From contig JANQGX010000032.1 of assembly GCA_028282885.1 (NCBI GenBank), positions 86,439 through 150,438 on the forward strand: a stretch of DNA of 64,000 bases, read 5' to 3'. The notes beneath the pieces are model-generated. The model was not told where the DNA came from. It did not search any database and worked only from the letters and a program-made list of their open reading frames with translations. This DNA is from SAR324 cluster bacterium. GTDB lineage: Bacteria > SAR324 > XYD2-FULL-50-16. Of this stretch, positions 1 through 64,000 are shown piece by piece. Position 1 is the stretch's first letter. Each line of letters opens with the position of its first letter. The translations under genes were made by a program, and so were the position numbers.

Positions 1-10
1 AGACCACGAC

Positions 11-1033
11 TTGCCCGTATCCCGTTTGGATGCGGGCATTGTTCAAAAAGGAGATTTTCAATTGACATCACGTTGGTGGATTAACCGGGGAGTTTCCAGC
101 TTGCTGGTACTGGTTGCGGCCTTGGTGGTCAACTTCGCCATTCCGCGATTAATGCCCGGCAGTCCCGTGGACATTTTCTCCGGTGGAGTGAAACTCACCC
201 GGGAGGCTCGACAGGCTATTGTGGAGCGTTTCGGTCTTGATGAGTCCGTCTGGGAACAATTCTATAAATATGTCGTCAATGCCGTCCAGGGTGATTTCGG
301 CGTTTCTTTCTTCTACTACCCCCAGCCGGTTATTGAGGTGATTATGGAAGCCCTTCCCTGGACGTTGCTGATTCTGGTGACTGCAATGATCTTTCAGGTC
401 GTTATCGGCTATTGGCTGGGAGCGATGGCTGCCTGGAAGGCCGGATCCAAAACGGATGCCATTCTCCAGGCGGTTTCGCTGTTTGTGTTTTCGACACCGC
501 TTTTCTGGGTAGCCATGGTCTTGCTCTATGTCTTTGGATATCAACTGGGCTGGTTTCCTTTGGGAGGCGCATACACCATCGGAGAAATATATGAGTCTGC
601 CTGGGACCAAGCATTGGATGTTATCAAGCATGCAACCCTGCCTGTGATATCATTGATCATTGCCCAGTACGCGACCTACCAGTTGATTCTAAGAAACAGT
701 ATGGTCGCTGTTCTCAAGGAGCAGTATATTCTTACTGCCGAAGCCAAAGGTTTGAGTAAGGGCCGGGTTAAACACCGGCACGCTGCCAGGAATGCCCTGT
801 TGCCCATGGTTACTTTCCTAAGCCTGAGCTTTGCCATCAGCCTGGGGGGATCAGTGTTTGTGGAAACTGTCTTTTCCTACCCCGGTGTTGGCAAACTGAT
901 TTTTGATTCGGTGATGTCCCGTGATTACCCGATGTTGCAGGGGTGTTTCTTTCTGTTTTCCCTGGTTGTCATTGCGGTTAATATCTTCGTGGATCTCATT
1001 TATCGATTTCTGGATCCAAGGATAGCGTACTGA
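11..1033 (+). CDS. ABC di/oligopeptide transporter permease, DppB/OppB family (N-terminus may extend upstream of window)
   Basis: 340-aa multi-TM protein with conserved BPD_transp_1 core (...EAKGLSKGRVKHRHAARNAL...); frame is open to position 2 so true start may be outside window; first of four contiguous Dpp/Opp-type genes. Confidence 0.85.
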   Translation: MPVSRLDAGIVQKGDFQLTSRWWINRGVSSLLVLVAALVVNFAIPRLMPGSPVDIFSGGVKLTREARQAIVERFGLDESVWEQFYKYVVNAVQGDFGVSFFYYPQPVIEVIMEALPWTLLILVTAMIFQVVIGYWLGAMAAWKAGSKTDAILQAVSLFVFSTPLFWVAMVLLYVFGYQLGWFPLGGAYTIGEIYESAWDQALDVIKHATLPVISLIIAQYATYQLILRNSMVAVLKEQYILTAEAKGLSKGRVKHRHAARNALLPMVTFLSLSFAISLGGSVFVETVFSYPGVGKLIFDSVMSRDYPMLQGCFFLFSLVVIAVNIFVDLIYRFLDPRIAY

Positions 1034-1165
1034 GACAAAAAGCAGTTCATCAAAAACCTGATATCCCCGATAGTCAACCGGGGTGAAGCCCCCGGAATTA
1101 GCGGTTAAGGGGCATTTCTGGTCTTTAATTGAGCGTTTCACGCAATTGAACGTGACACCGGTGTT

Positions 1166-2020
1166 ATGAGATCTGAACTACGAAAAATCGATCGATTCTG
1201 GCGAGTATATAAAAAAAGAAAATCGGCCGTTGCCGGATTGATTATTTTGACGGTGCTGGTAACAATTATCGTATTTGCACCAGTCTTCAGCCCCTACGAT
1301 CCTGATGCCAAAGATGCCATCCCCTTTACACCTCCGGGTTCGGAACATTTGCTGGGAACCAATGACATCGGAGTGGACATCCTCAGCGAAATGATCTATG
1401 CGGGCCGCGTATCCCTGATTGTGGGAATCACAGCCGCAGGGATCGTTGTTTTTATCGGATCCCTTATCGGGCTGTTCGCCGGTTTTCTGGGTGGATGGGT
1501 GGACGAGATTCTGATGAGAATAACGGATATCGTTATCATTTTGCCAAGATTCCCGCTGATGATCGTGATGGCTGCTTACCTGGGACCGGGAGTCTGGACC
1601 ATCATTTTTGCATATTCAATCGTCGGTTGGCCCAGTCTGACTAGACAGATCCGATCCCAAATACTATCCGTTAAGGAGGCTTCATTCATAGAAGCTTCCA
1701 GGGCGACGGGAGCCGGTAACATCCGGATTATGTTTACCCATGTTCTGCCCAATATCCAGGGAATCATCATCGCCAATGGTGTAATGGAGATCATGTTTGC
1801 CATTCTCACCGAAGCCGGATTGAGCTTCTTGGGACTGGGCGACCCCACCCAGAAAAGCTGGGGTGTGATGCTCTATTTTGCCCAGATTCAGGGTGCTTTT
1901 TTAAGAGGTGCCTGGTGGTGGATTTTTCCCCCGGGAATCTGCATTGCCTTGATTAGCTGTTCTTTTAACTATATCGGAACCGCCCTGAATGATCTTTTTG
2001 GATTGAAACTGGGCAAATAA
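1166..2020 (+). CDS. ABC di/oligopeptide transporter permease, DppC/OppC family
   Basis: 284-aa membrane protein, N-terminal OppC_N-like region followed by permease core; immediately follows DppB-like gene. Confidence 0.85.
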   Translation: MRSELRKIDRFWRVYKKRKSAVAGLIILTVLVTIIVFAPVFSPYDPDAKDAIPFTPPGSEHLLGTNDIGVDILSEMIYAGRVSLIVGITAAGIVVFIGSLIGLFAGFLGGWVDEILMRITDIVIILPRFPLMIVMAAYLGPGVWTIIFAYSIVGWPSLTRQIRSQILSVKEASFIEASRATGAGNIRIMFTHVLPNIQGIIIANGVMEIMFAILTEAGLSFLGLGDPTQKSWGVMLYFAQIQGAFLRGAWWWIFPPGICIALISCSFNYIGTALNDLFGLKLGK

Positions 2021-2114
2021 CAAGCTGGGGTTCAATGGAACAGGGATTTATCTGGGCATGTTTTCAAACTGGACATGCCAGGTAAGGCACTTATCCAAAT
2101 AAGAGGTTCGCTGA

Positions 2115-3083
2115 ATGAGTCTGCTGTCGATCGAGAATCTGAAAACCCACTATTATACTGATAGCGGTGTTGTAAAAGCGTTGGGAGGCGTGGACCTCAT
2201 CCTGGAAAAAGGAGAGTCCGTTGGGATTGCCGGCGAGTCCGGGTGCGGAAAAAGCACCTTGGCCTTGTCTTTGATCAGGCTGATTAAAAACGGAGAAATC
2301 ATCCATGGCAAGATTCGACTGGAGGGGCAATCCCTGTTGGAATTACCGGAAAAGGAGTTCAACAGGATACGGTGGAACAGGATTTCCATGATCTCGCAGG
2401 CAGCTATGGGCGGTCTGAATCCGGTCTTTACCATCGGAACCCAGATTGTGGAAGGGATTCTCCAACATCGAAAAATGAAGAAGAGAGCAGCCATGGCGCT
2501 GGCCAGGGAACTGTTGAGAAAGGTGGAGATTGATCCGGATATGGTGAAAAATTACCCACATCAACTCAGCGGAGGAATGAAACAGAGAGCCATGATCGCC
2601 ATGGCACTGGCTCTGGAACCGGATGTGGTTATAGCGGATGAACCGACTACGGCACTGGATGTGGTTATTCAGGCGCAGATTATCAAAATGCTGAGAAAGC
2701 TCCAGAAAGAGATGAATCTCTCGGTGCTTTTTATCTCACACGATCTCTCCATTCTGGCCCAGGCCTGTGACAGGATCATGATTATGTATGGCGGTAAGTG
2801 TATGGAATCGGGAGACACCGCTACCCTTTTTAAAAATCCGCAACATCCCTATACCAGGGCCCTGATCAATGCTTTTCCGGATTTGAAATCCAGGAGGGAT
2901 AAACTGACCGGCCTTCCCGGTAATACCCCGGATATGACAAACCCGCCAACCGGATGTTGCTTTCATCCCAGGTGTGCTCTGGTCAAAGATCGATGCATTT
3001 CTGAGCAACCGGTACGACAGGAAATCAATGGGGATCATGTGGTCTATTGCCATTTTGCAAAACCGTTATCAGAGGAGAATTAA
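2115..3083 (+). CDS. ABC transporter ATP-binding protein, DppD/OppD family
   Basis: Walker A GESGCGKST, ABC signature LSGGMKQR, Walker B VVIADEPTTALD, C-terminal oligopeptide-type extension with Cys cluster. Confidence 0.9.
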   Translation: MSLLSIENLKTHYYTDSGVVKALGGVDLILEKGESVGIAGESGCGKSTLALSLIRLIKNGEIIHGKIRLEGQSLLELPEKEFNRIRWNRISMISQAAMGGLNPVFTIGTQIVEGILQHRKMKKRAAMALARELLRKVEIDPDMVKNYPHQLSGGMKQRAMIAMALALEPDVVIADEPTTALDVVIQAQIIKMLRKLQKEMNLSVLFISHDLSILAQACDRIMIMYGGKCMESGDTATLFKNPQHPYTRALINAFPDLKSRRDKLTGLPGNTPDMTNPPTGCCFHPRCALVKDRCISEQPVRQEINGDHVVYCHFAKPLSEEN

Positions 3084-4051
3084 CAGTGGATGCGATTTAT
3101 CGGATAACCGATTTAACAAAATCATATCCGCTACCGGGGGGTGGACTGCTTAAAAAAAACCGAAAAGTATTCAGGGCAGTCGACAAGGTCAGTCTGGAGA
3201 TCAACTCCGGGGATACCTTTGGTATTGTTGGCGAGAGCGGCAGCGGTAAAACAACACTGGCCAGACTGCTGTTGCGCTTGATCGAGCCGACCGACGGCAA
3301 TGTCTATTATAAGGGAAGAGATGTATTCAGGCTTAACCGTAGTGAACTTAAGAAGACCCGCAAGGAAATCCAGATGATTTTTCAAGATCCTTATAGTTCC
3401 CTGGATCCCAGAAAATCGATTTTTAACATCATAGCGGAACCTCTGAAGGTCCATAAAACAGGCAGCCTGTCAGACATTCATACCAGAATTGTAGAGACAC
3501 TGGAATTGGTCGATTTGCCGACTTCGGATGATTTTCTCAGTAAAACACCGGGAGAAATCAGTGGTGGGCAACGACAGCGGATCGGTATTGCCAGAGCGCT
3601 TGTTTTAAAACCGGAATTCGTGGTGGCGGATGAGCCGGTCAGTATGCTGGATGCCAGCATCAAGGCTGGAATTATCGAGTTGATGACACAACTGAAAAAA
3701 AAGATCAATCTTACCTATGTCTTCATCACCCATGAACTGGCATTAGCATATCACTTCTGTAACCGGATTGCAGTGATGTACCTGGGTGAAGTGGTGGAGA
3801 CGGGGAATATCGATGATGTGATTCAATCTCCGGCACACCCTTATACCAGGCTGCTATTAGATTCCATACCACCGACCGAGCCCGATCCGGATTGGCTTGA
3901 CAAACGGTTTGGAAAATCAGATTTTTCCAGAAACGCCGAAGGATGCAAGTTTTTTGTGAGATGTCCAAATCCCAAGGATTCCTGTCTCCATTTCAGACCT
4001 TCGCTATCGGAAATCAAAAGAGGCCACATGGTAGCCTGCCAGTTGGGTTAA
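3047..4051 (+). CDS. ABC transporter ATP-binding protein, DppF/OppF family
   Basis: Walker A GESGSGKTT, signature ISGGQRQR, Walker B VVADEPVSMLD; overlaps upstream ATPase gene by 37 nt (operonic). Confidence 0.9.
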   Translation: MPFCKTVIRGELTVDAIYRITDLTKSYPLPGGGLLKKNRKVFRAVDKVSLEINSGDTFGIVGESGSGKTTLARLLLRLIEPTDGNVYYKGRDVFRLNRSELKKTRKEIQMIFQDPYSSLDPRKSIFNIIAEPLKVHKTGSLSDIHTRIVETLELVDLPTSDDFLSKTPGEISGGQRQRIGIARALVLKPEFVVADEPVSMLDASIKAGIIELMTQLKKKINLTYVFITHELALAYHFCNRIAVMYLGEVVETGNIDDVIQSPAHPYTRLLLDSIPPTEPDPDWLDKRFGKSDFSRNAEGCKFFVRCPNPKDSCLHFRPSLSEIKRGHMVACQLG

Positions 4052-4196
4052 ACTTTTTAGCCGACTATAATATTGCAGCGGTAAAACTAGAAAATGAACA
4101 TGCATTCGTTGTGTGTTCCTCATTTAGGTGACAATCAATGAAACAACCTGAAATAGGTTTTGTCCCCTTATTTATAGCAGTTTTTGAAGGAGAAAT

Positions 4197-6131
4197 ATGA
4201 ACCCGGAAGAGTATCTGATTGAGACAGGTAAGCCGTTTGAGTGGCAGTACCCCCTTGACTATAATGAAGTAATCGAAACCGAATGCGATGTACTGGTCCT
4301 TGGCGGTGGAGTTTCCGGTTGTTTTGCCGCCATTGCTGCCGCCAGAAAAGGCCTGCAGGTGACTCTGGTGGAAAAAGGATGTGTTAAACACAGTGGTGCT
4401 GCGGGTAGCGGTGTTGATCACTGGATGGATTGTCCTAGCAACCCTGCCAGCAGAATCACTCCGGAAGACTATATTAAGCCCCTGGACGTCCATAAGGGAG
4501 GATATGCCAACTACATTGGATCATACATCACTGCCAGGGATAGCTGGGAAACGTTACGTGAACTGGAAGAGATGGGGATGAAGATTCGCGATGAGGATGA
4601 TGTCTTTAAAGGAGCCGATTTTCGCGACGAGAAAAGCAAGCTTCTTTTTGCCTACGATTATACGACAAGACATTGCATCCGGATCTGGGGAACCCAGATG
4701 AAACCGGCTCTTTTCAAAGAGTGTAAAAGGCTGGGGGTAAACATGGTGGAAAGAACCATGGCAACAGATCTTTTGAATGAAAACGGAGAACAGGGTGCCA
4801 GGGTGGTGGGAGCAACAGGGATGAATGTACGAACCGGTGCCTTTCATGTTTTCAAAGCCAAAGCTACTGTACTCGCCATGGCAACCCCGGAAAGAGTCTG
4901 GATTTTCTCAACGGAACATACCGGACTTGTCGGCAGAGATGGTCCCCCCACCAACGCCGGAAACGGGTTTGCCATGGCCTGGAAGGCAGGAGCTGAATTT
5001 GTGCGTATGGAAGCCTCCAGCCACGAAGAGTGGGGTGGTAGTACAGGAATCGGAACCGTCATGTTTGGCAGCGGATCCAATTTTGCGACCTGGTTTCCCT
5101 GCTCTATTGTGGATGCCGAAGGCAAGGAGGTGCCCTGGATTGGTAAAAACGGAGAGATTATCGACAACTTCTCGCGGAGGGCTAATCCCGGTCCCGATGA
5201 CGACTTCTACTGCCTGGTACTGGGAGGTAAGGAAGATGTTTCAGTGGCCTTGCCCCAGCTTGTGCCGGACCTGAGAGAGAGAATTAAAAAAGGCGAGTTC
5301 AAACTGCCTCTCTATGCCGATCTTCCCGGGATTTCGGAACATGAACGACGTGCTATATTCGGCCTGATGGTCGGACAGGAAGGGCACACCTGGCCGGTTT
5401 ATCGAAATCTGACCAGGGCCGGCTTCGATCCGGATAAAGACATGCTCCAGGTTTACGAGTTGGGGGATGCCCCCTTGGGCTGGAGAAGATTAAGATACGG
5501 GGGTGTGATCACCGGATGGGACCTTCAGACCTCAGTGGAGGGGCTGTTTGCGGCAGGACAACAACTCTTCGACGGGATGGGCGTTGCCCATGCCTGCAGT
5601 ACGGGAAGATGGGCCGGCCGACATGCGGCCGAATTTGCGAAAAACGCAGATGAACCGGCAATCAGCACGGATCAAGTGAGCCGGGAAAGACAGAGAATCT
5701 ACTCTCCACTCAAAACAGAACAGGGAATTAACTGGAAGGAGCTAGCCGCTGGAATTGCCAAGGTTATGCAGGACTACTGCGGAGATACCAAAACCGATGA
5801 ACTGATGAAAATCGGGACCCTGGCCATCGATGAAATCAAACACTCCGAAGCTACCCAACTCCATGCCAGAAATCCTCATGAACTGATGAGAGCACTGGAG
5901 ATTCTGGATGTTCTGACGGTATGTGAAATGATTCTCGCTGCCTGCCGTGCCAGAAAAGCCAGCAATAGCTGGATTTTCTTCGAACACCTGGACTACCCCG
6001 AAAACGATCCTGATGACTGGCGCAAGTGGATTACTATTAAACTGGAAAAAAACGAAGAGGTTGTCGGTGAAGCCCCCTTGGATTTTTACGGCTCGCTGAC
6101 CGAAAATTATGAAAAGTATAAAATCGATTAA
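4197..6131 (+). CDS. FAD-dependent oxidoreductase, adenylylsulfate reductase alpha (AprA)/fumarate reductase flavoprotein-like
   Basis: 644 aa; N-terminal dinucleotide fold DVLVLGGGVSGCFAAIAAARKGLQVTLVEKG resembles AprA; size matches AprA (~660 aa); GAAGGAG RBS before ATG. Confidence 0.6.
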   Translation: MNPEEYLIETGKPFEWQYPLDYNEVIETECDVLVLGGGVSGCFAAIAAARKGLQVTLVEKGCVKHSGAAGSGVDHWMDCPSNPASRITPEDYIKPLDVHKGGYANYIGSYITARDSWETLRELEEMGMKIRDEDDVFKGADFRDEKSKLLFAYDYTTRHCIRIWGTQMKPALFKECKRLGVNMVERTMATDLLNENGEQGARVVGATGMNVRTGAFHVFKAKATVLAMATPERVWIFSTEHTGLVGRDGPPTNAGNGFAMAWKAGAEFVRMEASSHEEWGGSTGIGTVMFGSGSNFATWFPCSIVDAEGKEVPWIGKNGEIIDNFSRRANPGPDDDFYCLVLGGKEDVSVALPQLVPDLRERIKKGEFKLPLYADLPGISEHERRAIFGLMVGQEGHTWPVYRNLTRAGFDPDKDMLQVYELGDAPLGWRRLRYGGVITGWDLQTSVEGLFAAGQQLFDGMGVAHACSTGRWAGRHAAEFAKNADEPAISTDQVSRERQRIYSPLKTEQGINWKELAAGIAKVMQDYCGDTKTDELMKIGTLAIDEIKHSEATQLHARNPHELMRALEILDVLTVCEMILAACRARKASNSWIFFEHLDYPENDPDDWRKWITIKLEKNEEVVGEAPLDFYGSLTENYEKYKID

Positions 6132-6137
6132 AGGATT

Positions 6138-6488
6138 GTGAACATGAAGGAATCAAAAGTATATGCCCTCCCGAACAGAATCACCCCCAATCAGCCGGTA
6201 CTGATCGATGTCGAGGTCTGTATCGGCTGTAACCTTTGCGTTGAGGCTTGTCCCAACGATGTAATGATGCCCAATCCTGAGAAGAAAGAGGTACCGATCA
6301 TACTCTACCCTGAAGAATGCTGGTACTGCGCCTGTTGTGTCATGGAATGTCCCGTGAAAGACAAGAATGCCATTGAGGTCAACTGGCCCATGATGCAGCG
6401 TGTACGCTGGAAACGCAAGGAGACCGGTCAGCATTATCGAATTGGTATGCCCAATCCACCGGCTCCCAACACCAAACCCCCGGTTTAA
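6138..6488 (+). CDS. AprB-like 2x[4Fe-4S] ferredoxin
   Basis: 116 aa; two cluster motifs CIGCNLCVEACP and CWYCACCVMECP with the AprB-like spacing and a basic C-terminal tail; 6 nt downstream of flavoprotein gene. Confidence 0.6.
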   Translation: MNMKESKVYALPNRITPNQPVLIDVEVCIGCNLCVEACPNDVMMPNPEKKEVPIILYPEECWYCACCVMECPVKDKNAIEVNWPMMQRVRWKRKETGQHYRIGMPNPPAPNTKPPV

Positions 6489-6849
6489 AGTTGCTCGGTC
6501 AAAGTTTCTTTTAAAACCTTGTAGGTGCTGCCGCCAGGTGGTAATCAAATCAATTATCCAGGCCAGATTACGCAAAAATGCAACTACCTCAGTAACGCAA
6601 TCTCCATTGCGTGTTTCTTCCAAATACAGTTTTTCGGGAAACAGGGAGAAGTTTCCGGGAAGAGATATATTTTTCATTTATGTCCCTCCGAACTATCCGG
6701 CATACTTCTCACGGTTCGGCCGCTTGCAAAAGTGCTCAATTAGATGAATAATTACCGATAAAAGAACAATTGGAAACAAGAGTACACTTTTGCCGGCCGG
6801 TTCGGCACGAGCAAATCTAACCGAATTCAACCCGAATCAAACCACCATC

Positions 6850-8253
6850 ATGTCAGACACCATTTATGATATTGCCGTTATCGGTTCCGGTCCTGCCGGT
6901 GAGAAAGCCGCACTGGAAGCTGCGGGACTGGGAGCCAGTGTAGTTGTTATCGAAAAAGGAATCAGACCGGGGGGAGCTTCGGTTATTACCGGTACTATTC
7001 CCAGCAAGTCGTTGCGGGAGACGGTAAAGCATGTCGAACTCCTTTCCGGTGGCGAGATCAGTGGCATTGATGTCCGTCTTGATCGGAAGCTGACCATACC
7101 GGAGCTGATGAATCACAAAAACAATGTTATCTCCGAGCGGGTGGAGGATATTGTGTCAACCTACGAAAATGCCGGGGTGGATTATGTTTTCGGTAAGGCC
7201 CGCTTTCAAACTCCCCATGAGCTGTTTGTCGACTGTACTGAAAACAGCGAGTCCATGGTCATCAAAGCTGAAAAATTTATCATCGCCGTGGGGACCAATC
7301 CGTACCACCCTGAAGATATCGAATTTGACGGCAAATATATTCTTGATTCGGATACCATTCTGCAGTTGGAAGAGATACCCGAATCGCTTGTCATCATCGG
7401 TGGCGGTGTTATTGGTTGTGAATATGCTTCCATTTTCTGCAGATTGGGCACCAGGGTATCCCTGATTGATCCCAGGGGGGCATTGCTCGATTTCATCGAT
7501 CACGATATTTCCGAAGCCTTGGCAGGTCAAATGAGGGAGGATGGCATCAATCTCTGCCTTGCCTGTAATTACAAGGAAGTAAGAGTGGAAAACGGGTCGG
7601 TTGCTATATACCTGGACGATGGAAATAAGGTCCTGGCTTCTGCCATGCTGTTTGCAAACGGGCGCCAGGGAATGGCAGACGAGTTGAATCTAGACGTATG
7701 CGGGCTGGAGATCAACAGGCGAAATCAACTGGAAGTCAACGACAACTACCAGACCAGGGTTCCCCATATTTATGCCGTCGGAGATGTGATCGGTTTTCCC
7801 TCCCTGGTTTCCGTCAGCAATGAAGAGGGTCGTATGGCCGCCAGAAGTGCGGTATTAGGAGAGCATACCCAAAGGGTTGGATCCAACATCCCTTACGGCA
7901 TTTATACGATTCCCGAGATTTCCATGATCGGTCCTACGGAGAAAGAACTGATCGATCAGGGGGTCTCGTACGGGATTGGAATCTGTCGATTCAAAGACCT
8001 GGCCAGGGGGCTGATCATCGGCGATCGAATCGGGATGGTCAAACTGCTTTTTCACAAGGAAACAAAAGAGCTGCTGGCTGTCCATATGTTTGGTAAAACA
8101 GCATCGGAGCTGGTCCATATTGCCCAGGCCGTGATTCATTACAGGGGTAAGATCGACTATTTCCTGGACAATGTTTTCAATTTTCCCACCCTCTCCTCTT
8201 CCTTCAAGGTCGCCGCCCGGCAGGGATTAATGGAAATTGATCAATCGGATTAA
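6850..8253 (+). CDS. sthA: soluble pyridine nucleotide transhydrogenase
   Basis: Near-collinear similarity to E. coli SthA (IYDIAVIGSGPAGE..., KFIIAVGTNPYHPEDIEFDGKYILDSDTIL..., VIGCEYASIF..., YAVGDVIGFPSL..., IPYGIYTIPEIS...); start reassigned to ATG 6850 by alignment with SthA N-terminus (ORF track gives 6790). Confidence 0.8.
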   Translation: MSDTIYDIAVIGSGPAGEKAALEAAGLGASVVVIEKGIRPGGASVITGTIPSKSLRETVKHVELLSGGEISGIDVRLDRKLTIPELMNHKNNVISERVEDIVSTYENAGVDYVFGKARFQTPHELFVDCTENSESMVIKAEKFIIAVGTNPYHPEDIEFDGKYILDSDTILQLEEIPESLVIIGGGVIGCEYASIFCRLGTRVSLIDPRGALLDFIDHDISEALAGQMREDGINLCLACNYKEVRVENGSVAIYLDDGNKVLASAMLFANGRQGMADELNLDVCGLEINRRNQLEVNDNYQTRVPHIYAVGDVIGFPSLVSVSNEEGRMAARSAVLGEHTQRVGSNIPYGIYTIPEISMIGPTEKELIDQGVSYGIGICRFKDLARGLIIGDRIGMVKLLFHKETKELLAVHMFGKTASELVHIAQAVIHYRGKIDYFLDNVFNFPTLSSSFKVAARQGLMEIDQSD

Positions 8254-9041
8254 CCGGGGATCTCCAAATCGATTCCGACCGGACAGTGGTCGGAGCCGAA
8301 TATGTCATTGTCGATAAAGGCTTCCTTTAACCAGTTTTGTTCGATCAGGTTACGGGTAACAAAGAAATAGTCAATACGCCACCCTGCGTTTGTTTTTCGA
8401 GCGTTAAACCGGTAAGACCACCATGAATACTTGACGGTATCGGGGTAAAGGTGCCGGAAGGTATCCACGTAGCCCTCTTCTATGATCCTGTCCAGCCAGT
8501 CTCTTTCGATGCGTAAAAATCCCGATCGCTTTTCGTTGGATTTTGGGTGTCGCAGATCGATCTCGTTGTGTGCCGTGTTGTAATCACCGGTAATAACCAG
8601 GGGAATGTCCTTCTTTTTGAACTGATCCAGATACTTGAAAAAGGCGTCGTAAAAATCCAGCTTGTACTGCAGGCGCTCATCATCCTTCTGACCGTTGGGG
8701 AAGTAAATATTGTAAAGCCTGAAGTTTTCAAAAACCAGTTCCAGAATCCTCCCTTCCTGGTCGAATTTCTCGATCCCAACTCCGTGATTGACTTCCAGCG
8801 GTTTAATCCTGGAGTAGACGGCTACACCGCTATAACCTTTTTTTACTGTTGAATAGGACCAGTAGGACTCATACCCTTTCATGTTGATCATGGCATCCTC
8901 TCGCTGGTGATCCTGCAGTTTGGTTTCCTGGATGCAGAGCACATCGGCATCCATCTGTTTGACCAGCTTGGGGAAATCTTTTTTCATCACGGCCCTGAGT
9001 CCGTTAACATTCCAGGAAATTATTTTCATATTCCGGCTCAT
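8250..9041 (-). CDS. xth: exodeoxyribonuclease III
   Basis: 263 aa, MKIISWNVNGLRA... N-terminus and Xth/APE1 fold motifs throughout (QETK, GDYN, SDHCPV). Confidence 0.9.
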   Translation of the reverse strand: MSRNMKIISWNVNGLRAVMKKDFPKLVKQMDADVLCIQETKLQDHQREDAMINMKGYESYWSYSTVKKGYSGVAVYSRIKPLEVNHGVGIEKFDQEGRILELVFENFRLYNIYFPNGQKDDERLQYKLDFYDAFFKYLDQFKKKDIPLVITGDYNTAHNEIDLRHPKSNEKRSGFLRIERDWLDRIIEEGYVDTFRHLYPDTVKYSWWSYRFNARKTNAGWRIDYFFVTRNLIEQNWLKEAFIDNDIFGSDHCPVGIDLEIPG

Positions 9042-9047
9042 ATCTTT

Positions 9048-9212
9048 TTACTCCTCATATTTTCTGAATTCTGATTTTGGAAGTCCGCAGGCGGGGCAGA
9101 TCCAATCCTCAGGGAGATCCTCAAATGGGGTACCGGGTTCGATTCCCATATCCGGAATTCCTTCGTCCGGATCGTATGTATAAAAACAGCTGCTGCAGAC
9201 ATATCTCACCAT
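9048..9212 (-). CDS. rubredoxin (54 aa; absent from ORF track because <60 aa)
   Basis: Manual translation of minus strand: [54 protein letters not shown]; two CxxC knuckles with canonical rubredoxin spacing; AGAGG RBS 6 nt upstream; ends 7 nt before xth start. Confidence 0.8.
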
Positions 9213-9268
9213 GTTAACCTCTTGCTTGTTTTGTTGCTCGATTCACGGTTTCCCGTGTTCACTTAACT

Positions 9269-9934
9269 TCATCGCTGCTCACCCGGGGCTAAATCAGAAC
9301 TACTCCCGCGCTCATCCTTCTTCCCGGATCTTACCAGGGTGTGGTATCCGGCAAAGATCCGCAGAATGGTAGTAATCCAGCAGAGAATCGCAAATCCATA
9401 AGCCAAAATCGGAAAATGGGAGGGAAAAAGACAGAACAGAACCATGATGGCGATGGTTTCGGTTCCTTCGGTCAGCCCTTCAAGATAGTAAAGACTTTTC
9501 TGGGGATACACAATACTCTTGATGTCCTGTTTGGCTGCCATAACCGCAAAGGCCAGAAAACTGGTTCCGGTTCCCATGAATGAAACCACAAGGGTGACAG
9601 CCGGAAGCCCGTTAACTTCGGGGTTTGCCAGCGCGAAGCCCCAGACTACCCCTGAATAGAATATAAAATCCAGCGTTATATCCAGAAAACCGCCCGCATC
9701 GGTCACTCCTCTTATTCTGGCCAACGTTCCATCCAGCCCGTCCATGATTCGGTTAATAACTATGGCGACCAACGCCAGTAAATAGCGTTCCTGCCAGAGT
9801 GCCGGTATAGCCAGAATGCCAATCAGAAAGCCGATAACGGAGATCTGGTTGGCGGTAATTCCCGTTTTTTCAACCAGATTCGCTGTTCTTTTGAGGAACG
9901 GCTTAGACCACTCAATTGTCCATCTGTCCAACAT
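9269..9934 (-). CDS. CDP-alcohol phosphatidyltransferase family protein
   Basis: Signature DGLDGTLARIRGVTDAGGFLDITLD (D-G-x2-A-R-x8-G-x3-D-x3-D); multi-TM; start moved to ATG 9934 (AAGGGGG RBS) rather than ORF-track 9994. Confidence 0.75.
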   Translation of the reverse strand: MLDRWTIEWSKPFLKRTANLVEKTGITANQISVIGFLIGILAIPALWQERYLLALVAIVINRIMDGLDGTLARIRGVTDAGGFLDITLDFIFYSGVVWGFALANPEVNGLPAVTLVVSFMGTGTSFLAFAVMAAKQDIKSIVYPQKSLYYLEGLTEGTETIAIMVLFCLFPSHFPILAYGFAILCWITTILRIFAGYHTLVRSGKKDERGSSSDLAPGEQR

Positions 9935-9935
9935 C

Positions 9936-10256
9936 TCAACCCCCTTGATCTGCCAGGTTGATGATCTGTCCGTCAGGACAGTCATAGTGATCATGAAAAA
10001 CCGGCAACACCGGGATATTCATTTCTTTGGTGGTTTCAAAATCGAAGCAATGAATGTGATTCTTAGTCATGGAATCAATAATCGGTTTATGACGCAAACC
10101 ACGACACATCAGCACCAGGATCCTACGTCCAGGCTGACAGGTTCCGTTACAATCGTATCGATTCGCGTCATGCTCATAAACAGCGTTGGCAAGTATCGGG
10201 CCACGAAATAAGAAAAACCGGTGAAAAGATAAACCAACTCCTCTTAATGATATCAC
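9936..10256 (-). CDS. CGGC-domain-like Cys/His-rich small protein (start uncertain)
   Basis: 106-aa ORF with CNGTCQPG and multiple conserved C/H residues resembling the CGGC domain; its stop abuts the downstream start with the RBS embedded (translational coupling), supporting that it is coding; only a GTG start without clear RBS. Confidence 0.4.
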   Translation of the reverse strand: MISLRGVGLSFHRFFLFRGPILANAVYEHDANRYDCNGTCQPGRRILVLMCRGLRHKPIIDSMTKNHIHCFDFETTKEMNIPVLPVFHDHYDCPDGQIINLADQGG

Positions 10257-10429
10257 AGAAGGAGTCTAAAATAAATATCCTAGACTCTATCGGCAATTGT
10301 CGGAGTTATCGTCATCTTCCTGGTGAGATCCGACCCTCGCAACTACGAAACCCGAAATACCAATCCTGTCAATCCTTTTTTGAAGATCCTAATTTAAACA
10401 TTCAACTTGGAAAAGTGACTCAGGTAAGA

Positions 10430-10462
10430 AAAACCTGTCTCAAGACACTAGCTGAGACAGGT
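10430..10462 (-). terminator. rho-independent terminator after sterol-desaturase-family gene
   Basis: 11-bp perfect stem AACCTGTCTCA/TGAGACAGGTT followed on the minus strand by TTTTTCTT, 9 nt downstream of the stop at 10471. Confidence 0.5.
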
Positions 10463-10470
10463 TTGAAGGC

Positions 10471-11262
10471 CTATCGTTTGTTGATAAAGGGTTGGATTAA
10501 CAACCAATGCAGGTGGGAATACTTGGGGTTCCTGAAGAGCTCTATACCGATAGCCATGTTTTCATGCCCTTGTTCAGGCTGGTCACGATAAGTGCCAAAT
10601 AACTTATCCCACCAGGAAAGAAAAAATCCATAATTACTATCGGTTTCACGGCGCATGATGGAATGATGAACCCGATGCATATCGGGAGTGACGATAAACA
10701 GGCGAAGTATGCGGTCGATGGCTCCCGGTAATCTGATATTACCGTGGTTGAACATGGCCGAGCTGTTTAGAATCAGTTCAAAAACCAGTACAGCCAGAAC
10801 CGGTGGCCCGAGCACGACAACCACCGACATTTTGACAAACATGGACAGTATAATCTCAATGGGGTGGAAGCGTAGCGCAGTGGTGACATCGAAATCCATG
10901 TCGGTGTGATGCATGCGGTGCAAAAGCCATAATCGAGGCACCATGTGAAAGACCAGGTGCTGAAAATAGATGGTCATATCCAGCAGCAAAACCGATAAAA
11001 TGAAGGCAAGTTCGTAGGGAACCCGGAAATTGTTGAACAATCCCCAGCCTCTTTGTGTAGCCAGGTGTGCCAATCCCACGGCCAAAATGGGAAAAAGCCA
11101 GCGCAACAAAGCGCTGCTGACCACCACAATTCCGAGATTACTGTACCACCTTATAAGTCGTGAAACGGTTGCCTGTCTTCGCGGAAGTAGAAACTCCCAT
11201 ACAGCGATCACAACCAGCGTTCCAAGAAATATGCTTAGGCGGATTGTAAGTTCGTTTTCCAT
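10471..11262 (-). CDS. fatty acid hydroxylase/sterol desaturase family protein
   Basis: Histidine boxes HRMHH and HRVHH in a multi-TM protein; start placed at ATG 11262 (MENELTIRLSIFLG..., GGGGG RBS) instead of ORF-track 11361. Confidence 0.7.
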   Translation of the reverse strand: MENELTIRLSIFLGTLVVIAVWEFLLPRRQATVSRLIRWYSNLGIVVVSSALLRWLFPILAVGLAHLATQRGWGLFNNFRVPYELAFILSVLLLDMTIYFQHLVFHMVPRLWLLHRMHHTDMDFDVTTALRFHPIEIILSMFVKMSVVVVLGPPVLAVLVFELILNSSAMFNHGNIRLPGAIDRILRLFIVTPDMHRVHHSIMRRETDSNYGFFLSWWDKLFGTYRDQPEQGHENMAIGIELFRNPKYSHLHWLLIQPFINKR

Positions 11263-11850
11263 GTTTGCCCCCGAGATCCGATGCCTGATGAGAAGGCGAT
11301 CCTTAATGTTTAATTGGCACTGTTTGCTGCCAAGTATAAGAGAATAATTCGAGGTTGTCATCCGATACTAAAACCCATGGCAACAACTTTATTCCGGATA
11401 ACTTGGACTGCGAAAAATGATCAGTTCAAGAGATACGCTCATAAGGCACAACAGGACTGAAATCCATTTGAGTTGATAGCGAAAATCGGGGTATAATGGG
11501 TAGAAGTAAATCTGAAGAGAAGTTCTTTCGGACCCGGTCCGCTGAGCAACACTTGCTAAAACTCCATGGATATTGCCACGACATCTATTCTGCTGAATCT
11601 CAATGGCGGAACGGACTGAAGGTGGTATCAAACTTGCTGAAAGTGCCCTTTGTGATCAATATAGAAAAATCGGTAAGATGGGGTTGCGAGATAGCATTCG
11701 AGACAACTGGCCCGGATCAGACGTGTTGTTTAAAAAATTAACTCGATTCGATTGATGCGGAGGGAGTTGATCCATATTTGAAAACTCCGGATCGATTCTC
11801 TGGTGAGTTAATAAGTGTCTTCATTCAACCAATAAAGACAGGGGGTAACC

Positions 11851-13992
11851 GTGAACAAACAAAGGGTGCTGAGACTGGGAGTTGTTGTACTGATTATAGG
11901 ATTGATCGGATCCGTTTTCATTTTTGATCTGCAGCAGTATTTTACCCTGGAATATATCAAAAGCAGGCAACAGCTATTCGGCGACTACTACAGGGACAAC
12001 ACGGCATTCACAATCCTGGTGTTTTTGGGGGTTTATGTTATCTCTACTGCCATCTCCATCCCCGGGGCCGCTGTTCTAACCCTGATGGCCGGCGCTCTTT
12101 TTGGCCTCCTCTGGGGAACTGTCATCGTCTCCTTCGCCAGTTCCATCGGGGCAACCCTGGCGTTTATCACCTCCCGCTTTCTTTTGAGGGATTTTGTGCA
12201 AAAGAAGTTCGGGAGCCAGTTGGAAACCATTAACAAAGGGATTCGTAAGGAAGGGGAATACTATCTTTTTACCCTGCGATTGATACCGGTTTTTCCTTTT
12301 TTCCTGATTAATCTCTCTATGGGACTAACACCGATTGGACTGCTCAAGTACTATGTGGTTAGTCAGATCGGAATGCTCCCCGGCACCATTGTTTATGTTT
12401 TCGCCGGAACCCAGTTGGCGAAAGTCGAATCGCTCGGGGGGATTCTGTCACCCGGTCTGATTGCAGCTTTCACCCTTCTGGGACTATTTCCCCTTATCGC
12501 TAAAAAAGGAGTCGCCATGGCTAACTCGCGAAGAGCCCTGAAAAAGTACAAATCTCCCGGGAATTTTGATTATAACGTTGTGGTGATCGGAGCCGGATCC
12601 GGCGGTCTGGTTGCATCGTACATTTCGGCTGCCGTCAAGGCCAAAGTCGTTTTGATCGAGAAGCACAAGATGGGGGGTGATTGCCTGAATACCGGTTGTG
12701 TTCCCAGCAAAGCCCTGATTCGTTCCGCTAAAATGCTATCCTATGCGGAACGGGCAAAGGATTTCGGATTTGAAAAAACCAAGGTGGACTTCGACTTCAA
12801 GACAGTCATGGAGCGGGTAGCCGGGGTGATAAAGAAGGTCGAGCCCCATGATTCCGTTGAACGCTATCAGGATCTTGGCGTGGAGTGTATCACCGGTGAA
12901 GCCGAAATAATCGATCCATATCGTGTCAAGGTAAATGGCAATGTCATTACAACCAAAAACATCGTCGTGGCCAGCGGTGCCTCTCCGTTTGTTCCCCCAA
13001 TTCCGGGTATCGATCAGATGGATTACCTGACCAGTGACACGCTGTGGAACATCAGGGACCTCCCTAAACGTTTGATTATCCTGGGTGGCGGTCCGATCGG
13101 CAGTGAAATGGCTCAGACGTTTGCTCGACTGGGCTCGGAAGTTTCCCAGGTCGAGATGGCGCCTCAAATTCTGATCCGTGAGGATGAAGAGGTCAGTAAT
13201 CTGGTCGCGGAAAAGTTCAGAAAGGAAGGGGTCAAGGTCCTTACCGGGCACCGGGCCAAGGAGTTTCTAAAGGAAGACGGTGAGAAGATCCTGGTTTGTG
13301 AAGCCGAAGGAAAAGATGTCAGGATTCCTTTTGACCAGGTTATCGTAGCAGTCGGTCGCAGGGCGAATACCAAGGGATTCGGACTTGAGGAGCTGGGTGT
13401 TGAAATCGCCAAAAATGGAACCATCTCGCATGATGAGTATCTGAGGACGAATTACCCAAATATCTTCGTTTGTGGCGATGTGGCGGGACCTTATCAATTT
13501 ACCCATACAGCATCCCATCAGGCCTGGTATGCAGCCGTTAATGCTCTCTTTCGACCTTTCAGACAATTCAAGGTGGATTACCGCGTTATTCCCTGGTGTA
13601 CCTTCACTGATCCGGAAGTTGCGCGGGTCGGTTTGAATGAAAAGGAGGCCATGGAAAAGGATATCCCTTATGAAGCCACTGTCTACGGTATCGATGATCT
13701 GGACAGGGCTATCGCTGACAGCGAAGATCACGGATTCATAAAGGTTATAACCCCGCCGGGAAAAGACAAGATACTGGGCGTAACCATTGTTGGTACCCAT
13801 GCGGGCGACCTGATAGCAGAGTTTGTGTTGGCCATGAAGAATGGTCTGGGGCTGGGAAAGATTCTGGGAACCATCCATATCTACCCGACCCTGGGAGAAG
13901 CCAACAAGTATGCGGCTGGTAACTGGCGGAAGAATCACATACCGGAGAGACTGATGAGGTTTCTGGAGAAGTTCCATGCCTGGCGACGATAG
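11851..13992 (+). CDS. bifunctional DedA/TVP38-TMEM64 family membrane protein fused to FAD-dependent pyridine nucleotide-disulfide oxidoreductase
   Basis: 713 aa; N-terminal ~230 aa multi-TM with DedA-like region (...GAAVLTLMAGALFG...), C-terminal ~480 aa with FAD fold YNVVVIGAGSGGLVAS, redox-active disulfide GGDCLNTGCVPSK, NAD fold LIILGGGPIGSEMAQ and dimerisation domain. Confidence 0.8.
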   Translation: MNKQRVLRLGVVVLIIGLIGSVFIFDLQQYFTLEYIKSRQQLFGDYYRDNTAFTILVFLGVYVISTAISIPGAAVLTLMAGALFGLLWGTVIVSFASSIGATLAFITSRFLLRDFVQKKFGSQLETINKGIRKEGEYYLFTLRLIPVFPFFLINLSMGLTPIGLLKYYVVSQIGMLPGTIVYVFAGTQLAKVESLGGILSPGLIAAFTLLGLFPLIAKKGVAMANSRRALKKYKSPGNFDYNVVVIGAGSGGLVASYISAAVKAKVVLIEKHKMGGDCLNTGCVPSKALIRSAKMLSYAERAKDFGFEKTKVDFDFKTVMERVAGVIKKVEPHDSVERYQDLGVECITGEAEIIDPYRVKVNGNVITTKNIVVASGASPFVPPIPGIDQMDYLTSDTLWNIRDLPKRLIILGGGPIGSEMAQTFARLGSEVSQVEMAPQILIREDEEVSNLVAEKFRKEGVKVLTGHRAKEFLKEDGEKILVCEAEGKDVRIPFDQVIVAVGRRANTKGFGLEELGVEIAKNGTISHDEYLRTNYPNIFVCGDVAGPYQFTHTASHQAWYAAVNALFRPFRQFKVDYRVIPWCTFTDPEVARVGLNEKEAMEKDIPYEATVYGIDDLDRAIADSEDHGFIKVITPPGKDKILGVTIVGTHAGDLIAEFVLAMKNGLGLGKILGTIHIYPTLGEANKYAAGNWRKNHIPERLMRFLEKFHAWRR

Positions 13993-14041
13993 AGTACGCG
14001 GGGGGCAGATAGATCATAATAAGTTTTGCCTCCCCTAAGTG

Positions 14042-15502
14042 TTATTCTCCGGAGTCCTTGAACTCCTGCGCTATTTTTTTGAACTCCTCCTCAATAGCCA
14101 GGTAAGCATCCACTACCGCGGGGTCGAAATGGGATCCTTTTCCTTCCCGAATAATCTGACCTGCTTTTTCATGTGAAAAGGCAGGTTTGTAGACCCGTTT
14201 ACTGATCAGGGCGTCATAGACATCCGCCACGGCCATCAGTCTCCCAGCCAGGGGAATATCTTCGCCCTTCAGCCCGTTTGGATAGCCGGAACCATCCCAT
14301 TTTTCATGATGGGTCAGGGCAATCTCCCTGGCCAGTCTCAAAAAGTAATTGCTTCCAAGTCGTTGCTCTGCCACTTCCAGGGAGTCTCCTCCCAGCTTGG
14401 CATGAGTCTGCATGATATCAAACTCATCCTTTTCCAATTTACCGGGTTTCAGCAAAATATGGTCCGGAATACCCACTTTCCCGATATCATGTAATGGAGC
14501 TGATTTAAACAACAGGTCGATGATTTGAGGATTAAGACGATCCTGAAAGGCCGGTTTCTTGTAAAGCTCTTCGGCGAGGATTTTGACGTATCGTTGGGTT
14601 CTGAGAATGTGGTTTCCGGTTTCATTGTCCCGCGTTTCCGCCAGGGAAGCCAGTGTCAGGATGGTTGTATCCTGGGTCTGCTGTAACTCTTCTGTCCGTT
14701 TTTTTAGTCCTTCCACCATGATGTTGGTATGCTTGGCCATGACACCAAACTCATCGTTGCTGCTGATGGGAACAAAGACATCAAAATTACCGTTTGTGGC
14801 TTTTTGCAGAGCAGAGGTTTCCTTCACCAGAAAATTCTGCAGATTACGGGAATAGGAGATCACCAGGTTGAAGACGTGGATCAGAATGGTTGCCGCAACA
14901 AAACCGAATTCGAGCAGAATGGCACGCTGGGCTGTATCAATGCGGATCGCATTGCCTACCTCTGCAAGCCAGTCCAAATCTTTGCTGATAATCAGAAAGA
15001 TAACACCAATGATAAGACAGACACTGATGCTGGCAAAAAAACCAAATTTTTTAGGCTGCGAGAAATAATGGTCATCCGGGGAGATCTGTCTACCTGTTTT
15101 GGCAAAAAACTGGCTCAGATTCCATTCCAGCTCCAGACTCAGATCCGCCGCAGTAAAAAAGCCGATGAGTGCCAACGCGACCAGGTACTTCAATCCACTT
15201 TCCAGGGGAAACCCATAGTAGATCGTGTTAAAAACAGTCAGTATCAACCCGATGGTCAGAAATAAAATCAGCTCCCACTGAAATACCCTTCGGGATTGAA
15301 ACTGGTAAGGGCTTTTGCGGATCAGACGTTTTATTATCCATACCTGGACCAGGAACAGAACAGAGAACAGAACCACTACCGGTACCGCCAATTGCGGAAG
15401 GGTAAGAGTCTCCAGAAAGGGACAAACCTGGCCTCCATAAATAACGATAACCACAATGGCTGCTGCATAATGAATCACTCTTCTGACCATTGAGACTCCC
15501 AT
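14042..15502 (-). CDS. membrane-bound HD-GYP domain c-di-GMP phosphodiesterase
   Basis: N-terminal multi-TM region plus linker; C-terminal HD-GYP (LHDIGKVGIP..., HHEKWDGSGYPNGL..., VADVYDAL). Confidence 0.85.
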   Translation of the reverse strand: MGVSMVRRVIHYAAAIVVIVIYGGQVCPFLETLTLPQLAVPVVVLFSVLFLVQVWIIKRLIRKSPYQFQSRRVFQWELILFLTIGLILTVFNTIYYGFPLESGLKYLVALALIGFFTAADLSLELEWNLSQFFAKTGRQISPDDHYFSQPKKFGFFASISVCLIIGVIFLIISKDLDWLAEVGNAIRIDTAQRAILLEFGFVAATILIHVFNLVISYSRNLQNFLVKETSALQKATNGNFDVFVPISSNDEFGVMAKHTNIMVEGLKKRTEELQQTQDTTILTLASLAETRDNETGNHILRTQRYVKILAEELYKKPAFQDRLNPQIIDLLFKSAPLHDIGKVGIPDHILLKPGKLEKDEFDIMQTHAKLGGDSLEVAEQRLGSNYFLRLAREIALTHHEKWDGSGYPNGLKGEDIPLAGRLMAVADVYDALISKRVYKPAFSHEKAGQIIREGKGSHFDPAVVDAYLAIEEEFKKIAQEFKDSGE

Positions 15503-15724
15503 TCACTTGGTTGATATGATTAAGGCAGTTCCGGAATTATAATCTTTTCAGCCATCTTTTAAAATACAAAAGTGAGGATCAACCCATATAGATCCCGGAG
15601 ATTGCAGAAGAATTGAATTCGGATTTTTTATTCTCAGATAGACAAGCGGTTCAAATCACTATAAGATTATGTTAATTTCCTCATTTTCACTCTTTATGGC
15701 TACAACCCCAACTTTGAACCTTAA

Positions 15725-16060
15725 ATGAGCCAATCGGACAGAAAACCCTTTTTCATTGCCTCCCGCAGCGAATTGACTGATGAGCTGATTTCCCTGGCTG
15801 TGGGGGATAAAGAACTGGTCATTGTAAAACACGAAGGAGAAGTATCGGTTTTTAGCGGACTCTGCCTGCATGAGGAGGCCTTGTTGGCTGACGGCTTTCT
15901 GGAGAACGGATTTATCACCTGCGGCAAACACCTCTGGCGTTACAGCCTGGAAAATGGCGAGTTGGACAAGCAACCCGGTGTCGGGATCAAGAAACTGACC
16001 ACCTGGTTTGAAGGCGATGATCTTTACCTGGATCTCAACGAACTGGATGCAATGGACTAG
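15725..16060 (+). CDS. Rieske [2Fe-2S] domain protein (NirD-like small subunit)
   Basis: 111 aa with CLH...CGKH Rieske ligand boxes at typical spacing. Confidence 0.65.
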   Translation: MSQSDRKPFFIASRSELTDELISLAVGDKELVIVKHEGEVSVFSGLCLHEEALLADGFLENGFITCGKHLWRYSLENGELDKQPGVGIKKLTTWFEGDDLYLDLNELDAMD

Positions 16061-16221
16061 ATAACCGGAACAACAAGAGTAAATATCCCCGCAACAGGTC
16101 CGGGTTTGCTATTGAAAACCAGCCAAAAACCCGAAGGCAGATTCAACGGAAGGCAAAGATATTTGCACGATTAGTGCAGATAGTTTTTCTTATAACACTA
16201 TCAAAACACTGCCAATAAGGT

Positions 16222-16803
16222 TTGATCATGCAAAATAGATCCAAGAACGCTCTCCTGGCAGGGGCCATATCAGGGCTGCTGATTCTGTTGTCTTTTCAGA
16301 ACCTGCTCGCTTACTCTCCATGGGAAGATAACGCTAACTACAATCCCGAATTAAAGAAAGCAAAAATTCTGCGATTTTCCGGGATCGAAGAGGTGGATGT
16401 CTATCCCATCACCCAGAAAAACTGTATCTATGAGCAATTGGAAGAGCAGGCGGATGTCCGGACCAGCGAATCGTACCGTCAGCCCCATTGTGCCAGCCTG
16501 AGAAACCAACGAATCAAAGCCAGTGATAACAATGAAATGCCTGCGGGGACAAGAGTCACCAAGGTACCGGCCGATCAGTATTTTAAGATCGAAATGCATA
16601 TCAGTCCCCAGATGTCCAACCGGGTCGGTGAAGCGTTTGGAGTGCAGATTATAGATGCTGAAACCCATGAGACCATGTTTCTCCAGGGGGGATGGAAGGC
16701 CGGCGACAAGCGACTGTCCAAAGCCATAAAACTGAAACCGGGTCGTTACTATTGGCGTTGCCCCGTGAATCCGACTCCCTGGTACGGATTGATTGCCGAA
16801 TAA
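16222..16803 (+). CDS. exported hypothetical protein
   Basis: 193 aa, N-terminal signal peptide (ALLAGAISGLLILLSFQNLLA), no family recognised; C-terminal half may be cupredoxin-like (speculative). Confidence 0.5.
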   Translation: MIMQNRSKNALLAGAISGLLILLSFQNLLAYSPWEDNANYNPELKKAKILRFSGIEEVDVYPITQKNCIYEQLEEQADVRTSESYRQPHCASLRNQRIKASDNNEMPAGTRVTKVPADQYFKIEMHISPQMSNRVGEAFGVQIIDAETHETMFLQGGWKAGDKRLSKAIKLKPGRYYWRCPVNPTPWYGLIAE

Positions 16804-16861
16804 GCTTTTACTCAGGTCAATACGCCTAACCCTTTCATCTAATTCAAAACCACGTTAAGAG

Positions 16862-19207
16862 ATGAAGTCATCAAAGTCGAGTTTGGGATCGGTCTCCGAA
16901 TGGTGGCAAAACAGGATCATCCGTACAAAGATACTGATTGGAATATTTGTGGGTGTATTTCTATTTCAAACCATCAGCACAACCTATCAAATGCAGCAGG
17001 TTGAAAAAGATATACTGGACACCTACAAACAGAATGCTCTCAACCTTTCCGTATCGGTCGATTGCATTATGCTCAAGGATCCCATTCTCTTTTTCAACCT
17101 GCTGGACCGAATCGGCAGAACAGAAGTGGTGGGAATCAAAATTGATGATAACCACCCTTCCTGCGTCGAACGCGACTCCTACCTGAAACGGTTGAAGAGT
17201 GCCTTTCTGGCAGAATTTGAACAGAAAAACCAATCAGACAACCAATCCGAACCTGTTCCGGCTGTTGATGAAGACATCGAGGTGATCAATGAAGAACCAG
17301 TAGAATCAAACCTCCCGGCGGCCACGCTGCTCAGCGGCAACGCTATCGACCTGAATTTCGATCTGGCAAGAGTCGAAGGTCAATTGGAGACAACGGAGAT
17401 CTTCATCAACGGAGAACTGCAACCCCAACTGCTCTATACGGTTAAAGTAAACGGGGTTGAGCTGACCTTCGACCTGACCGATCTGCCGGAACAGAAATTG
17501 AACCGCTTCCTGTTTCTCTTTTTCACCGCCCTGGGAAACCTGCTGGTCCTTTTTATTATCATCTGGCTGCTTAGTGGACGCCTGGTCGATCCGTTGAAGA
17601 AACTAACCCTTTTTGCACAGCATATCATGACCTCCGGAGTCCTTGAATCCGGGGGCGATATCGGACAGGTCAAGATCGAAACCAGGGATGAGATAGGTAT
17701 CCTGGCCAGGGCGATCAACAATATGACGGCAAAAATCCAGCAAAGCTACCGCCAGATCATTAAAAGCAAGGCTGCCATTGGCGATCTGCTGAATAATACC
17801 GGCCAAGGATTTTTCAGCTTCGGACCGGATTACTTGATAGATGAGGAGTATTCCAAAGCCTGTGACCTCTATTTTAAATCTTCTATATCGGGCCTGAATG
17901 CCCTGGAACTGATGGTGCCTGAGAATCTGAAAGAGGTAAAAGAGCTAACCGATCTCCTGTTTGACGGTGTCGGGGATCTCTCCCTGCTGGAAGATCTGCT
18001 GCCACGGGAGATATCTCTTCACCGGAGAATCCTGTCTGTGGAATATCGATTCATTAAGGCTGCCGGAGAAGAGCTGAAGGATAAGATGATGGTCATTCTG
18101 ACCGACATCACCCAGGAGAGAGAGCTTGAACACCAATTACAGAAAGATGAAGCCCTCAACGAACTGGTCATCAAAATAGCCAGGGACAGGGATGGTTTTA
18201 TGCAATTCGTTCAGGACACCAACAAGCTTTTGGGTTCTATGTCAACCGATCTGAAAGATCCGTCAGTGACGATTGACCCGGTAGCGGTTATGCATGACCT
18301 GCACACTGTCAAGGGTATTTCAGCCAGCTACGGCCTGGGCACCGTTGCAGAAACAACCCATCGCATCGAGGACTGGATTCAGGAAACAGGACCCGATGAG
18401 GTCTTTTCCAGCGGGGAGAATATTAAATCACTGGAATCATCCCTGCTTGAGCTGCGGCGAAACCTGAAGGATTCATTGGAGAATGTAAGGGATATCATCA
18501 CCTGGGACGAGATTGTTGGCAGCAAGCAGCGGTATTACAAAGTCAATGAGGAAAAAGTGGTGAGGCTGGAGGCAATGTTCAGCGATACCAAAAAGGTTCG
18601 TCTGAATGAGATTCGACAGGCTCTCTATGAGTTCCGTAAAGAGCCAATTCTGCCGGTTTTCAGGAAGTACGCGGGAACAGCCGAGAAGCTGGCAGAAAAA
18701 CTGGGCAAGCAGATCAAAGTGGAACTGGCAGGCACCGACGTGGAAGTTTTTTACAAACGTCTTGAACCCCTGTTTGATGTATTGGTACATCTGGTGCGAA
18801 ACTCGGTAGATCATGGTTTGGAATCTACTGAAAAACGATTGAAAACGGGGAAACCGGAAACCGGGGTCCTGGAACTGTCGGCCGGCTATCAGGACAATGA
18901 TCTGATCCTTGCGATAGCCGATGACGGTGGCGGTATTGAAACAGCTAAGGTGGTTAAGGCAGCCCTGGAGCGAGGGCTGATAACCGCAGAAGAGGCAGAT
19001 CAACTGGGGCAGGATGATGCCATCAGGTTGTTATTCAAACCCGGATTTTCAACCAGCGAAAGTGTCTCGGATATTTCCGGGCGAGGTATAGGCATGGACG
19101 CTGTAAAGTCCAAGGTTGCGGAACTGGGTGGCTCCATCTCGGTAAAAACCCGGAAAGGCAGAGGCACCACCTTTAGAATCCGGATTCCCGATCACCCATC
19201 GTCATGA
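16862..19207 (+). CDS. membrane sensor kinase with HAMP, Hpt and CheA-type ATPase domains
   Basis: 781 aa: TM - ~170-aa periplasmic region - TM - HAMP; Hpt-like motif HTVKGISASYG; CheA-like N box HLVRNSVDHGLE, G1 DDGGGIE, G2 GRGIGMDAV; no CheW-like or receiver domain. Confidence 0.7.
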   Translation: MKSSKSSLGSVSEWWQNRIIRTKILIGIFVGVFLFQTISTTYQMQQVEKDILDTYKQNALNLSVSVDCIMLKDPILFFNLLDRIGRTEVVGIKIDDNHPSCVERDSYLKRLKSAFLAEFEQKNQSDNQSEPVPAVDEDIEVINEEPVESNLPAATLLSGNAIDLNFDLARVEGQLETTEIFINGELQPQLLYTVKVNGVELTFDLTDLPEQKLNRFLFLFFTALGNLLVLFIIIWLLSGRLVDPLKKLTLFAQHIMTSGVLESGGDIGQVKIETRDEIGILARAINNMTAKIQQSYRQIIKSKAAIGDLLNNTGQGFFSFGPDYLIDEEYSKACDLYFKSSISGLNALELMVPENLKEVKELTDLLFDGVGDLSLLEDLLPREISLHRRILSVEYRFIKAAGEELKDKMMVILTDITQERELEHQLQKDEALNELVIKIARDRDGFMQFVQDTNKLLGSMSTDLKDPSVTIDPVAVMHDLHTVKGISASYGLGTVAETTHRIEDWIQETGPDEVFSSGENIKSLESSLLELRRNLKDSLENVRDIITWDEIVGSKQRYYKVNEEKVVRLEAMFSDTKKVRLNEIRQALYEFRKEPILPVFRKYAGTAEKLAEKLGKQIKVELAGTDVEVFYKRLEPLFDVLVHLVRNSVDHGLESTEKRLKTGKPETGVLELSAGYQDNDLILAIADDGGGIETAKVVKAALERGLITAEEADQLGQDDAIRLLFKPGFSTSESVSDISGRGIGMDAVKSKVAELGGSISVKTRKGRGTTFRIRIPDHPSS

Positions 19208-19333
19208 GAAATCGATCTCTGTTGCAGGCTCCGATCCTGTCTCACGGTATTGAAGGAAAGATGTTTTGTGTTTGGGGGAACAGCAGTTATACTATTGAAT
19301 TGCACCATGGAATCGACAATCAATGGAGGAAAT

Positions 19334-19990
19334 ATGAGACACCTGTTTCAAATTATTGTTATGATACTCTTATTAGGCCCGGCCTTTTCCCCGGAGTCAA
19401 TCGGTGACACCACTGTTCCCGTGGGAACATTCTCCAAAGGAGATATAGAAGGATGGCAAAACAAGAGCTTTGAGGGTGAAACCGATTATCAACTGGTGAC
19501 TGTCGATAACCTCCAGGTTATCAAAGCTGAAAGCCGGCAGACATCTTCCGGCTTTTACAAGGAGATCGAAGTGGACCTGACCAAAACACCCTATCTGAAC
19601 TGGTCATGGCAGACGAATCGTATGCTTGAGGGAAACGATGAAAAAGCCAAATCCGGCGATGACTACGTAGCCAGGATCTATGTGGTGACCAAAACCGGTC
19701 CCTTTTTCTTTAGCCTCAAGGCATTGAACTATGTCTGGAGCTCACATAATCCGGAGGGGAGCGATTGGGCCAATGCTTTTACCTCCAAGGCGTGGATCGT
19801 GACGGTGCGATCCGGAACCGAAAAAACGGGTCAGTGGATTCATGAGAAGCGAGATGTGCGTAAGGATTTTGCCAGGTATTTCGGAACTGATGTGGACTCC
19901 ATAAACGCCGTAGCTATCATGACTGATACGGATAATAGCGGACAAGAGGCAACAGCCCTTTATGGTGATATCTATTTTACTGCCGAGTAA
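19334..19990 (+). CDS. exported hypothetical protein
   Basis: Start placed at ATG 19334 (GGAGGA RBS) giving signal peptide MRHLFQIIVMILLLGPAFS; ~218 aa; possible DUF3047-like, not certain. Confidence 0.5.
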   Translation: MRHLFQIIVMILLLGPAFSPESIGDTTVPVGTFSKGDIEGWQNKSFEGETDYQLVTVDNLQVIKAESRQTSSGFYKEIEVDLTKTPYLNWSWQTNRMLEGNDEKAKSGDDYVARIYVVTKTGPFFFSLKALNYVWSSHNPEGSDWANAFTSKAWIVTVRSGTEKTGQWIHEKRDVRKDFARYFGTDVDSINAVAIMTDTDNSGQEATALYGDIYFTAE

Positions 19991-20296
19991 TTTATTTGGC
20001 ACACTTCTTTCAGAAGGATTGTCATGGTTTGACTCAACCTGATCGAATCAATTCCCTCAGGTTTTACCGGAGAGAAGAGCTTTCTCCGACTCAGGAATGA
20101 GTGCAACGATAACATTCGATTTTCGGATAATTTGACAGCGTCGTCCGATCAAGGTAGATTTCAGTTAATCATCTGAATTCCGGGTTAGCAGTAACCGGTT
20201 GAATATTGAAGCTCCGAATGTTTTACCTTTTGGGCGAGGGGACAGGAAGGGGTGCGAAGCAATCTGCTTATCAATCTATAATTCTATATTTTTGCT

Positions 20297-21139
20297 ATGA
20301 AATGGAATAGTATAATAAACAAAGTGGAGACCATCTCCATTGAGGATGCCAAGGCATATTTCAATTCTCACGGCTCCGACGAATACCAACTGGTAGATGT
20401 CCGGCAGCCCGAGGAATACAGCAAACGTCATCTTCCCGGTTCCCTTTTGATCCCTTTGGAAGAATTAATAGAAGGAAAGGGAGGCCTGGACAAGGAAAAA
20501 GCGGTTTTTGTTTACAGCGGAGGCAACAACCGCAGTCTGGCGGCCGGTCAGTGGCTTAATAGTCAGGGCTTTCGGGAGGTACGGTACCTGGAGGGTGGAA
20601 TCTCTTCCTGGTACGGAGAGCTGGCCTTTGGTCATTTCGAACTGAATCTGAATCTCCTGGATCCGAACGTGGAATATGAAGATGCCATCAGCATGGCCTA
20701 CGCCATGGAAGAGGGTCTGCAACAGTTTTACATCATGCTTGCCCGGGAAACGGAAGATGAAGCGTTTAAGAGGCTGTATCGTAAACTGGCTTCATTTGAG
20801 GTGGATCATAAACGCGACCTTTCCAGGATCTATTCCATCTCCCAGGGTAAAGAGATGGTTCAGAAGGAATTTGCCGAACATGACGGCCAGATTCTCGAAG
20901 GGGGCGGCTATGCCGATATCACCTTGATTAAGACCCTGGCTAACACCGAAAGCGCCCGGGACGTGTTTGGCCTTGCTGCCGCGTTTGAAACCCAGGCCAT
21001 GGATTTTTATACAAGGCTGGCGGTGAAAGCGGAAAAACCGGAGGTAAAAAAATTCTTTCTTGAGATGGCCGATGCCGAGAAAAAGCATCTGGCTTTTGTG
21101 GCCAGTGAACTGGACCAATATTTGAAAAAAAATAATTAA
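20297..21139 (+). CDS. rhodanese-domain / rubrerythrin-like (ferritin-like diiron) fusion protein
   Basis: N-terminal rhodanese fold (...VDVRQPEEY..., active-site loop VYSGGNNRS with Ser where the catalytic Cys is expected); C-terminal four-helix domain with two E...ExxH motifs (FEVDH; AEKKH). Confidence 0.7.
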   Translation: MKWNSIINKVETISIEDAKAYFNSHGSDEYQLVDVRQPEEYSKRHLPGSLLIPLEELIEGKGGLDKEKAVFVYSGGNNRSLAAGQWLNSQGFREVRYLEGGISSWYGELAFGHFELNLNLLDPNVEYEDAISMAYAMEEGLQQFYIMLARETEDEAFKRLYRKLASFEVDHKRDLSRIYSISQGKEMVQKEFAEHDGQILEGGGYADITLIKTLANTESARDVFGLAAAFETQAMDFYTRLAVKAEKPEVKKFFLEMADAEKKHLAFVASELDQYLKKNN

Positions 21140-21162
21140 ACAGTCTAAAAAAATCAAACACT

Positions 21163-21813
21163 ATGGATTCAAGCAAGATACTGGATAAGCTCAATGTCAG
21201 GGATGGTATCGTCAATAATCGTCAACATCCCAGCCTCAATCTGCAAGCCAGGGAAGCGGGATTTGAGATCTACAATTTCCTCAGTCAGGATGGGAAACCT
21301 TACTCACTCGGAGATGACGCGGATTACCTGAAACTTTTCATGCAGATGGCTGAAAGCATCTATCTTAACAATGGGACATTCCTTGGAACGTGCCTTGTCG
21401 CTTCCGATATGGGTGGCAGCCGTCTTTTTGTCAAGGAGTTTACCGATCAGGAAAAAGAGGAGTTCAAATATGCGCATGTATGCCTGCTTAGCACCATGAA
21501 AAGGCTTTCTGATGAAAACAGGCCGGAAACCTTCAGCTTTTTCGGAGAGCTGAACCTGGTGGATTCCAAAGAAGAGAAATTCGAAAGAGAATCCAGAAAG
21601 ACCGCCAGGGTTCTCTCCGGAGAGGAACGGGAAAACTGGCTGGAGATCATTGACAAGCGATATCAATTTCTCAAAACCGATGTGTATGTCTATTCGCTGT
21701 TAAAGCTCTTCTCCTGGGGATTTCAGGTCATCGAATCGGAAGGTAATGTCCGGGAAGAGCAGAACCTTGTCAGACCCAACCGACCCAAACCCAGGGGGGC
21801 GAGTCGAAAATAG
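21163..21813 (+). CDS. hypothetical protein
   Basis: 216-aa ORF 24 nt downstream of previous gene, no recognisable motifs. Confidence 0.45.
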   Translation: MDSSKILDKLNVRDGIVNNRQHPSLNLQAREAGFEIYNFLSQDGKPYSLGDDADYLKLFMQMAESIYLNNGTFLGTCLVASDMGGSRLFVKEFTDQEKEEFKYAHVCLLSTMKRLSDENRPETFSFFGELNLVDSKEEKFERESRKTARVLSGEERENWLEIIDKRYQFLKTDVYVYSLLKLFSWGFQVIESEGNVREEQNLVRPNRPKPRGASRK

Positions 21814-21914
21814 AAGCAAACCATTTGTTACTACTGTTCCGAACCAGCCTGGCCGGGAAGCCTGGCCCTGCTGCAATGAAGAGCAGTCAACCCTTAACCC
21901 GAAAAGGAGAAACC

Positions 21915-22424
21915 ATGGATCTCGGAGAAGCTATCAAAACAGCAATTGCGCTGGAAGACAAGATCGTTAACGTCTACACCAAGTACGCAGATAAGTTCAG
22001 CTCACCCGTTGCCAGCAAGATTTTCAAACTGCTGGGCGAAGAGGAAGAAGGCCATACCGCCTATTTAAAGGCGAAACTTGAGCAGTGGCAAAACTCGGGA
22101 AAGATTACCGTTGATGACATCAAAACCATTGTTCCCGACAAAGAGGTGATCAAGGAAAATGTTAAAAAACACAAAGCCGCGGCAAAACAGGCCAACATTG
22201 ATGACGAAATTGAAGTCTTCAAAAAGGCGTTGGAGATGGAAAGCCAAGCTTCGGCTTTTTACAAGGATCTTGTAGGTAAGCTGGCACCTGAAGACCAGGT
22301 TTTGTTCAAACGTTTTATCGAAATTGAAGAGGGACACGAAGCCATTGTCAAAGCCGAAATCGACAATGCACGAGGTTTCGGATTCTGGTTCGATTTTCAG
22401 GAATTTGATCTGGAAAGTGCATAG
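21915..22424 (+). CDS. rubrerythrin/ferritin-like diiron-carboxylate protein (paralog 1)
   Basis: Start at ATG 21915 (AAAAGGAGA RBS); two-repeat E...ExxH architecture (EEEGH; EEGHEAIV); paralogous to 26162..26677 and 28408..28884. Confidence 0.65.
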   Translation: MDLGEAIKTAIALEDKIVNVYTKYADKFSSPVASKIFKLLGEEEEGHTAYLKAKLEQWQNSGKITVDDIKTIVPDKEVIKENVKKHKAAAKQANIDDEIEVFKKALEMESQASAFYKDLVGKLAPEDQVLFKRFIEIEEGHEAIVKAEIDNARGFGFWFDFQEFDLESA

Positions 22425-22522
22425 AAAAAGCTACTTTGACAGAGAATCTGATTGCCAACCGGGCAATGAGCCCGGTTGGATTGAAATGGAAGATTTGAGA
22501 CAATTTAAAACAGGAAAATCTG

Positions 22523-23035
22523 ATGCTTACAGAAAAAATGGAAGCCAAGCTGAACGAGCATATTAATGCCGAACTCTATTCAGCTTATCTGTATCTATCC
22601 ATGTCGGCTTATTTCAAGTCGATTGATCTGCCCGGTTTTGTCAACTGGATGCAAGTACAATTCGAAGAAGAAATGTCCCATGCGATGAAATTCTTTGAGT
22701 TTGTTGATAATATGAACGGTAGAATTCGCCTGGCGACTATCCAGGCGCCGCCTGTGGAATGGGAGTCTCCCGTTGAAGTCTTTCAGGAGACCTATGATCA
22801 TGAGCGTTCGGTCTCCGAACAGATCTTTAAGCTGGTGAGCCTGTCGCTGGAAGAAAATGACCATGCCACCAATAACTTCCTGCAATGGTTTGTTGCAGAG
22901 CAGGTCGAAGAGGAATCATCGGTGAAATCAATCCTCAGTAAGCTGAAATTTATCGGGGATTCCAAGTCAGGACTCTTCATGGTGGACCAGGAGCTGGCCA
23001 AACGGACCGTCTCAACGGACACGGCACCTGTGTAA
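22523..23035 (+). CDS. ftnA: non-heme ferritin
   Basis: 170 aa with classic Ftn ferroxidase-centre residues (...NAELYSAYLYLSMSAY...EEEMSHAMKFFEF...QETYDHE...). Confidence 0.85.
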   Translation: MLTEKMEAKLNEHINAELYSAYLYLSMSAYFKSIDLPGFVNWMQVQFEEEMSHAMKFFEFVDNMNGRIRLATIQAPPVEWESPVEVFQETYDHERSVSEQIFKLVSLSLEENDHATNNFLQWFVAEQVEEESSVKSILSKLKFIGDSKSGLFMVDQELAKRTVSTDTAPV

Positions 23036-23133
23036 CCGAAACCCGGTAAATTGATATCAATTGTAACCGGGCGGGCCCGTGCTATCGGGCCCGTATGCTT
23101 TCCCGGAACTATCCAACCTTTTGACAATCAAAC

Positions 23134-23490
23134 ATGAAAAAAGCAACCATCTATCACAATCCCAAGTGAAGCACCAGTAGAAAAGCACTGGCAGTGCTTG
23201 AAGAGAGTGGTGTGGAATTCCGAATCGTTGAATACCTGAAAAACCCACCTTCGGTGGCTGAATTGAAAAAAATAGCCAAAGGGATCGGAGTCGATCCTGT
23301 TGAATTGCTTCGACCAAAAGACAAACGCTTTAAAGAACTGGGATTGTCCAAGAAAGATGACAGGAGCCAGGATGATTGGTTACGCCTGATGAACAAAAAT
23401 CCCAGTATCATTGAACGTCCCATCGTGGCATATGCAGGTAAATATGCCATGGGAAGACCGCCGGAAAGCATTTGGGAAATTCTGAACTGA
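23134..23490 (+). CDS. arsC: ArsC-family arsenate reductase/thiol-disulfide protein with in-frame TGA (putative selenocysteine) at the catalytic-Cys position
   Basis: ATG 23134...MKKATIYHNPK-TGA(23167-23169)-STSRKALAVLEESGVEFRIVEYLKNPPS... matches E. coli ArsC TIYHNPACGTSRNTLEMI...YLENPPS...; TGA aligns with Cys12; same frame as ORF-track 23194..23490; 7-bp stem-loop 23183..23199 lies 13 nt after TGA (SECIS-like). Confidence 0.65.
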
Positions 23491-23547
23491 TGCGAAGAGA
23501 AACCTCATGCGACAGGCATATTAATCCCAACCCGAACAAGGAAAACA

Positions 23548-25239
23548 ATGGATATTGATATTTCAATAAAAATTGGCGGTGAAGCCGGGCAGGGTATCCA
23601 GACTGTGGGTGACCTCCTGGCCAATGTCTGCCGTGAAGCAGGGCTCTATATCACTGGCATCAATGATTTCGAGTCCAGAATCAGGGGCGGACACAGTTAT
23701 TTTCAGATCAGAATATGCAATACGTCGGTTTCAGCTCCGGAAACCACTGCCCACATGGTGGTTGCGCTGAATGAACAGACCTATGAGTTGCATCACCAGG
23801 ATATTCATGAGGGTGGGCTTGTTATAATGGATGCCCGTGAAGCCCCGGCTGAAAACGTGATTGCGGTTCCCATCAGGGAGTTGGCAGTGGAAGCCGGGGG
23901 CAGGGTGATGGCCAACACGGTTGCTGTCGGTGCTGTGCTCGGTTTGCTGGGTGCCCCTTTTCACATCCTGGAAGGCTTGCTGACCAGACGCTTTTCCAGA
24001 AAAAGCCAACAGATCGTGGATAACAATATTGCAGCTGCCAAACTGGGTTTTGAGGCCGTCAAAGATACTTCTTTCAAATGGTCCTTCGACTGGAACAGGG
24101 GAGAACCCAAGGGAACCCTTATCAACGGTTCTAAAGCGGTAGCTCTCGGGGCTCTGGCTGCAGATTGTCGATTCGCCGCATTTTACCCCATGTCTCCGGC
24201 TACCTCCGTCATGCAGGATCTGAACTCCTTTTCCGGTAAAATTCCCATGATAGTGGAACAGGTGGAGGATGAGATCGCCGCAGTCAACGCCATCATTGGG
24301 GCTTCATATGCCGGGATTCGATCAATGACCTCCACGTCGGGCGGCGGATTTTCCCTGATGGTGGAAGGACTCGGTCTGGCCGGGATTACGGAAACTCCTA
24401 TTGTTGTCGTCGATGCCCAACGACCCGGACCTGCTACCGGATTGCCGACCCGTACCGCCCAACCCGACCTGCTTTTTGCCATCAGGGCGTCCCAGGACGA
24501 ATTCCCCAGGTTTGTGCTGGCCCCGGGATCGCCGGGAGAGGCCTATACCATTACCACCAGGGCGTTCGAACTGGCCGACAAGTACCAGGTGCCGGTTATC
24601 ATCCTGGTTGACCAGTATCTCTGCGACTCTCTCTTTATCGAAGAGAACCCATTTAAAATTCCCACCGAGATTAATCGTTATACCGTCACCGACGAGGATA
24701 TGGCTGACCCGAGACAATATGTCCGTTATGCCCTGACCGAAGACGGCGTCTCTCCAAGAGCCCTGCCATGCAATGGTGAAGCCCTGGTGATGGCCTCCGG
24801 GAATGAGCATACGGAAGACGGCCATATCAGTGAAGATCCTGCCAACCGGGTTGCCATGATGGATAAACGCGCCGCTAAAATCCCGAGGATGATTGATGAA
24901 CTGGATCCGCCCGAAACTTATCATGGTGAAAGCGAATTGCTGGTTGTGGGATGGGGATCCACCAGGGGCGCTATCAGAGAAGCGGTAGAGATCCTGAGAA
25001 ACGGGGGAATGGATATCGGCTGCCTGCATTTCACGGACATCTGGCCGTTTCCCACAGATGTTGTGACGGCCGCACTTGAAAAAGCCGAACGGTTTGTCAT
25101 GGTGGAGCAAAACTCATCGGCCCAGTTTGGACAGTTGATCAGGGAACAAACCGGTCTGTCTTACTCCGCATCAATCCTCAAATATGACGGCAGGCCTTTC
25201 TATACTGATGAGGTTGTTGAGAAAATCAAACAGATATAA
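23548..25239 (+). CDS. 2-oxoacid:ferredoxin oxidoreductase, fused gamma/alpha subunit
   Basis: 563 aa; N-terminal gamma-like domain (MDIDISIKIGGEAGQGIQTVGDLLA...) followed by alpha (KorA-like) domains. Confidence 0.8.
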   Translation: MDIDISIKIGGEAGQGIQTVGDLLANVCREAGLYITGINDFESRIRGGHSYFQIRICNTSVSAPETTAHMVVALNEQTYELHHQDIHEGGLVIMDAREAPAENVIAVPIRELAVEAGGRVMANTVAVGAVLGLLGAPFHILEGLLTRRFSRKSQQIVDNNIAAAKLGFEAVKDTSFKWSFDWNRGEPKGTLINGSKAVALGALAADCRFAAFYPMSPATSVMQDLNSFSGKIPMIVEQVEDEIAAVNAIIGASYAGIRSMTSTSGGGFSLMVEGLGLAGITETPIVVVDAQRPGPATGLPTRTAQPDLLFAIRASQDEFPRFVLAPGSPGEAYTITTRAFELADKYQVPVIILVDQYLCDSLFIEENPFKIPTEINRYTVTDEDMADPRQYVRYALTEDGVSPRALPCNGEALVMASGNEHTEDGHISEDPANRVAMMDKRAAKIPRMIDELDPPETYHGESELLVVGWGSTRGAIREAVEILRNGGMDIGCLHFTDIWPFPTDVVTAALEKAERFVMVEQNSSAQFGQLIREQTGLSYSASILKYDGRPFYTDEVVEKIKQI

Positions 25240-25250
25240 GGAGCAGGATC

Positions 25251-26105
25251 ATGGTGAAAATCGAAGATTATCATAATGACTACGAAAACAAATGGTGCCC
25301 GGGTTGCGGAAACTTCGGCCTTTTGGATGCCATGAAAGATGCACTGGTCAACCTGGATATTGCTCCCCGTGATATTCTCCTCATTTCCGGAATCGGTCAG
25401 GCTGCCAAAACGCCCCATTTCATGAATTGTAATTTCTTTCACACCCTACACGGCCGGGCATTGCCGATTGCAACCGGTGCCAAGCTGGCCAATCATGACC
25501 TGAAAATTCTGGTTAATTCGGGGGATGGAGATTGCTATGGTGAGGGGGGGAATCATTTTATCAATGCCATTCGTCGCAATCTGGATATCACCCTTTTGGT
25601 TCATCACAACAAGGTTTATGGTTTGACCAAAGGCCAAGCAGCTCCGACATCGGATATGGGATTTGTCACCCCGCAACAACCCGATGGCGTCAGAACTGAT
25701 CCGTTGAATCCAGTCAAACTAGCACTCAGTCTGGGAGCGAGTTTTGTGGCAAGGGGATTTTCCAACAACCGGAAGCACCTGAGCCGGTTGATACAGGATG
25801 CCATCCAGTACAGGGGATTCTCCCTGGTGGACATACTTCAGCCCTGTGTCACCTATAACAAGATCAATTCCCACGCCTGGTTCAAGAAGCGGGCTTATGA
25901 TCTGTATGAAACGGATTACCAACCCGATAAACTGGACGAGGCACTCTTTCTGGCCGAGGAGTGGGAAGATAAAATCCCAATTGGTATTCTTTATCGTAAG
26001 GATTCAATTCCCTTTCATGAAAGAATAGGCCAGCTCAAAGAGGGAACATTGATATCTCGTCCTTATGATGCGGCGACGATTCAGGAAATTCTCTCCGCGG
26101 TCTGA
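25251..26105 (+). CDS. 2-oxoacid:ferredoxin oxidoreductase beta subunit (TPP-binding)
   Basis: 284 aa, CPGCG N-terminal motif and TPP-binding GDGDCYGEGGNHFINAIRRN; 12 nt downstream of alpha gene. Confidence 0.8.
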   Translation: MVKIEDYHNDYENKWCPGCGNFGLLDAMKDALVNLDIAPRDILLISGIGQAAKTPHFMNCNFFHTLHGRALPIATGAKLANHDLKILVNSGDGDCYGEGGNHFINAIRRNLDITLLVHHNKVYGLTKGQAAPTSDMGFVTPQQPDGVRTDPLNPVKLALSLGASFVARGFSNNRKHLSRLIQDAIQYRGFSLVDILQPCVTYNKINSHAWFKKRAYDLYETDYQPDKLDEALFLAEEWEDKIPIGILYRKDSIPFHERIGQLKEGTLISRPYDAATIQEILSAV

Positions 26106-26161
26106 GAAAAGGTGTTAAGAACTGCAGTGGCGATAGCGCTGCTGCAGTTTTAAAGGAACTG

Positions 26162-26677
26162 CTAACCATCCAGCAGGGATTTTTCGGAACTCATCATCCA
26201 GCCTTCCGGATCTTCAAAGTAGAGCAGGGTGTTTTCCAGCGACGCCACGTGTTTGTGTTCAACGGCAGCCATATATTCGAAAAACTTTTTCTCATCCGGA
26301 TCTTCGGTTTTTTTGATCAGATCCTTGTAAAAGAGATGGGCTTTGGTTTCGAAATCGATGGCAATCTGCACTGCTTCCCTGTCATCGGTCGTTGATTTGG
26401 CGGCTCCCTCGGCGGATGCAATCATCTCTTTCAATCCTTCCTTGATATCGGTTTCATCCACAACAGGTGATATCTCCTCCGGCCATTCCCCCCTCTCTTC
26501 AAGGTTTTTGTGAATCTTCAGCAACTGCTCATAGTGCATGTCCTCTTCTTTGGCGATGGTTTCGAACATTTTTTTTCCAACCGGATTGGTCACCTTCTTG
26601 CTCAATGTGGTATAGTAATCCTTCTCTTCTTTTTCATTGTTTAATGCTACCTCGATAGCTTTTAAACTTGGCTTCAT
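26162..26677 (-). CDS. rubrerythrin/ferritin-like diiron-carboxylate protein (paralog 2)
   Basis: 171 aa; two E...ExxH repeats (EEDMH; EHKH); paralog of 21915..22424 and 28408..28884. Confidence 0.65.
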   Translation of the reverse strand: MKPSLKAIEVALNNEKEEKDYYTTLSKKVTNPVGKKMFETIAKEEDMHYEQLLKIHKNLEERGEWPEEISPVVDETDIKEGLKEMIASAEGAAKSTTDDREAVQIAIDFETKAHLFYKDLIKKTEDPDEKKFFEYMAAVEHKHVASLENTLLYFEDPEGWMMSSEKSLLDG

Positions 26678-26989
26678 GGGTTTCTCCTTCTTCCGGTGTT
26701 GATGATAATCAAGTACCTATCCGGCCCTGTATACCCCGCAACCGTTCCAAATAGGTACCATAATGCGTTGTCAAACCTCAATCAGGATGTATCAGTGCTA
26801 CATCCCTCCGTTTTCGGTCTCGGACCTTCGCAACTCTGTTCAGATTTTTATATTTTTCCCACAAGGCGGGATGGATATAAAAAAATTCTGCAAAGCCTGT
26901 GCCCGCTTTTTTCCCGATTTCATGGGATTTTCCCTCCCGAGGGCCTCAATCCGCCATGAGAAAGAGGGATAAAGCGTATTGTACAACTA

Positions 26990-27002
26990 TGTATCATAAA
27001 AA
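26990..27002. promoter_or_regulatory. TGTATCATAAAAA motif copy 1 (Fur/PerR-like hexamer array) in divergent promoter region
   Basis: 13-nt motif repeated exactly at 27227..27239; surrounding sequence carries nATwAT-type hexamers typical of Fur-family boxes. Confidence 0.3.
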
Positions 27003-27226
27003 CCTATGAGACATAAGCATTATTTAAAAGATCAATAATTCTAAAAATGTACACTCGAAACTGAACATTAATCTGTCCTATGGCTGCAGGATTCGGAGCT
27101 GTGTGACATTTTTTATTTTGAAAAGTTTGGACATTTGCCATGGAATCCTGTATAAAGACTATATAAATCAAATGATTAAAAAAATGGCACGCATCCTGAA
27201 ACATAGAGATCAAAAATTATCATCAT

Positions 27227-27239
27227 TGTATCATAAAAA
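27227..27239. promoter_or_regulatory. TGTATCATAAAAA motif copy 2 (context TTATCATCATTGTATCATAA)
   Basis: Exact repeat of 26990..27002; 34 nt upstream of the small ORF/rubrerythrin gene pair. Confidence 0.3.
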
Positions 27240-27272
27240 TCAGTCAAAACCAATTTTCCAGAGGCTAGATAA

Positions 27273-27485
27273 GTGGAGTTAAGGAGATGCGACCAGAACA
27301 TTATTGAGACACTCAAACTGGTCGAAAAGATGTTAAAGCTGGCGCAGCAGGGTGATGCTGAAAGGGAGGATGTTGCCTGTGGAGTGTTGTACGGGGTTAT
27401 GCTCGATTCCGCTTTTAAGATTAAAAAGCTGGCGGAACAGGAGAGAGACTCGCATATCAAAAAAGGCTGGTGGAAAAAAGCCTGA
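27273..27485 (+). CDS. small hypothetical protein (70 aa, GTG start)
   Basis: ORF directly upstream of rubrerythrin; helical, no motif; start uncertain. Confidence 0.3.
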   Translation: MELRRCDQNIIETLKLVEKMLKLAQQGDAEREDVACGVLYGVMLDSAFKIKKLAEQERDSHIKKGWWKKA

Positions 27486-27540
27486 AGTTTTCCATGCTCT
27501 CATAATTCTATGAGATTTTTTATTCAACCCAAAATCAGGA

Positions 27541-28098
27541 GTGTTTATGAAAAAATGGGTATGTTCAGTATGTGGTTATGTTCATGATGGTGATAACCCG
27601 CCGGAGGAGTGTCCGCAATGTAAGGCCAGCTCGGATAAGTTTTACGAGCAACAGGCAGGTGATCTCGCATGGGCAGATGAACACAGGATTGGTGTGGCAG
27701 CGAAGGATATTGATCCTGAGGTTCTGGATGGATTAAGGGCGAATTTTACGGGTGAATGCACGGAAGTTGGGATGTACCTTGCCATGAGCCGTCAGGCGGA
27801 TCGGGAAGGGTATCCGGAGGTTGCAGAAGCCTACAAGCGTATAGCCTGGGAGGAGGCTGAGCACGCATCCAAGTTTGCGGAGTTATTGGGCGAAGTGGTT
27901 GTAGCCGACACCAAAGCCAATCTCAAGGCAAGAGTTGAAGCTGAGCACGGTGCCTGCAAAGGCAAAAAGGATTTGGCAACCAAAGCCAAGCAGCTCAACT
28001 ATGATGCCATCCACGACACCGTTCACGAAATGTGCAAAGACGAAGCCCGACATGGTGCTGCCTTTGCCGGATTGCTCAAGCGATACTTCGGTGAATAG
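27541..28098 (+). CDS. rbr: reverse rubrerythrin (N-terminal rubredoxin-like domain + diiron ferritin-like domain)
   Basis: N-terminal CSVCGY...CPQCKA FeCys4 knuckles followed by rubrerythrin diiron domain ([16 protein letters not shown]...EEAEHASKF...; [12 protein letters not shown]...CKDEARHG). Confidence 0.85.
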
Positions 28099-28407
28099 GG
28101 TCGGATTCAATCGATCATTTGTTTAGATTCTAATTCCACCATACCATGATTTAACCGGGAAGCGGGTTGAAATTCATAACAGTTTGTCTTGTTAAAAGGA
28201 AATCATGTCTGGTATGAATACCTTTAAGACAAAACGTTAAGATGTTGATCTCCCCTTGCTCGAACATGCGGAACTCTTCCGATATGATGCGGGGGCGAAG
28301 ACAACAAATTGAGTCCCGTGATCGATGAGGGGTAATGGCTTTAAGAAGCGAAAAAGCGATTATCCCTCCCGCTGATCGATCATGCCAAACATTAATGGAG
28401 AATTGTG

Positions 28408-28884
28408 ATGTATCATAAGTTTAATGCCAAGGCTATTTTGGAAATGGCTGAAAACATTGAAAAAAACGGATATGCCTTTTATCGAAAGGCAGCAGATGAT
28501 GTTAAAGACCCTGAAATCAAAACTTTTTTGCTGGAACTGGCCGAAATGGAAGTCGGGCACGAGAAGTTATTTACCTCCATGAAATCAAAACTTTCGGACA
28601 AAGAGAGTGAAGATATCGTTTTCGATCCCTATGATGAAGCTGCTCTTTATATTGAGGCCCTGGCCGACACCAGGGTGTTCTATGAAAAGACCATCGATAC
28701 CTCGTCAGCGGAAGAGGTTTTCAAAGCAGCTATTGAAGCAGAGAAAGAATCCATCGTATTTTACCTGGGGATGAAAGAACTGGTTCCCGATGAGGCCGGG
28801 AAAGATAAAATTCAAGAAATCATCAAAGAAGAGATGAAGCACATTCAGACCATCAGCAAAAAGCTGCTGGCTATTAAAAGATAA
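28408..28884 (+). CDS. rubrerythrin/ferritin-like diiron-carboxylate protein (paralog 3)
   Basis: Start at ATG 28408 (GGAG RBS 7 nt upstream); two E...ExxH repeats (EMEVGHE; EEMKH). Confidence 0.65.
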   Translation: MYHKFNAKAILEMAENIEKNGYAFYRKAADDVKDPEIKTFLLELAEMEVGHEKLFTSMKSKLSDKESEDIVFDPYDEAALYIEALADTRVFYEKTIDTSSAEEVFKAAIEAEKESIVFYLGMKELVPDEAGKDKIQEIIKEEMKHIQTISKKLLAIKR

Positions 28885-29021
28885 CATTCGTCCGGGTGTT
28901 TTGGCTTTCACCCGCTACCAAAAATCGCTGACAGTGTCCTGTTCACCCTCCTGTTTGCCGGAAGACACCGGCAACCGGATTTTTATCATAAACCCAAACA
29001 CACTTAACAACGGAGAAGAAA

Positions 29022-29183
29022 ATGGCAAAATACAGATGTGAAACCTGCGACTACATTTACGATCCTGCCGAAGGTGATCCCGATTCCGGAATCGATCCCG
29101 GCACTTCGTTTGAGGACCTGCCGGATGATTGGGAATGTCCCGTTTGCGGCGTCGGCAAGGAAGACTTTGTCAAAGAGGGATAG
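29022..29183 (+). CDS. rd: rubredoxin (53 aa; absent from ORF track)
   Basis: [53 protein letters not shown]; canonical CxxC...CPxCG; GGAGAAGAAA RBS; 5 nt upstream of flavodiiron gene. Confidence 0.85.
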
Positions 29184-29188
29184 GAGAT

Positions 29189-30373
29189 ATGCACACGGAA
29201 ACAATTAAGGAAGGGATATACTGGGTAGGCGCTATCGATTGGGATGTAAGGAACTTTCACGGTTACCTGACCCAGCAGGGAACCAGCTATAACGCTTACC
29301 TGATTATAGATGAGAAGATCACCCTGGTGGATACCGTAAAGCCGGATAAATTCGGACAGATGATCGACCGAATCAGTCGCTACGTTGACCCCTCCAGGAT
29401 AGACTATGTCCTCTCCAATCATGTGGAAATGGATCATTCGGGAGGTATTCCCGAACTGATGGAATTGATTCCACAGGCAACCGTTATCACCTCTAAAGCC
29501 GGTGAAAAAGGGCTACGCCAACACTATAAAAAAGAGTGGAACTTTCGGGTCGTGAAATCCGGTGACAGCATCGACATTGGAAAACGAACTCTCAGTTTTG
29601 TTAATACGCCGATGGTGCACTGGCCGGACTCCATGGTGACCTATATTCCTGAGGAGAAGATACTTTTCTCCAATGATGCCTTCGGGCAGCATCTGGCAAC
29701 TTCCGAACGGTTTGATGACGAGCTTGGCTGGAGCGCCGTCAGAAAAGATGCCGCCAAATACTACGCCAACATCGTTTTGCCGTTTGGTAAACAGGTACAA
29801 AAAGCTCTTTCCGCCCTCTCTTCCATGGAAATCGAATTGATAGCACCAAGCCATGGCCTGATGTGGAAATCTCACATTCAGAAGATTATGGCGGAATATC
29901 AGAAATGGTCTAACCACGAAGCTCCCAATAGAGCCCTGATCGTTTATGACTCGATGTGGCAATCAACAGAGAAAATAGCAACCGCACTGGAAAAAGGCCT
30001 GTCCGAATCCGGAATCTACACAACCTTGCGTAATTTAAAGGTTAATCATATTTCGAACATTATGCCGGATGTGATGGAATCGAAACTGGTTCTGCTGGGA
30101 TCTCCTACTTTGAATAACAGTATACTGCCTACCATGGGTCAGTTTTTAACCTACCTCAGGGGACTCAAACCGCAGAACAAGATCGGATTTGCCTTTGGTT
30201 CCTACGGTTGGGGCGGTCAAGCTGTCAAAGAGCTGGTCCAAACCATCGAGGATTTAAACTGGGAAAATCCCCTGGAGGGAGTCAATATTGAATATATTCC
30301 CGATACCGAGGAACTGTCTGCAACGGTGGATATCGGAAAAAGCCTTGCAGAAATTTTGATGAAGTCAAATTGA
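29189..30373 (+). CDS. roo: flavodiiron protein (rubredoxin:oxygen oxidoreductase / FprA-type)
   Basis: Start re-assigned to ATG 29189 (GGGATAGGAG RBS) rather than 29129, which overlaps rubredoxin; metallo-beta-lactamase-like diiron motif HVEMDHSGG; C-terminal flavodoxin-like domain (ALIVYDSMWQSTEKIA). Confidence 0.85.
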   Translation: MHTETIKEGIYWVGAIDWDVRNFHGYLTQQGTSYNAYLIIDEKITLVDTVKPDKFGQMIDRISRYVDPSRIDYVLSNHVEMDHSGGIPELMELIPQATVITSKAGEKGLRQHYKKEWNFRVVKSGDSIDIGKRTLSFVNTPMVHWPDSMVTYIPEEKILFSNDAFGQHLATSERFDDELGWSAVRKDAAKYYANIVLPFGKQVQKALSALSSMEIELIAPSHGLMWKSHIQKIMAEYQKWSNHEAPNRALIVYDSMWQSTEKIATALEKGLSESGIYTTLRNLKVNHISNIMPDVMESKLVLLGSPTLNNSILPTMGQFLTYLRGLKPQNKIGFAFGSYGWGGQAVKELVQTIEDLNWENPLEGVNIEYIPDTEELSATVDIGKSLAEILMKSN

Positions 30374-30621
30374 TGTGGTAGTCTTAATCAGAATCAGTCC
30401 GTTCCTCAATGGAAAGATTAATTCCTGATCCGAAAGCGCTCCGAATCATCACTTTTTGGAGGGGCTTATGTTTTTCGATAAGGTATCATAGGGGCTGATC
30501 AACTCTGGTGTTAAAACTCCCGACATTCGGTTACGTCGGGAGATTGACAAATTTATCGGTGGTCGGTTTCAAACTGCAGACCCCGTTCCAACAGCATATA
30601 ACTGCAAAAGGAGGTAAACCT

Positions 30622-31944
30622 ATGGATCCAGTTTTATTAGCGCGAATCCAGTTTGCTGTTACGGTGGGATTCCACTATATTTTCCCAACCATCACACTGG
30701 GATTGGCTTTTCTGATCGTTATATTTCTTGGATTGTATCTGAAAAAGGAAGACGAGTTGTATGAAAAAATAGCCCGTTTCTGGATTGGAATTTTTGCCAT
30801 CGTATTTTCCATGGGGGTGGCTACGGGGATTGTAATGGAGTTTCAGTTCGGCACCAATTGGGAGAAATATTCCAGATTTGTCGGTGATATCTTCGGGGCA
30901 CCTTTAGCAGCCGAAGGCGTTTTTGCCTTTTTTCTGGAGTCCACCTTTTTAGGAATTCTGCTCTTCGGTCGGAACAAGGTTTCCAAAAAAGTGTACTTTA
31001 TTTCGGCCCTGATGGTATTGATCGGGTCCACCCTGTCCGCTTTCTGGATCATCGTTGCCAATTCCTGGCAGCAGACTCCGGCAGGATACCACATTATCAA
31101 TGGTCGGGCGGAACTGACCAGCTTCTTCGATGCTGTTTTTAATCCTTCCACACTTTACAGATACTCACATGCAGTGGTTGGTGGCTGGGTAACGGGTGGT
31201 TTCTTCGTAGCAGGGCTTAGCGGTTATTTCCTTTTGAAAAAACGACATGTCGAATTTGCCAAGCGCTCCATCTGGATCGCCCTGGTCTTTACCTTGATCA
31301 GTTCGGTTATTCAGATTGAACTGGGACATCTCCATTCAGTTCAGGTGACCAAAACCCAGCCTGAAAAGATGGCGACTTTCGAGTCCATGTTCGAATCCCA
31401 GGCCAATGCACCTCTGGTCATCCTGGGTATCCCCAACGAAGAAGAGAAAAGGATTGATTATGAAGTCAGTATCCCCGGACTATTGAGCTTTATGGTCGGT
31501 TTTGATTCGGATTACGTCGTCAAGGGACGTAATGATTTTCCTGCTGATGAACTGCCCCCGCTGATGCTTCCTTTCTTCTCCTACCGGGTAATGGTGGGGC
31601 TGGCATTTTACTTCCTCCTTGTTGCATTGATCGGAACCTATCTGGCCTGGAAAGATAAGATCGCAGATGCCAGGCGATACCTGTGGGTTTTGTTGCTCAC
31701 TATACCGCTACCGGTCATATCGAACGAGATGGGCTGGATTGCCGCCGAGGTAGGCAGGCAACCCTGGATTGTCTACCGGGAACTGAAAACAGCAGATGCC
31801 ATATCGACGGTTGTCTCCGCCGGAGAAATACTGTTTTCCCTGATCCTTTTCAGCGTTTTGTATGTTGTTCTTTTTTCTCTCTTTGTATTTCTGGTTCGGA
31901 AGAAGATGTTAAAGGGGCCGGAATCCGTTTCTGAAGCATACTAG
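30622..31944 (+). CDS. cydA: cytochrome bd ubiquinol oxidase subunit I
   Basis: Start at ATG 30622 (AAGGAGG RBS): MDPVLLARIQFAVTVGFHYIFPTITLG... canonical CydA N-terminus and Q-loop. Confidence 0.9.
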   Translation: MDPVLLARIQFAVTVGFHYIFPTITLGLAFLIVIFLGLYLKKEDELYEKIARFWIGIFAIVFSMGVATGIVMEFQFGTNWEKYSRFVGDIFGAPLAAEGVFAFFLESTFLGILLFGRNKVSKKVYFISALMVLIGSTLSAFWIIVANSWQQTPAGYHIINGRAELTSFFDAVFNPSTLYRYSHAVVGGWVTGGFFVAGLSGYFLLKKRHVEFAKRSIWIALVFTLISSVIQIELGHLHSVQVTKTQPEKMATFESMFESQANAPLVILGIPNEEEKRIDYEVSIPGLLSFMVGFDSDYVVKGRNDFPADELPPLMLPFFSYRVMVGLAFYFLLVALIGTYLAWKDKIADARRYLWVLLLTIPLPVISNEMGWIAAEVGRQPWIVYRELKTADAISTVVSAGEILFSLILFSVLYVVLFSLFVFLVRKKMLKGPESVSEAY

Positions 31945-31995
31945 GTAAAAAATTGTGAACTTGACTAAAAATAACATACAAAAGGGAGGGACATC

Positions 31996-32982
31996 ATGGA
32001 TCTGAACATTATCTGGTTTTTGCTGATTGGCGTCTTGCTGGTTGGATACTCTGTTCTTGACGGGTTCGACCTGGGAGCGGGAATCCTGCAATTGTTTACA
32101 AAAGGAGAAGAGGAGAAAAAAGCGCTTTTAAAATCGATAGCGCCATTCTGGGACGGAAACGAAGTCTGGTTGTTAACCGGGGGCGGGGCTCTCTTTGCCG
32201 CTTTTCCGCACGTCTATGCCACGGTTTTCAGCGGTTTTTACCTGGCTTTGATGCTGCTTCTGGTAGCCCTTATCTTCAGGGCTGTATCCATTGAATTCCG
32301 AAACCAGGTGGAATCCGAGGGTTGGAAGGGATTCTGGGACATAACCTTTACCGTCTCCAGTTTTGTCACAGCCCTGCTCCTGGGAGTAGCACTTGGTAAT
32401 ATCTTTACCGGAATTCCACTTGACGGTGAGATGAACTATACCGGCTCATTCTTCACTTTATTAAGGCCTCTGCCTCTGTTCGTCGGGCTGACCGGTGTGG
32501 CAATGATTATCACCCAGGGAGCTGCCTACTTGCTGATGAAAACGGATGGAGATCTGCAGGCAAGAGTCAAAGTTTGGATAAAACGTTCGTGGCTGGCTTT
32601 TGTCATTCTTTCGGTACTAACCACCCTGCTGACCCTTATCATTGATTCCAGTAAGGTTTCAGCGATATTCTGCGGATTAGCGGGTTGGATCGCACTGGCT
32701 GTGTTTCTGGTCGGGGTGATATTGGTGCGGGTATTTCTGGCAAAGGATGAATTTTTCAAGGTTTTTATCGCATCATCCCTGATCATTGTCTCCATGTTCC
32801 TGGTCGTGGGCGCCGCTATTTACCCGAATCTGGTACCTGCACTGGAGGCAGCGAACAGCCTGAATATCTACAACTCATCTTCCAGTCAACTGACCCTGAC
32901 TGTTATGCTGGTCATTGCCCTGATCGGAATGCCTGTTGTGATTGCTTATACAATCTACATTTACAGGGCTTTCAGGAAGTAG
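31996..32982 (+). CDS. cydB: cytochrome bd ubiquinol oxidase subunit II
   Basis: MDLNIIWFLLIGVLLVGYSVLDGFDLGAGIL... canonical CydB N-terminus; 328 aa multi-TM. Confidence 0.9.
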   Translation: MDLNIIWFLLIGVLLVGYSVLDGFDLGAGILQLFTKGEEEKKALLKSIAPFWDGNEVWLLTGGGALFAAFPHVYATVFSGFYLALMLLLVALIFRAVSIEFRNQVESEGWKGFWDITFTVSSFVTALLLGVALGNIFTGIPLDGEMNYTGSFFTLLRPLPLFVGLTGVAMIITQGAAYLLMKTDGDLQARVKVWIKRSWLAFVILSVLTTLLTLIIDSSKVSAIFCGLAGWIALAVFLVGVILVRVFLAKDEFFKVFIASSLIIVSMFLVVGAAIYPNLVPALEAANSLNIYNSSSSQLTLTVMLVIALIGMPVVIAYTIYIYRAFRK

Positions 32983-33296
32983 AAGTTTGCTCCCCCGGAC
33001 CATTTTTTGCAGGTAAAACTCGGGGGATGCGAAACGGGTGCAAGTATCGCCAACAGAAAAAACCGACCAGGCGGTGGAGTTCAACGGCATCTCTCATCTT
33101 CCACGATATAGAATCAGGAGTTTCCCGGGCATCAAGTTCCCTGGTCAGTTCTGCCAAAGTAGTAGATGATCAATGAAAACGGCAAAACGAACCCGCCGAG
33201 GCTCCATCATTTCAATAATCGGGAGAAATCCCCGGTTAAGGTTGTATTGCAGAACCTTGCGAATAAAACTGAACCGGTATAGTTTTTAAACCCATC

Positions 33297-34214
33297 ATGA
33301 AAAAAGTAGAATCTGTTGAAGATGTAACTAACATTCTGGCCAAGCAGGGATATGTGAGTTCTGAGGAGATATCCACAATTGTCTATCTGGCCATCAAAAT
33401 GAAACGCCCTATTCTGGTTGAGGGGCCTGCGGGTGTCGGTAAAACCGAACTGGCTAAATCGCTTTCCAGGGCATTAGCGCTGGAATTGATTCAGTTGCAG
33501 TGTTACGAAGGACTGGACGAATCAAAAGCTATCTATGAATGGGAATACGCCAAGCAGCTTCTTTATACCCAGATCCTTAAGGAGAAAATCAACGATGTCA
33601 TCGGGGACTCTTCGGATCTGAATGACTCCATCAAAAAACTGGTTGGGTTGGAAGACGCGTTCTTCTCCGACCATTTTCTGCTGCCGCGCCCTTTGCTTAA
33701 ATCAATTCGATCCGAAAAGCAGACGGTTCTGCTGATCGACGAGGTGGATAAATCCGATCCCGAGTTCGAAGCCTATCTGCTGGAAGTCCTGAGTTCCAAC
33801 GAAATTACCATTCCGGAGATAGGTACGCTGCAGGCTAAAGAGATTCCCATTGTCTTTCTCACCTCTAATAACGTCAGAGACCTCAGTGATGCCTTGAAGC
33901 GCCGTTGTCTGAATCTATATGTCGATTTTCCAACAGAGGAGTTGGAAGCGCAGATCGTGAAATCGAAGTTTCCTCACATCAGGGATGAGCTGGTTGACAA
34001 GCTGGTCAAAGCCGTGCATGCCATCCGTGAGTTGGAGATCAAAAAGAAACCCTCTATTTCCGAGACCATTGATTGGGCCGAATCTCTGCTGACGCTTCAG
34101 GTGGAGGATATTACACCCAAGGAGCTGCAACAGACATTGGGTATTCTCAGTAAATATAAAACCGACATGGATCAGATCATGCAGAATTCGGACAAAGTTC
34201 TGGGAGCAGCCTGA
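33297..34214 (+). CDS. MoxR-family AAA+ ATPase (CoxD/NorQ-like)
   Basis: Walker A GPAGVGKT, Walker B LLIDEVDK, ~305 aa, MoxR-like architecture. Confidence 0.8.
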   Translation: MKKVESVEDVTNILAKQGYVSSEEISTIVYLAIKMKRPILVEGPAGVGKTELAKSLSRALALELIQLQCYEGLDESKAIYEWEYAKQLLYTQILKEKINDVIGDSSDLNDSIKKLVGLEDAFFSDHFLLPRPLLKSIRSEKQTVLLIDEVDKSDPEFEAYLLEVLSSNEITIPEIGTLQAKEIPIVFLTSNNVRDLSDALKRRCLNLYVDFPTEELEAQIVKSKFPHIRDELVDKLVKAVHAIRELEIKKKPSISETIDWAESLLTLQVEDITPKELQQTLGILSKYKTDMDQIMQNSDKVLGAA

Positions 34215-35584
34215 TGGTCAGCATGGTCCTCAAGTTTGCCGGTTATATGCGATATAACGGGCTGACGGTTTCCACCTCCGCTCTTCACAACACCATTTCA
34301 GCCATGCAGTGGGTCAATCCGCTGAACAGAACCCAGGTTTATGCCGCATTGGAGAGTTGCCTGGTGCAAAACATGACCGAGCGGAAAAAGTTCAGGAAGA
34401 TCTTTCAGAAGTTCTTCGAAGAACAATCCCTGATCGAACTTGAACACGAGGAGGTTGCCTACAAAATGCAGGTGCAGGAGTTTGCATCGCAACTGCGTGA
34501 AGAAGGCGACTATGTGGGTAAAATCCTGTCAGACTATATGGATGGCGAAGTGGCCGGGCTTCTTCAAAACATGGGAGATAATCAGACGTTCAGAACCGTC
34601 TACGACGAAACGGCATCCGGTATAGGGATGAACAAGGAGAAGGTCCGGGCGGATATCATCAAACGTATCGACAGGTTGAAGGACAAGGCTGTTGATTTTG
34701 CCGACGCCTCTTTTCACCTCTCGAGGGAAAAGAGGGAAGCACTTTCCGACTACCTCAGGCAGCAGCTTGAGGACGCCAGGGAACTGCTTAAGAATAATCC
34801 CAGGAAACGCAAGCTGAGAAATCACCTGATGCCCTGGGAACGGCAGAAGGCAATATCCAGTATCAGCTTCGACAAACTGACCATGGAGGAGCAGGAGAAG
34901 GTCAAACAAGAAGTGGAAAGGATTGCTCAAAAACTGAAGGACGCCCTCTCCAGGCAGAAAAAAAAAGCAAGACGGGGACACCTGGATGTCAAAAACACCA
35001 TTCGACATTCCATGAAATTCAACGGGATACCCTTCAATATTAAAACCCGCAGACCAGCCAGAAAAAAGGGGAAGATTATCGCACTTTGCGATATTTCCAT
35101 GTCAGTGGCTTATGCTGCCCAGTTTACACTTCTGCTGCTCTATCGCCTGCAGAACCGATTCTCAAAAATCCGATCCTTTGTTTTTATCAGAAACGCCTAT
35201 GAGATATCCGATCTTTTTAAGAAGTATCCTCTGGAAACGGCCCTGAAAAAGGCAATCAAGCAGCATCATATCGGTATGGGCCAGTTGACCAATTACGGGG
35301 CAACGTTCAAATCCTTTCTCACAAATTATCCCAATGCTATTACTCGGGATACCACCATTCTTATTTTAGGAGATGCGTTAAACAACTGTGTTGATCCCCA
35401 GGTTCAATACCTGAAGGAGATGTCGGATAAGGCTCTCAGAACGATCTGGCTTAATCCCGAAGAGGAGAAATACTGGTACACAACCAGCAGTGCTATCAAA
35501 GACTATGAGCCTTACTGCAGCCAGGTAGTGGAATGCGCCACCATAGACCAGCTTTCGGATTTTGCTAAAAACCTCGTTTTATGA
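34214..35584 (+). CDS. VWA domain protein, CoxE-like (MoxR partner)
   Basis: 456 aa; start overlaps MoxR stop (ATGA); C-terminal VWA_CoxE-like region (KIIALCDISMS...ILILGDALNN). Confidence 0.7.
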   Translation: MVSMVLKFAGYMRYNGLTVSTSALHNTISAMQWVNPLNRTQVYAALESCLVQNMTERKKFRKIFQKFFEEQSLIELEHEEVAYKMQVQEFASQLREEGDYVGKILSDYMDGEVAGLLQNMGDNQTFRTVYDETASGIGMNKEKVRADIIKRIDRLKDKAVDFADASFHLSREKREALSDYLRQQLEDARELLKNNPRKRKLRNHLMPWERQKAISSISFDKLTMEEQEKVKQEVERIAQKLKDALSRQKKKARRGHLDVKNTIRHSMKFNGIPFNIKTRRPARKKGKIIALCDISMSVAYAAQFTLLLLYRLQNRFSKIRSFVFIRNAYEISDLFKKYPLETALKKAIKQHHIGMGQLTNYGATFKSFLTNYPNAITRDTTILILGDALNNCVDPQVQYLKEMSDKALRTIWLNPEEEKYWYTTSSAIKDYEPYCSQVVECATIDQLSDFAKNLVL

Positions 35585-35814
35585 AAACTTTTCGAAAAAA
35601 CCCTCCCTAGTCAACCCACTGAATTAAGGAACGATCCACTATATTTGATCTTTTTCCGAATCCCACCTTTGATCCCGGCTAAACCATCCGCCATCTAAGG
35701 GCTGCATTCCCCCCGTTTGTATGCTAAAATCTAACTTTATTTTATGCTTTGGATTATCCGGAGCGGGTTTCCGCAACCCATCGTATTGCACCGTGTTAAT
35801 CGTTCAGATACGAA

Positions 35815-38601
35815 ATGAGTGGATCAATAACCGAGAAAGATCTGAAAAGGCACAAACTGCCAAGCCTGTTTACCGGTTTTGCTTTTGTGTTGCTGGCAAT
35901 CATTGTCGCCGATGCGGTGATCGTTATTCTTACCCGATTCGATCTCCGGGAGTTATTATCCCGGCAAAATGTTGATCCGTCTTCCCTGGTTGATTTTCAG
36001 TTTTTTGGATTCATTATCAAAACTTCCCTTGTAATGGCGGGAGTTGCCATTCTGATCCTTATCGCCCGGCAAAACACCACCATTGTCAGACAGTTGCAGA
36101 AGTCGATCAAACGGCAAAAAGAAAAAGAGGAACACAATCACACCAAATCGGCAGAACTTTCTGATATGATGAGGAGACTTGGGGACAAAAACAGGGATCT
36201 TGAGAAATACCAGGATCAGTTGGACAATGCCCTTTCCATAATTGCCCAAAAAGAAAGAGACCTGCGTATCATCTTTGAGAAATCTCCCTTGGGAATGATC
36301 AGGGTAGATGAAACTGGAGTGATCAGGGAGTTCAATGATCGCTCTTTTGAGATTTTGGGCTCCCAACGAGACAGACTTCAGGATTACCCGACTCTTGATA
36401 ACACCGTTCCCGAACTCCAAAAAACAATCAAACAGGCCATCAACGGGGAAAAAGCGATTTTTGAAGATACCTACACCTCGATAACCGGAACCCGTACTCT
36501 CTACATGAGGGTCATTGCCAATCCGGTCAATCCCGACAACCCCCCTACGGAAATCATCTGCTCTGTTGAGGATATTACCTATCGCAAAGAGATTGAAGAT
36601 CAGCTTTTGCAGTCCCGCGACAATCTTGAGAATCTGGTTAACCAGCGCACCACCGCTTTGCTGAGGGAGATTGAAGAAAGGAAACATGCCCAGGAAGAGT
36701 TAAGAAAAAGCGAAGAGCGTTATCGACTGATTACCGAGAACTCATCCGATGTGATCTGGACCCTCGATTTTTCAGGGAAATTCACTTATGTAAGTCCGTC
36801 CGTTAAACAACTGACCGGACATACCCAGGAGGAGATGCTGGCATTGCCAATGGATCAGACCCTTGTCCCCGAATCTGTGCAAAAGGTAATGAATACTCTT
36901 GAGCGGGAGTTGAGCAGACCGGAGGCCGAAAGAAAAACGCATGATTCCTTGGAGGTTCAACAATATACCAAAAACCGAGAAATCATCGATATCGAAGTAT
37001 CAGTAAGCTGGATTCTGGATGATGATAACCAGCCAATCGGTATCCAGGGCATCAGCAGGGATATTTCAGAGAGAAAACGGACAGAACAGGCGTTGCTTAA
37101 AAGTGAAGAAAAACACAGAACCATCCTGGAGAGCATTGATGACGCCTATTTCGAAAGCGATCTGGATGCCAATCTGACCTTCATCAATCGGGCTATGGAG
37201 GAGATGACCGGATATTCGGAAGCCGAACTGTTGGGGATACCCTTTCGGAAATATAACGATGAGAAGAGCTACGATATTGTTCACAATACTTTTTCCGAAG
37301 TCATCAAAACAGGCCGGAAACGTGGTCAGATCTACTGCAGCATTGTCACGAAGCAGAACAAAGTCAAACACATCGGTATGGTAGCAACCCCCAAAAGAGG
37401 TAAGGATGACACGATCATCGGCATCCAGGGAGTGGCCAGGGATATTACTGATCAGAGAAACCTGGAACAGAAACTGAGACAGACCCAGAAAATGGAGGCT
37501 ATCGGTAACCTCGCAGGTGGGGTTGCCCATGATTTCAATAATATTCTGGGCGGAATCCTGGGCTATGCCCAGTTAATTAAAAGCCATCCCGATTCCAAAA
37601 CCCGGGTTCTCTCTTTTGTGGATCATATCATTAAAGCCAGCAGCAGGGCGACCGGACTGATTAACCAGATTCTGCTCTTTTCCCGAAAAGGAGAAAGCCG
37701 GAAAATTCCCACCGATCTGGGCCTGATTACTGAAGAGGTGCTTAAACTCTTGCGAGCGTCAATTCCTGCAACAATCAAGATCAAACATCACTTTGAGAGC
37801 AATCTCAATCCGGTCCTGGCCGATCAGACACAGATTCACCAGGTCCTCATGAACCTGAGTAACAATGCGGCCCATGCCATGCGAGAGAACGGTGGCACTC
37901 TTGAGTTAAAACTGGAAAACTACTGGATCAACGAATCGGAAATCTTTAAATCTCCTGGTATGTCTTTGGGCTCCCATGTAAAACTATCGTTGATAGATAC
38001 GGGGCACGGGATGGATACAGCCACGCTGGAACGAATCTTTGATCCCTATTTCACAACAAAAAAGCAGGGAGAAGGAACCGGTCTTGGCCTGTCAAGTGTT
38101 CATGGCATAGTAGAGGACCATGGTGGCCACATACAGGTGGAAAGCCAACCCGGAGTAGGTACGACATTCTTCGTCTGCCTGCCTGCTATCGAACAGAATA
38201 TTGAGTCTGCAGAACTGGAGGATGATGCTCCCATGGGAAGTGAATCGATCCTCTTTGTGGATGATGAGGAATATCTCAGCAGTATCGGGAAAGAGATGCT
38301 GGAAGACTATGGTTACTCCGTTGAGGCATTGACAAATCCTGTTGAAGCCTTGAAGCTTTTTGAAGAGAATCCCGACAGGTTTGATCTCCTTATTACTGAT
38401 TTCACCATGCCGGAGATGACGGGGGACAAACTGGTTGACCGTATTCTGGAATTAAAGTCCCAATTTCCGGTTATCATGTGCACGGGGATTGTTCTTCCTC
38501 CCGAGATTCAGCAAAAACCAGGAATCAGCAGAATCGTCATGAAACCCCTGGATATGTACGCCCTCTTGAAAGTCATCAGGAAAACCCTGGACTCAAAATA
38601 G
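35815..38601 (+). CDS. hybrid sensor histidine kinase (TM, multiple PAS, HisKA, HATPase, C-terminal receiver)
   Basis: 928 aa; H-box HDFNNILGGILGYAQL, N/G boxes (NLSNNAAHAM; DTGHGMD; GTGLGLS), receiver ILFVDDEEY...DLLITDFTMPEMTG. Confidence 0.85.
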   Translation: MSGSITEKDLKRHKLPSLFTGFAFVLLAIIVADAVIVILTRFDLRELLSRQNVDPSSLVDFQFFGFIIKTSLVMAGVAILILIARQNTTIVRQLQKSIKRQKEKEEHNHTKSAELSDMMRRLGDKNRDLEKYQDQLDNALSIIAQKERDLRIIFEKSPLGMIRVDETGVIREFNDRSFEILGSQRDRLQDYPTLDNTVPELQKTIKQAINGEKAIFEDTYTSITGTRTLYMRVIANPVNPDNPPTEIICSVEDITYRKEIEDQLLQSRDNLENLVNQRTTALLREIEERKHAQEELRKSEERYRLITENSSDVIWTLDFSGKFTYVSPSVKQLTGHTQEEMLALPMDQTLVPESVQKVMNTLERELSRPEAERKTHDSLEVQQYTKNREIIDIEVSVSWILDDDNQPIGIQGISRDISERKRTEQALLKSEEKHRTILESIDDAYFESDLDANLTFINRAMEEMTGYSEAELLGIPFRKYNDEKSYDIVHNTFSEVIKTGRKRGQIYCSIVTKQNKVKHIGMVATPKRGKDDTIIGIQGVARDITDQRNLEQKLRQTQKMEAIGNLAGGVAHDFNNILGGILGYAQLIKSHPDSKTRVLSFVDHIIKASSRATGLINQILLFSRKGESRKIPTDLGLITEEVLKLLRASIPATIKIKHHFESNLNPVLADQTQIHQVLMNLSNNAAHAMRENGGTLELKLENYWINESEIFKSPGMSLGSHVKLSLIDTGHGMDTATLERIFDPYFTTKKQGEGTGLGLSSVHGIVEDHGGHIQVESQPGVGTTFFVCLPAIEQNIESAELEDDAPMGSESILFVDDEEYLSSIGKEMLEDYGYSVEALTNPVEALKLFEENPDRFDLLITDFTMPEMTGDKLVDRILELKSQFPVIMCTGIVLPPEIQQKPGISRIVMKPLDMYALLKVIRKTLDSK

Positions 38602-38662
38602 GGGACGTAGTTGAAATATTTCGATTTGTGCAAATCGAAATATTTCAACTACGTCCCCTATT
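38597..38662. terminator. bidirectional intrinsic terminator (perfect 32-bp inverted repeat)
   Basis: AATAGGGGACGTAGTTGAAATATTTCGATTTG-tg-CAAATCGAAATATTTCAACTACGTCCCCTATT between convergent genes; overlaps stop codon of kinase and sits immediately before stop of TauE gene. Confidence 0.65.
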
Positions 38663-39418
38663 TCAACCAAGAAGCAGGTTTGTCGCGATAATCAGGATTG
38701 CAATCCCCAGGACCAGTCTTACCACTTTTTCACCCCTCACGATCGAGATTTTAGCAGACCACCAGGCCCCAACCGCATAACCGCCAGCCAGAAAAATGGC
38801 GCAGAACCAATCGATATTCCCGGTCAACCCGAAGATGAAGAGAATGGGAATGGTGTATATGAAAACGATAAACACCTTATGCATATTAACCCTGATCAGA
38901 TCCAGCCCGAGTAGATGGCGCAGGGCGCCCATCAGGATAAAACCGATCCCGACCTGCACAAAACCCCCGTAAAATCCGATCAGGAACATAGCCGGATAAA
39001 TCATCAGTTTTTTCCTGTCACTTACAACAGCTTGTTCGGGGTGACCTTTTTTGACCGGTATAAACAGCGATAACAGGATCAGGATCATCACGACTCCGAG
39101 TATCTGCTGAAACAGTTCATTGCTGATTCTCACTGCGGAGAGCGCACCCAGGATGGCGCCGGGAAGGGTAAACAGTGACAATTTGAAACTTTCGCCAAAG
39201 GCGGAATATTTCTCGGACCGAAAAGCCAACACGCCGGATGTGCTTTCCACCATCAAACCAATTCTGTTGGTGCCGTTGGCAACCGAGGCGTCCATTCCCA
39301 GAAATATCAAAACGCCAAGCGTAATGGTGGACCCCCCCCCGGCCATGATGTTAATAACTCCGGCAGTCAGACCGGACAAGAAAACGACAATCACTTCAAA
39401 AATTGTAATATCCATCAA
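38663..39418 (-). CDS. TauE/SafE (DUF81) family sulfite/anion exporter
   Basis: 251 aa, 7-8 TM, two internal repeats with glycine-rich GGGS/ AGG motifs typical of TauE/SafE. Confidence 0.75.
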   Translation of the reverse strand: MMDITIFEVIVVFLSGLTAGVINIMAGGGSTITLGVLIFLGMDASVANGTNRIGLMVESTSGVLAFRSEKYSAFGESFKLSLFTLPGAILGALSAVRISNELFQQILGVVMILILLSLFIPVKKGHPEQAVVSDRKKLMIYPAMFLIGFYGGFVQVGIGFILMGALRHLLGLDLIRVNMHKVFIVFIYTIPILFIFGLTGNIDWFCAIFLAGGYAVGAWWSAKISIVRGEKVVRLVLGIAILIIATNLLLG

Positions 39419-39780
39419 TGCAGTCTCCCCGCCGCAACTGTTGCATCATATACCTGAAAATCCTTCCAGTTTCTCAACATCCAAACACCAGCCTGTCATG
39501 GTTAACCTTTTTTGCCAATGTCAGGAATATTCAAGAACCACCACCGAAAGCCCATTTCGAATCGTAATAGCCTTGAAATTTCAAAACAGATTTCCCGTCT
39601 GATTGATTTACCCGGATTTTGATCAGGTGATCTTGCTTGCATCGCTGTTGAGCTTGAACTGGCTGGAGTCCGCAAAATCTTTAACTATGAGCTTGTTTTC
39701 CTTTCTGTTTCCTGTAAATTGTAAATATCCATTTTTACTTGTATTGATCAGTATTTTGCCGGTTCCGAGTTGAGGGAAGA

Positions 39781-40365
39781 TTGAATGACGGCAAAATCGA
39801 TTCAGGGATGTCCATGAGAAAACTGCTTATTGCTGTATTGATTCCGCTGCTGTGTTCGGCTTGTGGGGGTGGCGGCGATACAGCCGACGATTCCAATTCC
39901 GGTTCCACCCATACGGTGAATTTTACCCTGTACTCCAGCGACGGGAACTTACCTGCGGGAAGAAAAGTGGTGTACCTCTACGCCAATTGTCAGGATGGAT
40001 CAACCTGCTCCCAACCTGATTCTCCTTTCCATGTTTATGAAGCTGCTGTCGAAGCCGAAGGGGAGGTGAGCATTTCCTTTTCTCATGATCACGTGGGTTA
40101 TTTCTGGACCAGCATTTATATCGATATCGATCAATCCAACACCCTGAACCCCGGGGACCTCGTCTGGGGTACCGATCCGTACAAAATATTCGGCGGAGTC
40201 ATCGAGTTCACATCTTCCCGAACTTCCCATTCTTCCAATTATACCTGGGAGGATATTGCCACTTCGGAGTTTGGAGGATACAGTACCTACAGCGGTAGTT
40301 CCCAAAACTGGAATATTCGAATGAAATCGGAGTTGCTGCACCAATCTTTCTCCACAGCAAACTAA
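39781..40365 (+). CDS. hypothetical lipoprotein
   Basis: Signal peptide with lipobox LLCSAC followed by Gly/Asp-rich linker; possible start at internal ATG ~39811. Confidence 0.5.
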   Translation: MNDGKIDSGMSMRKLLIAVLIPLLCSACGGGGDTADDSNSGSTHTVNFTLYSSDGNLPAGRKVVYLYANCQDGSTCSQPDSPFHVYEAAVEAEGEVSISFSHDHVGYFWTSIYIDIDQSNTLNPGDLVWGTDPYKIFGGVIEFTSSRTSHSSNYTWEDIATSEFGGYSTYSGSSQNWNIRMKSELLHQSFSTAN

Positions 40366-40543
40366 AACCGAAATTCAAAGCCCGCTCCTGCTGCAGACAG
40401 AAAACCACCAACAACAGCGCCTTTCAAGGTTTCAAACTGATACTACAATCCCGGATCAGGGATAAAATCCGATTTTTCCCTCGAAAATTTGAAACAGATT
40501 CGGTAAAAAAATAGAAAACAACAACTCACAATCGGAGCAGCCC

Positions 40544-40930
40544 ATGAAAATCTTCGCCAGGACCATAACGCTACTATTGAGTATTGCATTGATAATAACC
40601 ATTGGACTTTCCCAGTCCGCTTACTCTGCAGGAAAATTATCATCCGCGATAATCGGTCATCTGCTGGATAAGGATAAACTGATTACCATTGTTTCCGGTA
40701 ACGGGGGACCTGTTTATACGGTAAAAGAGGTTGGTGGAGAAATCCTGGCAACCGGAATTCCTGCATCTATCCTGTTTGCCAGATTCCCTGAATTAAAAAA
40801 TGTCATTGAACACGGATTTGCCGGAAACGACGCAAGTCTGGGGCCTAAACCTGAAGTATATCAAAAAAACAGCATGGATGGGATAGCAAATCCCGGTTTA
40901 CTTATTGACCACTCTTTTCTGCTTGACTAG
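40544..40930 (+). CDS. exported hypothetical protein
   Basis: 128 aa with N-terminal signal peptide (TITLLLSIALIITIGLSQSAYSA). Confidence 0.45.
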   Translation: MKIFARTITLLLSIALIITIGLSQSAYSAGKLSSAIIGHLLDKDKLITIVSGNGGPVYTVKEVGGEILATGIPASILFARFPELKNVIEHGFAGNDASLGPKPEVYQKNSMDGIANPGLLIDHSFLLD

Positions 40931-40943
40931 ATCAAATCAAGAC

Positions 40944-41012
40944 ACAGGGGTGGCATAACGCCTGAGATCAGACCCTTTGAACCTGACCCGGATAATACCG
41001 GTGTAGGGAACA
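40944..41012 (+). promoter_or_regulatory. TPP (thiamine pyrophosphate) riboswitch aptamer
   Basis: ACAGGGGUGGC...GCCUGAGAUCAGACCCUUUGAACCUGACCCGGAUAAUACCGGUGUAGGGAACAGC matches THI-box conserved core (GGGGUG, CUGAGA, ACCCUUUGAACCUGAUCUGGAUAAUGCCAGCGUAGGGAA) in plus orientation. Confidence 0.75.
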
Positions 41013-41563
41013 GCTTCTTTTTTGGCCTCTTCTCACTGCTTCCGTTCATTCCTGTCTTTTTCAAGTCATACCAAATTCTGTATACAATTGCTGTTTATCC
41101 AATGCATTGATCGTCGTAGCCGGTTTTTTGTTGGGCCATTTTCCGCCTCCTGATTCTCCCGGCAGATGTGGTTACGTCCAATCTGCCGGGAGCAGAAATC
41201 CTTTCAGAAAAAAAACCAACCGGAGACAGCTAGGTCGAAGACATGGCCGGTTCCCTGTTAAACGGTGGATTCAGTCAGTCAACAGTCACGTTTGCATCAG
41301 GTCCATGAGGGCAGTTCATTCTCCTTGGTGCTTAAAAAGAAATCGAGCCTGGTTCGGGAAAAGTTTAGTCCCGAAAATTTATGAATTTTTAAAGATACCT
41401 GACATGATGGTGTCAAAGATCCCTTTTATAGTATTAGGACAATCTTTTCCGAATCAAATCGGGATAGCTGATTGGCGGTCAAGCAGTTTATTGATTTGAC
41501 ACTGTTTCATTTATTTGTAATGACTGATGAATATAAAACGCAACACCTGAAGGGAGATTGATC

Positions 41564-41917
41564 ATGAAAGAGATAGTTGCCGACAAAGCTTTGGTGGCCT
41601 ATTGCGGACTGTATTGCGGAGCTTGCAGAAAATATCGCGTTGGAAAATGCCCGGGATGTCATGAAAATGAAAAAGCATCCTGGTGCAAAGTGAGATCCTG
41701 TTGCGTGGAAAATGGACATACGAGTTGTGCGGATTGTCATCAGTACGATGATATCATGGAGTGCAAGGGATTCAATAATTTCATCTCCAGGATCTTCTCC
41801 CTGGTTTTCAATTCGAACCGGGAATCCTGCATCAAACGCATTGGTGAAGCAGGGCTGGAAACCTTCGCGAGTGAAATGGCCCAAAAGGGCATGATGTCCC
41901 ATAAACGAAAACCTTAA
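41564..41917 (+). CDS. DUF3795-like cysteine-rich protein
   Basis: 117 aa with YCGLYCGACRKYRVGKCPGCHE...CKVRSCCVENGHTSCADC Cys-rich pattern; AGGGAG RBS before ATG 41564. Confidence 0.5.
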   Translation: MKEIVADKALVAYCGLYCGACRKYRVGKCPGCHENEKASWCKVRSCCVENGHTSCADCHQYDDIMECKGFNNFISRIFSLVFNSNRESCIKRIGEAGLETFASEMAQKGMMSHKRKP

Positions 41918-41946
41918 GAGAAAACAGGGACACGCAAGATCATTTT

Positions 41947-43356
41947 TTATAACCTATTCAGGCATCGGAAAGACCAGAGTACCGCTGCCATAAGAGTGGC
42001 CAGGTTGCCGAAGACCAGGATGATGAACAGGCTTGTGATTCCCGATTCCAGGCGGATGATTGCAAAGTATGATAAGGGGAGGATCAAACCGGCTACTCGG
42101 AGCAGGTTCAGAATCAACCCGGGCATGGCTCTGCCAATCGCCTGGAACATGGAATTGCTGACCAGCAGGCCCAACACGCCGAGAAAGGAGAAGGAAACAA
42201 TCCTGACCTGACGGACACTTCCCTGCACCACCTCAGCTACTGAAGAGAAGAGGGAAAACAGGTGATGGGCTATCAGGTTGTAGATTATGATAACACAGAC
42301 ACCTACCACCATTGAGAAGAGTAGATTGGTTTTGTAAATCTCCTTCAGTCTCGACATATTCCCGCTGCCGAAGGTTTGTCCCACCTGCGTCAGGGTGGCA
42401 TTACCGATCGCATAACCGAATATCAGAATAATCTCGTCCATTCTTCCCACCAGCACCCAGGCGTTCATGTGCGTTTCACTGATCGACCCGACCATAAAGT
42501 TCAACACTATCATTCCAAGGCTGAGCACGGAAAGACTCAGCACCTGCGGAATCGCGATTCTTACAATCTCCTTGATGTGAGTGAGACGGCTTACAGCCAG
42601 TCTGAGTGTCAGCCCCAGTCCGTCTGTATTGGACTTCAACTTAGTATAGAGCAGGATTAATGAGATAAAGATTGACAGACTTGAAGCCAGGGCGGCTCCT
42701 TTAACCCCTAAACCCAAGGCAAAGATACAGATGGGATCTAAAATCATGTTACATATGGTGGAGGCCATCATGGCCATGGCGAAGTATTTTACCAACCCTG
42801 CGCCTTGGGCTGCCCCGGCCAATGAAAAAAACAGCAGTAAGAAGAACATTCCGGGCAGAAAATAGAGCAGATACTGATTCCCGTGATGCATGGCCTCTTC
42901 GCTGATCCGATCCCCGGCAATGACCCGGATGATCTCTGTTCTTCCCAGGAACAAAACTATTATAAGCAAAATACCTGCAATAATCGCCACGGAGAGGCTT
43001 GATGAGATAATGGATTGGGTGGATTGATGTCGGTTATCGCCCAGAAAACGTGCCAGCAGGGAGCTGGTGCCGGCAAAGATTCCCGTGCCGAGGGCAACCA
43101 TTAACAGGAAAATGGGGAGTATAATTCCAATGCCGCTGATTATGGCTGTTGAGGATTCGTCCAGCATGGAAATAAAAAGCGTGTCGACAATAGCATAACT
43201 TAAATTGAGCAGGTGCCCGATCAACACCGGAATAGAAAGTTGAATAGTCATGGGCAGGATCGACCCGGAAGTGATGGGATTGGTACTGGACAATGGTTTT
43301 TCTAAACTACGCACGGCAGCCTCCTTCGCATTTAGGTTTGTTCCGTTCAAAAACAT
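41947..43356 (-). CDS. MATE family efflux transporter
   Basis: 12-TM protein with MATE duplicated architecture; probable true start at internal Met (MTIQLSIPVLIGHLLN, ~43251). Confidence 0.8.
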   Translation of the reverse strand: MFLNGTNLNAKEAAVRSLEKPLSSTNPITSGSILPMTIQLSIPVLIGHLLNLSYAIVDTLFISMLDESSTAIISGIGIILPIFLLMVALGTGIFAGTSSLLARFLGDNRHQSTQSIISSSLSVAIIAGILLIIVLFLGRTEIIRVIAGDRISEEAMHHGNQYLLYFLPGMFFLLLFFSLAGAAQGAGLVKYFAMAMMASTICNMILDPICIFALGLGVKGAALASSLSIFISLILLYTKLKSNTDGLGLTLRLAVSRLTHIKEIVRIAIPQVLSLSVLSLGMIVLNFMVGSISETHMNAWVLVGRMDEIILIFGYAIGNATLTQVGQTFGSGNMSRLKEIYKTNLLFSMVVGVCVIIIYNLIAHHLFSLFSSVAEVVQGSVRQVRIVSFSFLGVLGLLVSNSMFQAIGRAMPGLILNLLRVAGLILPLSYFAIIRLESGITSLFIILVFGNLATLMAAVLWSFRCLNRL

Positions 43357-43484
43357 ATACGAACTCAGCTTAACACAACGGAAAGCCCGATTTATGTCGG
43401 GAAGTGCTCAATTTTTGATGATTTGTGCTAAAATGCGGCGATACAAAACCTATTTTGCAATAAACTGGCCTCGTGTCCTCGTGT

Positions 43485-44363
43485 TTAGAGAAGGTCGATT
43501 GGGATATGGATCTTGAATTCGATTGAATCAGGATCCCCGGGATCAATGGGGTGATCGTAGAACTCGAAGTCGTAGAGAGCAGCCGGGCCGAATTCGGATT
43601 GGGAAAACCAGGTGCCGTAAATATACTCGTAGGAATGCGGGATTTTTTCCACGGCTCCCTGGTGGGTGAAAACGGCATATTTCGCAGCCGGCAGGGCTTT
43701 CAGGCAAAACTCAAGAGGGATCTGACTGAAAACCGGAACCAGATCGGTCCTTAATTCATAAGCAGCCAGATAATTGATATCCCTGTTTTTAAAAAAACTT
43801 TCTCCATAATAGACAAGACCGTATGCCCTGCAAGGCTTAACAATGTCCTCAATTTCGTCGGACCTCTTGAGCAGGTTTTGCCAGATCTCCCGGACCTCTT
43901 CCTGGTTGTGACCATAATAGGGGAAACCAACCAGGGGGATGATATCACGGGTGATAAAGTCTGGTTCACGGGAGATTCCGGAACTCAGGTGGTCCAGAAC
44001 TCTGGATTCGAGCCGATTCTTTTTCCCGGCAATGCCATTGTTTTTTTGCCGGCGATATTGATGAGGCGTCTGTCCAAACTGTTCCTTAAACGAGCGACTG
44101 AACGACTCCTGGGATTGAAATTGAAAATCCAGGGCGATATCGATGATGGTTCTTTCACTTTCTATCAGTTGCCGGGCGGCTTCTGTAAGACGCCGCTTGC
44201 GTAGATAGCTGCCCACTGTATCTCCTGTTACAACGGAGAATAATCTTTGAAAATGATATTTAGAATAGCGGGCAACGGAAGCGATGTCATCAATCCGTAT
44301 CGGAGAGCAGAGATTCTTCTCCATGAACTCGACAGATCGATTAATGGACTCAATATAGTTCAT
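43485..44363 (-). CDS. AraC-family transcriptional regulator with GyrI-like effector domain
   Basis: N-terminal AraC HTH (IDDIASVARYSKYHFQRLF...), C-terminal GyrI-like small-molecule-binding domain. Confidence 0.8.
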   Translation of the reverse strand: MNYIESINRSVEFMEKNLCSPIRIDDIASVARYSKYHFQRLFSVVTGDTVGSYLRKRRLTEAARQLIESERTIIDIALDFQFQSQESFSRSFKEQFGQTPHQYRRQKNNGIAGKKNRLESRVLDHLSSGISREPDFITRDIIPLVGFPYYGHNQEEVREIWQNLLKRSDEIEDIVKPCRAYGLVYYGESFFKNRDINYLAAYELRTDLVPVFSQIPLEFCLKALPAAKYAVFTHQGAVEKIPHSYEYIYGTWFSQSEFGPAALYDFEFYDHPIDPGDPDSIEFKIHIPIDLL

Positions 44364-44679
44364 GTTGTCTGATCAAAAAGATTAAAACTTTCAAAAATAC
44401 CAAAGACAATCCCGGAATCAGTTTCGATCAGGTATGGCAAAGTGTCAAGAATCCTTCCCGGGCGAGGAGCGATTGGGTTATCAGGAAGGATCATAATTAA
44501 AAACCGTAACCGATAAAGACGGTTGTCTCTTCCCCCTCGGCTCCCGTGGCATAATCGGCTCGCAAAACAACTGAGGAAAAGACAAACCGCAGGTCTACCC
44601 CTGTCGAAGATTTAAGATGCTGAAACAGCGATTCATCATTTTCGGAGGAAACCTGTCCCGGCTTATAATTAATAATTCC

Positions 44680-45576
44680 TCAGGATTTTGTCAGTGCAGA
44701 TTTCAGGGATTCGGGATAATCCGGCTGGGCGCCGGGTATGGTAGCTGTGTACGAGCCGAAAGAGTTGGCGATGCGAACGGCCTCTGCGGATGGGATTCCA
44801 AGGAATCTTGCCACGGCGTAACTTCCCACAAAAGCATCCCCGGCTCCGGTTGTATCGACCGGTGTGATAGCCGTGGTGGGAATTTCGGTTGAAATGCCTT
44901 TTTCCAAAATCTCTGCTCCGGCCTTGCCTTTGGTCAGAATGACTGTTTCGATATCCAAAGTTCCTCCCAGGTCTTCAAAGGAATGAATTTCAAAATTCCT
45001 CTGCAAGGCGTCACATTCGGTCTCATTGACAACCAGGGTGTGAACTCCGGCAAACACTTCCCTGGCAAAAGCTGTGAAAGGGGCGAGATTGAAGACTACT
45101 TTGATGTCACGAGACTTTAACCAGTCGATAATGCGGGCGGTTTCCTTCGGATCCAGCTCTGCTTGTAAGACTGCCATATCCCCGGGATTAAAGAGATCCG
45201 AAAACCCGGTGACTGATTCCAGGGTGAGGCATTTGTTAGCCCCCGAGTGAACGACAATGCTGTTCTCACCTTCATCATTAACCTGGATGTAAGCTGCACC
45301 GGTCGGTTGGTCGTTGATTTCCGCAATGGTTGCCTGATCAAAACCGCCCTGTGCAAGTTTGGTCCTGATCAGTTCGGCATCCTGATCTGCGCCGATAGCA
45401 GAAACAAAGCGCGTTTCGGTCAGCAATTGCCTGCAGGTAACCGCCTGGTTGAAGCCCTTACCCCCGGTGTACTTTGCCAGGGAATCCGCGATTATTGTCT
45501 CGCCGGGCATAGCGATGGATGGGGTTCTCAGGACATAGTCAACGTTGGAACTGCCGATAATCCATAATGTGGTCAT
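44680..45576 (-). CDS. rbsK: ribokinase (PfkB family)
   Basis: N-terminal GSSNVDY...GGKGFNQAV and C-terminal GAGDAFVGSYA motifs of ribokinase. Confidence 0.8.
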   Translation of the reverse strand: MTTLWIIGSSNVDYVLRTPSIAMPGETIIADSLAKYTGGKGFNQAVTCRQLLTETRFVSAIGADQDAELIRTKLAQGGFDQATIAEINDQPTGAAYIQVNDEGENSIVVHSGANKCLTLESVTGFSDLFNPGDMAVLQAELDPKETARIIDWLKSRDIKVVFNLAPFTAFAREVFAGVHTLVVNETECDALQRNFEIHSFEDLGGTLDIETVILTKGKAGAEILEKGISTEIPTTAITPVDTTGAGDAFVGSYAVARFLGIPSAEAVRIANSFGSYTATIPGAQPDYPESLKSALTKS

Positions 45577-45591
45577 TACATTTCTCCCGGA

Positions 45592-46230
45592 TTAAAGATT
45601 CAGCAGAATCGTGTTTCGGGTGGAGATAATATGTTCCCGCATCTTTTTTTCCGCGGCTTCTTCATCCCGGTCTAAAATCGCTTTGCAGATATCCCTGTGC
45701 TCCCTGCCCATGATGGGATATCGGCCCGGTATCGTATTGGCAATCTCCCTTTCCTGTCTCAGGATGGTTTTGTAGTTGGACAGAATCTGTGAAATACGAA
45801 CGTTACCGCTGGATTCAACAAGTTGGTCGTGAAATTCGTCACTAAGCTGATTGATGACTGCCGCATCGGTGATTTCGCCTTCGGCAATTTTGCCGAACTG
45901 ATCATGAAAGAACTCAAATTTCTCAACCGGGAACTGTCTTCCCGCTGTTTTTCTGGCTGCCAGTCCCTCCAGCATTTCGCGAATTTCAAAGAAATCCTTT
46001 ATGTTTTGCAGGCTGATGTTGGCGACAATAACACCACGATGGGGGATCCGTTCCAGTAGCCCTTCGGTTTCAAGCCGGTTAATGACTTCCCTCACCGGTG
46101 TGCGACTGATGTTCAGCTTAGCCGCAAGTTCCCCTTCCACAAGGGCTTCCCCCGGTTTAAAGGTGCCATCCATGATCCATTCGGAGATTTTTTCGTAAGC
46201 CTCATCGCTGAGGGGTTTCTTTTTAGCCAT
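45592..46230 (-). CDS. GntR-family transcriptional regulator (FadR/FCD subfamily)
   Basis: N-terminal wHTH (GELAAKLNISRTPVREVINRLETEGLL) and C-terminal FCD domain; 15 nt upstream of ribokinase gene. Confidence 0.85.
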   Translation of the reverse strand: MAKKKPLSDEAYEKISEWIMDGTFKPGEALVEGELAAKLNISRTPVREVINRLETEGLLERIPHRGVIVANISLQNIKDFFEIREMLEGLAARKTAGRQFPVEKFEFFHDQFGKIAEGEITDAAVINQLSDEFHDQLVESSGNVRISQILSNYKTILRQEREIANTIPGRYPIMGREHRDICKAILDRDEEAAEKKMREHIISTRNTILLNL

Positions 46231-46395
46231 AAATTGTTCCGGAGGTGAACATTGTTACGCCGGGTTGACGACAATCATCTATAGATATTAGGTGTCACCG
46301 GATGCGTCAACACGTATCTGAAAGGTCGCCGCGTTTTGTGTTTTAAGGATCTCATTCTACATTACCCGCTCTCCCTGGTAAATGGCGAGAGTTCT

Positions 46396-47121
46396 CTAGC
46401 CGGCTTTACTATTGATTACCAGTGGTGTGGCTGCGCTTTTAAACCTCTCAATCTCTTCGGGTTCGATGGGCAGTACAAACTCTACCAACCCCATGAATTC
46501 ACCGTTTTCATACCAGGGCGACTGGTAACAGAAAATCCCGCTGTCCGGGTGACTTTTGGGTTTGTATCTCAGGTAGGAATGGGTTTTCTGCTCGGATAAG
46601 AGCTTTCTGATAATCTCCTGGGTTGAAGCTTGATGGCATTGAATGCCGTTTTTACCGATTACCTCTTCTCCACCTGCATATTCGAAGGCTTTAATCGCCT
46701 CGTCGTTCAAACCGACGATGGTACCATCCTTGGCCATAACCGAAACCTCTGCCGGAAAATCCTTGACCCATCGGACCAGGGGTGGGAGCTCAACAGTCAT
46801 TGGGGTTTTAAATCCGTCTTCCGCTCGATCCAATTGGCTGATATGTCTAATGGCCTGTTGATTGATAGCTCCGTAAATCCTGGGGACCTCTTGATCCGAG
46901 TCGGGACATCGTTCGACCTTCATCTCTGCAGACAGTTTCCCGGGATCAATACAGAGCAGACAGGGTTCATCCTTTGCCCCGTATAGTCGGTTGGTTCTCT
47001 CCATAACCTGGTAGGAAAAACTGCAGGGGATAAATCCGTCGGTTTTTAATTCGGCAGGAGCAAAGGTTCCTTCCCGGCGATTAGAAATGTAATCCTCAAA
47101 CAGGCAGATGTAATATATCAT
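46396..47121 (-). CDS. DUF952 domain protein with C-terminal PAS-like domain
   Basis: N-terminus MIYYICLFEDYIS...DGFIPCSFSYQ typical of DUF952; C-terminal ~120 aa PAS-like. Confidence 0.5.
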   Translation of the reverse strand: MIYYICLFEDYISNRREGTFAPAELKTDGFIPCSFSYQVMERTNRLYGAKDEPCLLCIDPGKLSAEMKVERCPDSDQEVPRIYGAINQQAIRHISQLDRAEDGFKTPMTVELPPLVRWVKDFPAEVSVMAKDGTIVGLNDEAIKAFEYAGGEEVIGKNGIQCHQASTQEIIRKLLSEQKTHSYLRYKPKSHPDSGIFCYQSPWYENGEFMGLVEFVLPIEPEEIERFKSAATPLVINSKAG

Positions 47122-47400
47122 TATGGTTCCTTTAGATAACTGAAATGTAATTGTTTAGCTGATGTTCTTCGAAATACCAAAGATGTTGAGTTTTTGGATT
47201 CCTGTAAGCGAGAGACGGCCTTATGGAGTTCCTGATCCAAATCTCACCAGTTACAGGTGGATTCACGTGCTTCCGGAAAGCAACAGCTTTGCGTGATTAC
47301 CAGCATTCTATTACGTTAAAACAAAACTATTCAAGTTAAAAACTTCCGGGAGCACTGACCCATTGCGCAGGAACGATCGGACATTGATGCAGTTCCTTCG

Positions 47401-48255
47401 TTAACCCCGCTCCAGACAATCGATTAGCTGATCGATGTGAACGATTTTTTTATTCAATCCCAACCGGCCGGCCAAAATCGAAACCGGTAGTTGTTTGATG
47501 GCGCTTTTTTCCAGGATCTCAAAATTCCAGAAGATCTCGCTGCAAGTGTCATCCGCAATGATCTTCTTATCCGTCATGACAACCACCCGCTCGAAGTTTT
47601 CAGCCACAAATTCCATGTCGTGGGTAATGGTCACTACGGTCTTGCCCCGTTTCAGCAGTTCCAATATGATGCTTCTCTGTCGTTCCAGACCGACAAGATC
47701 CTGACCTGCGGTGGGTTCATCCAGGATAATATACTTGGCGCCCATGGCAATCACCGAGGCGATGGTTACGAATTTCCTTAAGGAAAAGGGTAGATCGTAG
47801 GGATTCAGTTTCAGATCATCGGTCACCCCGCAGAGTTCTGCCGCATCCATGACCTTCTCTTCCACTTCGCTCTCCGGCAGCTTACGATAGCGCAAAGTAT
47901 AAGCAATTTCGTCAAATACGGTACGATTGAAGATTTGATCTCCCGGATTCTGGAAAACATAGCCCACCTTCTTTGAAAGCTGGGCGACGGTCTGGTCGGA
48001 AGTGTTCTCTCCATCTACCAAAATGGTTCCTTGCTGCGGTCGCAGTAACCCGTTGAACATTTTGACGAAAGTGGTTTTTCCGGCACCGTTCTGCCCGACA
48101 ATGGCAATATTCTCACCACTATCGATCTGCAGTGAAACATCGTCTACAGCCAGAAAACCGTTTTCATAGGAGAAGCTGACATTGCTGATTTTAATTCCTT
48201 CCATCACTCGCCTCCTCCTGAAGCAGTTCCTTAAATACCGAAACCGCATTGTCAA
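47401..48255 (-). CDS. ECF transporter ATPase component (EcfA2-like)
   Basis: Walker A GQNGAGKTT, signature/Walker B present; likely start at internal MEGIKISNV (~48204). Confidence 0.85.
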   Translation of the reverse strand: MTMRFRYLRNCFRRRRVMEGIKISNVSFSYENGFLAVDDVSLQIDSGENIAIVGQNGAGKTTFVKMFNGLLRPQQGTILVDGENTSDQTVAQLSKKVGYVFQNPGDQIFNRTVFDEIAYTLRYRKLPESEVEEKVMDAAELCGVTDDLKLNPYDLPFSLRKFVTIASVIAMGAKYIILDEPTAGQDLVGLERQRSIILELLKRGKTVVTITHDMEFVAENFERVVVMTDKKIIADDTCSEIFWNFEILEKSAIKQLPVSILAGRLGLNKKIVHIDQLIDCLERG

Positions 48256-49063
48256 TGGTGGTGGGAATTCTTTTCAGCTTTTTCCCCGTTCTTTTTTCAT
48301 ACGCAAGCCCCACCTTGGCTATCTGCGGCAAGTTCACACCATGGTTCGGCACGGCTTCATTGGTCAGTACATTTTCAGTCTTATCGTCAAAGATAATTCG
48401 TTTATCATCCAGTAAAATCACCCGATTGGCATATTCACTGATCAGATCCATTTTGTGTTCGACCAGGATAATGGTCTTGTTCTTCTCCTTGAGTAATCTG
48501 ATAATTTCAAAGACCTTTTCTGTTCCCTGCGGATCCAGTTGGGAAGTCGGTTCATCTATGATGAGGATGTCGGGATCCATCACCAGGACTGATGCCAGGG
48601 CAATTCTCTGCCTCTGACCTCCTGAAAGATCGATGGGGTGCTTGTCTGCCAATTCAGAGATCTTGAGTTCTTCCAGAATAGAGGTAACCCGCGGTATAAT
48701 CTCATCTCTTTCAATTCCAAGGTTTTCAAGACCGTAAGCCACTTCATTGAACACGGTTTTCTTGACCCCGCTGACCTGTATGAAAGGATTCTGAAAGACA
48801 AACCCGATTTTTATGGCAATTTCGCCCATGGACATCTCATCGATATTCCTGCCTTCGACAAAGACCTCTCCTTGGAACTTGCCTTTATGAAACCCTGGAA
48901 TAAACCCCCTCAGGATATTGCAGAGAGTTGTTTTTCCGCTGCCGTTCCTGCCGATAACAGCGACAAAATCCCCCCTGTCCACTGTCAATGAAATATCTTC
49001 CAAAACCGTGGATTTACCGATGGGGTATCGGTAGCTGACATTTCTCACTTCCAGGGCTTTCAT
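48191..49063 (-). CDS. ECF transporter ATPase component (EcfA1-like)
   Basis: Walker A GRNGSGKTT, LSGGQRQR, Walker B ILIIDEPTSQLD. Confidence 0.85.
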   Translation of the reverse strand: MKALEVRNVSYRYPIGKSTVLEDISLTVDRGDFVAVIGRNGSGKTTLCNILRGFIPGFHKGKFQGEVFVEGRNIDEMSMGEIAIKIGFVFQNPFIQVSGVKKTVFNEVAYGLENLGIERDEIIPRVTSILEELKISELADKHPIDLSGGQRQRIALASVLVMDPDILIIDEPTSQLDPQGTEKVFEIIRLLKEKNKTIILVEHKMDLISEYANRVILLDDKRIIFDDKTENVLTNEAVPNHGVNLPQIAKVGLAYEKRTGKKLKRIPTTIDNAVSVFKELLQEEASDGRN

Positions 49064-49833
49064 AGAATAAACCTCCAGATTAAAAAGAGGACAAAGCCCA
49101 GGATTGCCAGGCCGATCACAATCTTGTCCCGGGAGGCCATGTTAATCTCTTTCAGGTGAGTCTTCTTGACCTCAACGGAAAATGCCCTCGCCTCCATGGT
49201 AATCACCTTGTCTTCAATATCGGCAATGGATGAAATGATCAGCGGTGTCAGCGTTGGTAAAAAGGCCTTGAGCCGCACCAGCAAATTACCTTCAGTCTCG
49301 ATTCCCCTGGCTCGCTGTGCCTGCATGATGGTCTTGCTCTTTTTGATGAAATCGGGGATCATCTGCAAGGTCGATAAAAACACGTATGAACCGATATGTG
49401 AAATCCCCACCTTTTGCAGCGATATCATGAAATCCTCGATATCCGTGGTCTCAAAAAAGAGCAGAATCGTTCCACCGGCAACAAGAATAATAGACGTCAG
49501 GCTCAGTGCATCGGCCAGTCCCTGCTCATAAATCTTCAGGATTCCCCACCTCCACAACACTGTTTCCGAGGGAACCAGGCAGGCCTTGATCAAAAAGATA
49601 AACAGGAACATGATGACGATGGCACTGACCAGCTTTTTCGCATAGGGAACGAACTGTCCCTCCAGAAGCGCCAGAATCAGCAGACAGGGAAACACCACAA
49701 AGTAGCCGAACCGAAAATCCCCGGCAATAAAGGCCGAAAGACAGACGAAGAAGACAACAGTTAATTTTGTCATCGGGTAAAGGCCCGATAAAACTCCCTT
49801 CCTATTCATTACCTGACACTCCTTGTTATACAA
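49060..49833 (-). CDS. ECF transporter transmembrane component (EcfT/CbiQ family)
   Basis: ~250-aa 5-6 TM protein with CbiQ-like conserved ARxxRG region (QAQRARGIETEG). Confidence 0.8.
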   Translation of the reverse strand: MYNKECQVMNRKGVLSGLYPMTKLTVVFFVCLSAFIAGDFRFGYFVVFPCLLILALLEGQFVPYAKKLVSAIVIMFLFIFLIKACLVPSETVLWRWGILKIYEQGLADALSLTSIILVAGGTILLFFETTDIEDFMISLQKVGISHIGSYVFLSTLQMIPDFIKKSKTIMQAQRARGIETEGNLLVRLKAFLPTLTPLIISSIADIEDKVITMEARAFSVEVKKTHLKEINMASRDKIVIGLAILGFVLFLIWRFIL

Positions 49834-49869
49834 CCGGGAGCAAACATCGCTCCCGGCTGATGAAGATCC

Positions 49870-50454
49870 CTAGGCTGCTTCCTCAACATATCGGGAACCC
49901 AGGTTGAACTTGATCAATGTGCTTTCCGGGATTCGTTTAATAACGAAATAGACGATGAAGGTCGCCAGCAATTTATCAACGGTCTCAACAATAATACTCT
50001 GACTGAAAACAGCTTCCCAGATTCCCTTACCGGATGCCAGGAAAAAGGAGGTGATAACGGAAGAACCGCCACCTGCCGTTCCACCGAACAGGATGACAGT
50101 CATGGGAACCGCGGTTACCTGCACAATGGCCCAGATCAGGATACTGGTTACGACAGTCATCTTGAAGGTGGTAAACCAGCCTTTTCTGGCACAAAGACCG
50201 GCCACGATACCAACAGCAATGTTAACAACCGCAAAAGGTATCAAAACGGGGTTTCCAATACCGGTAATCAGGTTGGTCACCAATCCGACCAAAGCGCCAC
50301 CGATTGGGCCTGTTAAAGCACCTGCCAGAATCGTCCCGATGACGTCCAGATAGAGCGGCAGTTTCAAAAGGGTTACAATATAGCCCCCGACCACGTTTAC
50401 GGCAATACAGATCGGAATCAGCAGTGTTGTCATCATTCCCAGTTTTTTCAGCAT
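49870..50454 (-). CDS. ECF transporter substrate-specific (S) component, substrate unknown
   Basis: 194-aa 6-TM protein; start placed at ATG 50454 with GAGGAG RBS (ORF-track TTG 50469 upstream is probably non-coding); first gene of S-T-A-A' operon. Confidence 0.6.
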   Translation of the reverse strand: MLKKLGMMTTLLIPICIAVNVVGGYIVTLLKLPLYLDVIGTILAGALTGPIGGALVGLVTNLITGIGNPVLIPFAVVNIAVGIVAGLCARKGWFTTFKMTVVTSILIWAIVQVTAVPMTVILFGGTAGGGSSVITSFFLASGKGIWEAVFSQSIIVETVDKLLATFIVYFVIKRIPESTLIKFNLGSRYVEEAA

Positions 50455-50489
50455 CTCTCTTCTCCTCAAAAAATTAACATTCGAAAAAG

Positions 50490-50509
50490 TGTCAATTCCA
50501 CAATTGACA
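50490..50509. promoter_or_regulatory. perfect palindrome TGTCAATT-ccac-AATTGACA (candidate operator) upstream of ECF operon
   Basis: 8-bp arms, 4-nt spacer, 36-55 nt upstream of S-component start; GT-N14-AC pattern compatible with GntR/FadR-type sites. Confidence 0.35.
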
Positions 50510-50698
50510 AACTCTCCTTACAAAACGCCGGAGAACGGCGTGCAACCAACGCCGAAATGAAGAACGGTTCGCATTCCCACCCCGCACCGTTTCGGCGGAC
50601 TAAAAGCAATCGAAATCATGTTCAAACCAACCTGCTTGCCATTGAGCATGATCCCGATTGCTTGAGAACTGCTACGGGCTTTGAGCGACTCCCGCCCG

Positions 50699-51694
50699 TC
50701 AGCTTCTTACAAACTTTCGATACAGGTCGACCACATCTCCAAAAACAATCTCAATAAACAACTCCTTGAACCTGCGACTATCGGCATTCATAACGACATA
50801 AGCATTTTTGGTGAAATTGAATCGGTCGACCAGGTCTACAATGGTCTGCCCCTGTGTCAAACCGGGTTCGCAACAGACCGTCAAAGCGCTTCGATAGACA
50901 TCTTCCGGTTTACTGATACCAGGATCGATGGCATAGATAATGGGCACCAGGTCGTGTATCACCGCCCCGGTTATTCGTCGGTTCGACCAATAGGACCCGG
51001 CGTAGGCCAGGGTCATGTCATACATGATCCGCCCGATCTCTCCTCCTTCCTGTCTCAGAAAAAAGAGATCGTTCATAGTGAAAAACGTGTTGTAGGTAAC
51101 ATCGAGGCCAAACATGTAAATATCAACATCAGTGCCGATACCGTACATCACTTCCACTGCTTCGGGATCGAACCAGTAGTTGAACTCGGATACCGGCGTC
51201 ATGTTGCCCCGATGAACACCACCTCCCATGGACCAGATGGTTTTAACCGTTTTCATTACCTCCGGTTCCTTCCTGATCGCCAGGGCGATATTGGTCACCG
51301 GGCCGATAGCCAGAATCTCGACTTTCCCGGGGTTCTGTCTGACCGTGTCAATGATAAAATCAACAGCATGCGTATCCGATCGGGTTGCTTCATCAAAGGA
51401 GAGGTCTACATCACCCAAGCCGTCTGATCCGTGGGTGTTGCCGGCGTCCTTTAACTCGCCTGTAGCACTCTCAAGATCCTTCAGGGAGGCAATGGAGCCC
51501 GGGTAAACCTTACAATCCGCTCTCATCAACCTGATCAGCTTCATGGCATTCACAGTCACATATTCCAAACTTTTATTGCCGGCAACGGTGGTTATGCCCT
51601 TGACCTCAAACTGTGATGAACTCAGCGCGGTGATGATGGCAAACGCGTCATCAACCCCGGGATCGGTGTCTATAATCAGTTTTCTTCTCTTCAT
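50699..51694 (-). CDS. inosine-uridine-preferring nucleoside hydrolase family protein
   Basis: N-terminal IIDTDPGVDDAFAI aspartate cluster (Ca2+ site) and overall IU-NH fold length (331 aa). Confidence 0.85.
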   Translation of the reverse strand: MKRRKLIIDTDPGVDDAFAIITALSSSQFEVKGITTVAGNKSLEYVTVNAMKLIRLMRADCKVYPGSIASLKDLESATGELKDAGNTHGSDGLGDVDLSFDEATRSDTHAVDFIIDTVRQNPGKVEILAIGPVTNIALAIRKEPEVMKTVKTIWSMGGGVHRGNMTPVSEFNYWFDPEAVEVMYGIGTDVDIYMFGLDVTYNTFFTMNDLFFLRQEGGEIGRIMYDMTLAYAGSYWSNRRITGAVIHDLVPIIYAIDPGISKPEDVYRSALTVCCEPGLTQGQTIVDLVDRFNFTKNAYVVMNADSRRFKELFIEIVFGDVVDLYRKFVRS

Positions 51695-52203
51695 AACGCC
51701 CCTGAATAGGTAGACTTGTTGTCTTATTCAAAAAATATACGGATTGTATACAGTAAATATCCAGCTCATGTCAAGGCTTTCCAATTTTCTTGTATAAGCC
51801 TTTGAAATATTGAAAAATTGCACTGAAAATCAGCAGGGAAATTCTCTAATTTGCCGGAATTTATCAGAGATCGTGCATTGAAATCACCCGAACTCCCGAT
51901 TTTGATTACAGGTAATCTTGATTCGAGTTGCCAACAGGAGTTGAAAAAAGCAGGGAGCAAACAGGGAACAGATATGAATTCAGATGGTTAAATTGAAATC
52001 GAATCACTCCCATAATTTTTGCCTACTATTGTCAATGATTGATCCGCATCTATAAACCCGGGAGAAGGAGACGCTGAAATTGACTCAACAAATACCGAGA
52101 GTCCAATTGACCTGTCATACTATCGGGACCAGATGCGATAAATCCAACCTTAACCGTAATCATAGAATCGGAGAAGAAAACCTTAGCATTTCACGGAGGG
52201 ATT

Positions 52204-53823
52204 GTGACCCTTGACATCAAGACACTGATGATCTGCAACGTCATCATCGCCTTGTTTTTCTGTATGGCTTTCTCGTTTTACATGGTGGGTCGGAAAACCC
52301 AGGCCGGATTTCGTTTATGGACCGTCGGCATCCTCTTTCACGCTCTCGGATTCCTGTTTTTGGTTATGCGCGGTACAATCCCCACCGGCCTTAGCATTTT
52401 GCTAGCCAACGGATTAATTATCCTGTCCGTTGTCTTAAGGCTGGACGCCATTTACCGGCTTGTCGGTAATAAAACCCTGGCAAAGTCCATCTACCTGGTT
52501 CCTTTGGTTGTCTGCCTGGTCTGCTTCTATTTTTATCGGTTTATCGACCACATCGGCGTCCGCAGTCTGGTTGTCAGTATCACCCTCTTTTTACTGGCTC
52601 TTGCTTTTGCCAGAAAACTGATCCAAAAGCGCTCTCCGCGAAATCGATATCTCTATTATTTTGCTGCGGGATTTATCCTGATCAGGGGATCGAGTCTGAT
52701 GATCAGGGCTCTGGACTGTTTGGTTCATCCGGAGATAAACATTTTTACAGCGGGACCGCGACATTCGACGCATTTTCTGATCGCTTTAATAGCCGAGGTC
52801 GGAATTAACATCATTTTTCTAATGATGAATATGCAACAGGCGGAAGAGGAGTTGTACCGGGTACACGTCAAGATGGCGGAGAACCATGACGAATTGAGAC
52901 GCCTTTCCATGACCGATACCCTTACAGGGCTTTTGAATCGAAGGGCCGCGATGCCGATCATCAACAGGGAGATGGAAAGAACCAACCGTTTTGGTCAACC
53001 GGTGAGTCTGATCATCCTGGATATCGATCATTTCAAAAAGGTGAACGATACCTGTGGACACGATGTAGGGGACAAGGTTTTGGTCGGCTTTTCCGATCTT
53101 GTCAGGGAGAATTGCCGGAAAATCGATTCCGTGTCCCGCTGGGGTGGAGAAGAGTTTGTCATCATCGCCAGTCACACCAATGCTGACAATGCCGCGATCC
53201 AGGCGGAGAAAATTCGTCGGACGATAATGAACCGCCGGTTTGACAAGATTGGCACCGTCACTATCAGTGCCGGGATCTCGACTTACCACCCACGCGAGTC
53301 ATTTGAAGAGTGGTTCAAACGGGCAGACGAGGCCCTGTACATGGCCAAGGAAAACGGTCGTAATCGAGTGGATATCCATCCCCTGGATCGGGTAACAGAG
53401 AAGTCAATGGATACCATTCAACAGGTTTTCAGTATCAACTGGCAAGAGGAGTTCAGTTCAGGGAACGACCTGATTGACGCCCAGCACAGGGGCCTGATTA
53501 AACAGTCGAACCTGATCATTGATGCGATCATGAACAATAGTGAGACCGCGATTCTCAAAAGCGAGCTTGATAAACTCCTGAGTCTGACCTTAAGGCATTT
53601 CCAGGATGAGGAAAAGATCCTGCGTGATCATCAATTTTCGCTACTGGACAGTCATGCGGAGGAGCATCGAAGATTTACGGAAGAACTGCAACAAAACATC
53701 CGCCGCTTTTCTGAAGATGACTTGGATGCGTATCACCTTCTGAGATTTGTCTGCCACGATCTCGTGATCGGCCATATGATTAACAAGGACAAATCCTACC
53801 ACTATTGTCTGAACATGAATTGA
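52204..53823 (+). CDS. membrane diguanylate cyclase (GGDEF) with C-terminal hemerythrin-like domain
   Basis: N-terminal ~200 aa multi-TM; GGDEF domain with active site RWGGEEFVII; C-terminal ~130 aa with hemerythrin H/E ligand pattern (HR...H...HF...E...H...H). Confidence 0.8.
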   Translation: MTLDIKTLMICNVIIALFFCMAFSFYMVGRKTQAGFRLWTVGILFHALGFLFLVMRGTIPTGLSILLANGLIILSVVLRLDAIYRLVGNKTLAKSIYLVPLVVCLVCFYFYRFIDHIGVRSLVVSITLFLLALAFARKLIQKRSPRNRYLYYFAAGFILIRGSSLMIRALDCLVHPEINIFTAGPRHSTHFLIALIAEVGINIIFLMMNMQQAEEELYRVHVKMAENHDELRRLSMTDTLTGLLNRRAAMPIINREMERTNRFGQPVSLIILDIDHFKKVNDTCGHDVGDKVLVGFSDLVRENCRKIDSVSRWGGEEFVIIASHTNADNAAIQAEKIRRTIMNRRFDKIGTVTISAGISTYHPRESFEEWFKRADEALYMAKENGRNRVDIHPLDRVTEKSMDTIQQVFSINWQEEFSSGNDLIDAQHRGLIKQSNLIIDAIMNNSETAILKSELDKLLSLTLRHFQDEEKILRDHQFSLLDSHAEEHRRFTEELQQNIRRFSEDDLDAYHLLRFVCHDLVIGHMINKDKSYHYCLNMN

Positions 53824-53967
53824 TATAACGGCCCTCGCTTACACCGTTCACTTACCTGAGTCCCCTGGTTTTGCAGGATTTCTGATCAACCAAGTGCGAC
53901 AGAAACCCGAAGTTAATTACATTTCATCGATATCTGTCGACAACGTTCATTTGATTCCTGACAGGTC

Positions 53968-55164
53968 TCAATCCAGAAGATCCAGATTGAGCCTGGCTAT
54001 CATGATGTCGGAGGGTTCAAGCATGCCGTCAAGCCAGATAAAATCCCTATCGATGTCATTAGTGTAATAACACACTGTCAGCTCATTTCCTCTGACCACG
54101 ACGCCGGCATAGGCTGTATCACCGGCGCTGGGAAAATCCGTCAGACGTTCCAGTCCTTTTTCCCTGACCCGGAAAAGGGAGGTTCTTTTGGAAGTAAAAC
54201 AGCTACCCTGGCGGCTTATCAGGCCAGTGGTTCTGGGCTGATATCGTCCGACCGCGTAGATTTTCTCTTTATAGGAAAAAAGACAGGGACCGTCCAGGCG
54301 GGTCAGGTAACACTTGGTGGATGCCTGCCAGGCAGTATAGGGAGGAGAGGCCACGGAAACCTGGGTGCAACCCCGGATGTCTCCGGTCAGCATTTCGCTG
54401 TATTCCAATCGGGCAGTGGCTATCAGACTGCCATCCTCCATGAACTCGATGGCGGTTTCATCGTTTCTGCCGCCATTATGGATCTCGGAGACATACTCCC
54501 AGTTTATACCGTCTTCAGACCGAAACAGGGCCGATTTACCATGTTCCCACCAATAGGCCGGCAGATACCAGGTTTTACCATCCCGGGTTTTGGGTCTCCA
54601 GAATAACCAGCCTTCATGTTCCAGGCTTTTGAAAGATGTCCAGTTGATCGCATCTTCACTACAGGCATAAACCGTTTTATATGGCTCCGGATTCATGGCA
54701 ATATTGAGCAGGGCGTAGACAAATAACCTACCTTTGATCACAGCAAATTTGGGATCGCGAATATCCTGACCGGCTCCATCCAAGCGGGATATCTCTTCCC
54801 ACCCGGACCCGTCCTCGGATCTCCGAATCACCAGGTGACAACTACTGCTGGCCAGGTGAAAGGGTGAAGTGGCATGAATCATATAAAACGCGTCATTCCA
54901 ATAAATCATATCAGTGTTGGAATTGTGCGATCCATCCTGTACCGCCACCCAGCTTTGAAGATTCAAATCGGGATTAATCCAGGCTCTGTTTCCACGAAAG
55001 AACTGATATAGGAGCAGAATGCCGAGCACCGCAAGACCGCTGCCGGGAACATAAAGCAGAACAGAAATCATCGTTGATGGACTGTACGTGCCAAGAAACA
55101 ATAACAGCAGACCGGCAGGCAACCCGCCCCATTTCAGGCTTCTCATAAAAATCAATATGGCCAT
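53968..55164 (-). CDS. BNR/Asp-box repeat protein, sialidase-like beta-propeller, membrane-anchored
   Basis: N-terminal TM anchor; Asp-box repeats RSEDGSGW, RSEDGINW. Confidence 0.55.
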   Translation of the reverse strand: MAILIFMRSLKWGGLPAGLLLLFLGTYSPSTMISVLLYVPGSGLAVLGILLLYQFFRGNRAWINPDLNLQSWVAVQDGSHNSNTDMIYWNDAFYMIHATSPFHLASSSCHLVIRRSEDGSGWEEISRLDGAGQDIRDPKFAVIKGRLFVYALLNIAMNPEPYKTVYACSEDAINWTSFKSLEHEGWLFWRPKTRDGKTWYLPAYWWEHGKSALFRSEDGINWEYVSEIHNGGRNDETAIEFMEDGSLIATARLEYSEMLTGDIRGCTQVSVASPPYTAWQASTKCYLTRLDGPCLFSYKEKIYAVGRYQPRTTGLISRQGSCFTSKRTSLFRVREKGLERLTDFPSAGDTAYAGVVVRGNELTVCYYTNDIDRDFIWLDGMLEPSDIMIARLNLDLLD

Positions 55165-55214
55165 ATTTTACTTTTTAAATTCGAAAATCTCATGGTTTTA
55201 AAAAAATAAAAACC

Positions 55215-55226
55215 GTAAACGTTTAC
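55215..55226. promoter_or_regulatory. GTAAACGTTTAC perfect palindrome, copy 1
   Basis: 12-bp palindrome in divergent intergenic region; identical copy exactly 200 bp downstream. Confidence 0.35.
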
Positions 55227-55414
55227 GTCTTATTATCGTAACCCCTTTGAATCGTCAAGTGGTATAAATCACATATCCCAAGCATCATAACCATAGCAAC
55301 GGATAGCTTATACCCTGTATAAATTCAAATTTACGTCCTTGATACGTTTTATCTGGTAATATGGAATTACCTCTGTCGGGTTAAAAAATACAAGATATCC
55401 GGTCAAAATAAGAT

Positions 55415-55426
55415 GTAAACGTTTAC
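55415..55426. promoter_or_regulatory. GTAAACGTTTAC perfect palindrome, copy 2
   Basis: Identical to 55215..55226; partial third copy (AACGTTTACGTTT) at ~63803 inside cas4. Confidence 0.35.
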
Positions 55427-55671
55427 CCTTGAAGACAGTCCGGCAGACATGGTTCTGCCGAGCCAGTTTTCAAACCAAAACCGGTAGATCGGAGGAACCA
55501 CCATGGTGAATCACGGATCTCCCAATGTCTGCGTTCATGGGGATTTGTCGTCGAGAGTAAACATGATGCCGGAAGATAAATCGGTCCGATTACAATCTCT
55601 TCTTCGTTTTTAAAAACCGGGTCGACCTTGACAAGCCCGAACAGGGGGATCATTCTGACTGGAGTGATCTG

Positions 55672-57051
55672 TTGTTGAATATCCTATTCCCGGGATTGAT
55701 CACTGTTAAGGAAACCCGGGAGATAATGATACATAGCAGGCCGTCATTCCGGCGGCGAGGTAATCAATTGAGAAAACAGGAAACAGATATTCGTAACCAG
55801 ACAACGCTGGTGCAGGATTCATCGCGGAAGAATTCGGCAGGGGACTGTCACAGGGCGATACAAAAATCAGAAGGAGAGTCTGAAAAAAGCAAATCGATCA
55901 TCAAGGTATTGATTTTGCCCATTTATCTTCCCTCTATCCTGATGTCCATCGGAACGGGCATGATTTTACTGGTTATTCCTCTTTTAGCTGCAGAGCTGAC
56001 CGGGGAGTATGCCACAGCCAGTCTTATTTTCGCAATGTTTGGGGCGGGAACCCTGGCCTCCGATTTGCCCTCGGGAGTGCTGGTATCCCGTCTTGGTATT
56101 AAACCGGCCATGATGATGGGTATTATCTTTTCCGCTACTTCAGCGATTGTTGCAGGTCTCATTGGAACGGCATTCATCCTCGGCCTCGCCGGTTTTTTTC
56201 TGGGTGCGGGTCGGGGATTGGTTATGATTTGTCGAATGACCTATATTGCCGATGCCACCGACACCGAGAGAGGAAAAGCCATGGCCACGGTAGGCGGCAT
56301 GATGCGTGTGGGTATGCTGACAGGTCCCGTGCTCGGAGGATACCTGGCCAGATCGTTCGGTTTCGGTACAACCCTGGTCATCGCCGGTATCTTTACCGGA
56401 AGCTCTCTTCTCTTTGTTTCTTATCTCGCTGCCTCACGCAAAAGTGCAACAGCTATACACCATGGAAACCCTTTCAAGGCGATCGGTTCGATTCTGGTGC
56501 GTTACCGGCAGGTTTTTTTAACAGCAGGTTCCGCACTGATCGGATTGCAGTTATTACGCGCAGCACGGATTGTGATTGTGCCTTTTTGGGGGAACTCGAT
56601 TGGATTGGATGTTGCCCAAATCGGCTTGATCACCGGTATTTCCATGGGACTGGAACTGGCCATGTTTTACCCGGTTGGTGTCGTTATGGATCGCTATGGC
56701 AGAAAATGGACTGCTGTACCCTGTATTGCCATCCTGGGCCTCTCGTTCGCTTTAATCCCTCTCAGTTATGATTTCACAAGCCTGCTATTGGTGGTTTTGG
56801 TCGCAGGACTGGGAAACGGGCTGGGGAGTGGAATTTTCCTGACCCTGGGAGCAGATTTCTCTCCGGCAGATGACAGAAGCAGTTTTATGGGAGTCTGGCG
56901 TTTGATTGGCGATAGCGGGCACACTTCAGGGCCTTTTCTGATAGGCTTGTTGACCGGTGTTTTTACCTTGGCAATGGCATCCCTGGTGACGGCAGGCATC
57001 GGACTCTGTAGTGCAGCCATGATGCTTTTTCTGGTAAAAGAGAGTCGTTAA
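55672..57051 (+). CDS. MFS transporter
   Basis: 12-TM MFS architecture from ~aa 85 onward; first ~90 aa hydrophilic so true start may be internal (MSIGTGMILL..., ~55945). Confidence 0.75.
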   Translation: MLNILFPGLITVKETREIMIHSRPSFRRRGNQLRKQETDIRNQTTLVQDSSRKNSAGDCHRAIQKSEGESEKSKSIIKVLILPIYLPSILMSIGTGMILLVIPLLAAELTGEYATASLIFAMFGAGTLASDLPSGVLVSRLGIKPAMMMGIIFSATSAIVAGLIGTAFILGLAGFFLGAGRGLVMICRMTYIADATDTERGKAMATVGGMMRVGMLTGPVLGGYLARSFGFGTTLVIAGIFTGSSLLFVSYLAASRKSATAIHHGNPFKAIGSILVRYRQVFLTAGSALIGLQLLRAARIVIVPFWGNSIGLDVAQIGLITGISMGLELAMFYPVGVVMDRYGRKWTAVPCIAILGLSFALIPLSYDFTSLLLVVLVAGLGNGLGSGIFLTLGADFSPADDRSSFMGVWRLIGDSGHTSGPFLIGLLTGVFTLAMASLVTAGIGLCSAAMMLFLVKESR

Positions 57052-59357
57052 TCCCTGTCCCCGGCTTTTTTCCTGGGCTTTCCACCGGTGGGCAGTTTGA
57101 TAATGAACTTAGCTCCCTTTCCCGGCTCGGATTCAACGACCATCTCACCACCATGGTTTTCAGTAATAATAAAATACGAGACGCTCAATCCGAGACCGGT
57201 TCCTAATCCTGCTGACTTGGTAGTGAAAAAGGGTTCGAAGACCCGCTTGCGAGTGAACTCATCCATTCCGGGACCGTTATCCTCGATCTCCAAACAGATC
57301 CTTTTCCGTTCTTTCTCAAATCCGATCCGGAGGATAAAGGTCGGATTGATTGTCCCAGATTTCTGCATGGACTGCGCTCCGTTACTGAGGATATTGAGAA
57401 TAACCTGCTGAATTTTGGCTCCTTCGCAGGGTACCGGGGGTATATGTTCTTCATACTCCTTTACGATCTGCACTTTTTTGAAATCATAATGCTTTTTCAG
57501 ACTATAATCGGCAGCCGCCAGTTCCAGGGTCTTGTCCAGTAATTGTGGTAAATAGTGGGACGATTTCTGATCATCGCTCTTTCGTGCAAAACTGAGCATA
57601 TTGGAGACGATTTCAGAGACTCTCTGCCCGGATTCATTGATCGCGTCAATCATAGTGGGGATACCCCGGGTTTCCATATAGGTTTTGATATCCCTGAGAT
57701 CAATGCCGATCGATTCCGCAACCTTCTGATTGGCCTGCATGGAGATATTGATTAACCGCTCCTTCATTACATTCGCGGTTTGTATCATCCCGGCCAGTGG
57801 ATTGTTGATTTCATGTGCCATCCCGGCTGCGAGACCACCAACGCTGAGCATTTTTTCGCTTTGGATCATCATCTCTTCCATACGCACTTTATCCGTCACC
57901 TCGTCAATTCGGATAACTGCACCTTCGGTTCCGTTGGTGATCAGGGGGTAGATGGTGATATCTTCATAACGAAGCTTGCTGCCGTCAGCTACTTTCTTTT
58001 TTCGTTCCTGGATTACACTACGGGTGCGAATACTTTCGGAAATCTTGTTGAACTCCTCCGCTAACCTTGGAAAAAGCGATTCCAGGGTTTTCCCCAGGGC
58101 ATCACTGGCTTCGATGCCGGTGCGATTTTCTGTTGCCTTGTTCCACTGGGTCACATTTCCATCGTTATCTACGCCTACCAGGATGGATGGCATGGAATTG
58201 ATGATGTTGGAGAGATAGTTGCGCAATTGAATAATCTTCTCTTCCGCTTTTTTTTGCTCGGAGATATCGCTTGCAGTGATTCCCAGGCCGTCGTCCACCT
58301 TAAATACTCGAACATAAAGATGCATCTTTCCGTAGCTGAGATTGACTTCATCCGTTTCGTAGTGGTGGGGAACACCCGTTTCCATCACCTTCCTGTAGGC
58401 TTCCAACCGCCCTCTCTCTTCAATACCCGGAACGAGAGTTCGTATGTTTTTCCCTACCAGGTCTTCCTTGAGGGTGCCCGGGGGACTCAAAGCAAGGGCA
58501 GCCAGATTCATATCCACCAGGTTCAGTTCAGTATCCCAGAGTGTGCTCGCATCCACAGCCGAGTCCATGAAGTTTTTCATTTTTAACTGGCTGAGCCTTA
58601 ACTCTTCCTGTGCTTCCTTAATTTCAGTGCACTCTTCTGCCACTCCATGAAACCAATCTTTCTCCGGAATCAGATTCCCGGAATATCGCACCCACATGAT
58701 AGAACTGTCGTTGCGGTAAAATCGAGCTTCAAAACTGGAAATCTGTCCTTTGGCTATCAGTTCGGATGCCATTCTTTCCCTGGTTCCGGGATCGACATAT
58801 CTGTCGATTATATTAAAATTGTCAGACAGCATCTCTTCTCGGTTTTGGTAACCAAAAAGATGGGCTAAACGGTCATTACAATCCACCAGATATCCATCGC
58901 CAATCGATGATCTGAACATGCCGACCTGCGAATTCATAAACATGTGTTGATAGGTGTCTTCCGCCAGTCTTCTTTCGGCTTCCATGCTTGCCATACGCAA
59001 AGCCATTTCCACGGTCACTTTGACAGCCTGGTCACGGATGGGTTTTATCAGAAATCCATAACTGGTAGGGATTTTATCCTTCTCAATCTGATCAATGTCT
59101 CTATCGTAAAGGCAGAAGATGATCGGTACATCCGATTTGGAAAGAATGATTCCGGCCGCGTCACCTCCTTTGATCGGTCCTTTCAGCTCCAGATCCATCA
59201 GGATAAGGTCGGGTTTTTCCTGATCAGCCAGGTTAATAATGGCATCACCGCTGTCAACCAAAACGATTTGACTGTAACCCAGACTTTTCAAACTGATTTC
59301 CAATTCAGCGGAAGTATACGGATCTTCTGCAGCTATCAGAATTCTGGTGTTCTCCAT
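57048..59357 (-). CDS. hybrid signalling protein: N-terminal receiver, PAS domains, HisKA, HATPase
   Basis: Receiver (ILIAAEDP...DLILMDLEL), two or more PAS, H-box HEINNPLAGM, N/G boxes (NILSNGAQSM; DNGPGMD; GTGLGLS). Confidence 0.85.
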   Translation of the reverse strand: MENTRILIAAEDPYTSAELEISLKSLGYSQIVLVDSGDAIINLADQEKPDLILMDLELKGPIKGGDAAGIILSKSDVPIIFCLYDRDIDQIEKDKIPTSYGFLIKPIRDQAVKVTVEMALRMASMEAERRLAEDTYQHMFMNSQVGMFRSSIGDGYLVDCNDRLAHLFGYQNREEMLSDNFNIIDRYVDPGTRERMASELIAKGQISSFEARFYRNDSSIMWVRYSGNLIPEKDWFHGVAEECTEIKEAQEELRLSQLKMKNFMDSAVDASTLWDTELNLVDMNLAALALSPPGTLKEDLVGKNIRTLVPGIEERGRLEAYRKVMETGVPHHYETDEVNLSYGKMHLYVRVFKVDDGLGITASDISEQKKAEEKIIQLRNYLSNIINSMPSILVGVDNDGNVTQWNKATENRTGIEASDALGKTLESLFPRLAEEFNKISESIRTRSVIQERKKKVADGSKLRYEDITIYPLITNGTEGAVIRIDEVTDKVRMEEMMIQSEKMLSVGGLAAGMAHEINNPLAGMIQTANVMKERLINISMQANQKVAESIGIDLRDIKTYMETRGIPTMIDAINESGQRVSEIVSNMLSFARKSDDQKSSHYLPQLLDKTLELAAADYSLKKHYDFKKVQIVKEYEEHIPPVPCEGAKIQQVILNILSNGAQSMQKSGTINPTFILRIGFEKERKRICLEIEDNGPGMDEFTRKRVFEPFFTTKSAGLGTGLGLSVSYFIITENHGGEMVVESEPGKGAKFIIKLPTGGKPRKKAGDRD

Positions 59358-59630
59358 TTGTTTGGACTATTGGTTTTCAGGTCGGTTTTTGAATTGTTTT
59401 GGATAAACCGATAATCAATCAAATGCCAGGGGTGATTATCCATTTGGATCAGGCTTCATGGTACAGGAAAAGCTCCAGAACCTCAAAAGGTATTTACAGG
59501 AGCTTTCCTGCTCGGGATTGCTAAGATTTTGGGGGCAATTTCTAATTAAAATGTCAACAGAAAATGCAGCCCTTCCTACTGCAGTAGAAGCCACACATAA
59601 AGGTCAGAATAATAATGATTCTTTTATCTG

Positions 59631-62256
59631 GTCTCATTCCACGCTCCCGCGGGGGGAGTGACGAGTTATCATTCTGGAAAACCATTCAGCAAGCGGAGTT
59701 TCAATCCACGCTCCCGCGGGGGGAGCGACCCAGGCCCATATGGCGAGAGTTGGTATTTATGGAGTTTCAATCCACGCTCCAGCGGGGGGAGCGACGCCGT
59801 CTTATCGCCTCAATCGAAGTATTGTCATAGTTTCAATCCACGCTCCAGCGGGGGGAGCGACGATCTGTTGGAAAAAATTAAATATACCCAGCGAGGCTTC
59901 AATCCACGCTCCCGCGGGGGGAGTGACGCGTCTGCAATCTTTTGTTCGTCGATTTCATACCAGTTTCAATCCACGCTCCAGCGGGGGGAGCGACTCAATA
60001 GCAATGCGTATTTCCAGAGCTGCTAAAGTTTCAATCCACGCTCCCGCGGGGGGAGCGACAAACTTTTGATGATGAATCGACTGTCCAGGGCTGTTTCAAT
60101 CCACGCTCCAGCGGGGGGAGCGACTTCATCGGAGGGGATGATTTTCTCTTTGGAGTCATAGTTTCAATCCACGCTCCCGCGGGGGGAGCGACTTTTGGGC
60201 GCAACGGTATTTTTACCAAACACTTATTGTTTCAATCCACGCTCCCGCGGGGGGAGCGACTGATTTTCGATTAACCGGCGCTTCAGCAGGGTCTTGTTTC
60301 AATCCACGCTCCCGCGGGGGGAGCGACCACTGATACTGAGGGGGTTTTCACTTTCACCGAAGTTTCAATCCACGCTCCCGCGGGGGGAGCGACGAGGTAA
60401 GGTGGAGATTGTATCAATCAGCTGATTGTGTTTCAATCCACGCTCCCGCGGGGGGAGCGACGAAGTTGATCGGGAAAGACTGCAATTCGGTCAACTGTTT
60501 CAATCCACGCTCCCGCGGGGGGAGCGACTGTCAGTTCCCTACAGCATAGGGAAATCAAAGAAGTTTCAATCCACGCTCCCGCGGGGGGAGCGACTTATGT
60601 TCAATCCAGCGGGAGCGATGATGTCAACTGTTTCAATCCACGCTCCCGCGGGGGGAGCGACCCGAGATCGGAAAGACAATCTTGATCGTTTCATAGTTTC
60701 AATCCACGCTCCCGCGGGGGGAGCGACCACCGTTGCTCCTATTACAGCAAATGATCAAATTTAGTTTCAATCCACGCTCCCGCGGGGGGAGCGACGGATT
60801 ACTTTATTTCTTCATGCTCGATTTTTTCAAGTTTCAATCCACGCTCCCGCGGGGGGAGCGACCACTCATAACAATGGTATCTGGAAATGATGAAATAGTT
60901 TCAATCCACGCTCCCGCGGGGGGAGCGACGAGTTTGCTTCCTTGAGCGCCCCATCTATCTTGATGTTTCAATCCACGCTCCCGCGGGGGGAGCGACGAAG
61001 TAGGATTCAGAGACTTTAGCCGGATCAGTGGGTTTCAATCCACGCTCCCGCGGGGGGAGCGACATCACATAGCCTTTCTTGATATACATTCCAGGTGTGT
61101 TTCAATCCACGCTCCCGCGGGGGGAGCGACGAAACTGGATGCCAGGGACTTGTGGTTTGGAATGTTTCAATCCACGCTCCCGCGGGGGGAGCGACATGGA
61201 AGATAAAATCGTTGAACTAACCCCCGAAGTTTCAATCCACGCTCCCGCGGGGGGAGCGACACGATTGCCCCATTAAACAGTCTGACTATCCTATCGTTTC
61301 AATCCACGCTCCCGCGGGGGGAGCGACTTGGTGTAATTCTGGATTATCCATTCCATTAATGGTTTCAATCCACGCTCCCGCGGGGGGAGCGACGTTCAGG
61401 ATGCCAATCTTTCCGCTCATGTTTATAGTTTCAATCCACGCTCCCGCGGGGGGAGCGACCGAATTTCAGCCGATCCTGTTCATTGCAGATGAGTTTCAAT
61501 CCACGCTCCCGCGGGGGGAGCGACTAAACATAGAGATCATCAAGAACGGCAATTAAAAGTTTCAATCCACGCTCCCGCGGGGGGAGCGACGCAAGCTTCA
61601 AAAAGGCCCATGCTTCAAAGACGGAGTTTCAATCCACGCTCCCGCGGGGGGAGCGACTTTTAAACATATTCCGAGACGTTCTCAAATTAATGTTTCAATC
61701 CACGCTCCCGCGGGGGGAGCGACACTTCCTTGATATTTATCATCTCTCCTTCGACGTCGTTTCAATCCACGCTCCCGCGGGGGGAGCGACCCTCTGTTCA
61801 GGGCTCCGGAAGCTTCGAAATATTGTTTCAATCCACGCTCCCGCGGGGGGAGCGACACTGAAATATTCTGTTGAAAAGCCATTGTTGGATAGTTTCAATC
61901 CACGCTCCCGCGGGGGGAGCGACGCAAAAAATGCAAAACTGCAGTTTCAAAAAAATGGTTTCAATCCACGCTCCCGCGGGGGGAGCGACCATCAAAGAAA
62001 CGCTCTTCTTTGTGATATCCAGTGTTTCAATCCACGCTCCCGCGGGGGGAGCGACTTTTTCTGCTTCGGGTATTTGCGGGCAATAGCGGTGTTTCAATCC
62101 ACGCTCCCGCGGGGGGAGCGACTCGCTGTCTCTTGCGACTGAAAGCGAACCTAGAACTGTTTCAATCCACGCTCCCGCGGGGGGAGCGACTCCAGGTAGA
62201 ATCGAGTATTATCACCGCTGTATCGTTTCAATCCACGCTCCCGCGGGGGGAGCGAC
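59631..62256 (-). CRISPR. type I-C CRISPR array, 40 repeats / 39 spacers
   Basis: 32-bp repeat, plus-strand form GTTTCAATCCACGCTCCCGCGGGGGGAGCGAC = reverse complement of I-C-type GTCGCTCCCCCCGCGGGAGCGTGGATTGAAAC; spacers 33-36 nt; degenerate/variant repeats (GTCTCATTCC..., ...CCAGCGG..., ...GAGTGAC) cluster at low-coordinate (leader-distal) end. Confidence 0.95.
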
Positions 62257-62445
62257 TGTAGCGGTATTAAAGTTAGATTTTTCAATCCATTAAGCTACTT
62301 GTACCGCTAACCACTGTTTTCTTCGTTAAACAAGAAAACGTATTTTTTATCAAATCAATGAAAATCATTATTTTAATCAAATATTTCAGAATGATACTGT
62401 ACTGCGCTAATCCAACGGCAACTTCTTATGAACTTAGGGGTAGCG
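62257..62445 (-). promoter_or_regulatory. CRISPR leader (AT-rich) between cas2 and array
   Basis: AT-rich 189-bp segment adjacent to newest repeat; contains a truncated repeat remnant TTTCAATCCA at ~62277..62289. Confidence 0.5.
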
Positions 62446-62751
62446 CTATACGATTATTGGATCATCGGGAGAAGAAACTGCTTTAGCTCCGAAATGTTCA
62501 ACCCTGCGTTTCCAATTTGAACCAAGGTAGTAGAAACGAAGTGAATCCTCTTCGGGGTAATAGGTGCTCAACAAACGAGCTTTCAATTTTTCCCATTGTC
62601 CCGGATCGACATTACACTCGAAGACTGAATACTGAACACGTTGTCCAAAATCCAGACAGTGTTTGGCAATTCGCCTCAGTCTTCGTTCTCCGTCTCTCTC
62701 AATTGTTGCCACGTCATAAGATACAAGAACCAGCATTTGAATCATCTCCAA
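62446..62751 (-). CDS. cas2: CRISPR-associated endoribonuclease Cas2
   Basis: 101 aa, MLVLVSYDV... Cas2 N-terminal motif; overlaps cas1 end. Confidence 0.9.
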   Translation of the reverse strand: MEMIQMLVLVSYDVATIERDGERRLRRIAKHCLDFGQRVQYSVFECNVDPGQWEKLKARLLSTYYPEEDSLRFYYLGSNWKRRVEHFGAKAVSSPDDPIIV

Positions 62752-63773
62752 ATAAAAGCAGGATAATAGTCCAGATCACCTCTGATATGTCTTGATAGCA
62801 GTATGGTTTGTACATGGAATAGCAGTCCGATCTTGATCTTTTCCTTCAAAATCGGATGGTTAAGTGTTTCCTGTTTTCGCTTCTGGTAGGCTGTGAGCAA
62901 TGTTTTCCTTGCTGTGTCAGACATTAACACAGCTCCGTTTTCAGTATTCTTAAAATCGCTAATCTTCAGTTGCTGAAGATTGATGAGGCTTAGAGCAAGG
63001 CGATCCCCAAGAAAAGCCCTGAACTCTTCCAGCAGATCCAAAGCCAGACTTTGTCGGCCGGGGCGGTCTCTATGTAGAAAACCAACATAAGGATCTAATC
63101 CCACACCTTCCAGCGCAGAAACGCAATCTTGTAACATAATGGCGTAAATGAATGAAAGAAGGGCATTTACCGGATCTCTCGGAGGTCTTCTGTTTCTTCC
63201 TGCAAATTTAAAATCATCCTTTTGCTGTGTAATCAGATTTTGAAAATTCTTAAAATAGCAGTTGGCAGCTTCACCTTCTCTACCACGAAGAGAATCAAGA
63301 TCCGCTATGTTCTGAACTTTTCCAAGTGTTCTTTTTAATTCCGCGACGGCGATTTTGAGATCTGTAGCTCCGGCACATTCAGGATTATTACGCAACATTC
63401 TCTGGAATACCGTCCGGCTGTTAGAGATTTTTGAAGCTACTATGAACCGGGATATACTTGTCGATTTAACGGGGTCATCAGCCCATCGGTATTGCTCCCT
63501 TCTCAACAGCACGTTACCGGTTTGAGGTCCCTGAATCCTTGCCTGGAATCGACCATATTCACTGAAATGAGCTATACCAATGCCGTTCTGGCTGCAGGCA
63601 AGCATCAGTTGAGGTGAAAGCGATATCCTTCCGAGACAGAAGATATTGGATAAGGTCAATAGAGGAAGCTGCAGTGCTTTTTTTCTTTCAATCTCCACAA
63701 CCACGGTTTCCCGATCTTTATGGAGGTATGCTCCTTCTGTAGTTACAAAGAGTGTATTCAGTAGTTTCTTCAA
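62742..63773 (-). CDS. cas1: CRISPR-associated endonuclease Cas1 (type I-C)
   Basis: 343 aa, MKKLLNTLFVTTEGAYL... typical Cas1 N-terminus and conserved acidic residues; TTG start overlapping cas4 stop. Confidence 0.9.
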   Translation of the reverse strand: MKKLLNTLFVTTEGAYLHKDRETVVVEIERKKALQLPLLTLSNIFCLGRISLSPQLMLACSQNGIGIAHFSEYGRFQARIQGPQTGNVLLRREQYRWADDPVKSTSISRFIVASKISNSRTVFQRMLRNNPECAGATDLKIAVAELKRTLGKVQNIADLDSLRGREGEAANCYFKNFQNLITQQKDDFKFAGRNRRPPRDPVNALLSFIYAIMLQDCVSALEGVGLDPYVGFLHRDRPGRQSLALDLLEEFRAFLGDRLALSLINLQQLKISDFKNTENGAVLMSDTARKTLLTAYQKRKQETLNHPILKEKIKIGLLFHVQTILLSRHIRGDLDYYPAFIWR

Positions 63774-64000
63774 TCATCCTCCTGAAAAAGGATTTCTTCA
63801 TAACGTTTACGTTTTATCACACTGTTCAATTTAGGATTGCATATGTCAAAGAGAGAGCAACTTTTGCATCTTTTCTCATATTCAGGTTTCGGAGTTACGC
63901 CCTTTGAGATTAGACGATGCAGTTTTTCCGTGAGTCTTTTTGTTTCCTCTCTCAGGTTGTCATCAAAGCAGATATTTGTTCGGCGTCGTTTTTCTCCATA
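63770..64000 (-). CDS. cas4: Cas4 (C-terminal fragment; gene continues beyond window end)
   Basis: Manual translation ...YGEKRRRTNICFDDNLREETKRLTEKLHRLISKGVTPKPEYEKRCKSCSLFDICNPKLNSVIKRKRYEEILFQEDD*; C-terminal Cys cluster C-x2-C-x5-C typical of Cas4 Fe-S site; stop overlaps cas1 start. Confidence 0.75.
   Translation of the reverse strand, partial: YGEKRRRTNICFDDNLREETKRLTEKLHRLISKGVTPKPEYEKRCKSCSLFDICNPKLNSVIKRKRYEEILFQEDD

Follow-up and report, generated by a model that had tools for sequence, protein, structure and literature searches.

OrpR of Desulfovibrio vulgaris Hildenborough is a sigma-54 activator (EBP) with a PAS-[4Fe-4S] redox sensor, and it acts, with IHF, at two divergent orp operons (PMC8359166). 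Its [4Fe-4S] cluster is held by the ligands C52, C61, and C65 (PMC8359166). PexR of Myxococcus xanthus is an EBP with a GAF sensor, which activates sigma-54-dependent ahpC and katB on exposure to H2O2 (PMC12754779). In Desulfovibrio, Geobacter, and Desulfotalea, rbr, roo, and ahpC are under PerR/Fur-family control (PMC545781).

We analysed a window of 64,000 nucleotides (the whole stretch of DNA, not the feature under study) in which a first-pass annotation had linked a recurrent AT-rich motif to a Fur-family, PerR-like repressor. The 13-mer at the centre of that proposal, TGTATCATAAAAA, is most likely bound by a redox-sensing sigma-54 activator and not by a Fur/PerR repressor. We estimate a probability of about 80% that it contains a half-site, TGT(A/C)TCA, or TGTMTCATAAA when extended, from the upstream activating sequence of a sigma-54 EBP. 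The motif is a real and apparently undescribed regulatory signature, with a mechanism other than the one first proposed.

A dyad between two divergent sigma-54-type promoters

The exact 13-mer occurs in two copies on the plus strand, at 26990-27002 and 27227-27239, exactly where the first-pass annotation had placed them; the gene identities that it had named were likewise confirmed with Pfam. Copy 1 is made up of the left arm and part of the spacer of a dyad, TGTATCA (26990-26996)-N10-TGAGACA (27007-27013), which spans 26990-27013. The features of the divergent region and its flanking genes are as follows.

26162..26677, minus strand: rubrerythrin-like (ferritin-like) gene, divergent and transcribed from P(-)
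26889..26904, minus strand: sigma-54-type promoter P(-), gGGCACAGGCTTTGCa, with a canonical GG-N10-GC, pointing at the rubrerythrin-like gene
26979..27018, no strand assigned: conserved upstream activating block, TTGTACAACTATGTATCATAAAAACCTATGAGACATAAGC, consisting of the dyad and a degenerate third half-site at 26979-26986
27166..27178, plus strand: possible IHF site, WATCAANNNNTTR (AATCAAATGATTA), an exact consensus match just upstream of P(+)
27185..27200, plus strand: sigma-54-type promoter P(+), TGGCACGCATCCTGAA, 88 bp upstream of the small ORF, with A for the canonical -12 C
27273..27485, plus strand: conserved small ORF of 70 aa, first gene of the operon
27547..28098, plus strand: reverse rubrerythrin gene, second gene of the operon, with an N-terminal rubredoxin-like domain and a diiron domain

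When the divergent region is aligned with the related loci L005, L007, and L014, only three conserved islands are seen, namely P(-), the dyad, and P(+). The divergent arrangement at the rubrerythrin-like gene is kept in all three, as is P(-), which takes the forms AGGCACAGGCTTTGCA and GGCACAGGCATTGCA. Both promoters were accepted as of the sigma-54 type TGGCAC-N5-TTGCW, in which GG and GC doublets stand exactly 10 bp apart, and both hold a conserved position upstream of a gene start. P(-) is canonical. In P(+) the GG and its distance to TG are as expected, with the -12 C replaced by A. Relative to P(-) the dyad is at -109/-92, and relative to P(+) at -195/-178. From the promoter positions, transcription from P(+) would start near 27211 and that from P(-) near 26878. 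The IHF-like match at 27166-27178, which is only partly conserved in relatives, may be a DNA-bending site.

The small ORF has the invariant residues C6, D7, D28, R31, E32, C36, and H61 and is predicted to fold as a helical hairpin. No family in Pfam or NCBIfam matched it. We found 385 homologues. In almost every locus the gene has rbr, dfx, and cydAB as neighbours.

The pattern TGTMTCA-N10-TGAKACA has two matches in the window against 0.04 expected. One is the dyad above; the other, TGTCTCA-N10-TGAGACA at 10436-10459, forms a terminator-like hairpin, which shows that the dyad pattern by itself lacks full specificity. By this resemblance, the inverted repeat at 26990-27013, with its 9-bp arms (one A.G mismatch) and 8-nt loop, could be read as an RNA hairpin (a terminator, sRNA, or leader structure) instead of protein-binding DNA. 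We regard this as very improbable. There is no T-run after the dyad and no Rfam match here, and the arm mismatch is without compensation in both the window and L005. In other species the same word stands in direct repeats (TGTCTCA-N4-TGTCTCG) and everted pairs that are unable to form the hairpin, and the 7-mer stays fixed while loop length and arrangement vary.

Conservation of promoters and half-sites in other species

We assembled 85 loci from other species, anchored on the conserved 70-aa small ORF. In 73 of the 85, the motif TGGCAY-N5-YTG(A/C/T) precedes the small ORF by 50-160 bp, and the consensus of the small-ORF promoters is TGGCAYRnATyTTGAw. In 42 of 52 of these promoters A takes the place of the -12 C, an unusual feature for sigma-54. 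Other promoters that share the upstream sites more often have the canonical base at this position (C 11, A 7, T 6; n=24).

An unbiased count of 7-mers in the 300 bp upstream of the 73 promoters was topped by TGAGACA/TGTCTCA, found in 54 of 73 loci (94 observed vs 5.9 expected), followed by TGATACA/TGTATCA in 37 loci (50 vs 4.7). TATCATA, TCATAAA, and CATAAAA are likewise enriched. Half-site density is 35.7 per kb between -120 and -100 and ~17 per kb between -240 and -200, compared with 0.7 per kb in the background, and no half-site lies between -80 and the promoter; the two top words peak around -110 and -220, at as much as 50 times the background level. Two arrangements recur, a distal TGAKACA-N4-TGTMTCA-N10-TGAGACA and a proximal TGTCTCA-N4-TGTCTCG, and the dyad arrangement of the window's block is seen in 25 other loci with matching distances. 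Repeated sites at a conserved position ~80-250 bp upstream of a sigma-54 promoter are the arrangement of a bEBP UAS. Paired half-sites occurred in 61 of 80 small-ORF loci and in only 2 of 80 negative-control loci chosen around generic EBPs.

The half-site occurs in dozens of Desulfobacterales species upstream of the sigma-54 promoters of an oxygen-defence operon. The same sites, each time with an own sigma-54 promoter, also precede cydAB, ahpC, dfx, divergent genes, and others in other species. The earlier idea that one regulator serves several oxygen-defence operons is probably right to this extent, although not for the sites before rd-roo and cydA in the window.

It is this cross-species evidence that gives the 13-mers their decisive support. 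A half-site PWM trained on 188 half-sites, all from other species with the window left out, was run over every position of the 64 kb and placed the two 13-mers at ranks 1 and 2 (in the dyad, the arm at 26990 ranks 1 and that at 27007 ranks 12). When the 595-bp intergenic region was simulated with Markov models, exact direct repeats of 13 nt or longer appeared in 10 of 2000 first-order and 71 of 2000 second-order runs (0.5-3.5%). The window has 10 copies of TATCATA (5.5 expected), and five same-strand copies within 3.5 kb do not stand out after look-elsewhere correction, as simulated sequences give 0-10 such clustered 7-mers. The failure of this cluster, and the chance-like behaviour of the matches near rd-roo, near cydA, and at 28409, would suit a reading of the whole pattern, 13-mers included, as a chance AT-rich word in AT-rich intergenic DNA. 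That reading is extremely improbable given the rarity of the repeat and the PWM ranks, and for copy 1, whose sequence and position are conserved across dozens of species, it is refuted.

The first-pass annotation favoured a Fur-family (PerR-like) repressor, whose operators would overlap sigma-70 promoters of rbr, rd-roo, and cydAB. The target genes (rubrerythrin, Roo, AhpC) are of the class that PerR/Fur controls in related anaerobes, PerR itself controlling rbr in Desulfovibrio and Geobacter (PMC545781). The motif is also AT-rich and has ATCAT as in Fur hexamers, and 27217-27231 differs from the B. subtilis PerR box by 3 mismatches. Nevertheless, the whole window has no match to the Fur box GATAATGATNATCATTATC at up to 3 mismatches, and its 5 matches to the PerR box TTATAATNATTATAA are at chance level (3.0 expected). 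The core TGTMTCA is not contained in any published delta-proteobacterial PerR or Fur box, such as the palindromes AwnAGnAAtngTTnCTnwT or GtTAATgATnATcATTAaC (PMC545781), and the sites neither match such a box nor overlap a conserved sigma-70 promoter as repressor operators do. Their distance of 90-240 bp to conserved -24/-12 promoters downstream, and their depletion between -80 and the promoter, are typical of activator sites and the opposite of an operator. No perR or fur gene was found among the ~44 window ORFs tested, as had been observed before, and no Fur-family gene was called in the few related loci with precomputed Pfam gene calls. An EBP gene recurs beside the operon in the gene maps of related loci, which were drawn with a reference set free of Fur/PerR proteins. 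The Fur/PerR model is thus largely refuted, and we give it very little credence.

The linked sigma-54 activator gene

Sigma-54 promoters require an EBP. An EBP gene with the GAFTGA motif lies within 6 kb of the operon in 18 loci by motif search and in further loci by BLAST, so that a putative cognate EBP is linked to the operon in other genomes. Sixteen of the 18 are of a PAS-Cys type, and those of L017 and L068 are of another type. The gene is mostly immediately upstream of the operon on the same strand, and it adjoins the operon in only about a quarter of loci. The architecture by Pfam is (GAF)-PAS-Sigma54_activat-HTH_8. Fourteen EBPs were aligned: the PAS domain of 12 contains C-x8-C-x3-C (e.g., GKDCHEAFGGPFCGxRCSF), all 14 share the HTH sequence GGNKAKAARxLGVGRATLYRFL, and seven have the GAF domain. 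This HTH signature was found in 18 of 80 small-ORF loci and in none of the 80 generic-EBP control loci. No EBP gene was detected among the ~44 window ORFs tested or in the ~6-9 kb beyond either end; we assume that the source genome encodes the protein.

The TGTMTCA sites could also be genuine and yet be bound by something other than the PAS-Cys EBP, such as a response-regulator EBP or a non-EBP co-regulator. The linkage in only about a quarter of loci leaves room for such a binder. L017, which has the gene order of the window, carries a histidine kinase and a receiver-type EBP with a different HTH immediately upstream, and a HAMP-Hpt-HATPase kinase is located upstream of the island in the window and in L005. 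We nonetheless consider this unlikely, given that the L017-type EBP was seen once, while the PAS-Cys EBP with its invariant HTH recurs beside the operon in many species and never in the generic-EBP control. Moreover, the sites have the classic geometry of an activator that sigma-54 promoters need.

The PAS-Cys EBP resembles OrpR in several respects. Three-Cys PAS, sigma-54 AAA+, and HTH_8 domains are combined in 12 of the 14 linked EBPs, with Fe-S binding putative; judging by sequence, these would be one-component PAS-AAA+-HTH_8 regulators with the C-x8-C-x3-C spacing of OrpR. Both systems also have divergent sigma-54 promoters flanking palindromic sites, a possible IHF site here too, an anaerobic lifestyle, and a redox theme. 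However, the OrpR site is GGGCGYRTTTTGCGCCC, as opposed to the TGTMTCA dyads found here, and the OrpR regulon contains only the orp (cell-division-related) operons, whereas the genes here are those for rubrerythrin, superoxide reductase, cytochrome bd, Roo, and AhpC. Reduced OrpR is active and oxidation turns it off, while the response of the defence genes here may be the opposite. Many of the present EBPs also carry a further GAF domain at the N terminus, and in two the Cys pattern is different. Since both sites and targets differ, the linked EBP is better described as an OrpR-like paralogue than as OrpR.

With PexR, the linked EBP shares the placing of peroxide- and oxygen-defence genes under an EBP, not OxyR or PerR, and the multiple dyad repeats upstream of sigma-54 promoters. 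By analogy, it may further share a regulator bound at rest and gated by its N-terminal sensor domain. PexR differs in its phylum (Myxococcota), its targets (ahpC and katB), its Zn/Fe-binding GAF sensor, and its sites, CACCG-n6-CGGTG. Identification of the linked EBP as PexR was rejected because of the differing site sequence and because the conserved sensor is PAS-Cys, with GAF in only seven of 14.

If a PAS-Cys EBP binds here, a single dyad would serve both promoters, P(-) for the rubrerythrin-like gene from about -100 and P(+) for the operon of the small ORF and reverse rubrerythrin from about -190. EBP dimers would occupy the dyad and assemble into a hexamer, DNA looping, possibly helped by IHF at 27166-27178, would bring it to the promoters, and ATP hydrolysis would open the closed sigma-54 complexes. 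The N-terminal PAS domain would gate this activity, and as its C-x8-C-x3-C is that of the [4Fe-4S] sensor OrpR, expression of the oxygen-defence genes would depend on redox state or O2.

A broader and more tentative suggestion, to which we give somewhat less than even odds, is that the Desulfobacteria as a whole run their core oxygen-defence operon (small ORF, rubrerythrin, superoxide reductase, flavodoxin, cytochrome bd, rubredoxin, and Roo) as a dedicated sigma-54 regulon, under an OrpR-like Fe-S-PAS EBP that binds TGTMTCA dyads and not under PerR. If true, the sign of the response would be opposite to that of OrpR, switching on, not off, as redox potential rises. Specific roles in the circuit would then fall to the conserved 70-aa helical-hairpin protein, for example as a partner in feedback, and to the conserved non-canonical -12 TTGA promoter, for example in tuning the basal level.

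Copy 2 and the looser TATCATA sites

The second 13-mer and three looser matches in the window were scored with the same PWM.

27227..27239, plus strand: 13-mer copy 2, a full match to the family half-site; PWM rank 2
28409..28417, plus strand: TGTATCATA, over the start codon of the rubrerythrin-like gene at 28408-28884 (codons M-Y-H-K); PWM rank 19
28982..28993, plus strand: TTTATCATAAAC, upstream of rd-roo; PWM rank 32, with an invariant G missing
30482..30492, plus strand: GGTATCATAGG, upstream of cydA; PWM rank 62

Copy 2 would lie ~17-29 nt downstream of the predicted P(+) start, within the 5′ leader. It is not conserved in L005, L007, or L014, and across species half-sites downstream of the promoter are no denser than background. 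The Fur-box-like hexamer array described around it in the first-pass annotation is not conserved even in the closest relative. Copy 2, whose leader position is lineage-specific, may be a recent duplication or else a binding site with an additional or auto-inhibitory role; the Desulfobacteria-wide regulon, if real, would make it a lineage-specific extra or auto-inhibitory site in the leader.

The looser TATCATA sites before rd-roo and cydA do exist, the former one base off the position first given, but they neither exceed chance nor are conserved. Each lacks an invariant core base. Both are absent from the four syntenic relatives (L005, L007, L014, and L017) and have no sigma-54 promoter. The rd site overlaps the T-run after a terminator-like hairpin at 28955-28974 and also a possible -10 box (TATCAT). 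Neither was accepted as a site of this regulator, given this absence, the missing promoters, and the low scores. The match at 28409 has no promoter context and is probably coincidental; like the other two, it would be a chance occurrence of an AT-rich word. It contains the fifth TATCATA, at 28411-28417, which was overlooked in the first-pass annotation, lies over the start of that rubrerythrin-like gene, and reads ATGTATCATAAG.

The repeated 13-mer in the oxygen-defence island

The gene identities proposed by the first-pass annotation for the oxygen-defence island were borne out by Pfam, and the genes are listed below.

Genes of the oxygen-defence island (Rbr, rubrerythrin; "Pfam" marks identities assigned with Pfam)
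20297–21139: rhodanese-Rbr fusion (Pfam)
21825–22424: Rbr-like (Pfam)
22523–23035: ferritin (Pfam)
23194–23490: ArsC-family (Pfam)
23548–26105: 2-oxoacid:ferredoxin oxidoreductase (Pfam)
26162–26677, minus strand: Rbr-like (Pfam)
27273–27485, plus strand: 70-aa small ORF
27547–28098: reverse rubrerythrin (Pfam)
28408–28884: Rbr-like (Pfam)
29022–29183: rubredoxin, rd (Pfam)
29189–30373: flavodiiron Roo (Pfam)
30622–32982: cydAB (Pfam)

The island is flanked by several PAS histidine kinase genes (16862–19207, 35815–38601 and 57048–59357). Downstream of rbr and before the following Rbr-like gene, a stretch of ~60 nt (28178–28240, plus strand) is near-identical in the syntenic locus L005. This stretch folds as a long hairpin (−17.8 kcal/mol, z = −2.0), has no Rfam match and is missing from locus L017, where the two genes abut.

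As first reported, the exact 13-mer TGTATCATAAAAA occurs twice on the plus strand, at 26990–27002 (copy 1) and 27227–27239 (copy 2). Chance seldom produces an exact repeat of this length (13 nt or more) within the 595-bp intergenic region: first-order Markov simulations gave one in 10 of 2000 runs, and second-order simulations in 71 of 2000. The shorter core TATCATA had also been noted before rd-roo and cydA. The rd site, TTTATCATAAAC, is indeed present on the plus strand, one base from the position first given (28982–28993), and the cydA site, GGTATCATAGG, lies at 30482–30492; a fifth TATCATA, previously overlooked, covers the start codon of the Rbr-like gene at 28408. Five same-strand copies in 3.5 kb fall within the chance yield of a search over all 7-mers.

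Sigma-54-type promoters and their upstream half-sites

Syntenic loci were fetched through homologues of the small ORF, namely L005 (83% identity) and L007 and L014 (~74%). In an alignment of the divergent intergenic regions of the window and these three loci, only three islands are conserved. They are listed here together with an exact IHF consensus.

Conserved islands and IHF consensus in the divergent intergenic region
26889–26904, minus strand: island 1, CTGCAAAGCCTGTGCC (minus-strand reading gGGCACAGGCTTTGCa), with the canonical form of a sigma-54 −24/−12 promoter, P(−), directed toward the minus-strand Rbr-like gene
26990–27013: island 2, ATTATGTMTCATAAAACC...GAGACAT, copy 1 with an inverted partner, forming the dyad TGTATCA-N10-TGAGACA
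27166–27178: exact IHF consensus AATCAAATGATTA, just upstream of P(+)
27185–27200, plus strand: island 3, TGGCAYRCATCCTGAAA, a −24/−12-type element, P(+), 88 bp upstream of the small ORF

No other sigma-54 promoter was found in the oxygen-defence island before rhodanese-Rbr, ferritin, arsC-2-oxoacid:ferredoxin oxidoreductase, the third Rbr-like gene, rd-roo or cydAB. A TGGCAC at 19996 was rejected, having TTTCA at −12 and overlapping a terminator-like hairpin, as was a match at 27995 within the rbr coding sequence.

One genome per species was then scanned with an alignment of the small ORF, yielding 80 loci of more than 562 matches, which together with L005, L007, L008, L011 and the window make up a set of 85. 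TGGCAY-N5-YTG(A/C/T) occurs 50–160 bp upstream of the small ORF in 73 of the 85 loci (consensus TGGCAYRnATyTTGAw). At −12, the small-ORF promoter reads TTGA instead of the canonical TTGC in 42 of 52 species (27197–27199 in the window), with C in only three. This non-canonical −12 is a conserved deviation; among 24 other promoters that have these upstream sites, the canonical C is more frequent (C in 11, A in 7 and T in 6).

All 7-mers in the 300 bp upstream of the 73 promoters were counted without bias against each locus's own background. The most enriched was TGAGACA/TGTCTCA, found in 54 of the 73 loci (94 observed versus 5.9 expected), followed by TGATACA/TGTATCA in 37 loci (50 versus 4.7); TATCATA, TCATAAA and CATAAAA were also enriched. 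The extended half-site that emerges from these words is essentially the 13-mer of the first-pass annotation. The half-sites have sharply defined positions. They are densest at −120 to −100 (35.7 per kb), with a further peak of ~17 per kb at −240 to −200 and a background of 0.7 per kb; none occurs between −80 and the promoter, and downstream of the promoter the density is at background level. The typical distal arrangement is TGAKACA-N4-TGTMTCA-N10-TGAGACA and the typical proximal one TGTCTCA-N4-TGTCTCG. The single dyad of the window lies at −109/−92 from P(−), the proximal peak of other species, and at −195/−178 from P(+), their distal peak, and is thus placed to serve both divergent promoters. 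With a probability of roughly 80%, the TGTMTCA sites and the −24/−12 elements are sigma-54 activator sites and promoters.

A 19-bp half-site matrix, trained on 188 half-sites of other species with the window and L005 excluded, ranked 26990 first (16.9 bits) and 27227 second (16.2 bits) among ~128,000 window positions. The 13-mer is a true regulatory word. Copy 2 is an excellent match to this cross-species matrix; its position, ~17–29 nt downstream of the inferred P(+) start, is one at which other species show no enrichment of sites, and it is missing from the closest relatives. The remaining sites rank lower (27007 12th, 28409 19th, the rd site 32nd and the cydA site 62nd). Both the rd and cydA sites are absent in L005, L007, L014 and L017, none of which has a sigma-54 promoter before rd-roo or cydA; part of the rd site also falls within the T-tail of a terminator-like hairpin (28955–28974). 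These two sites are chance matches. Further matrix matches at 19063, 19238 and 19335, and single ones elsewhere, are without promoter context and were also treated as chance. The original observation is partly confirmed and its interpretation partly supported.

PerR is the textbook expectation for control of O2/ROS defence, and a Fur-family repressor of the PerR type, or else another regulator, had been proposed for these sites. There is no Fur box at three or fewer mismatches in the window, PerR-box matches occur at chance level, published delta-proteobacterial PerR boxes are unrelated, and the geometry is that of an activator site. The Fur-like hexamer array described around copy 2 lies, as does copy 2 itself, in unconserved sequence. 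No Fur domain was found among the ~44 window ORFs, in agreement with the earlier remark that the window holds no perR or fur gene. Read instead as a sigma-70 −10 box, TATCAT forms only weak pairs whose totals do not exceed those of shuffled sequence, and this reading is possible only for the rd site.

The half-site word is most likely a DNA-binding site rather than an RNA hairpin because direct and inverted repeats both occur. RNA structure at the dyad was rejected also for the lack of an Rfam match there; no RNA family was found in the region, and the sole Rfam match of the window is a TPP riboswitch (RF00059; 40936–41026, plus strand; 61.2 bits, above the gathering score). A perfect TGTCTCA-N10-TGAGACA at 10436–10459 was considered separately. 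It is part of a hairpin whose 11-bp stem leads into a T-run on the minus strand, directly after a fatty-acid hydroxylase gene and with no sigma-54 promoter close by, and was read as an intrinsic terminator sharing the word by coincidence.

A candidate redox-sensing activator

Sigma-54 promoters need an enhancer-binding protein (EBP). By a GAFTGA scan, 18 loci have an EBP gene at most 6 kb from the small ORF; with those added by BLAST labelling, about a quarter of the loci have one. It mostly lies directly upstream of the small ORF, on the same strand. These EBPs have the Pfam architecture (GAF)-PAS-Sigma54_activat-AAA_lid-HTH_8 and match no NCBIfam equivalog at cut-off. Sixteen of the 18 are of a type with C-x8-C-x3-C in the PAS domain (PAS-Cys); the motif, as C-H-x6-F-C-G-x2-C, is present in 12 of 14 aligned EBPs, and the recognition region GGNKAKAARxLGVGRATLYRFL is common to all 14. 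Two operon-adjacent EBPs (L043, 152–1531; L067, 4266–5651) have the same AAA+ domain and HTH, with the C-x8-C-x3-C PAS domain swapped for a Cys-rich sensor, C-x9/10-C-x6-C-x2-C, and about half of the other linked EBPs have an additional GAF domain at the N terminus. A single DNA-binding module is thus combined with several sensor modules.

Among the matches listed, an EBP-anchored metagenome scan returned only generic EBPs (37–55% identity), and 80 of these loci served as a negative control, not as an orthologue set. Paired half-sites occur in 2 of the 80 control loci versus 61 of the 80 small-ORF loci, and the HTH signature in none versus 18.

The cysteine spacing of the linked EBPs is identical to that of OrpR of Desulfovibrio, in which C52, C61 and C65 ligate a redox-sensing [4Fe-4S] cluster (PMC8359166). 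OrpR, whose binding site is GGGCGYRTTTTGCGCCC, works together with IHF at a pair of divergent sigma-54 promoters, and its regulon is confined to the orp operons (PMC8359166). Both OrpR and PexR differ from the present system in binding site, targets and lineage. The regulator is rather likely to be an OrpR-like redox-sensing EBP, and the 13-mer would most likely work through activation of sigma-54 transcription by such a protein.

In the window itself, no Sigma54_activat domain was found among the ~44 ORFs, and there is no EBP gene in ~6 kb beyond its left end or ~9 kb beyond its right end; one of these flanks contains only transport and redox genes, and the other a type I-C cas operon. L017 shares the gene order of the window, with a reverse Rbr 87% identical. 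Directly upstream of its small ORF (190–3817), the PAS-Cys EBP is replaced by a PAS-type kinase together with a receiver-domain EBP that has GAYTGA and a different HTH; the TGTMTCA sites are still there.

Proposed regulon, small protein and other features of the window

BLAST gene labels reveal a recurrent operon of small ORF, Rbr, desulfoferrodoxin (dfx), (ferritin), flavodoxin, a 79-aa ORF, cydAB, rd and roo. The operon and the circuit parts are conserved in dozens of species, mostly uncultured. In other species, sigma-54 promoters with at least two half-sites upstream are also found in front of cydA, ahpC, dfx and several divergent genes. At the level of the family, therefore, the proposal that the oxygen-defence genes share one regulator is upheld, but not for the rd and cydA sites of the window.

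The 70-aa small ORF is a real gene that is widely conserved, with at least 385 homologues (57–86% identity), mostly in Desulfobacterales. Its product (66–70 aa) is always encoded first in the oxygen-defence operon (window and L005–L093) and has invariant residues C6, D7, D28, R31, E32, C36 and H61. Its AlphaFold model is a two-helix hairpin (pLDDT 89); for this protein there was no Pfam, NCBIfam or PDB sequence match and no significant fold match.

To our knowledge, the switching of O2/ROS defence in strictly anaerobic sulfate reducers of Desulfobacterales is poorly known. Sigma-54/EBP control of their rubrerythrin or SOR operons is absent from the D. vulgaris sigma-54 regulome paper and goes unmentioned in a 2025 cross-phylum sigma-54 regulon survey; our search of the literature, which is incompletely searchable, found none for their rubrerythrin or desulfoferrodoxin operons. 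The present analysis offers a testable circuit, comprising a promoter, a binding word with its geometry, a candidate redox-sensing activator and a new small protein, in which an OrpR-type Fe-S PAS sensor would gain a second job. The motif and promoter model are directly usable for annotating the regulon in metagenome-assembled genomes.

Elsewhere in the window, a CRISPR array at ~59500–62200 contains ~40 copies of GTTTCAATCCACGCTCCCGCGGGGGGAGCGAC with a period of ~66–68 and adjoins cas2 and cas1 (62446–63773, minus strand); on the same contig, cas4, cas7, csd1, cas5d and cas3 follow past the end of the window, a type I-C system. A 54-aa rubredoxin gene (9048–9212, minus strand), called in matching Logan contigs, lies between an Exo_endo_phos gene and a CDP-alcohol phosphatidyltransferase gene and thus falls outside our ORF list, which had a 60-aa minimum. 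The gene at 52204–53823 (plus strand) encodes a GGDEF diguanylate cyclase with a hemerythrin domain fused at its C terminus, which may signal through c-di-GMP in response to O2 or iron.

Follow-up and report, generated by a model that had tools for sequence, protein, structure and literature searches.

The TPP (THI-box) element on the plus strand of the window, by which we mean the whole 64-kb stretch of DNA analysed here, is very likely the fossil leader of a thiM-thiE-thiD operon that also included ABC-transporter genes. A first-pass annotation of this DNA had listed a riboswitch relic among several options for the element, and this option is supported by 50 nt that are missing from its leader, by the absence of a P1 helix and by a thiD-like fragment further downstream. 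The other options, a thiamine-responsive DUF3795 gene or a hidden thiamine-related ORF, did not fit the data described below.

The element is a TPP aptamer with a degenerate P1 helix

We scanned the window with cmscan at the Rfam gathering thresholds, and RF00059 (TPP) was the single family observed, at 40936..41026 (+). The match scored 61.2 bits (gathering score, 54.3; E = 1.4e-09), spanned the full model (positions 1-105) and was recovered in a separate permissive local scan too. In the latter scan, the other RNA families matched in the spacer stayed at the level of chance (IMES-1, 17.8 bits; CbSR9, 17.5 bits). Hence, the THI-box aptamer claimed in the first-pass annotation, together with the Infernal check against RF00059 that had been proposed for it, stood up, with a score above the gathering threshold, and we regard the element as a genuine TPP aptamer by sequence. 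The aptamer had also been placed correctly as starting soon after the stop codon of an exported ORF, but its Rfam start lies 6 nt after this stop codon and not 13 nt. The start given at that time, 40944, practically coincides with the beginning of P2.

Next, we inspected the internal features of the aptamer. The P2-P5 core (40946..41011, +) is devoid of P3a, and its P3 has only 3 bp, compared with 4 bp and a GAAA loop in the intact relatives described below. Among the ligand-contacting positions, those of J3-2 (U39-A43, in CUGAGA, 40962..40967), G60 and G78 are present, whereas C77 (E. coli thiM numbering) is replaced by U at 41002 (+), where the J5-4 dinucleotide is UG in place of the conserved form, CG. 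The alignment has C at this position in a second strain (L007) and in all three relatives. C77 and G78 are highly conserved residues that contact the pyrophosphate/metal site of TPP (PMC7824784; PMC3764141).

The 5′ strand of P1 (GACAC, 40941..40945, +) was located from the cmscan pairs and from the alignment to the relatives, and it is degenerate; of the five pairs that Rfam aligns as P1, only one is canonical, and the strand reads ACAC in the window versus GCGC in the relatives. Its 3′ partner strand falls within the 50 nt that are missing in comparison with these relatives. In a constrained fold, the only substitute for P1 was a weak long-range pairing, AAGACA/UGUCUU. The score of 61.2 bits alone should not be taken as a sign of decay, because intact relatives reach only 68–69 bits; it is the anatomy of the element that shows the decay.

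Intact metagenomic relatives have a terminator followed by thiM, thiE and thiD

An exact 40-nt aptamer pattern gave no match in the JGI metagenomes. A relaxed form of the pattern yielded 45 aptamers from the same metagenomes, and these served as our comparison set. The closest among them were L141, L130 and L123, whose cores are identical to that of the window at 60–61 of 67 positions (61/67, or 91%, for both L141 and L130). The core common to the window and these three loci reads GGGGUGGCA...GCCUGAGAU.AGACCC, without P3a. The aptamers of the relatives score 68–69 bits with RF00059, and their P1 is intact, with (U)GCGC paired to GUGC(A).

In L141, a promoter of the TTGACA and TATAAT type precedes the aptamer, and the leader has a terminator, GCCGUUUCC-AGUUGG-GGAACGGC followed by U9, for which folding predicted 13 bp and a free energy of about −18 to −19 kcal/mol. 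The folding also predicted that the 5′ strand of this terminator can pair alternatively with the 3′ end of the aptamer, at −12.1 kcal/mol. A promoter, an antiterminator and a 13-bp terminator with U9 are common to all three loci. In each relative, the terminator is followed by thiM (PF02110, E = 4.5e-92), thiE (PF02581, E = 6.9e-67) and thiD (PF08543, E = 9.4e-99), and the ABC-transporter genes come after thiM-thiE-thiD in all the three loci. By this predicted layout, L141, L130 and L123 are textbook TPP riboswitches.

A probable 50-nt deletion joins the aptamer to the U-tract of the lost terminator

We then aligned the region behind the window aptamer to the leaders of these relatives. The window sequence 3′ of the aptamer did not align locally to what follows the relatives' aptamers; the sequence from 41007 onwards (GGAACAGCTTCTTTTTTGGCC...) aligned to the 3′ half of their terminators, the T-run and the leader behind it. 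The window and the second strain, L007, lack exactly 50 nt in comparison with L141, L130 and L123, the count being the same in all three. These 50 nt hold the P1 3′ strand and the antiterminator region, along with the 5′ strand and loop of the terminator. Direct repeats flank them: the 3′ end of the aptamer carries AGGGAAC, and GGGGA(A)C belongs to the terminator's 3′ half. The local alignment and the 50-nt count in the three relatives place the deletion junction at 41011..41012 (+).

Immediately after the junction, the alignment identified a remnant of the terminator 3′ strand, AGC, together with the U-tract TTCTTTTTT (41012..41023, +), devoid of the 5′ partner strand. The AGC of the window is GGC in L007 and in the relatives. 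The U-tract itself (41015..41023; T9 in the relatives) stands directly behind the aptamer and has no hairpin. It is followed by a pyrimidine-rich stretch, 41024..41063 (+), which aligned to the terminator-to-thiM leader of the relatives and appears to be its remnant. The direct repeats correspond to the two rival partners of the terminator 5′ strand, since the folds of L141 pair this strand either way, and the presence of a U-run directly behind the aptamer without a hairpin is explained by a deletion that spans these rival-partner repeats.

The local alignments scored 32–34, as against shuffle means of 17.5–19.2 (sd 2.3–2.6) and shuffle maxima of 26–29. As T-runs can inflate alignment scores, we also used a natural control, in which window positions 41012..41110 were compared with 220 nt of sequence downstream of every one of the 45 TPP aptamers. 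The three relatives ranked first to third of the 45 (L123, 37; L130, 30; L141, 25), and the remaining TPP leaders scored 24 or less, with a median of ~16. We found no terminator-like site after the aptamer on the plus strand, and the first-pass statement that the element has no obvious expression platform is in agreement with the missing antiterminator and terminator 5′ half.

Two candidate regulatory features of this region were considered and rejected. In the MFE fold, AAGACACAGGGGUG on the 5′ side of the aptamer paired with 41050..41060, ahead of UUUUUC, which would give a TPP-ON design; we rejected it because the downstream strand of this helix belongs to the inherited leader and the fold had a z-score of only −1.4. 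The other was a rut site for Rho in the C-rich stretch 41020..41099 (C 21, G 9; C/G excess at the 97th percentile of the window). This stretch is real, but it is explained by homology to the leader of the relatives.

A putative, decayed thiD fragment lies in the spacer

We searched the window by tblastn with the ThiM, ThiE and ThiD proteins of the relatives. None of the three genes was found intact in the 64 kb. The search, together with PF08543, pointed to a putative pseudogene fragment of thiD (phosphomethylpyrimidine kinase) at 41135..41269 (+), covering approximately residues 136–180. It reads AIFRLLILPADVVTSNLPGAEILSEKKPTGDS*VEDMAGSLLNGG, where the aligned ThiD residues 136–180 are AIIEHLIPMADILTPNLPEASVL...; its best-preserved part, 41135..41203, encodes AIFRLLILPADVVTSNLPGAEIL. 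It has an ADxxTxNLP motif, which is collinear in position with ADxxTPNLPEA. ThiD of L130 matched the fragment with 36% identity over 45 aa (E = 5.7e-05 for the 600-nt spacer and 0.036 for the whole window), and ThiD of L141 with 52% identity over 23 aa. The only Pfam match of the fragment was PF08543 (Phos_pyr_kin; E = 0.015, 15.1 bits versus a cutoff of 27), which covered profile positions 115–155, again collinear. At the DNA level the alignment scored 26, below the shuffle maximum of 28. An in-frame stop codon lies inside the fragment (41231..41233), two more are just upstream (41108 and 41117), and ~45 of ~280 thiD codons are recognisable.

This fragment is weak when taken alone. It becomes convincing once its orientation and order are considered, which are those predicted for thiD, third in the operon. 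By comparison with the operons of the relatives, the stretch between ~41064 and 41134 must once have held another ~1.9 kb, namely thiM, thiE and the thiD codons up to ~135. The fragment became visible only when the proteins of the relatives were used as queries, and a search of individual ORFs with family libraries gave no pseudogene match. The description of the region as having no recognisable thiamine gene downstream therefore still applies to intact thi genes, but has to be amended for the putative decayed thiD fragment.

A perfect 12-bp inverted repeat with a 13-nt loop is present within the thiD fragment (41155..41191), its arms being CTCCCGGCAGAT (41155..41166) and ATCTGCCGGGAG (41180..41191). 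It had been described earlier as a 9-bp hairpin lacking a U-run; the absence of a U-run was observed on either strand, but the pairing is 12 bp and perfect. The repeat sits in the thiD codons for LPAD...NLPGA, and in L141, where thiD is intact, its pairing is imperfect. In L007, its loop is the reverse complement of that in the window.

If the aptamer were functional, its target could in principle be a small thiamine-related protein hidden between the aptamer and DUF3795. A 130-aa frame with a TTG start (41107..41499, +) and several ORFs of 20–43 aa do exist in this interval. However, no ORF in 41027..41563 has a Pfam or NCBIfam match, including the 130-aa frame, for which no homologue was found either at E ≤ 0.001 among 1.84 billion representative proteins. 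None of the ORFs has a well-placed Shine-Dalgarno sequence, and the sole protein-like signal is the stop-interrupted thiD fragment, the frame of which differs from that of the long ORF. The latter also overlies the predicted DUF3795 promoter (see below). We consider the 130-aa ORF as spurious, as had been suspected when it was first described as non-coding, and a hidden thiamine-related gene as extremely unlikely.

DUF3795 is predicted to be a neighbour and not a target of the riboswitch

The Cys-rich, 117-aa DUF3795 gene (41564..41917, +) matched PF12675 with 25.6 bits (cutoff 22.6) and is indeed the first credible plus-strand CDS downstream of the aptamer, as had been proposed. The subtype found in the window has 1017 homologues in many phyla. 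Using an alignment of 32 homologues, we obtained 80 DUF3795 loci from GTDB contigs (one genome per species), to which we added six metagenomic loci (L008-L013); the contigs of the three closest homologues, at 70–72% identity, were obtained as well. When these ~86 loci were searched with a TPP-core regular expression, a match was observed in the window's own strain only, and an Rfam scan of the 20 best loci (96 kb) gave no TPP element. Thus, the search for THI elements in front of DUF3795 genes of other genomes, which had been suggested as a check, gave none at ~86 loci.

A blastn comparison of the spacer with these loci revealed a motif of the general form ACCTGACAT-N3-G-N-TGTCAAA, followed by 8–9 nt and a −10-like TAnnnT. 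We predict that this is a promoter/operator motif of DUF3795. In the window it occupies 41397..41432 (+) and reads ACCTGACATGATGGTGTCAAAG, 8 nt, TATAGT, 146 nt before the ATG of DUF3795. The motif is common to the upstream regions of the closest DUF3795 homologues (L008, L011, L012 and L016). In L012, a Zn_ribbon_2 gene is also preceded by a copy, which has 100% identity over 22 nt and adjoins a regulator of the WYL/PafC type. Homology to the other DUF3795 loci begins only at ~41385, and the DUF3795 regulatory region is ~370 nt downstream of the aptamer. As DUF3795 has its own predicted promoter/operator and the homology starts from ~41385, the aptamer is outside the DUF3795 unit. The suggestion that DUF3795 is thiamine-responsive thus loses its ground, with a TPP element at none of ~86 other loci and with a promoter motif that belongs to the gene itself; by these comparisons, the gene is a neighbour and not the target of the riboswitch.

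It could be argued that a functional TPP riboswitch controls DUF3795 through a leader of ~540 nt, with Rho, for instance, terminating transcription in the C-rich stretch described above. DUF3795 is the only plus-strand gene downstream, the composition of 41020..41099 resembles that of a rut site and the aptamer is above the Rfam threshold. If such a long-leader switch existed, DUF3795 would be a new thiamine-responsive gene. However, such a switch would have to work without P1, without the antiterminator and with half of the terminator deleted, and the pyrimidine-rich stretch is an inherited leader that is present in the relatives as well. It would also have to act across a thiD pseudogene fragment that lies between the aptamer and DUF3795, on a gene whose promoter motif, 146 nt before its ATG, is shared by its closest homologues and whose 86 loci elsewhere are devoid of TPP elements. 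We therefore consider this possibility as very unlikely.

An above-threshold Rfam TPP match beside a gene of unknown role could have put DUF3795 wrongly in a thiamine regulon. An isolated Rfam riboswitch match does not make the next gene a member of the regulon.

The upstream flank retains a likely promoter remnant

The ORF upstream of the aptamer encodes a 128-aa protein with a signal-peptide-like N-terminus and ends with a TAG stop codon at 40928..40930. There is no terminator between this gene and the aptamer. A −35-like hexamer, TTGACC (40905..40910), is located 36 nt before the GGGG of the aptamer, and in the relatives TTGACA is found 36–37 nt before it. The −10 region has diverged (GACTAG/TAGATC versus TATAAT, TAATAG and TAATAA in the relatives). 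The stretch 40905..40933 (+) is likely to be a remnant of the ancestral riboswitch promoter, although only the position of the −35-like hexamer argues for it, as the upstream alignment score is no better than that for unrelated TPP loci. With this hexamer at the ancestral position and no terminator upstream, the aptamer is probably still transcribed.

The 128-aa protein has two homologue clusters in 5.8 billion proteins, of which the one other cluster is 40% identical. At the locus of this 40% homologue, the gene has its own terminator and no TPP element is present in contigs that stop ~80–140 nt past the gene. The alignment of the 128-aa protein with its sole distant homologue (P0002) extends only to residue 117, and the last 11 codons and the stop codon fall in the promoter-like stretch. 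The end of the alignment at residue 117 and the location of the tail in the promoter-like stretch together suggest a rearrangement junction near 40895. Synteny around MATE yielded no orthologous spacer: the best MATE homologues are 57–65% identical, only the AraC/GyrI-MATE pair is kept, and the sequence beyond MATE differs in every relative.

No purifying selection on the aptamer is apparent between two strains

The strain of the window recurs in L001-L003 (SRA-derived contigs), which are 100% identical and uninformative. L007 represents a second strain, which differs at 20 of 1137 aligned positions (1.8%) and has the same arrangement, including the deletion. Its aptamer scores 68.2 bits with RF00059 and keeps C77. 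Three of the differences are in the 91-nt aptamer and 17 in the other 1046 aligned nt. When the relatives were taken as the outgroup, two derived changes fell to the window (C77 to U at 41002, and one at 41012) and one to L007 (at 40971). Judged by these small counts, no purifying selection on the aptamer is seen between the two strains. A core that is 91% identical to those of the relatives and a score above the gathering threshold point either to recent decay or to a constraint that is still at work.

As a further alternative, the truncated aptamer could have been exapted and still bind TPP, being transcribed either within the 128-aa gene's 3′ UTR or separately, as a short RNA standing alone. 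In such a case it could affect the stability of the upstream mRNA or the read-through downstream, or act as a ligand sponge or a trans-acting RNA. The close spacing of 6 nt between the stop codon and the aptamer, without a terminator between them, the identity of the core to those of functional relatives, the retention of C77 and a 68.2-bit score in the sister strain, and the −35-like hexamer that has been retained are compatible with this possibility. However, the frequency of differences within and outside the aptamer (3/91 versus 17/1046) gives no sign of constraint, and a ligand-contacting position is altered in one strain (C77U). Moreover, no conserved partner structure was observed, the fold z-score of 40925..41230 being only −1.4, and the arrangement is seen in no second lineage. 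On balance, exaptation appears unlikely. A more specific form, in which a TPP-binding aptamer in the 3′ UTR, folded compactly beside the U-tract, would modulate 3′-end formation or stability of the 128-aa mRNA or the read-through to DUF3795, is quite unlikely in our view; if true, it would represent a bacterial 3′-UTR TPP riboswitch born from a deletion.

Proposed course of decay of the thi operon leader

We favour the fossil leader of a thi operon, for which the following course of events is proposed. In the ancestral unit, as judged from the three intact relatives, a sigma-70-type promoter would have driven the TPP aptamer. In the absence of TPP, the 3′ end of the aptamer (GGGAACG) would pair with the 5′ strand of the terminator, and termination would be prevented. 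Upon TPP binding, P1 and P4 would be locked, the terminator (13 bp and U9) would form and transcription would stop before thiM. A 50-nt deletion between AGGGAAC of the aptamer and GGGGAAC of the terminator 3′ strand may have joined the aptamer to the U-tract, with loss of the P1 3′ strand and the antiterminator as well as one half of the terminator. At least one additional deletion, adding up to ~1.9 kb, would account for the absence of thiM, thiE and thiD up to codon ~135.

What survived would have drifted: the P1 5′ strand from GCGC to ACAC, P3 to a shorter form and C77 to U, with a stop codon arising in thiD. The upstream 128-aa gene would now extend 11 codons into the old promoter region, and DUF3795 downstream would be driven from its own promoter. 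We infer the direction of these events by parsimony.

The aptamer may have retained its fold and even its binding of TPP. As there is no switching helix, no platform and no cognate gene left, it is expected to regulate nothing, and we infer that its regulatory function has been lost. The deletion may illustrate a decay route of terminator-type riboswitches, namely deletion exactly between near-identical direct repeats. The 3′ strand of the aptamer and the 3′ strand of the terminator are near-identical repeats, because both must pair with one and the same sequence.

Among the genes of the window is one for a TPP-dependent 2-oxoacid:ferredoxin oxidoreductase (23548..26105), so that the organism must obtain TPP via another locus or by uptake. 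The loss of this thi copy while TPP-dependent enzymes are encoded suggests thiamine auxotrophy or a second locus.

Comparison with known systems

The window element shares with the terminator-type TPP riboswitches of L141, L130 and L123 the P2-P5 core, the CUGAGA T-loop, the ACCUGA/GUAGGGA pyrophosphate helix and the lack of P3a, as well as the −35 spacing, the U-tract, the post-terminator leader and a thiD-like remnant downstream. Unlike these relatives, it lacks the 50 nt that hold the P1 3′ strand, the antiterminator, and the terminator 5′ strand and loop; its P1 5′ strand is mutated, its P3 has 3 bp and its C77 is U; and thiM, thiE and most of thiD are missing. Thus, the window has what is by its sequence a TPP riboswitch, but P1, the expression platform and the cognate gene all fail.

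Riboswitch-derived or riboswitch-controlled ncRNAs, such as the SreA/SreB SAM riboswitch RNAs and Rli55/EutX, which is under the control of a B12 riboswitch, have an intact and conserved aptamer and expression platform. The window aptamer is similar to them in having no protein-coding target behind it. It differs in that its platform is deleted and neither conservation nor a target was seen.

In a study on gene loss and genome reduction, the majority of riboswitches were reported to disappear along with the genes they control, the TPP riboswitch and the thiamine pathway being an example (PMC4779614). The element described here resembles the cases in that study, in that the riboswitch decays along with its biosynthetic genes. 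Unlike the reduced endosymbionts considered there, the genome of the window is of the free-living type, as judged by its many sensory kinases and transporters, and the aptamer has been caught midway, with a score that still exceeds the Rfam threshold. This kind of decay is therefore already known, and the element is a snapshot of it.

The rare gene preceding the aptamer and its homologues

The gene directly upstream of the relic, the decayed TPP riboswitch, encodes a 128-aa exported protein (40544..40930, + strand). Its family is very rare, and among 5.8 billion proteins we found only two other clusters, at 96% and 40% identity. The last 11 residues of the 128-aa protein are encoded within the putative relic promoter, and the 40% homologue has no counterpart to them. 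Between the window and L007, a contig of the sister strain, the gene carries 11 nucleotide differences, of which five change an amino acid.

All three independent contigs having the 40% homologue stop ∼80–140 nt past the homologue's gene, just beyond its terminator (stretches L004 8393..8533, L005 2510..2650 and L006 1487..1566). We suggest that a repeat or variable region there breaks these assemblies.

The loop of the inverted repeat

L007 also differs in the 13-nt loop between the arms of the 12-bp inverted repeat, which lies inside the putative thiD pseudogene fragment. There, L007 1137..1148 (…GGCAGAT tggacgtaacc) reads as the reverse complement of window 41167..41179. This could be either a true inversion or, as the end of the contig falls within the loop, an assembly artefact. 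If the inversion is real, it may have arisen by recombination of the two arms or by template switching, either of which is plausible in pseudogene DNA free of constraint.

Other genes of the window

Oriented convergently toward the relic locus is a cluster (44680..51694, − strand) encoding an IU_nuc_hydro nucleoside hydrolase, an ECF S-component (weak PF12822 match), EcfT (CbiQ), two ABC ATPases, DUF952, a GntR/FCD regulator and a PfkB sugar kinase. The cluster resembles an operon for nucleoside/riboside uptake and salvage; we detected no riboswitch associated with it. A 2-oxoacid:ferredoxin oxidoreductase (23548..26105, + strand) has the TPP-binding domains POR_N and TPP_enzyme_C; the organism requires TPP despite the loss of this thiM-thiE-thiD copy. 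A Cas1 gene (62742..63773, − strand; PF01867, E 3e-103) sits close to the window end, and therefore a CRISPR-Cas locus is probably present at or past the edge.

A conserved motif upstream of DUF3795

At 41397..41432 we observed a palindromic motif, ACCTGACAT-N3-G-N-TGTCAAA, with a −10-like TAnnnT 8–9 nt further on, which is conserved 5′ of the closest DUF3795 homologues from different organisms. Outside the window it occurs at L008 1333-1354, L011 5880-5901, L016 1915-1936 and L072 1462-1483, and twice in L012, at 5738-5759 and, on the − strand, 6842-6821. Just 5′ of the window motif is a hairpin, TTCGGGA-N9-TCCCGAA followed by AATTTATGAATTTTT (41353..41395, + strand), a weak terminator-like element left unflagged by the consensus scan, which may stop read-through arriving from upstream genes. 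Another DUF3795 gene, from a MAG assigned to Candidatus Moraniibacteriota, has a DUF3800-IX RNA (RF02968; L026 1089..1157, − strand; 55.2 bits) ∼850 nt upstream, probably without relation to DUF3795.

A search across the window found no second motif copy, and there was no WYL regulator among the window ORFs scanned. In L012, a copy identical at 22 of 22 positions is also present upstream of a Zn_ribbon_2 (PF12674) gene that adjoins a WYL/HTH_PafC-type regulator. The motif looks like the operator/promoter of a small regulon, possibly under WYL control, and its layout is, we presume, reminiscent of PafBC/DriD-type promoters.

Follow-up and report, generated by a model that had tools for sequence, protein, structure and literature searches.

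A dedicated ECF transporter beside a nucleoside hydrolase in a SAR324 cluster bacterium: a candidate module for nucleoside import and breakdown

Introduction

What is imported by an ECF transporter whose genes follow that of a nucleoside hydrolase, and do the two act together? The question is raised by a locus on the minus strand of a 64,000-nucleotide stretch of DNA from a SAR324 cluster bacterium (hereafter the window). A preliminary description of this DNA, made from its sequence, proposed that a nucleoside, possibly a modified one, is imported, hydrolyzed to base and ribose, and the ribose phosphorylated, and likened the arrangement to queuosine or nucleoside salvage loci. Our analysis of the proteins, their control sites and 80 related loci leaves the scheme of import, hydrolysis and phosphorylation as the best explanation, backed by synteny across lineages. 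The queuosine component does not fare as well, and we suggest that the system most likely imports nucleosides for breakdown and is not specifically devoted to the tRNA nucleoside queuosine.

Results

Open reading frames and matches to Pfam and NCBIfam models place the genes where the preliminary description had them. The nucleoside hydrolase gene (NH, 50699..51694) is followed on the minus strand by a spacer and then by the genes for an ECF S component of 194 aa (49870..50454), the transmembrane coupling component EcfT (49060..49809; PF02361 CbiQ, 74.8 bits) and the ATPases EcfA (48191..49063; TIGR04520 ECF_ATPase_1, 232 bits) and EcfA' (47401..48204; TIGR04521 ECF_ATPase_2, 207 bits), both of which also match PF00005. 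The start codons of S, EcfT and EcfA' are those of public gene callers, and the ATG start of S gives a distance of exactly 244 nt from the NH stop. Because the T and A genes overlap by 4 nt, A and A' overlap by 14 nt and only 60 nt lie between S and T, the four genes form a compact S-T-A-A' unit. The suggestion that the S-first order and tight overlaps mark a dedicated ECF system is borne out by the related loci, where the S gene is nearly always accompanied by its own T-A-A' genes; about 70 of the 80 retain the order S-T-A-A'.

The S component is a small membrane protein with the six-helix fold of its class. The best 18 Foldseek matches of its AF2 model (pLDDT 82, pTM 0.80) in the PDB are all ECF S components (RibU, FolT, ThiT, BioY and PanT), with probabilities of 0.77-1.00 (at least 0.95 for 14 of the 18) and target-normalised TM scores of 0.45-0.70, and a profile of the S family matches FolT chains in the PDB with E = 4e-7. 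Together with the presence of a CbiQ-family EcfT and two EcfA-type ATPases in the S operon, this supports assignment of the transporter as a dedicated group I ECF-type ABC importer.

Family models are less specific about what S might bind. The protein matches PF12822 at 27.6 bits, under the gathering score of 30.7, and the sole family model that it matches strongly is NF045596 ('CD3073 family'), over its full length at 130.4 bits (E = 5e-38; cut-off 180). All 24 aligned relatives likewise match NF045596 well under the cut-off, the best with an E-value of 9e-42. The BioY, ThiT and QueT models give no match to S even at E up to 10, the FolT family model reaches E = 0.009, and the riboflavin S model is matched by one of the 24 relatives (E = 7e-4). 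Judged by these models, S fits no substrate-defined family (BioY, ThiT, RibU, FolT, QueT or others). The preliminary description would have given way to a vitamin family such as BioY, ThiT or RibU; the classification leaves it standing, and S is not a Pfam QueT protein either. The nearest S genes, in loci L001 and L002, encode proteins 78-80% identical to it (80% in L001), and a search of the literature found no published characterization.

The hydrolase (331 aa; PF01156, 269 bits) is a group I, His-type enzyme of the IU family, with the DTDPGVDD metal motif at residues 9-16, matching the N-terminal DXDXXXDD pattern, and, in its C-terminal half, a His aligned with catalytic His239 of YeiK. Since the catalytic motif begins at residue 9, there is no signal peptide, and the enzyme is assigned to the cytoplasm. 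Its best NCBIfam models are RihC, UriH and RihA, all under cut-off, and it is 30-36% identical to the solved RihA, RihB and IU-NH structures. Within the hydrolases compared it falls in a small distinct subclade with those of L001, L002 and L004.

Upstream of NH is a promoter-like site, TTGACA-18 nt-TATACA (51745..51774, minus strand), assigned by its match to the consensus, and a scan tool places a weaker promoter-like site across it at 51763-51734. The spacer between NH and S contains a 17-bp hairpin followed by UUUU (50604..50663, minus strand), which resembles an intrinsic terminator or attenuator; the entire 244 nt fold at -87.8 kcal/mol (z = -2.95 against shuffles). Given this hairpin, transcription of NH may be partly separate from that of the ECF genes here, and a spacer of this length and kind counts against a single nucleoside module. 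The spacer is shorter in L001 and L002, the closest relatives, and shows no conservation there. Approximately 35 nt upstream of the S start codon lies a perfect 8+8 palindrome, TGTCAATT-N4-AATTGACA (50490..50509), a candidate operator; at up to three mismatches it recurs in the window only as two chance matches in coding regions.

Beyond EcfA' on the same strand, at distances of 1.2 and 1.8 kb, are genes for a GntR/FCD-family transcription regulator (45592..46230; PF00392 and PF07729) and a PfkB kinase (44680..45576), which are 15 nt apart and form a probable two-gene operon. The presence of this pair agrees with the preliminary description, but its identification of the kinase as a ribokinase has to be relaxed to ribokinase-like: TIGR02152, the ribokinase model, is the best kinase model, at 227 bits against an equivalog cut-off of 299.65, whereas the L001 and L009 kinases pass that cut-off at 331 bits. 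Stretches readable in the kinase sequence (GSSNVDY, GGKGFNQAV and DTTGAGDAF) resemble the ribokinase motifs, namely an N/D pair, GGKG-NQ and DTTGAGD. The closest homologue, with 70% identity, is encoded by a stand-alone gene, which, like the score under the ribokinase cut-off, counts against the kinase belonging to a nucleoside module. A second homologue, 49% identical, is encoded in an overlapping NH-PfkB gene pair (L095), so the subfamily is found elsewhere in an operon with NH. The pairing of GntR with the kinase is specific to this lineage; relatives carry LacI, Crp or Mga-type regulators instead.

The gene between the transporter and this pair encodes a DUF952 and PAS-like protein (46396..47121, minus strand; PF06108, 49.5 bits, with a weak PAS match) and is separated from EcfA' by 279 nt. 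A tblastn search with this protein found no match in the 80 related loci, and its membership of the module is doubtful; as an unrelated-looking insertion it is a further feature that counts against the module.

Genome context in relatives, which the preliminary description named as one check, proved favorable to it. In the comparison set of 80 loci from GTDB species genomes, an IU-type NH is present in 60 and a PNP/Udp-family phosphorylase in 32; at least one of the two lies within 8 kb of the transporter in 71 of the 80, and in 59 of the 62 loci that have 4 kb or more on both sides. NH genes number a few per genome, so adjacency by chance is expected in about 1% of cases, and the observed linkage is far beyond it. 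Ribokinase-like PfkB kinases occur in 27 loci and LacI regulators, for which RbsR is the best model, in 32. The intervening gaps are operon-like, with medians of 22 nt from NH to S and 3 nt from A' to RbsK, and S-T fusion proteins occur.

The gene order itself varies by lineage. The closest relatives, exemplified by L001, have LacI-RbsK-NH-S-T-A-A'-MFS, Bacillaceae have LacI-NH-S-T-A-A'-RbsK, Paenibacillus has Mga-DeoD-S-T-A-A'-NH-NH, Clostridia and spirochaetes have S-T-A-A'-MFS-Udp-TenA-NH, and Finegoldia has S-T-A-A'-NH; the linkage has therefore survived repeated rearrangement. The theme extends to more distant relatives: besides the preQ1-controlled NH-S pairs, E. raffinosus has S-T-A-A'-NH, and a haloarchaeal S gene adjoins those for nucleoside 2-deoxyribosyltransferases. 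Synteny that is conserved and at the same time rearranged strongly backs a functional link of the transporter to the hydrolase and the ribokinase-like kinase, to the extent that gene neighborhoods can indicate one. Clustering at 50% identity gives at least 230 clusters for the clade (E up to 1e-30). Most belong to Bacillota and Spirochaetota; loci labelled Chloroflexota, Actinomycetota, Thermobaculum and Bacteroides occur singly.

Discussion

We propose that the locus probably encodes a dedicated ECF importer of ribonucleosides that is coupled to cytoplasmic hydrolysis and ribose phosphorylation. In this model, the S component would bind a ribonucleoside outside the cell, and the S-T-A-A' complex would bring it in at the expense of ATP. 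The adjacent hydrolase would then cleave it to base and ribose in the cytoplasm, and the ribokinase-like kinase, under the GntR/FCD regulator, would phosphorylate the ribose, which could feed the pentose-phosphate pathway or the supply of PRPP. The identity and fold class of each protein, the compact transporter unit and the conserved coupling of the S family to nucleoside-cleaving enzymes in genomes are direct observations; that the substrate is a nucleoside, and which nucleosides would be carried, is suggested through guilt by association. The action of the kinase on the released ribose, and the division of the locus into transcripts, are likewise predictions.

The same logic of nucleoside uptake, NH cleavage, ribokinase and a sugar-type repressor is found in the ribonucleoside ABC importers RnsBACD and NupABC-BmpA and in the ribose-utilization systems (RUS) of Bacteroides, which contain nucleoside hydrolases and ribokinases (bioRxiv 10.1101/574913). 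The transporters differ, however: RnsBACD and NupABC-BmpA are type I/II ABC importers with a solute-binding protein and RUS uses SusC/D, whereas the window encodes an ECF system with a membrane-embedded S, and the specificity subunits of those systems have no sequence relationship to S. Since ECF transporters are classically high-affinity importers of micronutrients, a bulk catabolic role would be unusual.

This expectation of high-affinity scavenging is one reason to consider a more specialized salvage, in which S would import a particular modified or non-canonical riboside and the hydrolase would be tuned to that compound. Candidates include thiolated, methylated or other tRNA- or rRNA-derived nucleosides, and a ribosylated precursor of a cofactor, for instance nicotinamide riboside. 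The nearest named family is CD3073, for which no substrate is known; its true members are always paired with CD3072 (NF045597), a TudS-related desulfidase, and adjoin selenium genes in E. gilvus. A genuine CD3072-family gene (167 bits, with the cut-off at 130) is present in 16 loci of the main clade, where genes for a TenA-like protein and for an unknown protein of 400 aa often accompany it. Such CD3072-type and TenA-like partners, and YjjI/YjjW, in some subclades hint at specialized or modified substrates, as might the separate subclade of the window NH. The window and its closest relatives lack these partners: no TudS-like, TenA or PNP gene was found in the window, nor any CD3072-like gene by tblastn of CD3072-family proteins. 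The true CD3073 members (L085, L086 and L090) form a clade separate from the window S, which also scores under their family cut-off. The closest relatives instead carry a plain ribokinase and an RbsR-like repressor, and the Paenibacillus loci, with two hydrolases and a DeoD-type purine phosphorylase scoring above the cut-off of its model, look suited to general use of purine and pyrimidine nucleosides. We therefore regard a specialized riboside as unlikely.

Queuosine salvage, the flavor given to the locus in the preliminary description, is a good deal harder to maintain. Here S would be of the QrtT type, importing queuosine or queuine precursors, and NH would be a QueK-type hydrolase releasing queuine. 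The architecture is analogous to queK-qrtT-queL of Clostridioides difficile and to the preQ1 pairs of Enterococcus and Lacticaseibacillus, in which an IU-family NH adjoins a PF12822-type S and import is followed by cytoplasmic hydrolysis (PMC11477304; PMC11130926). The window S is 34-38% identical to the S components that lie behind preQ1 riboswitches beside NH in E. faecalis and L. paracasei, and CD3073 is labelled 'QrtT_CD3073' in a supplementary table of PMC11130926. For one C. difficile QrtT, uptake of preQ1, queuine and queuosine alike has been reported, so a broad substrate range is possible within the superfamily. However, S components of the QueK-QrtT type stand alone (group II) and rely on a shared EcfTAA' module, whereas the window S has its own. 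They also lie behind a preQ1-I riboswitch, accompanied in C. difficile by the radical-SAM lyase QueL, and neither was seen here. Rfam found no preQ1 riboswitch in the whole window at the gathering threshold, none over 46000-52400 at E up to 5 and none in nine diverse relatives, while detecting the positive controls L089 and L091; a relaxed preQ1-I regular expression run over 93 sequences matched the two positive controls and nothing else.

The proteins lead to the same view. With two preQ1-riboswitch-controlled NH-S pairs as stand-ins for QueK-QrtT, the preQ1-linked S pair forms a clade separate from the window S in a neighbor-joining tree, which, with the modest identity, points to probable non-orthology. 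The window NH is 33-34% identical to the two preQ1-linked hydrolases, no more than to other hydrolases in the set, whereas those two are 53% identical to each other; in the literature, the QueK subgroup was separated by sequence-similarity networks from a starting threshold of 40% identity. The check for tgt came back negative: no tgt or que gene (queL and queA included) is present among 52 proteins of the 64-kb window scanned with Pfam. These proteins take in all non-nested ORFs of 150 aa or more, apart from six that are too short to be tgt (6153-6677, 16222-16803, 21825-22424, 22523-23035, 26162-26677 and 27541-28098). A comparison made without a QueL reference sequence saw no QueL-like radical SAM enzyme among the window proteins. 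Finally, the ribokinase, RbsR-like LacI repressors and DeoD/Udp phosphorylases that accompany this clade, unlike the partners of QueK-QrtT, would be superfluous for nanomolar micronutrient salvage, and because of them bulk catabolism or salvage fits better. A queuosine role is on these grounds improbable.

A further queuosine-related comparison is QrtTUVW, reportedly predicted by Rodionov et al. in 2009 as a 'queuosine-regulated' group I ECF transporter, a link said to rest on preQ1 riboswitches. QrtTUVW and the window share a dedicated S-T-A-A' with an S of the same superfamily. Those riboswitches are absent from the window, and also from the S-T-A-A' cluster of Salmonella (L084), which lies between epd and tkt and is presumably the type example of QrtTUVW in SEED annotation. 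The Salmonella S branches outside the window clade and its locus has no NH. The 2009 prediction is cited in a passage of PMC6593275.

Least probable of all, and strongly disfavored, is a coincidental neighborhood in which the substrate of the ECF system is an unrelated micronutrient and the hydrolase gene and GntR-kinase pair are independent of the transporter, since, for all that the hairpin-bearing 244-nt spacer, the 279-nt gap with its DUF952-PAS gene and the single occurrence of the palindrome in the window would allow it, NH or PNP is kept beside the transporter in nearly every fully flanked relative, in at least four gene orders, across Bacillota, spirochaetes, and Chloroflexota-like and actinobacterial MAGs.

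Returning to the nucleoside importer that we favor, we put forward tentatively, as a possibility that falls short of an even chance, that the large clade is the main route of nucleoside uptake feeding NH/PNP and ribokinase catabolism, and the wider superfamily a general S lineage for nucleosides and nucleobase derivatives. [quoted passage not shown]

Organization of the locus

The preliminary description had placed a nucleoside hydrolase gene, an ECF transporter, a GntR regulator and a ribokinase together on the minus strand, and an ORF listing with Pfam and NCBIfam searches bears out this gene set in full. The IU-type nucleoside hydrolase (NH; 50699-51694; PF01156, 269 bits) is followed by the ECF S component (49870-50454; PF12822 and NF045596), EcfT (49060-49809; CbiQ), EcfA (48191-49063; ECF_ATPase_1, 232 bits) and EcfA' (47401-48204; ECF_ATPase_2, 207 bits), with S, T and A' starting where public gene calls on identical metagenome contigs place them. 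With the S start at the ATG at 50454, the 244-nt gap between NH and S noted earlier is exact. From the ORF coordinates, S and T are separated by 60 nt, T and A overlap by 4 nt, and A and A' by 14 nt. Downstream of the transporter, on the same strand, lie a gene for a protein with DUF952 and PAS-like regions (46396-47121, from a domain search), a GntR/FCD regulator gene (45592-46230) and, 15 nt beyond it, a PfkB kinase gene (44680-45576). The best model for the kinase is ribokinase, at 227 bits, under the NCBIfam equivalog cut-off of 299.65. The AraC/GyrI regulator and MATE pump that come after the GntR-kinase pair look unrelated to the module.

Two neighboring genes are worth recording. In the protein encoded between the ECF operon and the GntR-kinase pair, DUF952 is fused to a PAS-like C-terminal half, and tblastn found no match to it in 80 related loci. 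On the other flank, a GGDEF diguanylate cyclase with a C-terminal hemerythrin domain (52204-53823, plus strand) is divergent from NH across a 509-nt intergenic region.

Identity of the S component

Judged by profile searches, the S component falls outside every substrate-defined family. It matched the generic PF12822 only under the gathering score and bears a faint resemblance to the FolT family, and searches with QueT, BioY and ThiT gave zero matches even at E up to 10. The sole strong match is to NF045596, 'CD3073 family putative ECF transporter S component' (E = 5e-38, 130 bits, cut-off 180), a model that all 24 of the aligned relatives also match, with a best E-value among them of 9e-42. 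Databases name the close homologues just 'ECF transporter S component'. An AF2 model built from 24 homologues (pLDDT 82, pTM 0.80) finds ECF S components (RibU, FolT, ThiT, BioY, PanT) as all of its best 18 PDB fold matches; the predicted structure confirms the fold class and gives no pointer to the ligand. The Trp residue W151 of the S component is 92% conserved.

The S family is large: among 1.84 billion cluster representatives, a profile recovers 230 with E no higher than 1e-30 and 1931 with E no higher than 1e-10. The longer homologues are S-T fusions, consistent with a dedicated module. We had considered Rosetta-stone fusions as a substrate clue and dropped the idea, since these S-T fusions, the only long homologues, are uninformative on substrate.

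Conserved linkage to nucleoside-cleaving enzymes

We collected 80 loci related through the S component from a scan of GTDB species genomes, called and clustered their ORFs, and named the clusters by Pfam and NCBIfam. About 70 of the 80 have a dedicated T-A-A' set behind the S gene. Within 8 kb of S, an IU-type NH occurs in 60 loci, a PNP/Udp-family phosphorylase in 32, one or the other in 71, a ribokinase-like PfkB kinase in 27, and a LacI regulator with RbsR as its best model in 32. Gene order varies with lineage. Bacillaceae and Planococcaceae have LacI-NH-S-T-A-A'-RbsK, and Paenibacillus has Mga-DeoD-S-T-A-A'-NH-NH. In Clostridia, Erysipelotrichia and spirochaetes, Crp/CD3072-like precedes S-T-A-A'-MFS-Udp-TenA-NH-unknown. 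Other Bacillota carry LacI-S-T-A-A'-PNP-YjjI-YjjW, and Finegoldia carries S-T-A-A'-NH. Intergenic distances in related loci are operon-like (medians: NH to S, 22 nt; A' to RbsK, 3 nt; A' to NH, -4 nt), and NH and the ECF genes clearly share an operon in most relatives. Linkage that is kept through so many rearrangements is a classic signature of functional coupling.

The closest relatives of the window locus, L001 and L002 (S about 80% identical, NH 68-70%), have the order LacI-(RbsK)-NH-S-T-A-A'-MFS. The L001 kinase scores 331 bits, above the ribokinase equivalog cut-off. The window kinase is more divergent, and its nearest homologue (70% identity) is a stand-alone gene; the next with readable context, P0131 (49%), sits in an overlapping NH-PfkB pair, which ties the window kinase lineage to nucleoside hydrolysis.

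Several subclades carry further partners. The glycyl-radical enzyme YjjI (PF11230, 686 bits) and the radical-SAM activase YjjW recur beside the ECF module and a nucleoside phosphorylase, downstream of S-T-A-A'-PNP (L044, L055, L056, L057, L058, L063, L077). In E. coli, yjjI and yjjW also adjoin the deo operon; the orphan enzyme YjjI may therefore have a role connected with nucleosides or pentoses. Clostridial and spirochaete operons (L023, L026, L029, L060, L072, L076, L079 and others) gain a TenA-like protein (TIGR04306 at 109 bits, under cut-off), an MFS permease, a Udp-like phosphorylase and a conserved 400-aa protein that has no Pfam match and resembles, faintly, only sulfoquinovose isomerase. 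In some Bacillaceae (L071, L078, L080, L062) the module lies amid genes for a deaminase-like amidohydrolase, BtpA, an Asp/Glu/hydantoin racemase, a DUF1537-type acid-sugar kinase and a class II aldolase, which suggests a longer catabolic pathway. The nucleoside association reaches Archaea as well: on a Haladaptatus plasmid (L088, 6905-9800), an IclR regulator gene separates a solitary haloarchaeal S homologue (44% identity) from two nucleoside 2-deoxyribosyltransferase genes, which are some 1.3 kb away and oppositely oriented.

A model for nucleoside import and hydrolysis

We favor, with moderate confidence, a model in which the locus encodes an importer of nucleosides that works together with their hydrolysis and the use of the ribose. 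We infer that the S component would bind a ribonucleoside at the outer face and topple within the EcfT scaffold, and that ATP hydrolysis by EcfA and EcfA' would then reset the transport cycle; a toppling S component and an ATP-driven reset are established for the ECF class. A cytoplasmic NH would split the N-glycosidic bond of the imported nucleoside, the ribokinase-like kinase would trap ribose as ribose-5-phosphate, and the base would go to salvage. The NH lacks a signal peptide and carries a DTDPGVDD metal motif; in an alignment with YeiK, one of its His residues matches catalytic His239. In the same alignment a Tyr occupies the position of Gln227 in the pyrimidine-specific YeiK, as it does in non-specific IU-NHs, a weak hint of broad specificity.

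Within this model, canonical nucleosides are for this subclade a more likely substrate than a single modified nucleoside, because its partners are a plain ribokinase and an RbsR-like repressor. Dedication of the transporter to a specialized modified riboside would fit the micronutrient habit of ECF systems and the TudS-related, TenA-like and YjjI/YjjW partners found in other subclades; we consider it unlikely.

Comparison with queuosine salvage

In C. difficile, a preQ1 riboswitch stands ahead of queK-qrtT-queL, and the system relies on a shared ECF core (PMC11477304; PMC11130926). The plasmid collection supplied proxies for CD1682 (queK), CD1683 (qrtT) and CD3073, namely preQ1-linked pairs and members labelled CD3073 by PGAP; labelled S relatives came from tblastn against annotated plasmid and chromid records. 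E. faecalis and an L. paracasei plasmid each carry a solitary NH-S pair with an Rfam preQ1-I riboswitch directly upstream, the arrangement of QueK-QrtT in C. difficile. By gene content, the window locus would likewise import a nucleoside and then hydrolyze it; compared through these proxy sequences, however, none of the applied tests places it in this system.

Rfam, at gathering and permissive thresholds, found no riboswitch of any kind, preQ1 included, at the window locus or in nine diverse relatives; among nine plasmid-borne homologues, preQ1 elements occur only at the Enterococcus and Lacticaseibacillus NH-S pairs. A relaxed preQ1-I regular expression run over 93 sequences recovered just these two controls. 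An NJ tree sets the preQ1-linked S components apart as an outlying clade, unites the CD3073 members in another, and groups the window S with L001, L002 and Finegoldia inside the large clade with dedicated modules. The window NH is 33-34% identical to both preQ1-linked NHs, which are 53% identical to each other; it is no closer to them than to other NHs in the set. Searches of the window found no tgt, que, TudS-like, PNP or LacI genes. The queuosine link raised in the preliminary description is disfavored by each of these comparisons, and queuosine salvage, for which the broad range of one validated QrtT leaves some room, is in our estimate very improbable. Least credible of all is coincidental adjacency, contradicted by the presence of an NH or phosphorylase in 59 of the 62 loci having at least 4 kb on each side.

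In all three true CD3073-family loci, from E. gilvus, Cetobacterium and Acetoanaerobium, the S gene adjoins one for a 'CD3072 family TudS-related putative desulfidase' (L085 6522-7564; L086 6959-8040; L090 6282-7513). The E. gilvus pair directly follows selD-yedF-selB-selA, a neighborhood that suggests a link of CD3073-CD3072 to selenium or to the metabolism of sulfur-modified bases or nucleosides. A supplementary table names the protein 'QrtT_CD3073' (PMC11130926), so the nearest named family has been handled as QrtT-like; in our full-text searches, CD3073 came up as a column header only.

Regulation

A promoter-like site, TTGACA-18-TATACA (51774-51745, by consensus match), precedes NH. The NH-S spacer folds unusually strongly (z = -2.95) and contains a 17-bp hairpin followed by UUUU (50663-50604, minus strand), a second short GC hairpin and, about 35 nt ahead of the S start, a perfect palindrome, TGTCAATT-N4-AATTGACA (50509-50490). 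No convincing promoter was found between the 17-bp hairpin and S. NH and the ECF genes may form one attenuated transcript or two, the sequence being compatible with both. The gaps in L001 and L002 are shorter and the spacer is not conserved there; we dropped the idea of a conserved RNA element because the spacer fails to align with L001, L002 or L004. A shared operator for the NH, ECF and GntR-kinase promoters was also rejected, the palindrome at 50490-50509 being unique in the window; an AATT-N4-AATT repeat some 140 nt ahead of the start codon of NH is weakly similar to it and not convincing, and the operator search defined no regulon for the locus. The GntR regulator is lineage-specific, and relatives have RbsR-like LacI, Crp or Mga-type regulators. 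Vitamin ECF systems are typically under riboswitch control, whereas the relatives of this locus have protein regulators of the kind seen in sugar catabolism.

Implications

The ECF transporter class and the logic of import followed by hydrolysis are already known. What is new is the distinct S clade, its dedicated energizing module and its different regulation, together with a predicted, uncharacterized role in nucleoside catabolism or bulk salvage; full-text searches turned up no account of this operon, nor of any ECF-type transporter for nucleosides. The prediction is solid, widely conserved and easily testable, its mechanism unsurprising, and tests would be cheap because culturable relatives (Lysinibacillus, Psychrobacillus, Paenibacillus, Finegoldia) have the same operon. 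ECF transporters are regarded as high-affinity micronutrient importers and are under pursuit as antibacterial targets. A widespread clade dedicated to nucleosides, if confirmed, would broaden both the substrates and the physiological role ascribed to the class, and would close an annotation gap for many Bacillota that have NH/PNP and ribokinase operons and no recognized nucleoside permease. Rodionov et al. in 2009 reportedly predicted a 'queuosine-regulated' QrtTUVW group I system, a label that SEED propagates; if our model holds, caution is due with 'queuosine transporter' labels across the QrtT-like superfamily in models of micronutrient sharing in microbiomes.

Other features of the window

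A TPP riboswitch at 40936-41026 on the plus strand scores 61 bits, over the gathering score. The next plus-strand ORFs encode a 130-aa product of odd composition (41107-41499) and a 119-aa Cys-rich protein (41558-41917), and no thiamine gene is obvious downstream. A CRISPR array at 59628-62300, with about 40 repeats of core GTTTCAATCCACGCTCCCGCGGGGGGAGCGAC and a period of 65-68 nt, adjoins a cas2, cas1 region (62446-63773) in which cas1 matches PF01867 at 345 bits and a 101-aa ORF occupies the cas2 position; the array accounts for the GC bump at 60-62 kb.

What the first reader, a model, noticed from the sequence alone, without database searches (positions are those of the whole stretch)
59631..64000. 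Type I-C CRISPR-Cas locus caught at window edge: 40-repeat array, leader, cas2-cas1-cas4
Repeat sequence and gene order (cas4-cas1-cas2-leader-array on the minus strand) are diagnostic of subtype I-C.
- The array is large, with 39 spacers of 33-36 nt.
- Repeat variants (C to A at repeat position 19; GAGTGAC terminus; GTCTCATTCC start) are confined to the oldest end, consistent with polarised acquisition.
- The leader holds a truncated repeat remnant (~62277).
- The remaining cas genes (cas7, cas8c, cas5, cas3) should lie just beyond 64000.
A large, orderly array suggests active adaptation. The spacers are a record of this organism's mobile elements.
Basis: partly seen in the sequence, partly recalled or inferred. 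Interest (0 to 1): 0.5.

Follow-up and report, generated by a model that had tools for sequence, protein, structure and literature searches.

The report
Ordinary type I-C CRISPR-Cas locus
This is a complete, canonical type I-C CRISPR-Cas immune locus (40 repeats, 39 spacers, leader, cas2-cas1-cas4, with the effector genes just past the window edge); it is a new example of a well-known system, not a new kind of system.

Summary
Window 59631-62256 carries 40 copies of a 32-nt repeat and 39 unique spacers of 33-36 nt. It is read on the minus strand as GTCGCTCCCCCCGCGGGAGCGTGGATTGAAAC. A 189-nt AT-rich leader follows, then cas2, cas1c and the 3' part of cas4.

Two public contigs are 100% identical to window 62230-64000. 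They continue into cas4-cas7-cas8c-cas5c-cas3, and every one of these proteins passes its curated I-C model cut-off.

The repeat folds into the I-C hairpin, which covaries across relatives. It differs at 3 of 32 positions from the repeat of the Desulfovibrio vulgaris pDV reference locus.

The leader carries the conserved I-C motif (GGTTAGCGG) at the usual distance from the first repeat. All variant repeats lie at the trailer end.

No spacer matched the window, INPHARED phages or PLSDB plasmids. None of the 14 spacers scanned matched IMG/VR, and none matched 79 metagenome arrays with the identical repeat. Targets and PAM therefore remain unknown.

Two small oddities remain. The leader holds a 10-nt copy of the repeat's 3' handle. 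One spacer looks like a collapsed repeat.

This is a new member of a known kind, of low interest.

The parts
59631..62256 (-). CRISPR array: 40 repeats of 32 nt (GTCGCTCCCCCCGCGGGAGCGTGGATTGAAAC as transcribed) and 39 unique spacers of 33-36 nt
   Evidence: enumerate the repeats. The hairpin is predicted and covaries. Spacers are unique.
59631..60124 (-). Trailer (oldest) end of the array, repeats 1-8. It contains all six variant repeats: nos 1 and 5 share C29T, and nos 3, 4, 6 and 8 share C18A (+ strand numbering).
   Evidence: In the transcribed orientation these changes hit stem positions 4 and 15 of the hairpin found.
59565..59583 (-). Terminator-like hairpin followed by a T-run, 48 nt downstream of the last repeat. 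It is a possible end of the pre-crRNA transcript.
   Evidence: Consensus scan. This is a pattern match only.
62257..62445 (-). Leader: 189 nt, 32% GC against 47.5% for the window, lying between the cas2 stop and the first repeat
62302..62312 (-). Conserved I-C leader motif GGTTAGCGGTA, at -56 to -46 from the first repeat
   Evidence: In 54 of 90 distinct I-C leaders, TCGCGGAA (2 mismatches or fewer) starts at -52 or -53. The D. vulgaris pDV leader carries the related GGTTCGCGG at the same -56 offset as the window's GGTTAGCGG. The closest relative L126 carries the identical GGTTAGCGG, with its GTTAGCG core at -55.
62280..62289 (-). Copy of the repeat's 3' handle (TGGATTGAAA, 10/10), 23 nt upstream of the first repeat
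   Evidence: It is absent from 33 leaders attached to the identical repeat. Only ATTGAAA is shared at the same offset with the closest relative L126.
62446..62736 (-). cas2 (96 aa from the ATG; a 101-aa TTG-start ORF 62446-62751 is also open)
   Evidence: TIGR01573 at 66.5 bits against a cut-off of 24.5.
62742..63773 (-). cas1c (343 aa)
   Evidence: TIGR03640 at 500.6 bits against a cut-off of 385. It aligns end to end with the I-C Cas1 of PDB 8D3L, and E166, H234 and E249 are conserved.
63770..64000 (-). 3' part of cas4 (last 76 codons, including the C-terminal CxxCxxxxxC cysteines). The full gene of 221 aa runs 435 nt beyond the window.
   Evidence: It aligns with the Cas4 chain of PDB 8D3L.
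60595..60629 (-). Spacer 15, which contains a collapsed copy of the repeat (TCGCTCCC-GC-TGGATTGAA)

Best explanation
This is a canonical, apparently intact type I-C (Dvulg) CRISPR-Cas adaptive immunity locus. It is transcribed on the minus strand.

**Shown here.** The gene and array anatomy, the subtype assignment, the repeat hairpin, the conserved catalytic residues and the conserved leader motif.

**Inferred from established knowledge of I-C systems.**
- The leader drives a pre-crRNA through the 40-repeat array.
- Cas5c cuts at the 3' base of each 7-bp repeat hairpin. This gives crRNAs with an 11-nt UGGAUUGAAAC 5' handle and a 21-nt 3' hairpin.
- Cas5c, Cas8c and Cas7 form Cascade, which recruits Cas3 to degrade matching DNA next to a PAM (usually 5'-TTC).
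- Cas4-Cas1-Cas2 selects and trims PAM-bearing prespacers and inserts them at the leader-repeat junction. As a result the newest spacers lie at 62224 and the oldest at 59663.
For: - **Array.** 40 repeats and 39 unique spacers of 33-36 nt.
- **In-window genes.** Cas1c, Cas2 and Cas4 match their models.
- **Effector genes.** Contigs identical to the window continue into cas4-cas7-cas8c-cas5c-cas3 with no cas6. Scores against cut-offs: Cas8c 542.8 vs 218.65, Cas7/Csd2 411.5 vs 182.25, Cas5c 175.1 vs 85. Cas3 has both HD and helicase domains.
- **Reference locus.** Gene order and orientation match D. vulgaris pDV. By my own count, the repeat agrees with the pDV repeat at 29 of 32 positions, one difference being a compensatory U-A for C-G pair.
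- **Hairpin.** Predicted at -13 kcal/mol. It is 100% paired across 26 family repeats, with 4 of 7 pairs covarying.
- **Catalytic residues.** Cas1 E166, H234 and E249, and the Cas4 nuclease and Fe-S motifs, are conserved relative to PDB 8D3L. E166 is the active-site residue named in 10.1101/2022.05.30.494039.
- **Leader.** The motif sits at the family's fixed distance from the first repeat. Subtype-specific motifs in I-C leaders are described in 10.1101/2023.05.26.542337.
- **Polarity.** The 32 leader-proximal repeats are identical, and all variants lie at the trailer end.
Against: - Nothing contradicts the assignment.
- Activity is not shown. No protospacer was found, so neither the targets nor the PAM could be checked.
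- No sigma-70-like promoter was picked up in the leader by the simple scan.
- The effector genes are seen on separate short-read contigs that overlap the window by 1.77 kb, not on the window itself.
Confidence: 0.93

Rival explanations
1. The locus is a type I-C system by descent but is no longer acquiring or using spacers. It would be a static, inherited array rather than one under active adaptation.
For: - No spacer matches any phage, plasmid or viral contig searched.
- No spacer is shared with 79 other arrays carrying the identical repeat.
- The trailer end is identical in two samples of one study, and the leader end is identical in two samples. No variation between samples was seen, although the short-read contigs break inside the array.
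- No clear promoter was found in the leader.
Against: - All seven cas genes are full length and pass curated cut-offs.
- Catalytic residues are intact.
- The leader motif is conserved.
- 32 consecutive repeats are identical, which is what recent duplication of the first repeat produces.
- A lack of database hits is usual for spacers from uncultured environmental organisms.
Confidence: 0.15
2. The handle-like remnant in the leader (TGGATTGAAA), the next 23 nt and the first repeat together encode a crRNA-like regulatory RNA. This RNA would guide Cascade to a partially matching host target, as CreA/CreR-type or mini-array elements do.
For: - The remnant is 10/11 identical to the predicted crRNA 5' handle and is followed by a full repeat hairpin.
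- Repeat-like regulatory elements in cas loci are described in 10.1101/2023.03.03.530964.
- ATTGAAA sits at the same offset in the closest relative, L126.
Against: - No upstream hairpin exists that would let Cas5c generate the 5' end.
- No match to the 23-nt segment lies upstream of cas3 or anywhere in L001.
- The only seed match in the window is 12 nt of the 23-nt segment starting at 35728, or 14 nt (35726-39) if the two A's of the adjoining remnant are counted. It has TAA rather than a TTC PAM and is about what chance allows for a 189-nt leader against 128 kb.
- The remnant is absent from the other 32 leaders attached to the identical repeat.
- By my own count, the two related leaders are about 50% identical without gaps (leader sequences), so a shared 7-mer is not significant.
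Confidence: 0.03
3. The adaptation module and array belong to a different Cas4-containing subtype (I-B, I-D, I-G or V) and not to I-C.
For: Cas1 also gives sub-threshold hits to the I-G, I-D and I-B models.
Against: - Those hits are all below their cut-offs, and only the I-C model passes.
- The I-C signature gene cas8c/csd1 and cas5c are present on the identical contigs.
- The repeat family matches the I-C archetype.
Confidence: 0.01

Closest known systems
Type I-C (Dvulg) CRISPR-Cas locus of Nitratidesulfovibrio (Desulfovibrio) vulgaris Hildenborough plasmid pDV (NC_005863.1)
   Same: - Same gene order and orientation: array, leader, cas2, cas1c, cas4, cas7c, cas8c, cas5c, cas3.
- 32-nt repeat identical at 29 of 32 positions by my own count, with the same hairpin and the same GTGGATTGAAAC 3' end.
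- The leader motif GGTT(C/A)GCGG sits at -56 in both.
   Different: - cas nucleotide identity is only about 65%.
- The locus here lies next to ordinary housekeeping and signalling genes and is not on a known plasmid.
- The spacers are unrelated.
Type I-C Cas4-Cas1-Cas2 adaptation complex with solved structures (PDB 8D3L/8D3M/8D3P/8D3Q; described in 10.1101/2022.05.30.494039)
   Same: - Cas1 has the same length (343 aa) and aligns end to end (329 bits), with E166, H234 and E249 conserved.
- Cas4 aligns over residues 4-214 (167 bits), with the nuclease and cysteine motifs present.
   Different: The sequences have diverged, by eye roughly half of residues being identical in the alignments. No biochemistry exists for this ortholog.
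79 public metagenome stretches carrying the identical 32-nt repeat (L084-L162; activated sludge, bioreactor, sediment and others). The closest is L126 (Ga0180009_10000899).
   Same: - The repeat is identical and spacer lengths are similar, mode 34 nt.
- L126 shares 76% nucleotide identity over cas1/cas2 and has the same GGTTAGCGG leader motif at the same spacing.
   Different: No shared spacers and no similar flanks. The leaders are otherwise unalignable.

Membership tests
Type I-C (Dvulg) CRISPR-Cas | Signature large subunit Cas8c/Csd1 | tested here: met
   TIGR01863 at 542.8 bits against a cut-off of 218.65, on L001:5750-7489. L001 is 100% identical to window 62230-64000. The gene itself lies outside the window.
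Type I-C (Dvulg) CRISPR-Cas | Cas5c (Cas5d) present and no Cas6 endoribonuclease in the operon | tested here: met
   TIGR01876 at 175.1 bits against a cut-off of 85. The gene list from cas3 to cas2 contains no other gene.
Type I-C (Dvulg) CRISPR-Cas | Cas7 of the Csd2 family | tested here: met
   TIGR02589 at 411.5 bits against a cut-off of 182.25
Type I-C (Dvulg) CRISPR-Cas | Single Cas3 with fused HD nuclease and helicase (defines type I) | tested here: met
   TIGR01596 (HD) at 94.8 bits and TIGR01587 (helicase core) at 108.8 bits, both above cut-off and on one 743-aa protein
Type I-C (Dvulg) CRISPR-Cas | Cas1 of the I-C clade | tested here: met
   TIGR03640 at 500.6 bits against a cut-off of 385. 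All other subtype-specific Cas1 models score below their cut-offs.
Type I-C (Dvulg) CRISPR-Cas | Stand-alone cas4 upstream of cas1, and operon order cas3-cas5-cas8c-cas7-cas4-cas1-cas2-array | tested here: met
   The order is the same as in the annotated D. vulgaris pDV locus.
Type I-C (Dvulg) CRISPR-Cas | Repeat of about 32 nt with a GC-rich 7-bp hairpin and a 3' ...GGATTGAAAC tail that becomes the 11-nt crRNA 5' handle | tested here: met
   Repeat sequence and fold. Covariation holds across 26 family repeats, with 100% of cells paired and 4 of 7 pairs compensatory. That this tail becomes the handle is taken from published I-C work and was not tested here.
Type I-C (Dvulg) CRISPR-Cas | Subtype-typical leader motif at a fixed distance from the first repeat | tested here: met
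   GGTTAGCGG at -56 to -48. In 54 of 90 I-C leaders, TCGCGGAA-like sequence starts at -52 or -53. Subtype-specific I-C leader motifs are reported in 10.1101/2023.05.26.542337.
Type I-C (Dvulg) CRISPR-Cas | 5'-TTC PAM next to protospacers | tested here: inconclusive
   No protospacer was found in the window, INPHARED phages, PLSDB plasmids, IMG/VR for the 14 spacers scanned or the fetched loci. No PAM could therefore be read.
Type I-C (Dvulg) CRISPR-Cas | crRNA processing by Cas5c, Cascade-Cas3 interference and spacer uptake actually occur | not testable with these tools
   This needs RNA sequencing and interference or adaptation assays.

The most novel reading that the evidence does not exclude
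Two repeat-derived oddities might reflect biology beyond a textbook I-C locus.

1. Spacer 15 (60595-60629) contains a collapsed copy of the array's own repeat. This could mean that the host immunised itself against a mobile element carrying a degenerate I-C repeat, for example a solitary repeat unit, an RNA anti-CRISPR or a rival array.
2. The 5'-handle copy in the leader (62280-62289), together with the first repeat, could yield a crRNA-like regulatory RNA.

Neither reading is excluded and neither is supported beyond sequence resemblance.
Probability: 0.04. Interest if true: 0.45.

Novelty: new member of a known kind. Interest (0 to 1): 0.15.

Why it matters
The value is limited.
- It adds one more intact I-C system from an uncultured organism. 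Its Cas1 is at most about 60% identical to any GTDB species representative.
- It adds 39 spacers with no match in the collections searched. These could later link this host to its viruses if viromes from the same samples are examined.
- It also gives a clean worked example of the conserved I-C leader motif at a fixed -52/-53 position.

None of this changes what is known about CRISPR-Cas.

Tried and rejected
1. **Self-targeting.** Spacers were compared with the rest of the window and with L001. The longest match was 14 nt, which is chance level.
2. **Spacer targets.**
   - The whole array was run with blastn (word 11) against INPHARED phages and PLSDB plasmids. Only other I-C arrays came back, with no protospacers.
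   - Seven IMG/VR scans used pairs of spacers merged into IUPAC patterns and covered 14 spacers. All returned 0 hits. A first attempt failed because a pattern needs at least 14 unambiguous bases.
3. **Shared history with other arrays.** None of the 79 metagenome stretches with the identical repeat shares a spacer or a flank with the window. None of their 1584 unique spacers targets the window beyond chance.
4. **Leader remnant as a general I-C feature.** Rejected. It is absent from 33 leaders with the same repeat and is not positionally conserved among 60 GTDB loci. Only the closest relative shares ATTGAAA at the same offset.
5. **Leader remnant as a regulatory crRNA-like element.** No PAM-flanked target was found.
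6. **Protospacer of spacer 15.** Its exact 19-mer core occurs in two near-identical IMG/VR contigs, inside a coding stretch. The flanks do not match the spacer, so this is not the protospacer.
7. **Rfam.** No family hit in the array at gathering thresholds.
8. **Repeat-like elements elsewhere.** No extra repeat-like or mini-array element was found upstream of cas3 or elsewhere.
9. **Sample identity.** The SRA run numbers are not mentioned in the paper library. The host taxon could not be determined.
Full report
**1. Observation**

The region was read directly and searched with the 32-nt unit. Exactly 40 copies lie between 59631 and 62256, with none elsewhere in the window on either strand.

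The 39 spacers measure 33-36 nt: 5, 14, 15 and 5 spacers of 33, 34, 35 and 36 nt. All are different from one another. Tandem Repeats Finder sees the same array.

Repeats 9-40 are identical. Variants occur only in repeats 1, 3, 4, 5, 6 and 8, counted from 59631.
- C18A (+ strand numbering) is in repeats 3, 4, 6 and 8.
- C29T is in repeats 1 and 5.
- Repeats 1 and 5 carry further changes at their 5' ends.

It is position 18. Otherwise the description is exact.

**2. Genes in the window**

On the minus strand, three genes follow the array.
- cas2 lies at 62446-62736 and matches TIGR01573.
- cas1 lies at 62742-63773. It scores 500.6 bits against the I-C model TIGR03640 (cut-off 385). All other subtype-specific Cas1 models fall below their cut-offs.
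- The last 76 codons of cas4 lie at 63770-64000.

Cas1 aligns over its whole 343 residues with the I-C Cas1 of PDB 8D3L and keeps E166, H234 and E249. E166 is the active-site residue mutated in the structural study 10.1101/2022.05.30.494039.

The full Cas4, taken from L001, aligns with the Cas4 chain of the same structure. It keeps the nuclease motif and the C-terminal cysteines, which lie inside the window.

**3. Beyond the window edge**

An exact-sequence look-up of Cas1 returned two Logan contigs from SRR20820739 and SRR20820740. They are 100% identical to window 62230-64000 and stop inside the first repeat.

They carry cas3, cas5, cas8c, cas7, cas4, cas1 and cas2 in that order, with no cas6. 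Scores against curated cut-offs:
- Cas8c/Csd1: 542.8 bits (cut-off 218.65)
- Cas7/Csd2: 411.5 bits (cut-off 182.25)
- Cas5c: 175.1 bits (cut-off 85)
- Cas3: both the HD and helicase models pass on one protein

The evidence comes from overlapping contigs of what is evidently the same organism, not from the window itself.

The trailer side of the array is likewise identical in contigs from SRR20820739 and SRR20820733.

**4. Repeat family**

Eighty loci encoding Cas1 relatives (44-60% identity) were fetched from GTDB species representatives. About sixty of them had a detectable array. All but a few truncated consensus calls read GTCGC-stem-loop-stem-GTGGATTGAAAC.

The plasmid search hit the I-C archetype on D. 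vulgaris Hildenborough pDV. Its annotated locus has the same order and orientation. By my own count, its repeat differs at 3 of 32 positions, two of which form a compensatory pair.

The window's repeat folds into a 7-bp hairpin with a 5-nt loop and an 11-nt single-stranded tail. Across 26 distinct family repeats the helix is paired in 100% of cells, and 4 of 7 pairs show changes on both sides. No shuffled or slid control comes close to these values.

In the transcribed orientation, the trailer-end variants fall on stem positions 4 and 15. They therefore weaken the hairpin, as expected for decaying old repeats.

**5. Leader**

The 189 nt between cas2 and the first repeat are 32% GC, against 47.5% for the window.

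Comparing leaders showed a conserved block, consensus GGTTCGCGGAA. In 54 of 90 distinct I-C leaders, TCGCGGAA with 2 mismatches or fewer starts at -52 or -53 from the first repeat. The window has GGTTAGCGGTA at -56 to -46 (62312-62302). D. vulgaris pDV and the closest relative L126 have the motif at essentially the same position.

Subtype-specific motifs in I-C leaders are already reported in 10.1101/2023.05.26.542337, which cites Santiago-Frangos et al. 2021. This is a membership feature and not a discovery. It does independently confirm the array's orientation and suggests an integration-competent leader.

**6. The "truncated repeat remnant"**

TGGATTGAAA lies at 62289-62280 on the minus strand. 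It matches 10/10 to the repeat's 3' end, which is the future crRNA 5' handle, and ends 23 nt before the first repeat. My rough estimate puts a chance 10-mer match to the repeat in a 189-nt leader at about 1%.

The remnant is not a family feature.
- None of 33 leaders attached to the identical repeat has it.
- Among GTDB loci, only scattered handle-like strings occur, at other offsets.
- The closest relative, L126, has 76% nucleotide identity in cas1/cas2. It shares only ATTGAAA at the same offset, within leaders that by my own count are about 50% identical anyway.

I also tested whether the remnant, the next 23 nt and the first repeat could form a crRNA-like regulator.
- The 23-nt segment has no match upstream of cas3 or anywhere in L001.
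- Its only seed match in the window starts at 35728, upstream of a hybrid histidine kinase. That match is 12 nt of the segment, or 14 nt (35726-35739) if the two A's of the adjoining remnant are counted.
- That match lacks a TTC PAM and is at chance level for leader against window.

I treat the remnant as a vestige or a lineage-specific leader element of unknown significance.

**7. Spacers**

No spacer matched any of the following.
- The rest of the window or L001, where the longest match was 14 nt
- INPHARED phages
- PLSDB plasmids
- IMG/VR, where 14 spacers were scanned as merged pairs with exact matching only
- The fetched GTDB loci

The identical repeat occurs in 79 public metagenome stretches, in arrays of up to 171 copies. 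None of them shares a spacer or a flank with the window. None of their 1584 unique spacers hits the window above chance.

The targets and the PAM therefore stay unknown. "Active adaptation" remains an inference. It rests on intact genes, an intact leader motif, and a run of 32 identical leader-proximal repeats.

**8. An unexplained detail**

Spacer 15 (60595-60629) reads AGTTGACATCA-TCGCTCCCGCTGGATTGAA-CATAA. Its core is the repeat with the loop and the 3' stem arm deleted.

Its alignment score to the repeat is 26.
- The next-best window spacer scores 14.
- The maximum among 1584 spacers from same-repeat arrays is 21.
- None of 20,000 random 35-mers reaches 26.

The unit has a normal 35-nt length. 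It was therefore probably acquired as a prespacer from DNA carrying a degenerate I-C repeat and was not made by a deletion in place.

The 19-nt core occurs in two near-identical IMG/VR contigs, but within a coding stretch and with unrelated flanks. That is not the source.

**9. Verdict**

The locus is a standard type I-C CRISPR-Cas system, a new member of a known kind. Interest is low. The two repeat-derived oddities, the leader handle copy and spacer 15, are the only non-textbook features, and neither is presently more than a curiosity.

Noticed in passing
window 60595-60629: Spacer 15 contains a collapsed copy of the array's own repeat (TCGCTCCC-GC-TGGATTGAA). Its similarity to the repeat exceeds that of all 1584 spacers from same-repeat arrays and of 20,000 random 35-mers. 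The source is unknown.
   Followed up: partly
window 59631-60124: The two repeat variants are interleaved with consensus repeats. Repeats 1 and 5 carry C29T, repeats 3, 4, 6 and 8 carry C18A, and repeats 2 and 7 are consensus. Simple duplication of the first repeat would give blocks, so this pattern hints at old recombination, deletion or recurrent mutation at the trailer end.
   Followed up: no
window 62268-62281 (-) and 35726-35739 (+): The 14-nt string AAAATCTAACTTTA is shared between the leader and the region about 80 nt upstream of a 928-aa PAS/HisKA/receiver hybrid kinase gene (35815-38601). There is no TTC PAM. I judged it chance level.
   Followed up: partly
window 1999-2009 (+): An exact 11-mer TGGATTGAAAC, identical to the crRNA handle, sits at the end of an ORF far from the array. 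No adjacent repeat hairpin is present, so it is probably coincidence.
   Followed up: no
window 40936-41026 (+): TPP riboswitch (RF00059, 61.2 bits, above the gathering score)
   Followed up: no
L001:2400-2815 (upstream of cas3, outside the window): A 73-aa ORF with no Pfam or NCBIfam hit lies just upstream of cas3. By eye, and from memory only, it and the out-of-frame sequence before it resemble a broken ORF6N/KilA-N-type DNA-binding gene. A DUF4143 AAA ATPase gene lies beyond it.
   Followed up: partly
window 52204-53823 (+), 57048-59357 (-), 35815-38601 (+), 16862-19207 (+): The neighbourhood is rich in signalling proteins. These are a GGDEF-hemerythrin protein (its weak Cas10-palm hit is just GGDEF/palm homology), two PAS hybrid histidine kinases with receiver domains, and a HAMP/Hpt kinase. 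No other defence genes were seen next to the CRISPR locus.
   Followed up: partly
INPHARED records MT836695.1, MT836291.1, MT838487.1 (hits H1-H3): Three unannotated 'Bacteriophage sp.' contigs from human faecal samples match the array only through I-C-like repeats. They therefore seem to carry CRISPR arrays or mis-binned host DNA.
   Followed up: no
L084-L162: The exact 32-nt repeat of this window is widespread in public metagenomes (activated sludge, bioreactors, sediments). It is attached to very different leaders and flanks, so the repeat is shared across unrelated genomic backgrounds.
   Followed up: partly
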